Notes under the pieces: generated by a model
Told to the model about the DNA's origin: nothing
The model's database searches: none
The model's input: only the letters and a program-made list of their open reading frames with translations
Position numbers and translations under genes: made by a program
NCBI GenBank assembly: GCA_003144275.1
Contig: NJBF01000002.1
Span: 90,001-122,000 of the forward strand
From: Candidatus Heimdallarchaeota archaeon B3_Heim
GTDB taxonomy: Archaea; Asgardarchaeota; Heimdallarchaeia; Hodarchaeales; Hodarchaeaceae
DNA length: 32,000 bases
Reading direction: 5' to 3'
Shown here: positions 1 through 32,000 of the stretch, piece after piece
Layout: every line of letters begins with the position of its first letter
Position numbering within the stretch: position 1 is the first letter of the stretch

Positions 1-372
1 AATGTAGGGAGTTTTCGAGTTAGTGCTCAGTTACCGCGTGTCTTAGATGTCTCAACTCCAACACTTACCCCTCCCGCGTTAGAAGGCTGGGCGAAATTCT
101 GGGATGGATTTCTGTCAGGCATGACGATTGCGGCGATAGGAGCGGCTATTGCTTCGTTCTTTGTTTTTACGTTTCTGAAAGAAAGTTGGTATGGAACCAA
201 AGCGGTTGTTTTGGATAAAGCCGCGGATGATTCTCTCTTTAAACCCCAAAGTTTGGAAAGACATGAGGATAGGTTGCAATCGCGATACTATCGCAACCAA
301 CAAAGTTACCAGAAAAAACGCACTTGGTTACAGAAAATTAAACGAATATTAGGATTTACTGATCATGAATAA
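1..372 (+). CDS. C-terminal part of a membrane-anchored protein (5' truncated by window edge)
   Basis: The frame of ORF 121..372 is open back to base 1 (NVGSFRVSAQLPRVLDVSTPTLTPPALEGWAKFWDGFLSGMTIAAIG...). It shows a Pro/Thr linker, one TM helix and a basic tail. Confidence 0.75.
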   Translation, partial: NVGSFRVSAQLPRVLDVSTPTLTPPALEGWAKFWDGFLSGMTIAAIGAAIASFFVFTFLKESWYGTKAVVLDKAADDSLFKPQSLERHEDRLQSRYYRNQQSYQKKRTWLQKIKRILGFTDHE

Positions 373-592
373 AGAGAATTTCACTTCTGCTGGGGCGCTT
401 ACCAGCGCTATTATTGGCTCTACCCTCTTAGGAGTGTTTTTGGGGTCCCGCTCTGGTGGGATTTATGAATTCGAGATTGGGAACAATTTGCTAACCCTGC
501 TTCAGCTGGTTTCAATGATATTCGCTTTAGCGTTCTGTGGTTATTTTTGGCTGGAAAACAAGAAAATATCAAAAGAGATGAAAACAAAATGA
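365..592 (+). CDS. Small two-helix hydrophobic membrane protein (75 aa)
   Basis: Two hydrophobic segments. Overlaps the upstream stop and is coupled to the next gene by ATGA at 589-592. Confidence 0.75.
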   Translation: MNKENFTSAGALTSAIIGSTLLGVFLGSRSGGIYEFEIGNNLLTLLQLVSMIFALAFCGYFWLENKKISKEMKTK

Positions 593-2115
593 TGCAACAA
601 GAACTATTTACGGACTTAGAGACCTTTTATTATTCTCTTATTGCCATGATCCAGGAAAATGCGGTTCCGTTGATCATTGGATTCGCATTTCTCTGTTATT
701 TTGGGGCCAATCAATGGCGGAAATCACGTGATTCGCAGCTCAGAAATGTGCGTGAGCATTGGAAAGCGATTACCTCCAAAGCAACAAAGATTTCCTCAGC
801 ATTTAAAGGCAGGATTGGACTCGTTGAAACGGCTGGCACCATGGAGCTGGAAGGTGATATCTATCTAATTGATTCCGTGACGAATGATGAGTTAATCGAT
901 TCTGAACGGGTGACAGCGTTACGATTAGAGCTTACACAAGAACAAATTCTCCCCAATCTAGCTGAGAATGAAATTTGTTTTGAGAAATATGAGTTTCGTG
1001 CGCGAAAAGAAAACAAGGACGGCCTTCGGATTGACATCACTAAGGGATCCCTCCAAGAACAACTACAACTACGCTTTAAGGATGAGAAGGAGGAGAAATT
1101 CCGTAAACCTGGTAATTGGGAGTTGAAGGATCGCTGGATTGTCAAAAAATTCACCCGCGTGTTGCCGACCAAAAATGATACGTATGTGTCATTAAGAAAG
1201 ACTCCAAAAGGAGGAGAAATAATTGCATTTCGGCGGCAGGGGATTCAGGAACATGAAACAATTCTCTCTGAAGCGACTCCTCTACCATTAATCGATCTCG
1301 ATCCGAATGTCACCAAGGGGCATCTTCAATTAGCTATGTTTGGATTAATCATCTATGAATTCCTGTTGATGTATACTATTTTTGCGGAACTGGATCCTAC
1401 TTTTCTGCTAGATCGAGCCACCATCCCTTGGTATTTTGTACTAGTGGTCGCGTTTGTAGGAAAATATTGGGTAGACAAAACAAAAATAGCTTATTTTGCG
1501 TATTACCGTGCGTATAGTGGTGCAGAAGAGACCTTCAAGTTGCGTGGTGTCGCAGGCGAGATTTCAACCTACACCACCAAGGTATTTGAAATTGAGTTAC
1601 ATGCCCACCCCGCCATCCCCCTAGCGAATTTACTGAAGTTTAACCCTGAAGATATCAAAGATGAGCGAATATCAGGGTTAGAACAGCGTGTCACCAATCT
1701 TAGTGCCAAGCTTGCCTCTGCCAAGTCGAAACATGATCAGTTATTATCAATTTTACAACATAAGGATCAACAATTAGATCAGTCACGAGAAAAGCATATC
1801 GAAGCATTTGATGATGGAGCCATTTTCGCGTTAACTACTTACCGAGTCAAACAACTAGAGGATGATGGAAAAACTCCGCAAGAATACGTGCAAAAACAAC
1901 AAGGGACTGATACTCTCACGTGGTTCAAAGAAATTAAACCCTTGCTTTTTCTCATTGTCATCGGGGTAGGGGCATTTTTTCTGATTACTAACTTTCTCCA
2001 ATGGTTCCAGGAGATTCAACTAGGTGGCACAGGTGAGATTTTTTCGACTCAATTCATTCTCGGCCTGATTGTCTTATCCATTATCCTATTTTTCCTATTG
2101 CGGTCATCAAAATGA
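589..2115 (+). CDS. Multi-pass membrane protein (about 5 TM) with soluble domain and coiled coil
   Basis: ORF 547..2115; probable start 589 (ATGA overlap). TM segments AVPLIIGFAFLCYFG, LAMFGLIIYEFLLMY, IPWYFVLVVAFVG and two at the C-terminus. Coiled coil LEQRVTNLSAKLASAK. Confidence 0.8.
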   Translation: MMQQELFTDLETFYYSLIAMIQENAVPLIIGFAFLCYFGANQWRKSRDSQLRNVREHWKAITSKATKISSAFKGRIGLVETAGTMELEGDIYLIDSVTNDELIDSERVTALRLELTQEQILPNLAENEICFEKYEFRARKENKDGLRIDITKGSLQEQLQLRFKDEKEEKFRKPGNWELKDRWIVKKFTRVLPTKNDTYVSLRKTPKGGEIIAFRRQGIQEHETILSEATPLPLIDLDPNVTKGHLQLAMFGLIIYEFLLMYTIFAELDPTFLLDRATIPWYFVLVVAFVGKYWVDKTKIAYFAYYRAYSGAEETFKLRGVAGEISTYTTKVFEIELHAHPAIPLANLLKFNPEDIKDERISGLEQRVTNLSAKLASAKSKHDQLLSILQHKDQQLDQSREKHIEAFDDGAIFALTTYRVKQLEDDGKTPQEYVQKQQGTDTLTWFKEIKPLLFLIVIGVGAFFLITNFLQWFQEIQLGGTGEIFSTQFILGLIVLSIILFFLLRSSK

Positions 2116-2140
2116 AAAGGATGGTATAACAAGGAGTTAA

Positions 2141-2668
2141 ATGAATAAAATGATGCGACAAGATACGTTAGCCGAATTACAGGCTTGGGCGAAAGCTGCG
2201 AAAGCTGCTGGTGAGGATATTGCACGTTCTAAAGAGGAACTCAAGCGGATCATAGACATGCTTGTCTATGACCTCATAGATGATCCCAACGAGAAGGATG
2301 AAAAGGGGAACCCCATTATTCGCGAAGTCACGGTCCAGGATATTTTCTCACATCTACTTTTGTTAGTGATGCAGGACGAGAAGTTTCGTAAAGGGGTGCC
2401 CTCAGGGCTCATTCAGAAGAATATTACCATGATCGGAATCACCCGCCGGTTTGAAAAACGGAGTTTACGGTTTTCATTTGAATTCTTGAAAGATTGTTTG
2501 AAACAAGAAATGGCTCCAATTCTGCACAAAGCATATCCTGCGTGGTCTAGTCTCACTGGTGGCGCTCAAGGACACATGGTTACCGCACTTGTGCAAAAAT
2601 CCAAAGATATCCACCGAACACCCGAGGAAGAAAATCTTCGTGCGATGTTTAAACAACCCACGGATTAA
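2141..2668 (+). CDS. Hypothetical alpha-helical protein (175 aa)
   Basis: AAGGAG RBS upstream; lies within the operon. Confidence 0.75.
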   Translation: MNKMMRQDTLAELQAWAKAAKAAGEDIARSKEELKRIIDMLVYDLIDDPNEKDEKGNPIIREVTVQDIFSHLLLLVMQDEKFRKGVPSGLIQKNITMIGITRRFEKRSLRFSFEFLKDCLKQEMAPILHKAYPAWSSLTGGAQGHMVTALVQKSKDIHRTPEEENLRAMFKQPTD

Positions 2669-2685
2669 AATAAGGTTCAAAACCC

Positions 2686-4554
2686 ATGACCGAGGCAATT
2701 ACTCAAGCGGAATTAGAGAAGGTCAGCGAGGGAGAACGAGGTGCTTATTGGACCCGTCCATTCATGCTTTTAGAGAATGATCTAATCATCCAAGAAGAAA
2801 AGAAAAAAGTCAAGCTCCGCACCGAGGGAAAACTATGGCGGAGAAATCTTACTCCTGCTCTTCTGGCTGAAGTAAATCAAGCGTATGAAAAAGGACTTAA
2901 TACAATTATTCCCTTGTCGGGACTTCCTGGGCTAGGGAAGACGGAAAGTGCTCGAGCATTAGCTGTTTTTTGTCGTGATGCTGCCGAGGAGGCTTTTGGG
3001 AGATCTAGGATTTGGTGGAATTTTGGGTTTCAAGAAACCGTGAATAACGCGGTTGACTATCAAGAGGGAGATATTGTCGAACAAGATGAAGAACAACGTG
3101 CGCAAGGGATGGATTCCAAAAGTCTTATCATTGCTATTTCAGATCTTCAGGAAATTGCATTTCGAAAGAATAAAATCACCTATATTGTGTCATCTGTGCA
3201 TGCTAAATTAGTGCGTGGAGTGGCTCATGTTATTCTTGAGGCATGGGGGGGCAATTATGAATCCAGAATTTGTTTACTAAAAGTTTATTCTGCGATAACA
3301 GGTCTTCCTCTGGGTTTTGTGAAAATTCCTCTTTTACCTGCTGATCATCCTGCGGTCATCGAACATCAAAAAAAAGAAACGACATTCAAAACAGGCATCC
3401 TAAGTCGCCATGGGTATACTTCTGTTAAAATCGATCAAAAACGCTTTCAGAGAGATATTCAAACACTCACAAAGCAAATCTTTGGGAAACATCCTGTAGA
3501 ATACTCCGATTTATCTGCTTTTGAAAAGCGCCGTATACATAGATACCAGGTTGAGAGACTCAAAACAGATCTAGTAAGAGCGGAAATAGCCGGATCTGAA
3601 CAATATCAAAAACGGGTATTGACTGAGGTATGGGCCCAAATTTTAGATTTCAAAGATTCATACAAAGATATCCTAGAACTAGCCAAAGTCGAAGACAAGC
3701 TGCAGAAAGAGGAAGAGAAACAAATGCAACACGAGGAAGAATTACAGATCATTCAAGCCCAGCGTGAAAACCTTATTCCTGAATTAGTCGAGGCGTGTGC
3801 TAACAAATATCTCCATCAAAAAACCAAGAATGTCCAAATACGGATCTTTTTTGAAGAGCGAGGTATTCATAAAGACAATTTAAACTACTGTTTGGCCAAG
3901 ACGTGGGATAGAATAATAGAGTTAGAAAATTCATTCACGGCCTCTATAGGACAGACAGGCAGACAGGCATTACAAAATGAAAACCTAGCATTCACTCTCA
4001 AGAAAAAGATCGAAGACCCTGATTTCATTAATTCCATGATTCAATGCTTTCCTCATACGACAACGAGAATTAAGACCAAGAAATTACAGGAAAAACACTT
4101 TGAAGCCTGGGTGTGGTATTACAGAGATCATACTTCAGTCGATATGTTGAAGGATCAATGGGGAATGAAATCCAAATCCACATTCACTAATACCTATGAT
4201 CAGGGAGGTTGGTTTGCTGTTGTAAAGGAAGAAATTCTTGGCCATCTAGTCGAAGACACGCTTGTAGAAACATATTATGACGGATTTCAAGTCATAGGGG
4301 GCAATACTCAACCTGATTTAGTGAAAGCTGATATCCAGGTCGAAGTTAAAGCTCGGACCCGGAGAGAACCTCCCAAAACAGACATGTTTAATCAAAATGA
4401 ACTTCAGCATGTGAAAAATGGAGGAAACTTAGAACTCTGTCTCGTCTCATTTCAACCTGGACAATGTGTGTTAGAAATATATGCCATTACTGAGATTCCA
4501 AAAGAGGACCTACCGGTCGATGACAAAAAAACGAACGTATCGGATAAAACCTGA
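2686..4554 (+). CDS. P-loop ATPase fused to C-terminal PD-(D/E)XK nuclease domain
   Basis: Walker A IIPLSGLPGLGKT; Walker B-like DIVEQDEEQ; FRKNKITYIVSS segment; central coiled coil; C-terminal QPDLVKADIQVEVK motif. Confidence 0.75.
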   Translation: MTEAITQAELEKVSEGERGAYWTRPFMLLENDLIIQEEKKKVKLRTEGKLWRRNLTPALLAEVNQAYEKGLNTIIPLSGLPGLGKTESARALAVFCRDAAEEAFGRSRIWWNFGFQETVNNAVDYQEGDIVEQDEEQRAQGMDSKSLIIAISDLQEIAFRKNKITYIVSSVHAKLVRGVAHVILEAWGGNYESRICLLKVYSAITGLPLGFVKIPLLPADHPAVIEHQKKETTFKTGILSRHGYTSVKIDQKRFQRDIQTLTKQIFGKHPVEYSDLSAFEKRRIHRYQVERLKTDLVRAEIAGSEQYQKRVLTEVWAQILDFKDSYKDILELAKVEDKLQKEEEKQMQHEEELQIIQAQRENLIPELVEACANKYLHQKTKNVQIRIFFEERGIHKDNLNYCLAKTWDRIIELENSFTASIGQTGRQALQNENLAFTLKKKIEDPDFINSMIQCFPHTTTRIKTKKLQEKHFEAWVWYYRDHTSVDMLKDQWGMKSKSTFTNTYDQGGWFAVVKEEILGHLVEDTLVETYYDGFQVIGGNTQPDLVKADIQVEVKARTRREPPKTDMFNQNELQHVKNGGNLELCLVSFQPGQCVLEIYAITEIPKEDLPVDDKKTNVSDKT

Positions 4555-4774
4555 AGAGGAAGAGAGATGCCAAAGGAGATATTATGCTTCTATTAAAGCC
4601 AAAGTCCAACATTCCGATACGGGACGCATTACACGTCTAACCTGGCATTTATGTGAATTACATTATTTTCTTTTTTTGAGAGACCAAGGCCAAGGGTATT
4701 ATACGTGGTATCCTAAACATCCTTACAAGAAGGCCTTTGCGATTGATTATCAAATATTAGGAGATATACATTAA
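4520..4774 (+). CDS. Small basic hypothetical protein, possible Zn-binding (C...LCELH)
   Basis: ORF 4481..4774; probable start MTKKR at 4520, overlapping the end of the ATPase gene. Confidence 0.5.
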   Translation: MTKKRTYRIKPEEEERCQRRYYASIKAKVQHSDTGRITRLTWHLCELHYFLFLRDQGQGYYTWYPKHPYKKAFAIDYQILGDIH

Positions 4775-5003
4775 TCACACTCTAATACAGGCATCTCCAG
4801 TTTTTTTTCGCCAATCAGGGCAGATACTTTAGCTGTCCAACCTCTTCCGAATGCTCGCTCTTTACTCTTTTTATATGTCCAATCATTCTTTTTTGTGGGT
4901 CCCATGCGCCAACAACTAGTCAGCCACTCTGTTCATCCCTGTTCCTCCATTTTTTTCGGAACATACCTGGGTTAGTGGGTGGGGTTGGACAATTAAAAAG
5001 CAA

Positions 5004-5056
5004 GACATCGAGAAACAAACGAATAAACAGAATGTCCTACTACGAGGACATTTTCT
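5004..5056 (+). repeat. Dispersed repeat C, copy 1 (GACATCGAGAAACAA-N3-AATAAACAGAATG + hairpin)
   Basis: Near-identical to 10982-11034. Hairpin AATGTCCT-actacg-AGGACATT at 5031-5052. Confidence 0.8.
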
Positions 5057-5088
5057 TGAAAATCAAGTCATAGGACTTGATTCTCTTC

Positions 5089-5143
5089 TTATCTTCCAAT
5101 ATTTCGGAAGATAAATTGTATCTTCCAGTATTAAGGAAGATAA
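5089..5143. repeat. Two tandem 26-bp palindromes (TATCTTCC-N8-GGAAGATA), 29-bp period
   Basis: TTATCTTCC-aatatttc-GGAAGATAA at 5089-5114 and gTATCTTCC-agtattaa-GGAAGATAa at 5118-5143. Confidence 0.85.
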
Positions 5144-5365
5144 CCTTTTCTTAGAATAAACTGGAAAAAGAATCTAAGGGGAGTTTACCCGAATACTTAG
5201 ATACTCGGGGAGGAAAAATCGTTGAGTTTTGCACCCTTAAATCGATGAAATTTATTTTAAATAATTTTATTGTGCCACAATATTTTTCTGATCCCCTGGG
5301 AATCAGAAATTATTTTTCTCGGTTAAATTGATCGTGTCAATTTTCTATTTCTTTTTCCAGCTCCA

Positions 5366-5797
5366 TTATCTCTTCCGAAAATATTTACGAGTTTGATGCC
5401 TAAGAAAGAAAACATAACCTAAGATCATTAAACCACAAATAAATGCGGTTATCATCCCTTCTTCATAAAAGTCTTGTTCAAGAATGAGCGCAGAAACGAA
5501 AAATAACAAACCTATGAATATAAAGGGTACCAAGACAAGATTAACTCCTCCGATTTTTACAGCTAAGGTTTTATTTCCAACATATAATAGGAAATAAAAA
5601 CCACAGATATTTATCAAACAAAAAACGCTTAATATAAAGAAGCCTATCGACAAAAAAAGAAACCTCGGTGTTAAGGATTCTCTATCAAGAAAATCCCACA
5701 TAATTTGCATAACCAAGGCAAGAATCAAACCTAAAAATACTTGGTAGTTTTCTAATAGTTTTAATCGTCGTTCTAAATTAGGATATCCATTATTCAT
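5366..5797 (-). CDS. Four-TM membrane protein (143 aa)
   Basis: Four hydrophobic helices; last gene of the minus-strand ATPase/TOPRIM unit. Confidence 0.7.
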   Translation of the reverse strand: MNNGYPNLERRLKLLENYQVFLGLILALVMQIMWDFLDRESLTPRFLFLSIGFFILSVFCLINICGFYFLLYVGNKTLAVKIGGVNLVLVPFIFIGLLFFVSALILEQDFYEEGMITAFICGLMILGYVFFLRHQTRKYFRKR

Positions 5798-5898
5798 GAT
5801 ATTTTCCCAATCCTTATATTAAACTCAATGCGTTTAAATCTCCCCTCTAAGGTTGTTTTTAGCTCTAATATTCACTCTTCGTTCTCAAAATTTATTTT

Positions 5899-6420
5899 TT
5901 AGATGTATTTATTCATAAAATACCGAAAAGAAGAATTTTTTCGTTTTGCTATCTCTATTGCGTATCTCTTAAGTATCTCTACCATGAAATCTATTCTAGA
6001 ATCGAATTTTGATGGGATAATCTCATTAAAATGTTCTTTACATAAAGAATTAGTTTCGCCATAATTTGGAATATCCAGATCTTTACTGCTTTGAGGATCT
6101 AATCCTGCAAGATACCAACTCTCGATCTCCATAATAACTACTGATATTCGATCCTCGACAATACATTCATATATTTTTTTTAATGCTTCCTTTTTTTTGG
6201 GAAAACAAGGATTAACATCAATATCTGACAGGAATATATAATGAGAAGACAATTCATCGATGCTCTTCAAAAACTTCTTAATAAATTTCTTCCTCAATTG
6301 ACTATATTTGATTATTTCAATAGAATCAAATTTTTCCGTTAAAATTGGCCTTAATATAATATTGAAAAACCTTTCATCATCATTACCTTCTAGAAAGATG
6401 AAAAGCTTTTCATTCTGCAT
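5899..6420 (-). CDS. TOPRIM-like nuclease partner of ABC ATPase (DUF4435/DUF4276-like)
   Basis: LFIFLEGNDDERFF TOPRIM-type motif and EIESWYLAG. Probable start MQNEK at 6420 with GGGGTGA RBS, 5 bp after the ATPase stop. Confidence 0.7.
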   Translation of the reverse strand: MQNEKLFIFLEGNDDERFFNIILRPILTEKFDSIEIIKYSQLRKKFIKKFLKSIDELSSHYIFLSDIDVNPCFPKKKEALKKIYECIVEDRISVVIMEIESWYLAGLDPQSSKDLDIPNYGETNSLCKEHFNEIIPSKFDSRIDFMVEILKRYAIEIAKRKNSSFRYFMNKYI

Positions 6421-6424
6421 AAAT

Positions 6425-7723
6425 TCACCCCAGAAGATTTTGTACGAAAAGTTCTTCAATTCCTATTTCGTTTTTCAAAAATATTTTTACTTCTTCTTTC
6501 TCCTGGGGTTTTTTAATAATTGAAAATCCTTCTTCATCTCTTGCTATTAATAATATGCTATTTAAGTCGGCATTTCTCACTAATTCTGGATTATGTGATG
6601 TGATAATTATTTGTTTCTTTTCTGATGCCTCTCTTATGATATTTAGTATCTTAGAAATTAGGAACGGATGAATATTTCTCTCTGGTTCCTCAATGATTAT
6701 AAAGGGTTTTTCATCAAAAATTAAAGCAACAATTAATGCAGTTATATTTATTGTACCATCCGACATTAAAGATGCAGGAAAATAATGATCAACCGAGTAT
6801 TTTTCACAGTATTTTGACATCAAATATTTATCAGCAAACTTTTCAACTTGATAATTTTTAATAAATGGTAATAGATCTGTGATCAGATTAATAAATTTCC
6901 GTTCTTTTTCTTTATCTTGTAGAATATTGTTCAAGACAATAGCTAAATTACTCCCATTTGGCTCTAATTCTCTTTTACCTGTAAAGGGAACTGCATTTTT
7001 AGGTAATTTTGGATCAAAATCATAAATAGAGATACTTCGAAATAGTTTATCCAAATTGGCAAACCCTCGAAAAATATGGGGATTTTCTATTAGAAGACTC
7101 TGAAACGGAACCTCCCCTTGTAACATTTCTTTTTCAAGACCAGCAATACTGATTATTCCTACCCTCGACCGAATTTCTTCTTCATTAATAATTAATTCAT
7201 AAGATAATTTTCCCTTTCTTTGGAATAGAATCAATTCACATGAACCAATTGGTTTCTCTTCCTGAAGTGTGAAACCCTCTTCTTCATCTTTAGGCTTAAA
7301 TATCAATTCATTGAGTCTGCAGTTCAATGTTAAACTATCTTTAACAATACTAAAATCTCCATTTTTTCCGTTGAAACCTAAAGAAAATTCATAGTCAAAT
7401 TCGGACGCTTCTAGTCCATAATAATTAACATCTTCGGTGTTTTCACTTCTACCAAAGGTTCTAAAGGCGAATTCACCAGTAATTCTAATGTTTAGGTTCT
7501 CTGATGAACCAATTTTAATATTTCTGACGAATTCAACATCCCCTTGCATAGATAGAGCATTACACAACCCAAAATTTGCTATGTCGCTTAAAAATTTAAA
7601 AATTTGTATGAAATTTGATTTTCCAGAAGCATTCGCCCCAATTACAACTGAAATATCTTCAAGATCAACTTTTACATCCTTAAAGCTCTTAAAATTTGTA
7701 ACTCTGATTTTCTTAATTTTCAA
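6425..7723 (-). CDS. ABC-type/AAA_21-like ATPase of OLD/PARIS-type defence modules
   Basis: IRVTNFKSF start; Walker A GANASGKS; signature-like LMSDGT; Walker B IIIEEPERNIHP; H-loop IITSHN; TTG start. Confidence 0.88.
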   Translation of the reverse strand: MKIKKIRVTNFKSFKDVKVDLEDISVVIGANASGKSNFIQIFKFLSDIANFGLCNALSMQGDVEFVRNIKIGSSENLNIRITGEFAFRTFGRSENTEDVNYYGLEASEFDYEFSLGFNGKNGDFSIVKDSLTLNCRLNELIFKPKDEEEGFTLQEEKPIGSCELILFQRKGKLSYELIINEEEIRSRVGIISIAGLEKEMLQGEVPFQSLLIENPHIFRGFANLDKLFRSISIYDFDPKLPKNAVPFTGKRELEPNGSNLAIVLNNILQDKEKERKFINLITDLLPFIKNYQVEKFADKYLMSKYCEKYSVDHYFPASLMSDGTINITALIVALIFDEKPFIIIEEPERNIHPFLISKILNIIREASEKKQIIITSHNPELVRNADLNSILLIARDEEGFSIIKKPQEKEEVKIFLKNEIGIEELFVQNLLG

Positions 7724-7918
7724 AGTAGATTCTCCAACTAATATTATATAACTAGAAATTTAAAATACCCAAACATCCAACTCTGTTAACTGAAAGGTAG
7801 ACTTCAATATTCTAATTAGAAAATTACTTCTTATAAATTTTCATTAGAATTTATTTCTTTATGATGCAAAATTAAAATTCCCACTATAATCTTATTAGCA
7901 AGTGTTACCAAGTGGTTT

Positions 7919-7959
7919 TCTGAGTATTTCGCAAAATGAGCCTTTTACGACGTTTTTTT
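7919..7959 (+). repeat. Dispersed repeat B, copy 1
   Basis: TCTGAGTATTTCG-CAAAATGAGCCTTTTACGACGTTTTT aligns with 22920-22959. Confidence 0.7.
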
Positions 7960-7995
7960 ATTCGATTTTATATGAGGGAAGTTAACCTTTTCTAC

Positions 7996-8295
7996 CTAAG
8001 GTAGATGACCATTTGCTTGTAAATCGACCAAATATTGCGAAAGAGTATAAGGACAATCTAAAAACTCGTTAAATTGATTCCCACCATCCATTTTCAGATC
8101 TCTTGCCATTAACTTCCTCAATTTTCCTGAAATACTTCCTTTCCTTGTATGACTAATCTTAGTTCGGATATGAGTAATCTTACCATTTACGACTAATTCA
8201 AAGATCCTATGATTCTTACGTCCCTTTTTTTCTCGAAATCCTTTTCTGTTAAGAGCACGACTAGCTTGAGTATTAGTGTAGGTTTTAGGTGTCAT
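7996..8295 (-). CDS. HicA-like (dsRBD-fold) mRNA interferase toxin
   Basis: Basic 99 aa; ALNRKGF...KNHRIFEL...TKISH pattern typical of HicA-like toxins. Directly downstream of a gene with a HicB-like domain. Confidence 0.65.
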   Translation of the reverse strand: MTPKTYTNTQASRALNRKGFREKKGRKNHRIFELVVNGKITHIRTKISHTRKGSISGKLRKLMARDLKMDGGNQFNEFLDCPYTLSQYLVDLQANGHLP

Positions 8296-8297
8296 TT

Positions 8298-9329
8298 TTA
8301 TTCCTCATTGATATAATCGGGAAGTGCTTGTTTTACATGCTTCATTCGCTCTGATAACTTCTCGTCAGAGGTAGTTAGGATATGATCCATCAAATATCCC
8401 ATTTCAATTTCAAATTCCTCTTTCAATCCTTGATAAGTCTCTGAATAGAGTGTTAGTTCCAATTCAGGCAAAGTAGCCACGTAAAAATCGCCATCGAAGT
8501 CAAGATCTAGTTCAACTGGTTTACTTAGAAAGGGAAATTCGCTGGGTAACATATTAGTAGTCTCTAATATGTCTAAATCTTGAATACTTACGGCAACTCT
8601 CTGTTTTTTGTGTTTTTCAAAAATTCCCTCAATATAAACTGGTTTTTTCACATTGGTAATGACTTTTTCCTCTAATTCATCATCCAAAGAGCATCTTACA
8701 CCCGTGGAACCTACTTCTTGGATATAAAAATATGGTGACGGACCATCAATTCGAAGTCTGGTAATCACACCTACCAACCGTTGAGAAATTTGCTTTAATT
8801 CGGCATTCAACCATCTGGGAATTCTTGGTTGAAACGAAATATCCAATCTCTCTTTGTAGATAAGTTCTTGTTGATATTTTGCTTTATAATCTACTCTCAC
8901 CTCTTTTGTTGGCCAGAGAGTCTTTAAATTCCCTAAGATACGTATTCGTTGATCTCTATCAGGGTAAGTATCAACTATTTTTTGAACTCCGTCCTCTTCT
9001 TTCTCAAATTTCACAGCATTAATCGTTTCAAAGAATTTAGTGACAACTGGTTCCATATAAGGACGTCCCTCCAAAGTCATTTGAGCAGAAGTTCTTAATT
9101 TACAAACAGCAGATCCACCTTTGAATTCAGTAAAAACCAATTGTAAATTTCTCTTATACTCGTCTTGTTTTATTTTAGCCCTCGGTTTACGTAGAACTGT
9201 TTGAGCTACGTTATGAAATAAATGTTGAGTTCTGACAAGAAATTTCCCCAGAACCTCGGCAGGAATCTCTTTCACTCCAATATTTTCCCCAGCAATTTCC
9301 ATCCAAATTTCATACAATAAACAACCCAC
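8298..9329 (-). CDS. Extended antitoxin: N-terminal domain + OB-fold-like region + C-terminal HicB-like domain
   Basis: C-terminal DGDFYVATLPELELTLYSETYQGLKEEFE resembles the HicB partial RNase H fold. GTG start with AAGGAG RBS. Two bp from the HicA-like gene. Confidence 0.6.
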   Translation of the reverse strand: MGCLLYEIWMEIAGENIGVKEIPAEVLGKFLVRTQHLFHNVAQTVLRKPRAKIKQDEYKRNLQLVFTEFKGGSAVCKLRTSAQMTLEGRPYMEPVVTKFFETINAVKFEKEEDGVQKIVDTYPDRDQRIRILGNLKTLWPTKEVRVDYKAKYQQELIYKERLDISFQPRIPRWLNAELKQISQRLVGVITRLRIDGPSPYFYIQEVGSTGVRCSLDDELEEKVITNVKKPVYIEGIFEKHKKQRVAVSIQDLDILETTNMLPSEFPFLSKPVELDLDFDGDFYVATLPELELTLYSETYQGLKEEFEIEMGYLMDHILTTSDEKLSERMKHVKQALPDYINEE

Positions 9330-9929
9330 CAGTCTCCTTTATTTCTCCGGTAATCTCCTTGAAAAAACCCTAATTTCTGGCCTCTTTTTAATAGTTCGTT
9401 TTGGAGCAGAAATTGCTACTCAAAAATGAGTAATTAGGAGGAAAATGTTTCTTTCCAGCAAAACATCGGTTTACTGGCATTTTACGACTTTTGAAGTATT
9501 AAACCAAAACCCACTCTTGAAGTATTACTGCAAAACTTATCCCTCGGATGAAATCATTTCAAAGAAATTACTCCCCCAGGATACTAACCGTTTTTGAAAT
9601 AGAGTCTTCTCCTGCTTTTTTGAAAATTATAAAATCTAGTACTATGACAAATGTATAGTTCCTGGAAATGACAGGCGGAGGAGGTATTTCTCTAAATTCC
9701 CTGAAAGAAAATTTTTAGACGCTTCTTGTGCAGTATCCCTTCAATCCTTCTTACTTTTCTCTGTTAAATTAGTAGTTCAATATTTCATCTCAATGGAAGA
9801 GAACCAGCACTTCTACGAACGAAAAAAACGATTTTATTACTCTGACGAAATGCTTGCTCAATTCAGAGGAACTGAACATGATCAGACAATACTTAATCTC
9901 CTCTGTTATTTCTTCTAAACTCTCCCTCT

Positions 9930-10040
9930 ATGGGAATAAATACCCGAGAAAAACTTACAGGAAATGGTGCTGCGCAAGAATACTCTTTGGGCGCTTTTAT
10001 TGAGTATTGTAAACAGCTCCTTTCTCAGAAGGAAAAATAA
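9930..10040 (+). other. 36-codon ORF or gene remnant containing dispersed repeat A (SLGAFIEYCKQL)
   Basis: Nucleotides about 9984-10025 match about 22784-22826; the aligned reading is SLxAFIEYCKQL in both copies. Confidence 0.4.
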
Positions 10041-10085
10041 ATAGAAATTACTGTGTTTTTAATTTAATAAGAGATTTTTGTCTTT

Positions 10086-10934
10086 CTATTTTATTTCTTC
10101 TTGAACTTGATTGCTGTTTCGATCTATGAGATACACTAGGCCCAATAGAAATCCAAATAGTGCCCCAAATATATGGGCAAGTAGTGGATGCCCTCTTGAC
10201 AAAGGAAACGGTATTCCTACACCCTCAACGAACGCATAAAGATATGTAAGAGTATATGTAAACATCAAAAAATCCGCTACCAACCTTTCATAGAATATGA
10301 AAGAAGTAAATACAATTGCTACAGAATTTATTAACAAAAAAATCCAATTTTCTTTAAAAGTCTGTTTTAACAAATCAAGATTACGATGGTATAGATCACG
10401 TGCATTCCGAACTATAAAAAGAATGAAATAATACCCTGCTAGAACAAAACTAAAACCTGAAAGACCCATAATAGCATTTGAAGCCCCACCACCTCCCGTG
10501 GAAAACAAATGAAAATCTCCTATAATAATAACACCCTGTGCAGTCGCCCAAGTTACATAACGTTCTGTGAGGGTAGCATTCATGAAACTCACAAAGATCC
10601 CCAGAAAAATACTCGTTAAAATTCCAGAAAGTAAAAACACGATTACCATGTTTTTCCGTGATGTTTGAATGCTCACTATATAACCAAAAACTATTATTCC
10701 AGTAGTATTATTCAAAATGTGGTAACCTTGATCATCCAAATCATGGATCCACATGTTTGTGAAAAACCCGAAAGGATTATCGGATTTATGCTCTAATAGG
10801 TCATAAATGGGAGGGCAAAATAGAATCAAAAAATAAACAACCCATATAATCACAACAATCGCAACGATTGCTGGAAAAGGACGTAATAGAGGATTTTTCT
10901 TCAAATACTCCATAATGTTTTTTCTTCTATTCAT
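10086..10934 (-). CDS. Rhomboid-family intramembrane serine protease
   Basis: Multi-TM. FTNMWIH...HILNN motif, GASNA (GxSx catalytic Ser) and AHIFGALFG (catalytic His). Confidence 0.85.
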   Translation of the reverse strand: MNRRKNIMEYLKKNPLLRPFPAIVAIVVIIWVVYFLILFCPPIYDLLEHKSDNPFGFFTNMWIHDLDDQGYHILNNTTGIIVFGYIVSIQTSRKNMVIVFLLSGILTSIFLGIFVSFMNATLTERYVTWATAQGVIIIGDFHLFSTGGGGASNAIMGLSGFSFVLAGYYFILFIVRNARDLYHRNLDLLKQTFKENWIFLLINSVAIVFTSFIFYERLVADFLMFTYTLTYLYAFVEGVGIPFPLSRGHPLLAHIFGALFGFLLGLVYLIDRNSNQVQEEIK

Positions 10935-10981
10935 AATGATAATCCATTCAATGAGGGTGCCTTTTGAATTGTTCGTGAGAG

Positions 10982-11034
10982 GACATCGAGAAACAATGCA
11001 ATAAACAGAATGACTTCATAGGGAGGCATTCTCT
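10982..11034 (+). repeat. Dispersed repeat C, copy 2
   Basis: GACATCGAGAAACAA-tgc-AATAAACAGAATG, then hairpin AGAATG-a-CTTC-atag-GGAG-g-CATTCT. Confidence 0.8.
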
Positions 11035-11316
11035 TCATCCTTTTTTGCGACAAATAATAAAAACCGATAATTTACGAAAAAGCCCTCCTCTCTCATCAGG
11101 TTCTTTAGCATAAGTCTGAATAGTTGAGGTCACTTCATGACCCAATTTCAATTTCTCAAATTCACTTTCAGTTAATTCTAGTGTAATATTACTTTTTAAC
11201 ATTTAAATCACAATTAAGTAAGAAATAATTGAGTTTAAAGCTTTTACTGTTAGGAGCTTCCTTGTAGTAGCTTTAAAATATTGACTTTTTACCAGGATCT
11301 CAAAAAAAACTTCCCA

Positions 11317-11589
11317 CTATGTAACTATAATATAAATTAAAAATTGCTGGACCAAGACCTGGAGAACTTTTCGCTCCCTGGGAGTGATAAACTTTGAACA
11401 GATACATAAACTCCCAACATATCCTTTATGAAAACTGCAATAAACAGAAAAACGGCCAATAGGAGGATCCTTATTTTTATGATCTGCATACTTACAAAGC
11501 CAGCAAAGATCCACATACCGATAATGGTAGTCCTTTTTCAACATCTTTGTAAAAGCATTTTTTTCTTCCAACCTAAGGACTCTTTTCAA
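11317..11589 (-). CDS. Small Cys/His-rich putative Zn-binding protein
   Basis: CWLC...YCSFH...CICSKF pattern. Confidence 0.55.
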   Translation of the reverse strand: MKRVLRLEEKNAFTKMLKKDYHYRYVDLCWLCKYADHKNKDPPIGRFSVYCSFHKGYVGSLCICSKFITPRERKVLQVLVQQFLIYIIVT

Positions 11590-11704
11590 ACAAAAATAAG
11601 AATTTTTTTTAGCCTTGTTTTTTTATCCTAAGGATGGTTTTACTTCGCTATATTTTAATATCTCTTTTTCTACTATAAGATTGCAATTTTAATGAGGAAT
11701 CCAA

Positions 11705-13090
11705 ATGGGGAAAAATCCTTCAAATAATGAGAAAAAGGAAATATTCAGTTTAAAATCTATATTTCCTCAAGCCCACGAGGTATTTTCAATAAATCTTGAA
11801 TCACTTGATAAGCTAAAAGATAGTTGTCTTTTTGTGTTGGATACAAATGCTTTACTTGTCCCTTATAAGATTAAACAAGAGAGCTTGGATCAAATTGAAC
11901 AAACTTTTAGATGTCTAATCGATGCAAACCGACTTATTATTCCAGGGAGAGTAGCTAGAGAATTTGCGATACATCGACCCAAACAGATCTGTGAAATTTT
12001 TCATCATTTAAGTCAAAGAAAGAAGACTCAAAAACTTAAAATAGGAACCTATCCGTTGCTGGAATCTCTTGAAAATTATGATAAATTAAAGAGTATTCAA
12101 AAGGAAATTAATCAGAATATTAGTGAATATAGAAAAACAATCTCTTTATTGCTTTCTCAAATCCAAGGATGGACCTGGAATGATCCTGTCAGTCTGATTT
12201 ATAATCAAATTTTTTCAAAAGAAGTCATAGAAGACCCTGAATTCGATCCCAAAAAGATTGAAGAAGATTTAAAGCGAAGAATTCAACACAGGATTCCTCC
12301 TGGATATAAAGACTCTTCCAAACCAGATAAAGGTGTGGGTGATTTACTTATATGGTATACGATTCTTGAAATTGGAAAACGAGAGAAGAAAAATGTTGTC
12401 TTCGTTTCTGGTGATGTCAAGGCTGATTGGTGGCATCAAAGTGATAATAATCCTATTTATCCCAGATATGAACTTGTAGAGGAGTTTAGAAACCATTCTG
12501 GCGGATTTAATTTTCATATTGTCCAATTTTCAGAGTTTTTAGACCTAGTTGGAGTACCTGGTAAGGTGATTGATGAAGTAAGAAGAGCAGAAATTACAGT
12601 TTCAGGAATCGCAGTTTCAGATTTAGCAATTATGAAAACCGTTGAAGGTATGAAAGCTGAAGAATCTGTCTACAGATGGTATAATAAAAAAATTTCAGAT
12701 GCAAGATCAATAATATCTGATATTCCACCATTTAGTTTCATTATAGAGCACTCTGATGGTTATATAGAGGGAGTAATTGTGAAATACCTGAATGCCACTA
12801 TAACTGCAAGTTTGAATCTTCAAGATGTTATAGAAAAGATATTTTTAAATTTTATATCACTGGATACGTCTATTGCGAACAGATATACCTTGATATTCAC
12901 TACCAGCAGTGAAGAAGACATAAAAAGAGTTCACTTCCTCTTTAAAAGTTTAAAATCGGAAAAAACACAGAAAGAAGAATATGCTGAATGGTTGAGATGG
13001 CCAAGTATCTCACCCAGATTTTCTTTTATATTTGGTGTTAGAGATGAGGATTCCAATTTTTATCCCCATTTTGATGATTCTTACGATTAA
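11705..13090 (+). CDS. PIN-like domain ribonuclease (DUF4935/PIN_8-like) with C-terminal extension
   Basis: FVLDTNALL, VAREF, PPGYKD...GDLLIWYTIL and FVSGDVKADWW motifs. Confidence 0.82.
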   Translation: MGKNPSNNEKKEIFSLKSIFPQAHEVFSINLESLDKLKDSCLFVLDTNALLVPYKIKQESLDQIEQTFRCLIDANRLIIPGRVAREFAIHRPKQICEIFHHLSQRKKTQKLKIGTYPLLESLENYDKLKSIQKEINQNISEYRKTISLLLSQIQGWTWNDPVSLIYNQIFSKEVIEDPEFDPKKIEEDLKRRIQHRIPPGYKDSSKPDKGVGDLLIWYTILEIGKREKKNVVFVSGDVKADWWHQSDNNPIYPRYELVEEFRNHSGGFNFHIVQFSEFLDLVGVPGKVIDEVRRAEITVSGIAVSDLAIMKTVEGMKAEESVYRWYNKKISDARSIISDIPPFSFIIEHSDGYIEGVIVKYLNATITASLNLQDVIEKIFLNFISLDTSIANRYTLIFTTSSEEDIKRVHFLFKSLKSEKTQKEEYAEWLRWPSISPRFSFIFGVRDEDSNFYPHFDDSYD

Positions 13091-13114
13091 TATAAAGTCT
13101 TAAATTGATAAATT

Positions 13115-13137
13115 TTTTATCTACCTTTTAGATAAAA
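13115..13137. terminator. Hairpin downstream of PIN gene, possible terminator
   Basis: TTTTATCTA-ccttt-TAGATAAAA, 25 bp after the stop. Confidence 0.4.
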
Positions 13138-13667
13138 GATAATCTCGTCATTCTCACCCCAATTGCTTGATACAAAGGATATTTCTACTCCCAAACTTAA
13201 AAAGTTTTTCTTTAAAGAATCCCACAAGAATTATTAGCTGAATTGATAAAAATAATAGAGTTTTAAATAATAATGGAACGATTAATAATAGTATTCGATC
13301 TTTTTCTGCTGTGGACATATTTAGATCAAGCCACAAGTAATTTCTGCTCCCCTTTTTCAAAGATTTCAATCTGTTTTTCCAGTGCTTCCCGTATAAACCC
13401 CGACCAGTTCATAAACTGATAGTTTTGCATCTTTGCTAGCAGTTCCTCAGACACTCGTGTTGAGACCTGTCGATTCATCATTCACACGTCTGAGAGGTTC
13501 AGATCTAGTCTGCTATAAATGTGTATCGTTTACCAGCTTTTACAGGCATCATCATTTATTTTATGGTAAGAAATGTCATTTACCAGTAAAAACTCCCAGA
13601 ATAACGACTATGGTTTAAAAAGACTCGTTCTCTATGCCCTGTGTCTATCTAAAGAATTTTCCATGAA

Positions 13668-15194
13668 ATGGAAGTCAAAAGAATGGGTCTATTAAAGAAA
13701 TTTCGGGAATTCTCCGCGAAAACCAACTTTTCTCGGACGAATTTTCCCAAAGTCAAGAAGGCATTTGCCTTCCTACTGTTCTTGGTTTTTGCAGTCCAAA
13801 TCGTAGCCTTTGGCTCTTTTTTTACGCTTAATCTGACAACAAACCAAGCATTTGCTGTAAAATACGAGGAAACTGATATTCAGCAGTTCCTCGATAGTGA
13901 CATACGTAACGTAACCGTGATTCTTGCTGATGCGAGCGCGGTTGGTAGTGGTGCTAGGATAAGTAGTCCAATGACACTAACCCTCGACCGAATTGCCATA
14001 CGGGCGTCTACGCTGCCGTACCACCCGAAAGCATTTCCTACCTCATCCAGAATGTTACACAATATCTTCCCTACCTCCGAGTCCATTGCTCGTTTCGCGA
14101 CTCTTCGGTCCTCCCTTGGAGGGGGTGGCGCATCATTTCAGTCAATTGAAAGTATTAAAAGTATTGATGCCGTAAATGCGTTACTCAGTCTTGCGGAAGA
14201 TACAAACGCTACTTCAGAATCAGTTGGCGAAAACACCGTTAGTGATGAGAAATTTGCGGTAGAAGACCTTAAAGCTGAGACCGAATACAATATTAATACT
14301 ACTGCAGTGGTGACGGATCTAACCAGCCAAATCGGCTATCTTGAAAATCAATCGGTTGAATCCGCATATCAAGACTATGCGAGTTTCCTCTATTCGAATG
14401 ATAGTGTCGATGCGATTGCAGGGTCTGAAGCGGATGAAGAAAAAAATCATGATCTCTTGATTTCAGGATTTGACAACACAGAAGACGCGGTTTTAAGTAT
14501 TTTGAAGTCGAATATCGCTGCTGATTATTCCACGGCTTCAAATATCTTGACAGCCGATGACGTAACGGTTGTGGATTATGCGGTCCATCATGCCAATATG
14601 ACGAATTATCTTTCGTCCGCCCTCGTAGAAAAAGTGCGTGACGCCGTGACAGACTATGAAGACAGTCTTGAAGCGAATATCGCAGCCACAATTTTCGGTT
14701 TTAAAATCTACACTGCCAAAGCGGCTACCACTGCAGGGATTCTTGCGGGTTTTCGCTCTGCCGTGGGTCGAGTGATTAGCTTTGGTCAAGCGGTAGTCAG
14801 TACTCCTCTGCGAGAGGTCAAAAAAATCGGTGGGAGTATTAAACGCACCGTCACATCATACGCATCTAAGGTTGGTGAAGCTGGATCCAGCGCACTCAAC
14901 ATTGGAAAAGGGTTTCTAACGTCCGCTCTTTCGAAGCTGGGTTCAATTAGTAAGTCAATTGGCGATAAAGTGGGCAGTTTCGCTCAAAACGTTAAGGTGG
15001 GCGTCACTGGTGCTGTCAAAGGAGTCAAAGGCTTTGTATCCAAAAGTTTCAATGCTGTCCTAGGCTCTGTAAAAAGCCTGTTCAGTTTCATTCCGATGCT
15101 AATTCTGCTGATGGTAGGTGGAGTAGGCGCGGTGCTAGTTGTAATATTCCTTATGAACCGTAAACGTGCCCCTCCTGAGGTAATGCCCTACTAG
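13668..15194 (+). CDS. Type I membrane glycoprotein with 11-mer amphipathic repeats; candidate envelope/spike protein
   Basis: Signal-like N-terminus ending AFA; many N-x-S/T sequons (NLT, NVT, NAT, NTT, NQS, NDS, NMT); Gly/Lys-rich 11-residue repeats; C-terminal TM + RKRAPP tail. Confidence 0.7.
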   Translation: MEVKRMGLLKKFREFSAKTNFSRTNFPKVKKAFAFLLFLVFAVQIVAFGSFFTLNLTTNQAFAVKYEETDIQQFLDSDIRNVTVILADASAVGSGARISSPMTLTLDRIAIRASTLPYHPKAFPTSSRMLHNIFPTSESIARFATLRSSLGGGGASFQSIESIKSIDAVNALLSLAEDTNATSESVGENTVSDEKFAVEDLKAETEYNINTTAVVTDLTSQIGYLENQSVESAYQDYASFLYSNDSVDAIAGSEADEEKNHDLLISGFDNTEDAVLSILKSNIAADYSTASNILTADDVTVVDYAVHHANMTNYLSSALVEKVRDAVTDYEDSLEANIAATIFGFKIYTAKAATTAGILAGFRSAVGRVISFGQAVVSTPLREVKKIGGSIKRTVTSYASKVGEAGSSALNIGKGFLTSALSKLGSISKSIGDKVGSFAQNVKVGVTGAVKGVKGFVSKSFNAVLGSVKSLFSFIPMLILLMVGGVGAVLVVIFLMNRKRAPPEVMPY

Positions 15195-15221
15195 CTTCAG
15201 ATCCTGGAGATGTGAAAAAAA

Positions 15222-16124
15222 ATGCAAAATACTACACTCCGAAAAAGAAGAAGTCTGACAGTTTTTCCTGTCGTTTTTCTCTTTTTTCTCTCGGTTCTGG
15301 TGCCTGTGCTCGCGTCCCCCTATACTGCGGAAATCACCACGCTCACCCCCACTATTGATACCTCGACCTCTTCAACCTATGAAAAAACCATTGGCGTGAA
15401 GCTGATCTGGCGGATCAATTACGATAAAAGCCTCGAGAATTTTTCCACTATTTACAGCTATGTTTACTGCAAAGTGTCAGGCAAAAGCCCTATTTTAGCG
15501 GCGAGTCAAGTGACGGAAGGTGGATCTACTTATTGGTATACCAATTATACCTCGATTACCGAGACCCTGACATTAAATATCGATGAAGACTCGGTGGCTG
15601 GGCAAGATCTTTCTTCCGATGTGAAGATTGCGATCTATGCCGAACTCTACAATAATTCGATATCCGCGGCTAATAAGCTAACTTCCAAGACCGCATCGAT
15701 TTCCTATGGCAGTTTAGTGGGAGAAGAAGCCGCTGAGACCGCTGACAGGGGTCTCTGGGATTATGCGCTTTTAATCCTCATGGGTCTCGGCGCATTCGTA
15801 GTGCTCGTGTTTATCATCCTGGCTGGACAGCGGTATGTCATACCATGGCTAGGCTTAAGTTCCCCTCCCCGTAATACGTTAGATTATGGGGATCGAACAA
15901 AATGGGCTGAGCGGTATGGCCCTCGTGACAAAGAAGTTCTACAGGGTAAAAAGAAAGCTGGACAGTTCAAAGACATCGTTGATCCAGGACGCTCTCGGCG
16001 TATAGACCAGAGACAAACGCATCTTCACGGGAGAAAACCAGGGCAACTGCGACGATCACCTTCGAATCCCCGCAAAAAGATTCCTGACGCGGACCGACGT
16101 CCTCCGAAAGGGAAAAAGTGGTAA
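15222..16124 (+). CDS. Type I membrane protein: signal peptide, beta-rich ectodomain, TM, very basic cytoplasmic tail
   Basis: Hydrophobic leader ending VLA-S; Thr/Tyr-rich ectodomain with sequons NFS, NYT, NNS; TM ALLILMGLGAFVVLVFIILAG; R/K-rich tail. Confidence 0.75.
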   Translation: MQNTTLRKRRSLTVFPVVFLFFLSVLVPVLASPYTAEITTLTPTIDTSTSSTYEKTIGVKLIWRINYDKSLENFSTIYSYVYCKVSGKSPILAASQVTEGGSTYWYTNYTSITETLTLNIDEDSVAGQDLSSDVKIAIYAELYNNSISAANKLTSKTASISYGSLVGEEAAETADRGLWDYALLILMGLGAFVVLVFIILAGQRYVIPWLGLSSPPRNTLDYGDRTKWAERYGPRDKEVLQGKKKAGQFKDIVDPGRSRRIDQRQTHLHGRKPGQLRRSPSNPRKKIPDADRRPPKGKKW

Positions 16125-16127
16125 TTA

Positions 16128-16161
16128 TCTCCCTTTTTTCTTTTTCCCTCTTTATTTCCCA
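16128..16161 (+). terminator. Pyrimidine/oligo-T tract, archaeal-type terminator
   Basis: ATCTCCCTTTTTTCTTTTTCCCTCTTTATTTCCC directly after the stop at 16124. Confidence 0.45.
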
Positions 16162-16183
16162 TTATTGGAGGTCTGTCTAAGCC

Positions 16184-16615
16184 ATGTTTGAGTCTTTCAA
16201 AGAAAAAGTGCTTTCTGTTCCCAGAGGTGCTATGCTAGTGCCTAAACGCTTGTATAAGACCCTCATTACCTCAAAAGGAATTCTGACTACCGAGCGCGGC
16301 AAAGTGAACATTCACAAGAAAGAAGCGTTTTTTACACGCGAAGAAATCCTCAAAATGGAATCTAGAGCTCAAAGATTCCATGAACGAATTCAATCCGATC
16401 AAGTGGGTCTTCCTATTACTTTTGAAGAATTTGAACGCCTAGAAAGACGATCTGAATGGGATGAACTGCGGACCAAAAAAAAGAGTGGGACCCGGGTCAC
16501 TCTCTTAGCCACGGGATCCGAAGTGAAACGAGGTCTGAAACGGTCTGGTGTGATTCCTGGCTCCCGAAGGAAATCATTGAAACCTCCTCCTACTCAACTC
16601 AAACTGACTGACTGA
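16184..16615 (+). CDS. Basic hypothetical protein (143 aa), first gene of effector-like array
   Basis: GGAGG RBS; N-terminal VLSVPR resembles the array motif. Confidence 0.7.
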   Translation: MFESFKEKVLSVPRGAMLVPKRLYKTLITSKGILTTERGKVNIHKKEAFFTREEILKMESRAQRFHERIQSDQVGLPITFEEFERLERRSEWDELRTKKKSGTRVTLLATGSEVKRGLKRSGVIPGSRRKSLKPPPTQLKLTD

Positions 16616-16692
16616 ATTCTCTCTTACTGATCTGAGCTGTGGTCTCAAATCAAAGAAAAGAGACTAAATTTCACGAGAATGGATGCTGAATA

Positions 16693-17331
16693 ATGGTCGA
16701 GAACACAACTATCATTTTAGTATTAGCGATAGGAGGTCTTGTTCTCTTATATTTTCTTCTCTATATCCCTTTCACGCGAAAAGTCGCCTGGAAAAGTGTG
16801 GTCATTCCTGCTACGACCTTGAAAAACATGCGAAATAAACGGAAACAGCGGGCAGAGGTGGCGTATGTCTTCGATTTCAATCACCAACAAAACCGAGCTG
16901 AACGCATTCGCTTTCGCAGAGGCACTCGCGATTTTGTCATTCCCCGTGCTAATTGGGATGACGAAGTGATTTTTCATACGCATAATAAAGTCAGCAACCC
17001 TGTAGAGAATGTTCTGCGGGAACGACCTTCGGGAGGCGATCTTGTCCAACTCATCAGTTCGCCTCGCCTCCAAGATGGGCTGATTACCCCCTCAGGGCGG
17101 CTTCTCATCTATGAAGAAACCTCCCATACGGATCCTCGGAAAGTCAAACGGCTCGATCAAAAAGAGGTCGAGATTCAAAAACGGGTATTTCGGAAAGAAG
17201 TTACTCCCACAAAAGCGAGGGAAGTGAATAAACGTTTTTTGAGCGAAGTGAAGAAAGCGGGGATTCGAGTGCGTGAAGTCTCCCCGAATCAGGCATTGAA
17301 ATTGAGAACAGAGGTACGAGAACATGGTTGA
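16693..17331 (+). CDS. TM leader + JAB/MPN(JAMM)-type metalloenzyme domain
   Basis: E55, H95-x-H97 and P-S113-x2-D116 match the JAMM metal-binding set, with an elongated loop. N-terminal TM helix. Confidence 0.7.
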   Translation: MVENTTIILVLAIGGLVLLYFLLYIPFTRKVAWKSVVIPATTLKNMRNKRKQRAEVAYVFDFNHQQNRAERIRFRRGTRDFVIPRANWDDEVIFHTHNKVSNPVENVLRERPSGGDLVQLISSPRLQDGLITPSGRLLIYEETSHTDPRKVKRLDQKEVEIQKRVFRKEVTPTKAREVNKRFLSEVKKAGIRVREVSPNQALKLRTEVREHG

Positions 17332-18904
17332 CTCATTACTCGTTATTGGTGGATTATCAGGAGGAGTCATCCTAGGACTAGTTTTGCTCTGGCTGTTAGG
17401 GAAACCAGTTTTTTCCTTACCGCTACTCGCGGCTCCTCGGTGGACAAAAAAACACCTTTACGTCATCGCTCAGCAACATAATATCAAGAATCGGTCCAAG
17501 ATGTCTCGAGACGCGTTGTTACGAAAAACTCGAGGATTAAGACCCCGCTATCCCCCAACAAAAATCCCTTCACGAGTTCAGAAATTATCAGTTAAACCCC
17601 AAATCCGACCAAAACGTCGCCCAAAACAACGGGGTTTTCACAAGGGAATGGATCTTCATACCTGGGTAGTGGAGAGAAATAGACACTTGAAGGAAATTGA
17701 GAAAATTAAAGAGCCTCAAAAACGGATTCAAGCGGTGAATAAGCTTCAAAAAAATGCGGACAAATATAGTCAATCCTCCTGGATGACGCCTGACAATCCG
17801 TATGCTAGAGTCCGTAGAGATGCTAAACGAGAGATCCAACAGCATAAGATTGAGGTAAAACAACGAGCTAGAATAACTACTATTAAGACGGAAAAAGACC
17901 CTGAACAGATTCTCAAATTCACTGATGAAGAATATAAAATCTGGTTGAATGCTCTGTCGGCTAAAGACCGTGAACACTATCCTCATTCCCATCATGCTTA
18001 CATGAATAATTATTATCTGTATGAAAATCCCAAGAAAATCAAATATCGGTTCATGGATACAGGTCTTTCGGCCAAAGAAGCGGACTATCAGGTTTTCTTA
18101 ACAGGAAAAGAGGAATGGGAGCGACAAAGATATCCTAAACGTGTAATTGAATATGAAAAAAATCTGCGCTTATATAAAGATGGGCGGATCGCCAGGTATC
18201 GCCCCAAGGATAAACAACCTCGGGCCAGTGATATGAGCACAGCCACCCCTGACAAACGAATCGACGCCATAGTTGAAGGAAAAGCCATTCGGGGAGCTAC
18301 GCGAGAAGAACGACGCATTGCTCATGATATTCGGAAAGCAGGGGAAACAGGCGCTAAATTTGGTACGGGAGGATTTTTGAGTAAACGGCAGAGTCAAATT
18401 ACAAAACTCACGGCTGAAGAACGTAAGCTTGTCAAACGAGGGATGACTCCGATTCAAGCGAGACGATTCACCGAAAGAATCCAAAGTGCGGGGGCGGATC
18501 TTCAAACCATAGACTTACGTTCGTTAGATATCGAGTCTCAGGAGGGAATGGAAGGCTATATGGAAACACTCGCGTCAGATCAGTGGGAGGCAGCATTTGG
18601 AGGGGTGTATGGTCCCCAAAAACGTTTCAAAATTCTTCCTGCCAAGTTTGCACCTAAAGTTGTATTTCAAAACCTCGGGTGTGGGAAAGGCTCAATCATG
18701 GCCGTAGTTGAAGATCAGGGCGATTATTCACAACAACTGATAACCAAGGCGACCTACCAAGTAAAAGAAGCGGAGGCGGAAAACTTGGGCGATGGGACTA
18801 TCATGGTTAAAGGAAAAACCAAAGGCAATCAGGAATTTAACCATTTTGTGCAAACGACTGACAGTTTAGAGGGAATCAAGAAAAAAGTAAGGAAAACAAA
18901 GTAA
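17324..18904 (+). CDS. TM leader + Rho_N/HeH-like nucleic-acid-binding motif + multi-domain basic cargo
   Basis: TM, then LLAAPR; KKHLYVIAQQHNIKNRSKMSRDALL fits the Rho_N-like pattern; second internal LPAKFAPK motif. Confidence 0.7.
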   Translation: MVDSLLVIGGLSGGVILGLVLLWLLGKPVFSLPLLAAPRWTKKHLYVIAQQHNIKNRSKMSRDALLRKTRGLRPRYPPTKIPSRVQKLSVKPQIRPKRRPKQRGFHKGMDLHTWVVERNRHLKEIEKIKEPQKRIQAVNKLQKNADKYSQSSWMTPDNPYARVRRDAKREIQQHKIEVKQRARITTIKTEKDPEQILKFTDEEYKIWLNALSAKDREHYPHSHHAYMNNYYLYENPKKIKYRFMDTGLSAKEADYQVFLTGKEEWERQRYPKRVIEYEKNLRLYKDGRIARYRPKDKQPRASDMSTATPDKRIDAIVEGKAIRGATREERRIAHDIRKAGETGAKFGTGGFLSKRQSQITKLTAEERKLVKRGMTPIQARRFTERIQSAGADLQTIDLRSLDIESQEGMEGYMETLASDQWEAAFGGVYGPQKRFKILPAKFAPKVVFQNLGCGKGSIMAVVEDQGDYSQQLITKATYQVKEAEAENLGDGTIMVKGKTKGNQEFNHFVQTTDSLEGIKKKVRKTK

Positions 18905-18914
18905 AAGAAGGTGA

Positions 18915-19388
18915 ATGAAAATATCTAGCTATTCAGAGGTAATATTAGTATTTGCGATTTTTGGTGTGGGTTTTCTAGCACTTGTCCTTCTGTGGAAATT
19001 GAAGAATCCTCATCAATCAATTTTATACTTGCCCGGAGTTCCGCGCATTTTTGCGCCCAGGTTTCATTATGACGTTTCAAATTTAACTCGTGAGGAATTA
19101 GAGTCTCGATTTCGTCAGGAGACAGGGCTGACGGGCGTTTATGCTGATAAAGAAAAACGCCGGCGATTATCGAGAATTTATATCCAGCGTGAGAGAGAGG
19201 CGCGTCTCGGGAGACGGACTCAACAATTTCAACCAAACCAGACCTCTGTCGAAAGAATGGGTCTTCCTAAAGTGGATAACGAGACTATGGAAATGTCCAG
19301 GATTAATATCACGTGGAAACAAAAAGCAGCAGCGCCTCGTGTTCTCCACAAATTGTCCAGAATACAAAGAAGAAAGGAGTTGAAATGA
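18915..19388 (+). CDS. TM-leader family protein with basic helical cargo
   Basis: LVLLWKLKNPHQSILYLPGVPRIFAPR leader; GGTGA RBS. Confidence 0.75.
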   Translation: MKISSYSEVILVFAIFGVGFLALVLLWKLKNPHQSILYLPGVPRIFAPRFHYDVSNLTREELESRFRQETGLTGVYADKEKRRRLSRIYIQREREARLGRRTQQFQPNQTSVERMGLPKVDNETMEMSRINITWKQKAAAPRVLHKLSRIQRRKELK

Positions 19389-19389
19389 A

Positions 19390-19866
19390 ATGGTTGGTGC
19401 AGTAGAACTAACAATTATTGTGGGCTTAGGGTTAGCTGGTCTCGCGGCATTACTTCTTTTATGGAAGTTACAACATCCGCAGAGTAAGATGATGATTCAG
19501 ATTCCAGGGCTTCCTGTCATGCTTGCCCCGAGTAGATCGGAACGTTTCAAACGCTTTGCAGGAAGTACGGCTAGACATGGTTATGGGACAGTCCAGGAGG
19601 TTCGCAAAACAGATGAATATCGCCGTCTTCTGAACGTGAGTTCATCCAAGGCAGCGGAAGGCTCCTCACGCGTCATTCTAGAAGAATTTCATCAATCCCC
19701 TCGAAAGGACCAGGTTCGGATGAAACGCATGGTGTATTTAGCGTCTCAATCCGCCGCTAAAGGGTCTAGGAGTGAGCGGTTTTCCCCCGACACGCGTACT
19801 AAACTCGCGGATATCGCGACCGTTTATCAGGAAACCCATCGAGAAATGCGGGTCAAACCCAAATAA
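19390..19866 (+). CDS. TM-leader family protein with basic cargo
   Basis: LLLLWKLQHPQSKMMIQIPGLPVMLAPS leader, clearly paralogous to the leader of 18915. Confidence 0.75.
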   Translation: MVGAVELTIIVGLGLAGLAALLLLWKLQHPQSKMMIQIPGLPVMLAPSRSERFKRFAGSTARHGYGTVQEVRKTDEYRRLLNVSSSKAAEGSSRVILEEFHQSPRKDQVRMKRMVYLASQSAAKGSRSERFSPDTRTKLADIATVYQETHREMRVKPK

Positions 19867-19903
19867 AAAGGAAAACATGAATAATAGGAGTTGATAATTA
19901 ATT

Positions 19904-20371
19904 ATGGTAGAGGTTAAGGATTTAGTTATCATAGCTGGCTTAGCCATTGCTGGTATAGCCCTGTTTTATCTCGTTCAGTGGTATATAACTTATCGCAAGT
20001 TCAAACAAGGGTTCGATATTGGCATGACTATCGCTCAAGACGAGCGAACACAGACTGGCTTACGATCAGTTTCTGATCGTTTCAAACACTTCACCGCCAA
20101 AAATAATCCCCTTCGTGCTTCTCGGCAACGGTTGATTCAAGCCCCTCGTGTTCTGATCGATAATTTAACGAGAACAGAGCAAAGAAAATTGAGAAAGGAA
20201 ACCCGAGAATTCGTAAAACGTACTGATCCTAACTGGCAAAATTACTCGACTTTAGGAAAGCAAAGGGCAATAACGGCAGAGGCTAATAGAAGATTAAACC
20301 CCCGACATATTTCTGCTCAATTTGAATACGATCTCAAAAGAGAATATGACTTGATCAATAGAAATAAATGA
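19904..20371 (+). CDS. TM-leader family protein with basic cargo
   Basis: N-terminal TM; LIQAPR motif further downstream; AGGAG RBS. Confidence 0.75.
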   Translation: MVEVKDLVIIAGLAIAGIALFYLVQWYITYRKFKQGFDIGMTIAQDERTQTGLRSVSDRFKHFTAKNNPLRASRQRLIQAPRVLIDNLTRTEQRKLRKETREFVKRTDPNWQNYSTLGKQRAITAEANRRLNPRHISAQFEYDLKREYDLINRNK

Positions 20372-20380
20372 GCCGGGGGC

Positions 20381-20614
20381 ATGATTCCTATCCCTGATCT
20401 GTGGAGGGAAATGAAAGATCAGGGTTATACCCGATCAGAATTTGAGCGAGAATTATTCCGTTTGGAGAACGAACGGACAATTGACATACAAACTGCGTCT
20501 CAACCACGCTTTATATCTGACTCTGATCGAAATCTAGGCATCCCTCATCAAAGACGAGGGCATTTGAATTATGTTCTCTTCCGATACAATCCCAAAAAAC
20601 CAATGAGGCGATAA
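20381..20614 (+). CDS. Small winged-helix-like protein (77 aa)
   Basis: IPIPDLWREM...TRSEFERELFRLE...IDIQ pattern resembles wHTH domains; lies within the operon. Confidence 0.55.
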   Translation: MIPIPDLWREMKDQGYTRSEFERELFRLENERTIDIQTASQPRFISDSDRNLGIPHQRRGHLNYVLFRYNPKKPMRR

Positions 20615-20626
20615 TCCGAAGGTGAT

Positions 20627-21775
20627 TTGATGTTCGACCGAATCAAGACTTTTCTACCAACGATATTTGTCGCACCCAAAGTAAGGAAAATAACCAGCCG
20701 CCAGAAACCATTATCTGACTTTTTCCGCCGTTCTTCTGATCAAAGAAATCCTGTGACTCGAACCCTTCAGAAAATCCGAAATGATCTAACTAAGGAAGAT
20801 CAGAAAGAAGTAGTTATTCCCCAAAGAATTAAAGCTGATTCATTATTAAAACAAGCTAAACAGATTAAACTAAAATCAGATGAACGATACTATGTTTTTT
20901 ATGAAAATGACTATACTCATCGCCCTCAAATGACTGATAAAATAGCTCGATTACCAGATAAAATTAATGAGTCGAAATATCGATTTAATTTGAGATGGAA
21001 AGGAAAGAAAGAACCTGCTTTAGTTATTATTGCCGCTTCCAATGCGTCTGAAGCGAGGCGAAAACTCGCGGATCGCGGAAAAATTGATGTCCTTCTTACA
21101 GATACCGAATATAAAGATCGTAGAGAGATTAGAAAATTCGGGTTAAAATCTTATTATGAAGATGGGCAGTTTATTGGGTGGAGAGGCAAGATTAATCCGA
21201 AAATCTGGCAAGAAGTAACCAAATTTGGCCAGTTAACACAAGGTTCCGAATATTCAGCTGAAGAAAGTGCCGAATCTTGGCGGGGCAGAAGATCGAAGAA
21301 AGCCCAAATAAAGCGTGACCAAGCGACCAAGGCAACACAGCGATCTAAAGCGCATTGGGATGAAGCGACAAAGCTAGGAAAACAAATTCCTCTTGGTCAA
21401 CCTATTTTAGTCGGTCATCATTCTGAAAAAAGACATCGGAGACATATCGAAAGAATTGATAGCCATGGCTTTAAAGGACTAGAAGAACACAGAAAAGCTG
21501 AGCGTTTAACAAGACAGGCTGAAAACTTAGAATACATGGCGAGACAGAAAAAAGGGATAGCTGCACAACAACATGAAGCTCATAGAGATACAATTCGACG
21601 ACGTGTTAAACAAGGGAATACTCGAATATTCTTTCATGGAGCTGCTTATGGTGAGGGAACGGTGACTAAAGTATTCAAAAAATCTGCGAGAGTTAAATTT
21701 GATAAATCTGGCTTAGAAACCACAATTGATATGAATTTATTACAACCCGTGAATGGTTCAAAAATAAAGAATTAA
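20627..21775 (+). CDS. DUF3560-domain protein with C-terminal SH3/KOW-like barrel
   Basis: IPLGQPILVGHHSEKRHRR is the DUF3560 signature; C-terminal YGEGTVTKVFKKSARVKFD; N-terminal LPTIFVAPK; GAAGGTGAT RBS. Confidence 0.8.
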   Translation: MMFDRIKTFLPTIFVAPKVRKITSRQKPLSDFFRRSSDQRNPVTRTLQKIRNDLTKEDQKEVVIPQRIKADSLLKQAKQIKLKSDERYYVFYENDYTHRPQMTDKIARLPDKINESKYRFNLRWKGKKEPALVIIAASNASEARRKLADRGKIDVLLTDTEYKDRREIRKFGLKSYYEDGQFIGWRGKINPKIWQEVTKFGQLTQGSEYSAEESAESWRGRRSKKAQIKRDQATKATQRSKAHWDEATKLGKQIPLGQPILVGHHSEKRHRRHIERIDSHGFKGLEEHRKAERLTRQAENLEYMARQKKGIAAQQHEAHRDTIRRRVKQGNTRIFFHGAAYGEGTVTKVFKKSARVKFDKSGLETTIDMNLLQPVNGSKIKN

Positions 21776-21808
21776 AGTAACCGTATCAAAATCTCCGAGG
21801 TAAGCGAA

Positions 21809-22702
21809 ATGGACACCTGGACCATCATCCTATTGCTAATGTTCAGTTTATTGATTATTCTTCTTTTACTATTATTTTTCTCTAATCCGAATACTACCAG
21901 TATTTTGGGGATCCCTTTTCAGTTATTTGAAGCCCCTCGAAAGGTAGCAATCGGGGCGGTTAGACGCATTCGAAAGCGCAATTATATCGGCACAGGGGAA
22001 TATTCAGAGGCGTTTTTAGTTGATGATATGGTTGTTAAACGGAACCGAGAAAGGTCTTATTATAATCCCCGTCTCTATAAGAGAAGAGAATTTCTCAAAA
22101 AGTCCAAGGAGGAGATGAGTGGTGAATACAATCTCTATACACAATTAAAAAGTAAAAATTACACGCTGTTGCCTGAATGGATGCACCAATATCAGGGCAC
22201 TAATGCTCGGTATTACTTGATCCGTGAACCCGCGAAAATTCCTCTTCAGGAGGGCCAAGAAAAAAAATGGTTCCCTCAATGGCGAAAAAATGCTGTTTCA
22301 CAAAAAGCATACAATAAATTCTCCCTAGAATTGTTTCAGATTGCTAGGGATCATGGACATTTTGAAGATCGACTTCAGCCTGGATTGCGAGAAGATGGCT
22401 CATTATTCCTGTATGATTTAGGTCATTTTAAAGTGCGAGAGACCCTTGGCCATGATCCTGAAGAGAGGGAATGGAAACGCCTGGAAAGCTACTATACAAC
22501 AATGAATCGTCTAGATGGGTTGAGTGAACAAATCGAGCTTCCCTATACGATTCCTGACTTTGTCATCAATGATCATATTGGTTATTATAAAAGGGAAATC
22601 AGAGAACGAAAAGCCAAGGGCTATCCTAAAGGGATGCTTGAATATCACCAAAACGAACTTCAGAGATGGGAGCGAGTGAAACAGACGAAAGAAATAAGTT
22701 GA
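21809..22702 (+). CDS. TM leader + protein-kinase-like domain
   Basis: IGTGEYSEAF Gly loop, MVVK lysine, GEYNLY helix-C glutamate, EDRLQPG catalytic-loop variant and YDLG (DFG equivalent). Confidence 0.7.
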   Translation: MDTWTIILLLMFSLLIILLLLLFFSNPNTTSILGIPFQLFEAPRKVAIGAVRRIRKRNYIGTGEYSEAFLVDDMVVKRNRERSYYNPRLYKRREFLKKSKEEMSGEYNLYTQLKSKNYTLLPEWMHQYQGTNARYYLIREPAKIPLQEGQEKKWFPQWRKNAVSQKAYNKFSLELFQIARDHGHFEDRLQPGLREDGSLFLYDLGHFKVRETLGHDPEEREWKRLESYYTTMNRLDGLSEQIELPYTIPDFVINDHIGYYKREIRERKAKGYPKGMLEYHQNELQRWERVKQTKEIS

Positions 22703-22783
22703 TTAGTATGCTTGACAAATTGAAGGCACTGATACCGCCCATTCCTTTTTTTAAAGTCTCTGTCTGAAAGCCGGTGAAGAACT

Positions 22784-22826
22784 CTCTCTGGACGCTTTTA
22801 TTGAATATTGTAAGCAGCTCTTTGCT
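22784..22826 (+). repeat. Dispersed repeat A, copy 2
   Basis: CTCTCTGGACGCTTTTATTGAATATTGTAAGCAGCTCTTTGCT versus CTCTTTGGGCGCTTTTATTGAGTATTGTAAACAGCTCCTTTCT at about 9983. Confidence 0.75.
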
Positions 22827-22919
22827 GATTAGCTTTTGAAATGAGTATGTATTACATAAACTAAAAAAATCTTGATCTCCCCTCTAATCTTTTTTCGAGC
22901 TAGCTTTACTTGGTAAATA

Positions 22920-22959
22920 TCTGGGTATTTCGTCAAAATCCACTTTTACGACGTTTTTA
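22920..22959 (+). repeat. Dispersed repeat B, copy 2
   Basis: TCTGGGTATTTCGTCAAAATCCACTTTTACGACGTTTTT aligns with 7919-7959. Confidence 0.7.
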
Positions 22960-23101
22960 TCAAAACTTAACGAAAGGGACGGTAGAGCAGGTTAGGAATT
23001 ATGTAAAAGAGCTAGCGAATACGATTTAATTTTCCCCTGTTCTTTCCGAATCCTCTTATATCTCCTTTTACTCAGACATAATCTTACAATCTTAATCCTT
23101 G

Positions 23102-23129
23102 AATACAAGTTACAATAGGAACTTGTATT
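23102..23129. promoter_or_regulatory. Perfect 10-8-10 palindrome, operator or terminator
   Basis: AATACAAGTT-acaatagg-AACTTGTATT followed by a T-run, about 70 bp upstream of a wHTH gene. Confidence 0.5.
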
Positions 23130-23196
23130 TTTTTGTCTTCATTAATTATAAATATTTGGAGAACATAAAACTACCATACTTCATTAATGCCATGAG

Positions 23197-23421
23197 ATGA
23201 GAATTGGAGGCGAATGGATGTTATCTTATGAAGAATTCAAGTTAAGAGTGGAAACCCAGCTAAAGAAGAATCCCGATGGACTGACTTGGTCTGAAATCAA
23301 AGAGAATGAAAACCTTCCTCAGAAGTATCCAAACAATATTTGGGTTAGAAAGTTAGAAGAAGACATTAAACTTAAAAGGGAAAGAGTACGAGGGAGAATG
23401 ATTTGGAAGTTGGGTGAATGA
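23197..23421 (+). CDS. Small winged-helix DNA-binding protein
   Basis: NPDGLTWSEIKE helix-turn-helix, with wing LKRERVRGRMIWKL. Confidence 0.65.
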   Translation: MRIGGEWMLSYEEFKLRVETQLKKNPDGLTWSEIKENENLPQKYPNNIWVRKLEEDIKLKRERVRGRMIWKLGE

Positions 23422-23470
23422 TTAAATTTTTCTTTCTATTTTAGATATACTGATAAAGGATGTTGAATTT

Positions 23471-24280
23471 GTGTCAATGATAATTGAAGACTTAACAATT
23501 TTAGGCCGAGCTGCACCTGATTTAATGAAAAGTAAAATGGTTAAAACATTTTGTGTTGCAGGATATTCTCCATCTAGGGGTTTCATTAGAGTGTATCCTA
23601 CGTCTATTGATTGCCCTATGAAATTTTGGAACGTTGTTAGGGTTCCATTAGAGCGAAATCTTCAAGATAGTAGGTTTGAAAGCTGGAAAATTCAAGGTTC
23701 AAAATCCGAATGGGATAATCTTGATAGTAAAATCGAAGAAATTGGTACATATCCCAAAAAAGAAAGACGACAACTTGTTTTCAATCTTGTTGATGGTTGC
23801 CGTAATGATATTAACGATGCCCATAGGAGTTTGGGAATTATTAAGCCCACAAAAATTAAGGGTTACTTTCAGGAACGAGAAAAAATATCAGAAAGCGAAC
23901 AAAAAACTCTTTTAGACTTTTTAGATATTCCAAAACCTAAAAATCATTGGATTAAAACAAAAGCTGAATATCAATTCATACCTTATATTAAATATACTTG
24001 TTCTGACTGTAAATCCAAGCAAGGGTATCATAATCAACAATTGCTTTCTATTGAAGCTTACGAATGGATGCGGAAACACCCTGATAATCTTGATCAACTT
24101 TGGGAGAATTTTCGAATCAATGATAAAGATTACGATGCATATTTATTCATTGGTAATCAAGCTCGTCGTCGAAACGCGTTTATGGTAATTAGTATTTTGA
24201 GATTCAAAAAATCTAATTATTCATTGTCACGGACAAGACCATTAATCCCTTGGAAAAAAGTAGAAAAACCCAAATCATAG
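23471..24280 (+). CDS. OB-fold/Zn-ribbon-like protein of the family commonly found next to DUF488
   Basis: FCVAGYS..RGFIRVYP, DSRFESWKI, SLGIIKP, YTCSDC...HN and LFIGNQ motifs; paralog of 26006. Confidence 0.6.
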   Translation: MSMIIEDLTILGRAAPDLMKSKMVKTFCVAGYSPSRGFIRVYPTSIDCPMKFWNVVRVPLERNLQDSRFESWKIQGSKSEWDNLDSKIEEIGTYPKKERRQLVFNLVDGCRNDINDAHRSLGIIKPTKIKGYFQEREKISESEQKTLLDFLDIPKPKNHWIKTKAEYQFIPYIKYTCSDCKSKQGYHNQQLLSIEAYEWMRKHPDNLDQLWENFRINDKDYDAYLFIGNQARRRNAFMVISILRFKKSNYSLSRTRPLIPWKKVEKPKS

Positions 24281-24315
24281 TTGTAAAAAGGATCTTCAGA
24301 CGGTCTTTAAAGAAG

Positions 24316-25488
24316 ATGGATTGGCAAATTGTGAGTCGTCGCCAAACAAAAGCTCTAGATGATTTTTTAAATAATTCTAAACGAGAAATTAGAAGAGGAA
24401 GTGTGGTATCAGGAATGAGAATTAAAATTACAAATATAGTTATACCGTGGTATGCACCACGTGAAGAAGTTGATAAGGAATTTCTTGGTGAATTAGCTGT
24501 AAGTATGGATAAGGATGGGCAATGGGATGATATAATCCTTCGTCATAATGAAGCTGGGGAATATGAACTCATCTCAGGTTTTCAAAGGCTTAATGCTGCG
24601 AAATCTTTGAAGTGGGAAGAAATTAATGCTAAAGTTCTCGATATAACAGAGAATGATGCAGCAGTTATGGCGTTAGAAAGTAATATTCTTCGTAGAGGAT
24701 TAAAAGAGATTGAAGAAGGGAAAGCAATTCAGAAAATGATTGACAAATATGGATATACACATAAACAGGTTGCAGAGAGATTAAGAAAAAGCCAAAACTG
24801 GATTAGTAATAGACTATCTTTGGCAATGGATATAACAGACTTAGTAAAAAAGGCTATGATTGATCAAAAACTATCTGTTACTCAAGCCATTGAAATTGGA
24901 AAACTTTCAAAAAAAGACCAAGATAAATTTTTGGCCATTGTTCTTAAGAAAGTTGAAGAAAACGATGGGAGGCCAATTTCTGTAGAAGAAACTAGAATTC
25001 TCCGTAAGCGTTTTACAAATGATACTATTTTTACAATTGGTTATAGTGGATGGGACATTGATGATTTTTTAAACACACTTAAAGATAATAAGATAGGTGT
25101 TTTAGTTGATATTAGAGAAAGTACAAAGTCCCAACGAAAACCTGAATTTAGTGGACGATTATTAGAAAAAAGAGTTAAGGAACTTGGTATAAAATACTTC
25201 GGTAGACCACAACTAGGGGTTCCTTGGGATATCCGTGCGGCAGTTTTTGAAAATGGCTTATCGTCTAATTGTTTTAAAGAATGGTACATTTGGCACGTTA
25301 CAAAAAGAGACGAGAAAAACAAAGCATTTGAAACAGCCAGAGAATTAAAAGATGTTGGAGCTCCCGCTTTCATGTGTATGGAACGTTATCCAAAACCGAG
25401 CGGAAAACAGGAACATTACTGTCACCGTGACTTTTTAGCTGAATTGATACTAAAGGAACAAATCTTTGAGAAACGAATCGATTTATGA
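24316..25488 (+). CDS. ParB/Srx + HTH fused to C-terminal DUF488 domain
   Basis: YELISGFQRLNAAK and ALESNILRRGL (ParB); AERLRKSQNWIS (HTH); TIFTIGYSG, LVDIR, LG..MCME and CHR (DUF488). ORF is open from 24250; 24316 is the probable start. Confidence 0.8.
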   Translation: MDWQIVSRRQTKALDDFLNNSKREIRRGSVVSGMRIKITNIVIPWYAPREEVDKEFLGELAVSMDKDGQWDDIILRHNEAGEYELISGFQRLNAAKSLKWEEINAKVLDITENDAAVMALESNILRRGLKEIEEGKAIQKMIDKYGYTHKQVAERLRKSQNWISNRLSLAMDITDLVKKAMIDQKLSVTQAIEIGKLSKKDQDKFLAIVLKKVEENDGRPISVEETRILRKRFTNDTIFTIGYSGWDIDDFLNTLKDNKIGVLVDIRESTKSQRKPEFSGRLLEKRVKELGIKYFGRPQLGVPWDIRAAVFENGLSSNCFKEWYIWHVTKRDEKNKAFETARELKDVGAPAFMCMERYPKPSGKQEHYCHRDFLAELILKEQIFEKRIDL

Positions 25489-25532
25489 AATACATAATTC
25501 AATTTTGTTAATTGAAAGATTTTCCTTACAAA

Positions 25533-25814
25533 TCATCTCTCCCTTTTTTTTAATAACTCAATCATTATCTCAATCTGTTCTTTAAATTCTTCTAGCATTT
25601 CTGAACTTAACATTTCTTCTGATTTCCTTAAACGTATATCCATTAGTCTCTCATAGCATCTAAAAATTAAAAAAAAATCATATATTGAATTCCATATCCC
25701 CTTTTTAATAAAATACCGATCGTTGTAATTTATTAGTTTTCTTAGAGTGTTTAATGGAAGATCAGGATCACTATCAATCATTTTTAATTTCTTTCTTGTA
25801 GTAGATCTAAGCAA
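25533..25814 (-). CDS. Hypothetical helical protein (93 aa)
   Basis: Complete ORF in the gap between two + genes; its start is next to a tandem palindrome. Confidence 0.45.
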   Translation of the reverse strand: MLRSTTRKKLKMIDSDPDLPLNTLRKLINYNDRYFIKKGIWNSIYDFFLIFRCYERLMDIRLRKSEEMLSSEMLEEFKEQIEIMIELLKKRER

Positions 25815-25820
25815 GTTTTC

Positions 25821-25875
25821 TTACCTCATCAAATGTGTTGAGGCATTAATTACCTCATCGATTGTGTTGAGGTAA
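25821..25875. repeat. Two tandem 26-bp palindromes (TTACCTCA-N10-TGAGGTAA), 29-bp period
   Basis: 25821-25846 has 2 mismatches in the right arm; 25850-25875 has perfect arms. Confidence 0.85.
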
Positions 25876-26005
25876 TACTAAAAAAACGTTATGGTATCAA
25901 TTTTCAAATTTTGAATAAAAAATATTCAACTTCATTATTCAGTTCTTCTTATAAAAGAAAGGATCTTAAAATTGAATAGAGGAATAAAGGATTTGAGGGT
26001 TTTTC

Positions 26006-26605
26006 ATGGGATTAGATCTCTTTTTTTATCCTGAAGAGTTTGAAGGGCCATTTGTAGTTCTTGGTAAAGGCGAAACAAGATATGATAAGAGATTTCATCA
26101 ATTCATTTCCTGTATGATAGTTTTAGATAGTAATCTGAACTTAGTGAGATTATTTCCTATTGATATGGAGCGCTTTTCAACTTTTAAGGAATTTGATTTT
26201 GTTAAAGTAAGAATTGAAAAAAGGAACTACGAAAGCCATAGACCAGAGACAAGAAAAATTTATCCTTCTACAATTAGATATTCCAAAGAAACGTTTCATT
26301 TCACTCTTCCCTTTGAAACAGGAGAAGTTCTACATGATGGTAATTGGAAGAAGATGCACCGTTCTGTTGCCTTGATAAATCCACGAGAATTAAGAATAAG
26401 ACAAAAATGGAATGAATATACTCGAATACAATACTTCTGTGATTTTGAGGGATGCAATGGGCATACAAACAAACTAGATGCATATACTTTTGAACAAGTG
26501 GCCGCTTTAGAAAGAGAAAATACAGCTATTGGTTTTGTTTTAGGTACACATGCAGGATATCCTCATAGATGGTTATTAGTCTCTGCAATACGAGCAGAAA
26601 ACTAG
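26006..26605 (+). CDS. Shorter paralog of 23471 (OB/Zn-like protein)
   Basis: VRLFP, HRPETRKI, SVALINP, YFCDFEGCNGH and FVLGT..W..VS parallel the motifs of 23471. Confidence 0.6.
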   Translation: MGLDLFFYPEEFEGPFVVLGKGETRYDKRFHQFISCMIVLDSNLNLVRLFPIDMERFSTFKEFDFVKVRIEKRNYESHRPETRKIYPSTIRYSKETFHFTLPFETGEVLHDGNWKKMHRSVALINPRELRIRQKWNEYTRIQYFCDFEGCNGHTNKLDAYTFEQVAALERENTAIGFVLGTHAGYPHRWLLVSAIRAEN

Positions 26606-27101
26606 CATAACCATATAAAAGATTCCTAGAAAAATTCTGGACCTAAAGTATAACATTCTTCTCAAAATTTTTAAATTATAAAAACTCTCCTTCTTCCTCT
26701 CCAATACTTCTTCGAATCCCTTTCCCATTATTCCAAGAGGGGGGAGGGAGGGAAGTTGATCCTGTAAAAATTGAATGAAATTCAAAAGAAACCTGTGACC
26801 AACTTCCACATAATGACGTTTTTCCTCTTATATAAACACCTCAATAAAATTATAATGGAATAACCACTCTTTCCTATGGAAAATTATTTATAGGGCAATT
26901 TTCGTTCTAGCTGTTAGAACGGAAGCGATTTCATGAGTGGAAGTGCAAAACTCGCTTATCTCGAACATCTTAGACAGGAAGAAAAGCTTCGGAAGCGAGA
27001 AGCCTATTGGGAAAAAATTTTTGCTCAAGCTCCCCCTCCAGCTAAGAAATCGAAATCCTAATCTTCCCTTTCTTATTCTGAAAAAATCCAAGGAGTTTAT
27101 T

Positions 27102-27593
27102 TTAGGGTTCAGTAGCAAATGGATCAATATAGGAGAGAATATTATCTCTTTTCAGGGAATAATCCTCAAGAAGCTGCATAATCGTGATACTCTGAACACC
27201 TCCAAAATGAAGAAGGAATCTATGTTGTAAAAAGCGTCTTCGCGCCTCGCTAAATCCTTGAGGAGATATTAAAAAAGCGTATCGTGTATTAAATACCTCT
27301 GCATACATTTTAATTTGATAAATATCTGCAATTTTCAATTCTTTATTTTTTACCTCAACAACGACTAAACGCTTATCTATAAAGCCGCTTTCTGATGGAA
27401 CAAGCACATATCCCATAAGATCAGGTTTTTTATCCTCTGTCTCCAAAATGAACACTGAATGATCATCTAAGATCTTTTTAATCGAATCCTCAATTTTTTT
27501 GGAAGTAATCTCTAGAAAACATTTACCTATATTATTAAATTTCTCCTCTAAAGCTTTCTTAATCGGCTCATAAAGTGCTTCTTCTTTTATCAT
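27102..27593 (-). CDS. PD-(D/E)XK restriction-endonuclease-like protein
   Basis: KPDLMGY...VVVEVK...IYQIKMY motif (PD..EVK..Q...Y). Confidence 0.75.
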   Translation of the reverse strand: MIKEEALYEPIKKALEEKFNNIGKCFLEITSKKIEDSIKKILDDHSVFILETEDKKPDLMGYVLVPSESGFIDKRLVVVEVKNKELKIADIYQIKMYAEVFNTRYAFLISPQGFSEARRRFLQHRFLLHFGGVQSITIMQLLEDYSLKRDNILSYIDPFATEP

Positions 27594-27620
27594 TTTTTTT
27601 TTCCTCTTAAGAGTCCTCTT

Positions 27621-28082
27621 TTAAAAATCATATTTCACAAAATCAAATTCAGCAAAATTACGTTTAACTAATTTATTCAATTCGTTTCCAAAAGCATTAA
27701 TGTCTTCTATTGGATTTATTAATTCTCCTCTTCTTATTAACTCCCAGATTGCTTGAGCAACATCATTCATTCGATTAATAATTGCAATTGATGGAGCCGT
27801 TAGATGAATACCTCTTGCAGAAAGATCGCCAAAATCATCTCGAATAGGAATGAAAATACCTCCTTTTGTTGGAGGAATCTGTCGATTTGCAAATACAATA
27901 CCTGGAAGATCTATTATAATTCTTCCAGAGACTTCGGCAATGATTTCGTCAATATCAGGGATATGAGAATAGAAAATATTCACCTTATCAGGTGGTCCAA
28001 AAATACCCAAAGTGAAGGTCTTTGCTATTTTCTTTCCTTTTGTTTTTAAAACAGTAATTGGATATTGTGTCCTATTAACCAT
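27621..28082 (-). CDS. Hypothetical protein (153 aa)
   Basis: Complete ORF in series with its neighbours on the minus strand; no motif recognised. Confidence 0.65.
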   Translation of the reverse strand: MVNRTQYPITVLKTKGKKIAKTFTLGIFGPPDKVNIFYSHIPDIDEIIAEVSGRIIIDLPGIVFANRQIPPTKGGIFIPIRDDFGDLSARGIHLTAPSIAIINRMNDVAQAIWELIRRGELINPIEDINAFGNELNKLVKRNFAEFDFVKYDF

Positions 28083-28093
28083 AATTAATCACT

Positions 28094-31000
28094 TTAAACA
28101 ATCGATCTTTTCCTTGAGTATCCTCGTCTGATTCGCCAGATAATTATTGTCGAAATCAGACCTGATAAGATGAAAAATCTGTGTAAAGGGGTTTCAAAGC
28201 TTGTTGTGGTGCTAATTGTAGTTTTTGAAGTCGTGGATGTCGTAGTGGAAGTGGTTGTCGCAGAAAATACCTCCACAGCGAACGCTTGATCATTAATAGC
28301 TATGTATTGAATATTCCCAGCATTATCAATGGTTACAGGAATGAAATAATAAGTTCCTAATGAAGAAGTATCCAAGCTAAAATCATAGATTCCATCAGAA
28401 TCTTGATCAAGAACCTCGGTTATTTGAATATCTCCTTCATTGAAAACCCAGAGTAGTAGAACTTTATAAATTCCAGTTGTAATCTCGTTTGCAATTGAAG
28501 GATCCTCAATATCAACAACAAAAGCCAGATCATCATTCTGTAGAATTTGACTTGGAATAGTATCCAACAAACTCATGGTGGGAGCAGTAATATCTCCAGT
28601 ATCAATCGTTAATTCAAGATAACCAGAAGCACTGACTTTTCTCCCCGAATATGATTCTGCAAAAAGTGTAACATCAATTCGAGAAGTTCCCCCAGGATAA
28701 TTCAATGGCACTTCCACAATAAATCCGTCTCCACTTGAGATTTGATCTCCTAAATCACCATAAAAACTACTTGCATTATAAAAGATCAATTGAGATGTTG
28801 TATTTGCTGATCCAGTAATACTGAACCCAGTATTATCAACTTGAACATTGATATGCAGGAAGAAAACTTCTCCTGGATCAGGAATGCCATCACCATTGCC
28901 ATAAAGAAAATCATCGATTGAATAGCTAAGTATTGTGATTTCTGGAGGAAGTAATTCCACTATATCCATAGTAATATTGACTGTTTGATACACATCGTGA
29001 CCATTTGAATCAGTGCATACGATATGAAGTGTAAAAACAGCAGTTTGGTTTCTCGCTGTAACAGGAATATGAATTCGAGCTCTTGTAGAGGTTCCACTAC
29101 CTAAAACAGCAAGGTCTCCAATGACAATGTGAGGATTTGTGATATTTAAATCAGGATTATCGCTAGTGACAAAACCTGATACTGTATATGCCTCTCCTTC
29201 ACCTGTATTTTGAATAGAAAATTCGAGCTCTACAGTTTCTCCTGCTTCAAAGAGACCATCCAAATCACTATCGTATCCTGCTGCAGAAAGAAGATTGAAA
29301 CTCGGTTTTGGAGCAAAAACGGGAATAGCAAAGTAAAGTAGATCAACATACGCATACGTTGCATCCTCATAGTAGACATAAAAATACAAGTAAACCAATC
29401 CGTCATCGTGGATTGACATCGTTGAGAGATTAACAAATCCAAGAACCTCTGAGGATCCGATATTGACATTTGAAATATTCGTCTGATCACTTACCAGTAT
29501 TGCTGTATTGACAGTATCAGTATCCAATGCTCCTGCTACAAGAATTTGAGCGTTCAGGATATCAGCGGAACCTCTATTTGTAACATTGAAATACAGGCCA
29601 AGCTCCTCTCCCGACTTCCAGTAATCATCTGGAATATCCGATAAAACGTTACTAACTTCGAGATAAGTATCACCTGAATGGACTACTCGGAAATATAGCT
29701 CATAGAGACTTGTCCAAATAGAACCATTGACCGAGAAATAGTCAAAGGTTACATTAACAAGGATAAAATTACCTGAATAATCACTTGGAATAGTAAATTG
29801 GAAATTTGTTTGAAGCTCATAATTACCTTGGTTTTTCAAAAGCAGTGGGATAGAATCTTCACCTGAAACTGATACATTCATCGAATCAGCGGTTGAATTA
29901 ATGCTAAGTGCTGATCCATCCCCTAAGTTTGTTGTTAAGACCGAAAAGCTTACTATATCACTTGGTTCCAATATGCCGTCATCATCACCATTTTGATCGG
30001 AATAATTATAGGCGACCCCATAAACGAAAGGTAAATCGTCAGAAGGCAAAACATTGGTAGCTAGCGTTAAAACATCGCTATTTTCAGGTTGTAGATGATT
30101 CGTTAACACAGGGAAAGAGAAAATTGGAAAATGAAAAGGTAGATTGAATATTGGTAGTCCAATAGTGATATCCAGGTAAAAAACTAAACTTAGAATAAAT
30201 TCCATGTCAAAATCAAACAAATCGGTTGTGACATAATCCTGGAAAAAGAACTCAGGGACTTCCACTGAGAAAGCCTGAATAGATCCCTCTTTCTTCCAAT
30301 CCAAAAAATTGTTTGATAGTGAGACCCCAAAATCATCCGAGCTTACAGAGGCAGAAAAATCTGTATCAATTTTCGGACCGACAGAGACTCCGAGATTCAA
30401 TAAAGGAATTACTGTGGGAAAGGATACGCCTACTTTACCCAAAACTGCTTGTCCATTCATAGGAGTATCAAAGCTCCAATTTTTATCAAAAGGAAGACTT
30501 CCAATACCTGGACCAATGACAGGCCCAATGCCAAAAATTTGTGCCTTGAAAAAATAATCAAAGTCAAAGTCGATAGAAAAACCCATGCGTGCAGGATAAT
30601 TGTCATCAACGATTGCCTGAGTAATAATTTGTGTTCGATCATTTGCAGTCATTGAATTATTTCGATAAGTCGCAAGAACCACAGGCATACTGGCAAAAAC
30701 GGTTGTTGTAACAGTTTGATTCAAATTATACTGAATAATCCCCGAAGTGTCCTCTTGATGTGATTGGGACTGATAGATTTTGTTGTAAGTAAAATTCAGG
30801 AGCCAATAGTCTACAGTATCATAGAGAATACTAGATTGTGCTGATTTAATACTATTTAGAGGTGAGACAGATAATTCATTTGTCCCAGAGATTTCTTCTA
30901 ACGCTGTATGGACTGTTTGAGTATAATTTTCCTTTTCATTCATTTTACTCGGATTATATTTGTTTATTAATTGAGTTTCTTCAGTTTTGGAAGAAATTGG

Positions 31001-31120
31001 AGGTCTAATCATCATTGATACAAATACTGCCGAAAATAACAATACACATAATGGTAATCCATAAACAATTGATTCTTTTTTCATTTTTTGCTCATTCCCA
31101 ACTAAAATCCTCAAAAACAA
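28094..31120 (-). CDS. Large cell-surface glycoprotein with repeated Ig/CARDB-like domains and C-terminal TM anchor
   Basis: N-terminal hydrophobic leader; repeats containing DGILEPSD, DGLFEAGE, DGIPDPGE and YWKSGEE followed by (F/V)xxxNxGxxxA; many sequons; Thr/Ser linker + TM + RR-rich tail. Confidence 0.85.
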   Translation of the reverse strand: MFLRILVGNEQKMKKESIVYGLPLCVLLFSAVFVSMMIRPPISSKTEETQLINKYNPSKMNEKENYTQTVHTALEEISGTNELSVSPLNSIKSAQSSILYDTVDYWLLNFTYNKIYQSQSHQEDTSGIIQYNLNQTVTTTVFASMPVVLATYRNNSMTANDRTQIITQAIVDDNYPARMGFSIDFDFDYFFKAQIFGIGPVIGPGIGSLPFDKNWSFDTPMNGQAVLGKVGVSFPTVIPLLNLGVSVGPKIDTDFSASVSSDDFGVSLSNNFLDWKKEGSIQAFSVEVPEFFFQDYVTTDLFDFDMEFILSLVFYLDITIGLPIFNLPFHFPIFSFPVLTNHLQPENSDVLTLATNVLPSDDLPFVYGVAYNYSDQNGDDDGILEPSDIVSFSVLTTNLGDGSALSINSTADSMNVSVSGEDSIPLLLKNQGNYELQTNFQFTIPSDYSGNFILVNVTFDYFSVNGSIWTSLYELYFRVVHSGDTYLEVSNVLSDIPDDYWKSGEELGLYFNVTNRGSADILNAQILVAGALDTDTVNTAILVSDQTNISNVNIGSSEVLGFVNLSTMSIHDDGLVYLYFYVYYEDATYAYVDLLYFAIPVFAPKPSFNLLSAAGYDSDLDGLFEAGETVELEFSIQNTGEGEAYTVSGFVTSDNPDLNITNPHIVIGDLAVLGSGTSTRARIHIPVTARNQTAVFTLHIVCTDSNGHDVYQTVNITMDIVELLPPEITILSYSIDDFLYGNGDGIPDPGEVFFLHINVQVDNTGFSITGSANTTSQLIFYNASSFYGDLGDQISSGDGFIVEVPLNYPGGTSRIDVTLFAESYSGRKVSASGYLELTIDTGDITAPTMSLLDTIPSQILQNDDLAFVVDIEDPSIANEITTGIYKVLLLWVFNEGDIQITEVLDQDSDGIYDFSLDTSSLGTYYFIPVTIDNAGNIQYIAINDQAFAVEVFSATTTSTTTSTTSKTTISTTTSFETPLHRFFILSGLISTIIIWRIRRGYSRKRSIV

Positions 31121-31355
31121 GTGATTTCACGGATCTCATTGGAAATTAATAAATCTATGGGAGTTTCCGAAAAGCAAAAACAAATTATAACTTGTAACAA
31201 AGAAGTGGAAACACTATGCTTGCACATGCTTTTTCAGGAGCATAATGACTGTAGAGACAAGACTCACTTTCGAGTATCTCTCTCATTCTGTGTTGAACTC
31301 ATATACCGCTTGAATGTAGGTTTGTCTGGTAATTAAGAGTTGAGAGGCGAGAAAC

Positions 31356-31625
31356 ATGGCCATTATTCTGGAAAAGAGTCACTATAAATATATGAGCAAG
31401 AAAAGTATCCGGGAGCATTTCGTTAAACGCTTGAATGAAACTTATACTGAGTTCACACTTATACAAGAGTTATACTATAGCAAATACAACCAGAGACTTT
31501 TCAGATCTGATGAGAAAAAGATTCTCAGGAAAATGTTATTGGAAATTCGCCGGTTACGGGCAACCATAGAGCTTAATGATCAAAATGCGTCTTTGCGTCG
31601 GATGGTTCCGAGGGAAAAAGTATGA
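31356..31625 (+). CDS. Hypothetical basic helical protein (89 aa)
   Basis: GAGAGG RBS-like sequence; ATGA-coupled to the next ORF. Confidence 0.6.
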   Translation: MAIILEKSHYKYMSKKSIREHFVKRLNETYTEFTLIQELYYSKYNQRLFRSDEKKILRKMLLEIRRLRATIELNDQNASLRRMVPREKV

Positions 31626-32000
31626 ATTCTACGCATTCTAAAAGAAACGCGAAGATACTTAGCTTAAGTAGTTCCAAAGACATGCTTGAATGTGATCATT
31701 GTGAATATGTCGCTCATTGTGATTTAAAAGGACCGCAGGATTCCGTTTGTCCTCATTCTTCTAGTTTTGACCAGAATGAGAATCATTTCCAAGAAACAGA
31801 TTTTACAGACCGTCGTTATAAAGAAATTAAACTAATTAAATTACCCTCCAAAGCAGAAGAAATTACTTTGAAAATGACTGCAGGAGAAATCAACATCCTG
31901 GAATATGCAGCCTATCAATTAGAGATTTCTTTGGAAAGATATCTTGAAGTTACATTTAGACTAGAAGTAGAAAGAGTTCAGAGAAAATATGGTATTAAAT
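31622..32000 (+). CDS. Cys-rich plus RHH-like protein, 3' truncated by window edge
   Basis: Not in the ORF track because no stop falls in the window. ATG at 31622 is open to the end. CDHC...C...CP cluster; ITLKMTAGEINILEYAA...SLERYL resembles a ribbon-helix-helix. Confidence 0.6.
   Translation, partial: MNSTHSKRNAKILSLSSSKDMLECDHCEYVAHCDLKGPQDSVCPHSSSFDQNENHFQETDFTDRRYKEIKLIKLPSKAEEITLKMTAGEINILEYAAYQLEISLERYLEVTFRLEVERVQRKYGIK

Follow-up and report, generated by a model that had tools for sequence, protein, structure and literature searches.

The window analysed was a stretch of 32,000 nucleotides from Candidatus Heimdallarchaeota archaeon B3_Heim (GCA_003144275.1 NJBF01000002.1:90001-122000). 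Positions 589-4554 contained three co-directional open reading frames separated by short gaps (Table 1), and all three genes listed in an earlier note on this DNA were present: a multi-TM protein (TM510), a 175-aa protein (p175) and a 622-aa protein (p622). The observation as a whole, a three-gene block with an ATPase-nuclease fusion, was confirmed. The GC content of the block was 42%, against 36% for the genome.

Table 1. Features of the block and its neighbours, in window coordinates; residue numbers refer to the encoded proteins.
Feature	Position	Strand	Details
C-terminal end of a giant surface/adhesin-like protein (1781 aa), including its membrane anchor	1..372	+	start upstream of the window
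protein of 75 aa containing two hydrophobic helices; gene lies between those of the adhesin and TM510	365..592	+	TM 8-27, 38-63
TM510, 508-aa membrane protein	589..2115	+	ATG at 589; longer TTG frame from 547
p175, 175-aa soluble protein directly upstream of the ATPase	2141..2668	+	no TM segment, pI 8.6
p622, 622-aa ATPase-HTH-nuclease protein	2686..4554	+	core of the finding
p622 ASCE/AAA+-like P-loop ATPase domain, residues 50-245	2833..3420	+	Walker A G79-T86, Walker B D134-E135, R160
p622 long single helix, residues 305-374	3598..3807	+	pLDDT 92-96; rich in E, K, Q
p622 helix-turn-helix region, residues 447-505	4024..4200	+	helices 447-461, 469-481, 485-492, 498-501 (AF2 model)
p622 PD-(D/E)XK nuclease domain, residues 506-604	4201..4497	+	predicted catalytic E523, D544, E553, K555
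76-aa basic protein, gene overlaps the end of p622	4544..4774	+	pI 8.9

As far as it is visible in the window, the module opens with the giant adhesin-like ORF, which runs off the window start; its visible frame has a TM segment at 36-61. In the full genome it was 65-67% identical to the 1635-aa protein at the same position in the related locus L001. The 75-aa protein was 77% identical to a 71-aa gene at the same position in L004, a 71-aa gene was also found there in L005, and BLASTP against the His1 capsid protein VP21 returned no similarity. In TM510, five hydrophobic segments were identified by hydropathy (17-36, 246-268, 272-290, 446-473 and 481-508), which makes one TM segment at the N-terminus plus two TM hairpins, the large loops being 37-245 and 291-445. 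Basic residues come after TM1 and TM3, and by the positive-inside rule the large loops probably face the cytoplasm. Homologs of TM510 in the same gene order were 51-87% identical in L001, L004 and L005 and 21-25% identical in L002. Those of p175 were 36-91% identical in L001, L004 and L005, and the same position in more distant elements held no detectable relative. Conservation of both proteins was thus limited to close relatives, and neither matched a family in Pfam, PHROG or PADLOC. No hydrophobic segment was found in p175 or p622. Conservation of the block ends with the gene for the 76-aa protein, which was 87% identical to a 76-aa gene of L001 in the same overlapping position.

The AF2 model of p622 had a pLDDT of 91.5. 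The Walker A and B motifs reported earlier were recovered, with forms GxxxxGK[ST] and hhhhDE, and G79, G84, K85, D134 and R160 were at least 90% conserved (89-134 relatives). The extra strand of ASCE proteins lay at 109-113, between strands 74-78 and 130-134 in the model, and the domain was assigned to the P-loop ASCE ATPases. Helices spanning 222-298 come after the core. The domain appears to be AAA+-like: PF00004 was matched by 5 of 89 family members and nSTAND3 by 10 of 89 in Pfam, and in the AAA profile test (PF00004 and relatives) the member P0007 scored 21.6 bits against a cut-off of 21.2. In fold comparison of the ATPase, RecA gave the highest Z. The coiled coil proposed previously corresponds to the single long helix of the high-confidence model, a possible coiled-coil or oligomerisation arm. 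The 'RK-containing segment' mentioned in the earlier note may refer either to R160, which is conserved, or to a basic stretch covering residues 38-52.

Behind the arm, the helix-turn-helix area contained a conserved block around A474, W475 and GGW at 507-509. One family member matched the profile Sigma70_r4_2, and two others of the family's hits were to a small-terminase PHROG. The nuclease motif, given earlier as PD-x9-EVK, was correct in kind and off by one in spacing: P543-D544 is followed by an x8 spacer and E553-V554-K555. E523, D544, E553 and K555 showed no variation across 40 relatives (18-57% identity), far above chance. In the AF2 model E523 lies in helix 509-529, D544 at strand 545-547, and E553 and K555 in strand 550-557, with a further helix (570-577) and strands (581-590 and 593-603), giving the order helix, strand, strand, helix, strand, strand. 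Residue order and modelled fold are those expected of a PD-(D/E)XK enzyme with an alpha-beta-beta-beta-alpha-beta core whose first helix and strands 2 and 3 bear the motif residues, so that the domain is predicted to be such a nuclease. Its best structural matches were archaeal Hjc resolvases (probability 0.6-0.77, E 0.1-0.4, 22-26% identity), obtained with a low-confidence first model that also matched HincII and a splicing endonuclease (probability up to 0.77, E >= 0.1); residues 495-610 did not match the Pfam Hjc model PF01870 at E <= 10. With Hjc the domain has in common a minimal PD-(D/E)XK fold, roughly 100 residues long, and the pattern E...PD...E-x-K. Hjc, however, stands alone as a dimer, whereas in p622 the domain follows an ATPase and a helix-turn-helix in one polypeptide.

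Profile searches recovered 4 close and 165 distant relatives of p622. The ATPase-nuclease fusion was present in 47 of 155 scored family proteins, and several proteins scored as ATPase only still had a helix-turn-helix and a variant PD...S-x-K C-terminus. The fusion is a stable architecture, and the one noticed earlier proved real and conserved. Family matches were sporadic, occurring in 17 of 400 Asgard genomes and in none of 21 genomes of the same genus. In agreement with the virus-like setting claimed for the block, the family was found only in mobile, virus-like contexts, among them these genomes and a provirus described below.

One family member was located inside HeimV1, a provirus of Ca. 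Heimdallarchaeum endolithica PR6. This placement was confirmed by mapping the published PCR primers (G038:C1:927, 29323 and 31430), between which the gene lies at 15746-17707. The encoded protein is 653 aa long and its profile match covers G038:C1:15755-16603 (E 2.6e-48). HeimV1 has been shown to be integrated, to excise and to replicate (Wu et al. 2022, PMC8813620); the ATPase gene is not discussed in the text of that paper. As in the present element, the HeimV1 ATPase comes after a giant anchored protein (1822 aa), a multi-TM protein (518 aa) and small genes, and a ParB/Noc-like protein is common to HeimV1 and the window. By its ATPase ortholog placed after giant anchored and multi-TM proteins, the B3_Heim element is HeimV1-like. 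The two differ in that homology is recognisable only in the ATPase part of p622, the HeimV1 C-terminus being divergent and partly low-complexity; the other module proteins showed no detectable similarity beyond the multi-TM protein, at 29.5% hhalign probability. The HeimV1 copy shows no clear nuclease motif, so the lineage can do without this domain.

The same order, a giant signal-plus-anchor protein followed by about five small or membrane genes and then the ATPase at the end, recurred in L001, L004, L005, HeimV1, G053, G059, the P0012 contig, L039 and L040, and Laminin_G_3 was found on the giant proteins of L039 and L040. The neighbourhood survey therefore linked the ATPase to membrane and adhesin genes in a layout already published for wyrdviruses, which are spindle-shaped viruses of Asgard archaea and in which the MCP and a LamG/neurexin-like adhesin are followed by 5-6 genes and then a AAA+ ATPase (Medvedeva et al., bioRxiv 10.1101/2021.07.29.453957). 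Compared by layout and description, both have, in order, small two-helix proteins, a giant adhesin of LamG type, some five genes without characterised function and a TM-less ATPase, and both have Asgard archaeal hosts. C2H2 zinc fingers are common on p622 family members, and wyrdviruses encode multiple Zn-finger proteins (bioRxiv 10.1101/2021.07.29.453957). The present elements are larger (30-60 kb against about 15 kb). The wyrdvirus ATPase was published as a 'pI-like AAA+ ATPase', and neither the text nor the WyrdV3-V7 rows of Table S5 part 4 mention a nuclease or helix-turn-helix on it (bioRxiv 10.1101/2021.07.29.453957). No description of an ATPase fused to a helix-turn-helix and a nuclease in an assembly context was found. 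No capsid gene was recognisable in the element or in HeimV1, and His1_capsid PF25665 matched nothing in the genome that carries the element at E <= 1, nor did any of the 400 Asgard genomes give a match above its cut-off; this model may be too narrow, as HHsearch was used to find the published wyrdvirus MCPs (bioRxiv 10.1101/2021.07.29.453957).

The affinity of the ATPase was assessed against viral and cellular families. The PHROG hit most often was phrog_5484 (8 of 89 family members, best E 1.5e-5), the conserved ATPase of spindle-shaped archaeal viruses, which contains both SSV1 B251 and His1 ORF16; p622 itself matched no PHROG, phrog_5484 included. By hhalign, His1 ORF16 scored highest of all proteins tried (96.3%, E 1.8e-9). 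SSV1 B251 (94.4%) equalled the best of 34 cellular P-loop ORFs from the same genome (94.4%), and cellular AAA+-like ORFs reached 90-94%. B251 and ORF16 are, like p622, AAA+-like P-loop ATPases without a TM segment. ORF16 also has a helix-turn-helix at its end and shares the Walker B context K-x-G-D-x-h-h-x-D-E, and the function of B251 is likewise debated between replication and packaging. Both are shorter (251 and 308 aa) and have neither the coiled-coil arm nor the nuclease. The B251/ORF16 family may thus be the nearest viral one, by a weak link a little above the cellular AAA+ background. The earlier note had expected the ATPase to group with viral rather than cellular motors; cellular AAA+ likeness was almost equal to viral, and the two did not separate cleanly.

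The proposed likeness to Zot/pI proteins fared less well. The Zot N-domain 2r2a was the top Foldseek PDB match of p622 (E 1.8e-4, TM 0.47 by target), and unscored language-model neighbours in the Atlas included Zot-annotated viral clusters. Sequence support was absent, with Pfam Zot PF05707 matching none of 89 family members and hhalign against a single M13 pI sequence giving 3.7%; one of the 89 hit a Zot-like PHROG. Moreover, p622 lacks a TM anchor, C-terminal or other, and pI has no helix-turn-helix or nuclease. Likeness to FtsK-HerA packaging ATPases (PRD1 P9, STIV2 B204) was likewise not established, as the scores were no better than for RecA, AAA+ or unrelated ASCE classes; hhalign against PRD1 P9 gave 17%, and no double-jelly-roll capsid gene was seen.

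With large terminases p622 shares an N-terminal ASCE ATPase and a C-terminal nuclease in one polypeptide, associated with a DNA-recognition element (here the fused helix-turn-helix). The terminase nuclease is RNase H-like, unlike the PD-(D/E)XK domain of p622, a distinction that the earlier note had drawn correctly. A terminase type was rejected for the ATPase, since only 3 of 89 family members touched a terminase PHROG and none of the 89 had a Pfam hit to a terminase. Neither a portal gene nor an HK97 capsid gene was recognisable. HeimV1 replicates bidirectionally as a circle from a defined origin, with no initiator named (PMC8813620), and a terminase-style cut of concatemers is therefore not obviously needed.

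Taken overall, the interpretation in the earlier note was partly supported. We tentatively read the block, with confidence a little short of even, as the distal part of the particle-assembly (morphogenetic) genes of a HeimV1-like virus integrated in a Heimdall-group Asgard archaeon, and p622 as its DNA-handling enzyme. The most likely role of p622 would be DNA processing and loading during particle assembly.

The main rival to an assembly role is replication initiation, in which a AAA+ ATPase with a C-terminal helix-turn-helix would bind the origin and the nuclease would nick or process it. AAA+ followed by helix-turn-helix is the layout of DnaA and Orc1/Cdc6, the modelled order of ATPase, lid helices and helix-turn-helix is that of initiators, and the fold matches of p622 include DnaA and an ORC protein, with scores similar to those of other ATPases. 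SSV1 B251 is annotated as DnaA-like and also occurs on the satellite pSSVx, and HeimV1, as noted, has a defined origin and no named initiator. PD-(D/E)XK nucleases, however, are not known to serve as initiator nickases, and in every element examined the gene is tied to the adhesin/membrane block and not to replication genes. By analogy of layout, the published wyrdvirus ATPase is likewise kept in the morphogenetic block, with the replication module alternating between a protein-primed polymerase and a rolling-circle Rep (bioRxiv 10.1101/2021.07.29.453957). His1 encodes a type-B DNA polymerase, described as protein-primed, yet keeps ORF16, which argues against an initiator role for the ATPase lineage. 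Initiation is considered unlikely.

Somewhat less probable still is an enzyme for recombination or branch resolution that works on its own, in which a RuvB/RecA-like motor joined to an Hjc-like resolvase would act on Holliday junctions, genome dimers or integration/excision intermediates and load no DNA into particles. The Hjc matches of the first model agree with it, and the host genome, 94% complete, yielded no Hjc (PF01870, E <= 0.01). Against this, p622 does not match the Pfam Hjc model, fold scores do not set RuvB/RecA apart from other ASCE ATPases, and the conserved position at the end of a structural block would go unexplained; if debranching were coupled to packaging, the proposal would overlap with an assembly role. 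ATPase-nuclease fusions are common in defence systems, and the region immediately downstream, at 5.4-13.1 kb, is a defence block (HEC-01/AriA-AriB-like, PIN_8). Nevertheless p622, p175 and TM510 had no PADLOC match, the p622 gene lies in the high-GC core rather than in the low-GC defence insert, and it holds the same place beside structural genes in elements without that defence block. Defence, counter-defence or host-takeover cargo is very improbable.

For the assembly role, the following sequence of events is proposed, in which all biochemical activities of p622 are predicted. The AAA+-like ATPase, probably oligomeric, would be powered by ATP hydrolysis, and the helix-turn-helix would recognise the element's DNA. 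The small Hjc-like PD-(D/E)XK nuclease may then cut or debranch the DNA as it is handed over to a membrane-bound assembly site. Coupling to packaging is putative, as are the terminase-like cutting and the membrane-located action put forward in the earlier note. The assembly site would be made of the giant adhesin, the 75-aa two-helix protein and TM510. Because its large loops probably face the cytoplasm, TM510 would be the likeliest dock for p622, with p175 as a putative accessory.

The window (C80:90001-122000) comes from a 3.9 Mb, 94% complete Asgard (Heimdall-group) assembly. The three genes picked out by the earlier note were confirmed; they encode a 508-aa membrane protein (TM510), a 175-aa protein (p175) and a 622-aa protein (p622) with conserved ATPase and PD-(D/E)XK residues. 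The co-directional block that contains them has a GC content of 42%, against 36% for the genome. Searches of Pfam, PHROGs and PADLOC returned nothing over threshold for TM510, p175 or p622.

Genes of the block (window positions) and parts of p622 (residues)
Feature	Location	Strand	Detail
Giant protein, anchored C-terminus	1-372	+	
75-aa gene	365-592	+	two membrane segments (hydropathy)
508-aa gene, TM510	589-2115	+	five membrane segments (hydropathy)
175-aa gene, p175	2141-2668	+	no membrane segments (hydropathy)
622-aa gene, p622	2686-4554	+	no membrane segments (hydropathy)
76-aa gene	4544-4774	+	overlaps the p622 gene
p622, ASCE ATPase core	residues 50-245		Walker A G79-T86, Walker B D134-E135 (AlphaFold model)
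p622, helices after the ATPase core	residues 222-298		AlphaFold model
p622, single 70-residue helix	residues 305-374		AlphaFold model
p622, helix-turn-helix region	residues 447-505		AlphaFold model
p622, compact alpha/beta domain	residues 506-604		AlphaFold model

Four close relatives of p622 (44-87% identity) were found among 5.8 billion clustered proteins. Their profile, searched over 1.8 billion representatives, returned 165 proteins, of which 89 had E <= 1e-10. Degenerate-pattern scans for close relatives found none in IMG/VR and none in GTDB genome contigs, and tblastn against INPHARED phages gave no meaningful match with p622 or the 75-aa protein as query. The pLDDT of the p622 AlphaFold model rose from 57 with five sequences to 91.5 with 134. 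In the family, conservation is 90% or higher at G79, G84, K85, D134, R160 and G210, and none of E523, D544, E553 and K555 varies among 40 aligned C-terminal domains (18-57% identity). Read from the sequence, the latter pattern is the PD-(D/E)XK signature, spaced PD-x8-EVK, which upholds the claim that this nuclease differs from the terminase type. Archaeal Hjc resolvases were the top nuclease hits of the first model, at non-significant scores (probability 0.6-0.77, E 0.1-0.4), and the Pfam Hjc model did not match p622; the domain was therefore described as a minimal, Hjc-like PD-(D/E)XK nuclease and not as a member of the Hjc family. PDB sequence searches with full-length and nuclease profiles reached E >= 0.065 at best. 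The SSV1 nuclease D244 was considered as kin and ruled out (hhalign, 0.2%). The Hjc family PF01870 had no match at E <= 0.01 in the whole 94%-complete genome, where the domain fused to p622 is the only Hjc-like nuclease domain seen.

Two further structure searches were run with p622; all matches were taken by the ATPase, so their scope is the ATPase part. Structure gave no decision on the class of this domain, and sequence was more telling. Foldseek against the PDB placed the Zot N-domain first (E 1.8e-4), followed by RuvB-like proteins, KaiC, FtsH and Rad51; the BFVD hits were mixed (picorna-like 2C, Zot, A32-like and FtsK-like proteins). The PHROG matched by most family members (8 of 89) was phrog_5484, which includes both SSV1 B251 (5e-101) and His1 ORF16 (3e-62). 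When the ATPase-domain profile was used as query in local hhalign runs, the best single match was His1 ORF16 (probability 96.3%, E 1.8e-9), followed by SSV1 B251 (94.4%); HRPV-1 VP8 reached 18%, PRD1 P9 17%, M13 pI 3.7% and an ABC ATPase 1%. As a control in the same comparison, the 34 best cellular P-loop ORFs of the source genome reached 94.4%. The domain thus appears AAA+-like, with the spindle-virus ATPases as its probable nearest viral relatives; their margin over cellular AAA+ proteins is small, ORF16 scoring above the cellular controls and B251 level with them. The Zot/pI and FtsK-HerA kinships named in the earlier note found no clear support.

Domain HMMs were built and scored on 155 family proteins. 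ATPase, HTH and nuclease occurred together in 34, ATPase and nuclease in 13, and the ATPase alone in 90; the HTH and/or nuclease was found without a recognised ATPase in 18. Several of the ATPase-only proteins (520-700 aa) have an HTH and then a variant PD...S-x-K motif at the C-terminal end, others are short (335-364 aa), and a subset of the family has N-terminal C2H2 zinc fingers.

Family matches (E <= 1e-8) were present in 17 of 400 Asgard genomes; the 21 genomes from the genus of the source had none. Such a distribution is that of a mobile element. In every close-relative contig, the order is giant protein, 71-75-aa TM protein, 510-520-aa TM protein, 175-194-aa protein, ATPase. One family gene occupies 15746-17707 in G038, a closed genome of 3.3 Mb. 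The PCR primers with which Wu et al. 2022 demonstrated that the putative virus HeimV1 integrates and circularises (PMC8813620) map in G038 at 927, 29323 and 31430, which identifies the genome as Ca. Heimdallarchaeum endolithica PR6 and the family gene as part of HeimV1. The 30-kb HeimV1 is targeted by CRISPR, sits integrated beside a tRNA and replicates as a circle (PMC8813620). The text of that paper does not discuss the family ATPase gene. In HeimV1, in two further Asgard genomes (G053, G059) and in two distant contig families (L039, 51 kb; L040/L041, 35 kb, on nine contigs), the ATPase likewise comes after a signal-plus-anchor protein of 1460-1890 aa and some five small or membrane proteins. 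The giant protein of L039 and L040/L041 carries Laminin_G_3. These contigs look viral, and hold long one-directional small-gene arrays, Cas4, DUF5131, GP88 and a DUF5658 protein. Three further family members lie on contigs of only 2-4.5 kb, whose context is uninformative.

Directly upstream of the giant Laminin_G_3 protein of the 51-kb contig lies its DUF5658 protein (L039:138-449). The SSV1 gene 7122-7430 is annotated with the same family, a further small link to fuselloviruses. In an Asgard genome from another family within the phylum (G251), three small contigs (L060, L061 and L062, i.e. C280, C404 and C565) have a dense array of small proteins with two to five TM segments and a C-terminally anchored 351-359-aa protein, then a family ATPase. 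These ATPases are complete at 335-364 aa, or a 549-aa open frame at a contig end, and none matched the nuclease HMM. These contigs may represent a number of related small viruses that were binned as one genome.

Conservation of TM510 and p175 is confined to the close group. At the equivalent positions of HeimV1, G059, L039 and L040 no homologs were detectable, with the sole exception of a 518-aa HeimV1 protein (29.5% probability); the more distant elements have, at the corresponding position, proteins comparable in size and hydropathy. TM1 and TM3 of TM510 are each followed by basic residues, and the four segments after TM1 pair up as two hairpins. By the positive-inside rule this would place the two large loops (37-245 and 291-445, the latter containing a heptad-like stretch) in the cytoplasm, which makes TM510 a plausible membrane dock for the soluble ATPase. 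Complex prediction of TM510 (37-445) with p622 (1-440) scored 0.00 without controls, a value that speaks neither for nor against binding.

Asgard wyrdviruses are laid out as a His1-like major capsid protein, a LamG/neurexin-like adhesin, five to six genes and a TM-less AAA+ ATPase (bioRxiv 10.1101/2021.07.29.453957). This published layout matches the gene order of the p622-family elements, whereas a His1-type capsid gene was not found in the latter (His1_capsid searches were negative in the source genome and in 400 Asgard genomes). The elements are likened to wyrdviruses by gene layout, and the wyrdvirus ATPases were compared by published description only. Neither that paper nor Wu et al. 2022 (PMC8813620) describes a nuclease on such an ATPase. 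With its fused HTH and PD-(D/E)XK nuclease, p622 would be a variant, described in neither, of the conserved ATPase of spindle-shaped/wyrd-type archaeal virus modules.

The best-supported reading, to which we give slightly less than even weight, is that p622 is a DNA-handling enzyme in the assembly module of a HeimV1-like virus. Its architecture, its conservation as an ATPase-nuclease fusion, its presence in mobile elements and its linkage to structural genes are observed, and they bear out the virus-linked motor plus cutter of the earlier note. Every mechanistic part, action at the membrane included, we infer: p622 would be an ATP-driven motor, its HTH would recognise the viral genome, and its nuclease would cut or debranch that genome during delivery to a membrane-bound assembly site. 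The chief alternative is that p622 initiates replication, since an AAA+ domain plus HTH is also the DnaA/Orc layout and SSV1 B251 is annotated as DnaA-like. The gene is nevertheless linked to the structural block, and His1 has a member of the nearest viral family yet encodes a type-B DNA polymerase, described as protein-primed; an initiator is accordingly judged unlikely. A stand-alone branch-resolving enzyme seems a little less likely again, and a defence or cargo function, for which PADLOC has no model of p622, p175 or TM510, is highly improbable.

A more specific form of the assembly reading is tentative and, taken jointly, rather doubtful. In it, p622 and its relatives would be an independently evolved terminase analogue, built from an AAA+-type motor, a sequence-reading HTH and an Hjc-like nuclease, which docks on membrane proteins, cuts or debranches dsDNA and loads the membrane-bounded virions, without a conventional capsid, of HeimV1-like and wyrdvirus-like viruses of Asgard archaea. 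The strict analogy is weakened by the HeimV1 copy, which lacks a clear nuclease motif, and by the replication of HeimV1 as a circle. If true, p622 would join packaging motor and cutter in a terminase-like arrangement of unrelated parts, and viral genome packaging would have a third solution next to the terminase/RNase H and FtsK-HerA systems.

Experimental evidence of replication exists for very few Asgard viruses, HeimV1 among them, yet no capsid, packaging or maturation gene has been recognised in HeimV1 or its relatives. The p622 family offers a specific candidate, open to testing, for the DNA-handling step in HeimV1-like assembly, and ties these elements to spindle-shaped archaeal viruses by gene order and weakly by sequence. 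The function of the conserved spindle-virus ATPase (B251/ORF16) has been unsettled for decades; the fused HTH and active-looking nuclease suggest that this ATPase lineage works on DNA.

Several other features were recorded in and around the window. Immediately upstream of the first giant gene, a two-TM protein of 105 aa (L059:9581-9898; window -10419 to -10102) had a sub-threshold match to 8xMP, the octameric membrane protein family (PF24838; 23.1 bits, cut-off 30). A tRNA-Leu(CAG) lies left of the element (C80:63512-63598) and a tyrosine integrase (PF00589, E 4.9e-30) at C80:131589-132083, about 9.6 kb past the right end of the window. No att-type direct repeats of >=14-18 bp were found when the integrase region (C80:125-135 kb) was compared with the tRNA-Leu region (C80:63.5 kb) or with the left flank. 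Between two higher-GC element parts, window 5366-13090 is a low-GC (29-36%) stretch of mostly minus-strand accessory genes. It includes an ABC-type ATPase (6425-7723; AAA_21/AAA_15, PADLOC best HEC-01A, also AriA), its small TOPRIM/DUF4276-like partner (5899-6459; HEC-01/AriB-like) and a PIN_8 protein (11705-13090, plus strand). The only family match of a 1008-aa minus-strand ORF (28094-31120) was a faint DUF7932. A ParB_N, HTH_ParB and DUF488 fusion protein is encoded at 24250-25488, and a second, separate DUF488 protein upstream of the window (L059:5681-6169). Over 160 aa, the fusion protein shares 31% identity with a HeimV1 protein of 809 aa (L017:5959-8388), apparently the Noc/ParB-like CTPase treated by Wu et al. 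(PMC8813620).

What the first reader, a model, noticed from the sequence alone, without database searches (positions are those of the whole stretch)
16184..22702. Array of unrelated effector-like cargos sharing a TM leader and an AP[R/K] motif: candidate membrane-tethered delivery system
Seen: six co-oriented genes (16693, 17324, 18915, 19390, 19904, 21809) begin with one TM helix. A short motif recurs after it: LLAAPR (17324), LPGVPRIFAPR (18915), IPGLPVMLAPS (19390), LIQAPR (19904) and GIPFQLFEAPR (21809). The TM-less 20627 protein has LPTIFVAPK at its N-terminus, and 16184 has LSVPR. Leaders of 18915 and 19390 are evident paralogs (LLWKLxxP...PGxP..AP), yet the sequences diverge completely after the motif into JAB, kinase, DUF3560, Rho_N-like or basic helical cargos. 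Known: JAB, kinase and DUF3560 domains occur among the conflict domains of phages and conjugative elements. Inference: a constant-leader/variable-cargo array that anchors anti-host or DNA-protecting effectors to the inner face of a virion or vesicle envelope for co-delivery, with the motif as a packaging or cleavage signal. I know of no described system with this layout.
Basis: partly seen in the sequence, partly recalled or inferred. Interest (0 to 1): 0.88.

Follow-up and report, generated by a model that had tools for sequence, protein, structure and literature searches.

The report
Shared membrane leader on swapped cargos
A 9.4-kb foreign, virus-like island in an Asgard (Hodarchaeales-like) genome encodes a row of very basic proteins that share one portable membrane-anchor leader and a short junction motif in front of unrelated cargo domains. 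This layout recalls how some phages address internal proteins to the virion, but has not been described for archaeal elements.

Summary
All six ORFs start with one TM helix with an acidic or neutral N-flank and a very basic C-part, which predicts N-out/C-in topology. A junction motif, hydrophobic-x-A-P-[R/K], usually with a Pro 3-7 residues upstream, sits exactly where leader meets cargo. It is about 100-fold enriched and conserved through synonymous codon changes.

The island (window 13317-22736; 44-46% GC against 36%) is an integrated, partly decayed mobile element of an Asgard archaeon. About six public metagenome contigs carry relatives. In one lineage a near-identical leader (58-86% aa) precedes at least five unalignable cargos, some in tandem. 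A TM-less leader carries DUF3560 in the window and L003, another cargo in L002, and heads a three-module fusion in L003. Gene fusions and splits break at the motif.

Cargo labels: the kinase-like fold and DUF3560 are confirmed and Rho_N-like is weak. JAB is not supported; a Mu F-like fold is only a lead.

Packaging into a virion or vesicle, cleavage and effector roles remain untested. No capsid, replication or integrase gene was found. This scan noted the same stretch before, only on this genome.

Verdict: a real, undescribed variant of the shared-leader, variable-cargo principle; interest moderate to high.

The parts
13317..22736 (.). Whole integrated element: limits of DNA homology to related elements L002 and L003, with raised GC
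   Evidence: blastn limits; GC 0.44-0.47 against 0.36 for the genome; no copy elsewhere in the genome or in 60 relatives
13326..13481 (-). Small RHH-like regulator at the left end
   Evidence: 48% identical to L002_339; translation
13668..15194 (+). 508-aa type-I membrane protein: N-terminal hydrophobic signal, about 420-aa ectodomain with 7 N-glycosylation sequons, C-terminal TM, short tail. Envelope or surface candidate.
   Evidence: orthologs 61-62% identical in L002 and L003, 43% in L004; no family hit
15222..16124 (+). 300-aa second type-I membrane protein with a basic tail; after its TM comes IPWLGLSSPPR (IPALGLRAPRSR in L004)
16184..16615 (+). 143-aa basic soluble protein with a TM-less N-terminal leader; junction VPKR at 16238-16249 (APKR or APRR in relatives)
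16693..17331 (+). 212-aa N-anchored protein (TM 16711-16767), without the motif; claimed JAB, unsupported; most conserved gene of the element
17324..18904 (+). 526-aa N-anchored protein: leader 17324-17440 (APR at 17432-17440), Rho_N-like segment, long basic helical part, internal APK at 18650-18658 in front of a C-terminal module. That module is absent in L002 and sits in another protein in L003.
18915..19388 (+). 157-aa N-anchored basic protein; LPGVP-RIF-APR at 19029-19061; equals the N-terminal half of the single L002/L003 gene
19390..19866 (+). 158-aa N-anchored basic protein; paralogous leader, IPGLP-VML-APS (APS at 19525-19533); equals the C-terminal half of the single L002/L003 gene
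19904..20614 (+). One N-anchored gene (APR at 20141-20149) interrupted by an in-frame TGA at 20369-20371; Arg in L002, L003 and L009
20627..21775 (+). 382-aa protein: TM-less leader (APK at 20672-20680) plus a DUF3560 domain (residues 221-308)
   Evidence: Pfam 77.3 bits; PHROG hits; leader shared with L002_7840 and L003_5978
21809..22702 (+). 297-aa N-anchored protein-kinase-like enzyme (TM 21824-21880, APR at 21932-21940, kinase-like domain residues about 54-296)
22708..22767 (+). 19-codon remnant of the next leader-bearing gene (homolog of L002_9599); homology to relatives stops at 22736, so the right end is truncated

Best explanation
The region is the structural or accessory operon of an integrated, partly decayed, virus-like mobile element in a Hodarchaeales-like Asgard genome.

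Two type-I membrane proteins with glycoprotein-like ectodomains come first. After them comes a tightly packed row of very basic proteins. Each begins either with a homologous reverse signal-anchor (N-out/C-in TM helix plus a proline-rich juxtamembrane segment) or with a short TM-less leader of the form MFDxxKxF-P-xxx. In both cases the leader ends in the junction motif hydrophobic-x-A-P-[R/K].

The leader is a portable module. It has been duplicated and recombined in front of unrelated cargos: a kinase-like enzyme, DUF3560, Rho_N-like and VP2-like DNA binders, and helical basic domains. Genes fuse and split at the motif.

Most likely the leader holds these cargos on the cytoplasmic face of the membrane, which becomes the inner face of the particle or vesicle that forms from it. 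The DNA-binding and enzymatic cargos would then be incorporated and travel with the element's DNA. The motif would serve as the common docking or processing site.

Shown: the leader and cargo modularity, the motif, the predicted topology, two cargo folds, and the foreign origin of the island.
Inferred: a particle, packaging, delivery, and the biochemical role of the motif.
For: Foreign island in an Asgard host.

Syntenic relatives L002, L003, L004, L006, L007, L009, L092 and L093.

Topology: TM helices with N-flank charge of 0 or below and cargo net charge +10 to +45. Sequons are about twice as dense in the ectodomains as in the cargos.

Leader homology across four cargo families. A 53-column leader profile searched against 5.8 billion proteins returned only members of this element family (E 1e-15 to 1e-5) and brought in new cargos.

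In lineage B the leader is 58-86% identical in amino acids while the cargos are 17-23% identical. This includes the tandem genes L092_78 and L092_919 and the pair in L093.

The TM-less leader is shared by a DUF3560 cargo (window, L003), a coiled-coil cargo (L002_7840) and a three-module fusion (L003_5978).

Breakpoints fall at the motif: the o17324 C-terminal module, the o18915/o19390 pair, the o19904 cargo, and the kinase in the two lineages.

The motif is kept through synonymous and CGN/AGA codon changes.

Virus-leaning hints:
- A Fusello_VP2 domain in L003_5978, 39.6 bits.
- DUF3560 has PHROG relatives.
- The ESM Atlas model of the 16693 protein resembles phage Mu F and minor-capsid domains, TM 0.61-0.65 (a lead only).
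- Overlapping or abutting gene starts.

A further distant contig, L161, repeats the design: a TM-led kinase followed by a TM leader with LLAPK.
Against: No capsid, portal, packaging ATPase, replication or integrase gene was found in the element or its relatives. So 'virus' is not established, and the 9-10 kb may be only a module of something larger.

Three IMG/VR scans found nothing. No CRISPR spacer match was found in 83 genomes of the class.

The window copy is decaying: it has a nonsense codon and a truncated right end.

Some leader-bearing proteins lack the motif: 16693, L006_3856 and L004_2663. Some carry degenerate forms: APS, SSR, SAK, AAKR.

In the window the leaders are only 23-38% identical.

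All relatives come from a handful of short metagenome contigs.
Confidence: 0.45

Rival explanations
1. The proteins are membrane-tethered host-takeover or maintenance factors. They act at the host's own cytoplasmic membrane during carriage or replication of the element and are not packaged. The leader is only a membrane address.
For: The predicted topology and basic or enzymatic cargos are the same as under the main reading. No particle genes were found. The island lies among defence-type genes: PIN_8, an AAA_21 ATPase and ParB-DUF488.
Against: It does not explain why TM-less proteins carry the same junction motif at their N-terminus. It also does not explain why two large surface-type membrane proteins head the operon. 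The VP2-like and Mu F-like hints point to virion proteins.
Confidence: 0.22
2. The A-P-[R/K] junction is a proteolytic processing site. A host or element protease would cut modules free from the anchor and from each other, like polyprotein or prohead maturation and the cleaved capsid-targeting sequence of T4 internal proteins.
For: The motif precedes every module, including internal ones in fused proteins: FAPK in o17324, and HAPQ and AAPH in L003_5978. It also precedes APSRS in the fused L003_4246. Its distance from the TM helix is roughly constant in most families, about 10-20 residues; o19904 is the exception, at about 55.
Against: No protease was identified. The JAB reading of 16693 fails in profile tests, and its model is unusable. 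Pro at P1 or P1' is unfavourable for most endopeptidases (general knowledge). Internal copies are degenerate.
Confidence: 0.13
3. There is no dedicated function. The family is a tandemly duplicated membrane-protein family whose C-terminal parts evolve or are replaced quickly. The motif would be only a structural feature, such as an interfacial proline segment and a helix N-cap.
For: In the AF2 model of the kinase protein the motif starts a helix at residues 43-52 after a disordered linker. Leaders within the window are weakly similar. The motif is lost in some orthologs: SSR in L002_5613 and SAK in L006_2462.
Against: The motif also sits at the N-terminus of TM-less proteins and at internal module boundaries. 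It is conserved across lineages whose cargos are 30-56% identical, and through synonymous changes. The cargos have different folds, so they were acquired and did not diverge from one ancestor.
Confidence: 0.13
4. The proline segment (hydrophobic-P-x-hydrophobic-P-x3-A-P) mimics MIM2, the ESCRT-III motif bound by the Vps4 MIT domain. It would recruit the host ESCRT machinery to the membrane for budding, like a viral late domain.
For: LPGVP, IPGLP, IPDFP and FPEFP fit the published MIM2 core regular expression (PMC8970359). The host has an ESCRT-III/Vps4 cluster with an MIT domain. Asgard ESCRT-III proteins carry MIM2-like proline motifs (PMC7240154).
Against: Only three of the four prolines of the full consensus are present. 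The core is absent from the window's 17324, 21809, 19904 and 20627 leaders. The resemblance is a short, low-information pattern.
Confidence: 0.07

Closest known systems
Phage T4 capsid targeting sequence (CTS) with internal proteins IPI-III and Alt (from general knowledge; IPI and Alt are mentioned in PMC5512222)
   Same: A short shared N-terminal leader on otherwise unrelated proteins, encoded by one mobile genome. The cargos include enzymes and DNA-associated basic proteins thought to travel with the DNA.
   Different: The T4 leader is soluble, about 10-19 aa long, and is cut by the prohead protease at a Leu/Ile-x-Glu site. Here most leaders are TM anchors with a proline-rich juxtamembrane segment and an A-P-[R/K] junction. 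No capsid or protease gene is present, and cleavage and packaging are untested.
Mu F (SPP1 gp7)-effector fusions and polyvalent proteins of phages and conjugative elements (Iyer et al. 2017, PMC5512222)
   Same: Modular combinations of kinase, DNA-binding and other domains in mobile elements. Small neighbouring cassettes are proposed to recombine. L003_5978 is a three-module fusion of units that are separate genes elsewhere.
   Different: Those are mostly giant single polypeptides of bacteria with a Mu F, portal or relaxase delivery module. Here there are many separate genes, each with its own membrane leader, in an archaeal host. Mu F likeness of the 16693 protein is only an ESM Atlas structural lead.
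Polymorphic toxin systems (constant N-terminal trafficking part, variable C-terminal toxin, cassettes)
   Same: Constant N-terminus and variable C-terminus, tandem arrays, and recombination at a conserved junction.
   Different: There are no immunity genes, no recognisable toxin domains and no secretion-system domains. The predicted topology keeps the cargos inside.
Pleolipovirus-type membrane virions and plasmid vesicles of haloarchaea (general knowledge)
   Same: Small genome size; a spike-like type-I membrane protein together with inward-facing membrane-anchored proteins.
   Different: No sequence or profile similarity was found. The conserved NTPase and replication genes are absent.

Membership tests
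Protein kinase-like superfamily (21809 protein) | Bilobal protein-kinase fold | tested here: met
   AF2 model with pLDDT 90.4. All top Foldseek hits in PDB and AFDB are protein kinases, probability 1.0, TM 0.3-0.45.
Protein kinase-like superfamily (21809 protein) | Catalytic residues: Gly-rich loop, VAIK Lys, alpha-C Glu, catalytic-loop Asp, DFG Asp | tested here: met
   GTGEYS loop; K77 nearly invariant; E106, D187 and D203 (in DLG) invariant in 21 sequences. The catalytic-loop Asn is not evident; Q190 is invariant.
Protein kinase-like superfamily (21809 protein) | Match to Pfam or PDB kinase sequence profiles | tested here: not met
   No Pfam hit and no PDB sequence hit. It is a divergent family of 23 representatives.
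JAB/JAMM metallopeptidase (16693 protein) | E...HxH-x7-S-xx-D motif and a match to JAB profiles | tested here: not met
   E55, H95, H97, S113 and D116 are invariant, but the spacing is 15. The host's own JABs have 6-8. The Prok-JAB model finds 5 other loci in this genome and not this one. No Pfam or PDB hit. hhalign probability 5%.
JAB/JAMM metallopeptidase (16693 protein) | JAB fold | tested here: inconclusive
   The AF2 model has pLDDT 45.7. The ESM Atlas model resembles Mu F and minor capsid protein 2 domains instead.
DUF3560 (20627 protein) | Pfam PF12083 above the gathering score | tested here: met
   77.3 bits against a cut-off of 27.2, residues 221-308.
Fusellovirus VP2 family | Pfam PF25632 match | tested here: not met
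   No window protein matches. Only the relative L003_5978 matches, at residues 51-88, 39.6 bits.
T4-like capsid-targeting leader system | Leader shared by unrelated proteins of one element | tested here: met
T4-like capsid-targeting leader system | Leader removed by a maturation protease; proteins present in particles | not testable with these tools
   Needs N-terminomics and particle proteomics. No protease or capsid gene was found.
Polymorphic toxin system | Variable C-terminal toxin followed by a cognate immunity gene | tested here: not met
   No toxin or immunity families. Genes abut one another without small immunity ORFs.
MIM2 (MIT-interacting motif 2) | hydrophobic-P-x-hydrophobic-P core followed by xxP-hydrophobic-P (four prolines) | tested here: inconclusive
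   The core is present in the 18915 and 19390 leaders and the lineage-B leaders. The third proline is replaced, and the core is absent in four window leaders.

The most novel reading that the evidence does not exclude
An Asgard virus-like element tags its inward-facing membrane proteins with a MIM2-like proline motif. The motif recruits the host's eukaryote-like Vps4/ESCRT machinery to bud a membrane particle that carries leader-addressed DNA-binding and enzymatic cargos. This would be a prokaryotic counterpart of viral late domains combined with a tegument-like protein set.
Probability: 0.07. Interest if true: 0.95.

Novelty: new variant of a known kind. Interest (0 to 1): 0.62.

Why it matters
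Almost nothing is known about how mobile elements of the Asgard lineage closest to eukaryotes build particles or handle host membranes.

A portable membrane leader with a defined junction motif gives a concrete and testable handle, through topology reporters, peptide pull-downs and N-terminomics. It also gives a search key for finding further members of an element family that current virus finders and Pfam miss.

If the cargos are packaged, this would be a membrane-based analogue of the phage system that addresses internal proteins to the virion. If the proline segment engages ESCRT, it would bear on the origin of virus budding.

Tried and rejected
- IMG/VR scans with the 17324 and 21809 proteins and with alignment A1 gave no relatives. 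JGI metagenome and GTDB contig scans also gave none.
- Paralogs were sought in the own genome and in 60 relatives; none were found.
- No att-type direct repeats were found at the island ends.
- CRISPR spacer search: the island DNA was compared with 83 genomes of the class. Only short, chance-level matches appeared, and the three tested did not lie in repeat arrays.
- JAB tests all failed: Pfam on six family members, PDB profile search, hhalign against the host's Prok-JAB proteins, and an AF2 model.
- ESM Atlas look-ups for the 17324 and 13668 proteins gave no usable hit.
- PADLOC and NCBIfam gave no hits.
- Complex prediction of the host Vps4 MIT domain with the 18915 juxtamembrane peptide returned no verdict, score 0.00. 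It is no evidence either way.
- Sequencing runs: no RNA holder was listed. One marine-sediment DNA run holds pieces 90-99% identical, as contigs only.
- Context look-ups for the distant kinase relatives P0012 and P0020 returned contigs too short to classify.
- The idea that the motif is a DNA-level repeat or recombination signal was rejected, because its codons differ between instances.
- Asgard virus papers that I read describe tailed, icosahedral (double-jelly-roll capsid) and spindle-shaped viruses, nothing like this array.
Full report
**Where it is.**
Window 13.6-22.7 kb has 44-47% GC, against 36% for the 3.95-Mb genome. RpoB is 89-90% identical to MAGs labelled Hodarchaeota or Heimdallarchaeota, so the host is an Asgard archaeon. 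None of the island's proteins has a second copy in the genome. The largest one has no homolog in 60 relatives. DNA homology to related elements runs from 13317 to 22736.

**The observation.**
- Six co-oriented ORFs (16693, 17324, 18915, 19390, 19904, 21809) each start with one strong TM helix.
- Each has a short N-flank of net charge 0 or below and a very basic remainder, net +10 to +45. By the positive-inside rule this predicts N-out/C-in.
- AP[RK] lies 10-20 residues after the helix in 17324, 18915 and 21809. It lies at residue 16 of the TM-less 20627 protein and at residue 80 of 19904. The 19390 protein has APS.
- This specific motif reached the observed count in 0 of 5000 shuffles of the leader zones (post hoc).
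- 'P-x(3-7)-AP[RK]' occurs 0.036 times per 1000 aa in the genome's long ORFs, but within the first 100 aa of 7 of 15 protein families of the element.

**Relatives.**
A search of 5.8 billion proteins with the 17324 protein found only two relatives. Their contigs, L002 (12.6 kb) and L003 (14 kb), are syntenic elements. A profile of the 16693 family found six proteins in all and led to L004, L006 and L007, about 56% identical. L009, L092, L093 and L161 followed.

The shared core, in gene order, is:
- a small RHH gene on the minus strand;
- a protein of about 500 aa and one of about 300 aa, both type-I membrane proteins;
- a 143-aa basic protein;
- the 212-aa N-anchored protein;
- a variable row of leader-bearing genes, which ends with the kinase-like gene.

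**Modularity.**
1. In the L004/L006 lineage, one leader precedes several cargos. It reads approximately M-x-x-x-Y-L-I-A-G-G-G-L-L-L-F-A-x-x-L-L-W-I-x-G-N-K-P-x-F-I-P-D-F-P.
   - The cargos are the 17324 homolog, the kinase-like protein (P0011), a 319-385-aa protein (L006_2896, P0044), P0045 and P0040.
   - Leaders are 58-86% identical in amino acids and 57-86% in nucleotides. The cargos are at the 17-23% background level.
   - L092 and L093 carry such genes in tandem.
2. A 53-column profile of leaders from four cargo families, searched against proteins longer than 100 aa, returned only proteins of this element family (E 1e-15 to 1e-5). It brought in new cargos.
3. The TM-less leader of the DUF3560 protein is conserved in L003. 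In L002 it precedes a different 279-aa coiled-coil cargo. In L003 it also heads a fusion of three units: a VP2-like segment, the C-terminal module of 17324, and the 19904 cargo.
4. Breakpoints coincide with the motif.
   - The C-terminal module of 17324 starts after an internal FAPK at 18650-18658 and is missing in L002.
   - 18915 and 19390 are the two halves of one gene in L002 and L003, but separate TM-led genes in the window and in L006. The fused L003 protein keeps APSRS at the joint.
   - The kinase proteins of the two lineages share APRKVAIAAVR and everything downstream of it, while their leaders differ.
5. The A-P-R codons differ between instances and between orthologs, including CGN/AGA changes. 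Selection therefore acts on the peptide, not on a DNA repeat.
6. A distant contig, L161, repeats the design.

**Cargos.**
- The 21809 family has 23 representatives at 50% identity, and most have no TM leader.
- Its AF2 model (pLDDT 90.4) matches only protein kinases in PDB and AFDB. K77, E106, D187 and D203 are conserved.
- DUF3560 in the 20627 protein is above the Pfam cut-off.
- Rho_N is sub-threshold, but hits at the same place in two lineages.
- The JAB label fails every test that gave an answer, and the structure model was too poor to use. The ESM Atlas model of this protein resembles phage Mu F and minor-capsid domains. That is a lead only.

**State of the window copy.**
An in-frame TGA at 20369-20371 replaces an Arg codon, so 19904 and 20381 are one interrupted gene. 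The next gene is cut after 19 codons, and homology to relatives ends at 22736. No att repeats, tRNA or integrase were found.

**Interpretation.**
The portable leader and the junction motif are real. Membrane tethering with inward-facing cargos is well supported by sequence. Three things make a membrane-particle structural or internal-protein module the best reading: two surface-type proteins head the operon, the genes are tightly packed, and there are VP2-like and Mu F-like hints. However, no hallmark virus gene is present, and nothing shows packaging, delivery or cleavage.

The proline core fits the published MIM2 core pattern, and the host has an ESCRT-III/Vps4 cluster. This remains a low-probability lead.

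**Comparison and novelty.**
The principle of a shared leader with variable cargo is known from T4 capsid-targeting sequences, Mu F-effector fusions, polyvalent proteins (PMC5512222) and polymorphic toxins. A TM-anchored version with an A-P-[R/K] junction, in an undescribed Asgard element family, is a new variant of that principle.

Noticed in passing
window 20369-20371: An in-frame TGA splits one conserved gene into ORFs 19904 and 20381. Relatives have Arg here. An ATG three codons downstream might allow re-initiation.
   Followed up: yes
window 22708-22767: A 19-codon remnant (MLDKLKALIPP...) of the gene that follows the kinase gene in L002 and L003. The right end of the element is deleted in this genome.
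   Followed up: yes
window 1-4774 and L090 7895-18000 (C80:79895-90000): A second raised-GC stretch (about 42%). It holds two giant ORFs (1711 aa and more than 1650 aa), a 5-TM protein, a 622-aa P-loop-like protein and a basic 97-aa protein. None has a Pfam family. It has no similarity to the island or its relatives.
   Followed up: partly
window 24250-25488 and L090 3681-4172: DUF488 occurs twice near the island: once fused to ParB-N/HTH_ParB, and once as a stand-alone gene after a 787-aa MarR-type wHTH protein. Defence-type genes (PIN_8, an AAA_21 ATPase) lie in between.
   Followed up: no
P0015 (701 aa): The kinase-like domain also occurs as the C-terminal part of a 701-aa protein with an unrelated N-terminal region. 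Most family members have basic, non-TM N-termini.
   Followed up: no
L161 1465-1803: In a distant contig, a TM-led kinase relative (P0020) is followed by another TM-led gene with VDLLAPK ten residues after the helix. The design therefore extends beyond the close relatives.
   Followed up: partly
L130 (G000:C10:33335-36526): The host ESCRT cluster: two ESCRT-III genes (226 and 204 aa), a 380-aa Vps4 with an N-terminal MIT domain, and a further gene. The 204-aa protein ends with GLPSPDI followed by a MIM1-like helix.
   Followed up: partly
L002 7198-7821 and L003 5316-5954: A third type-I membrane protein (207-212 aa; signal, beta-rich ectodomain, C-terminal TM) is present in L002 and L003 but absent from the window element.
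   Followed up: no
window 13200-22800, run X1: A 2011 marine-sediment metagenome holds contig pieces 90-99% identical to several parts of the island, including the 18915/19390 junction with a 9-nt insertion near 19357-19362.
   Followed up: partly
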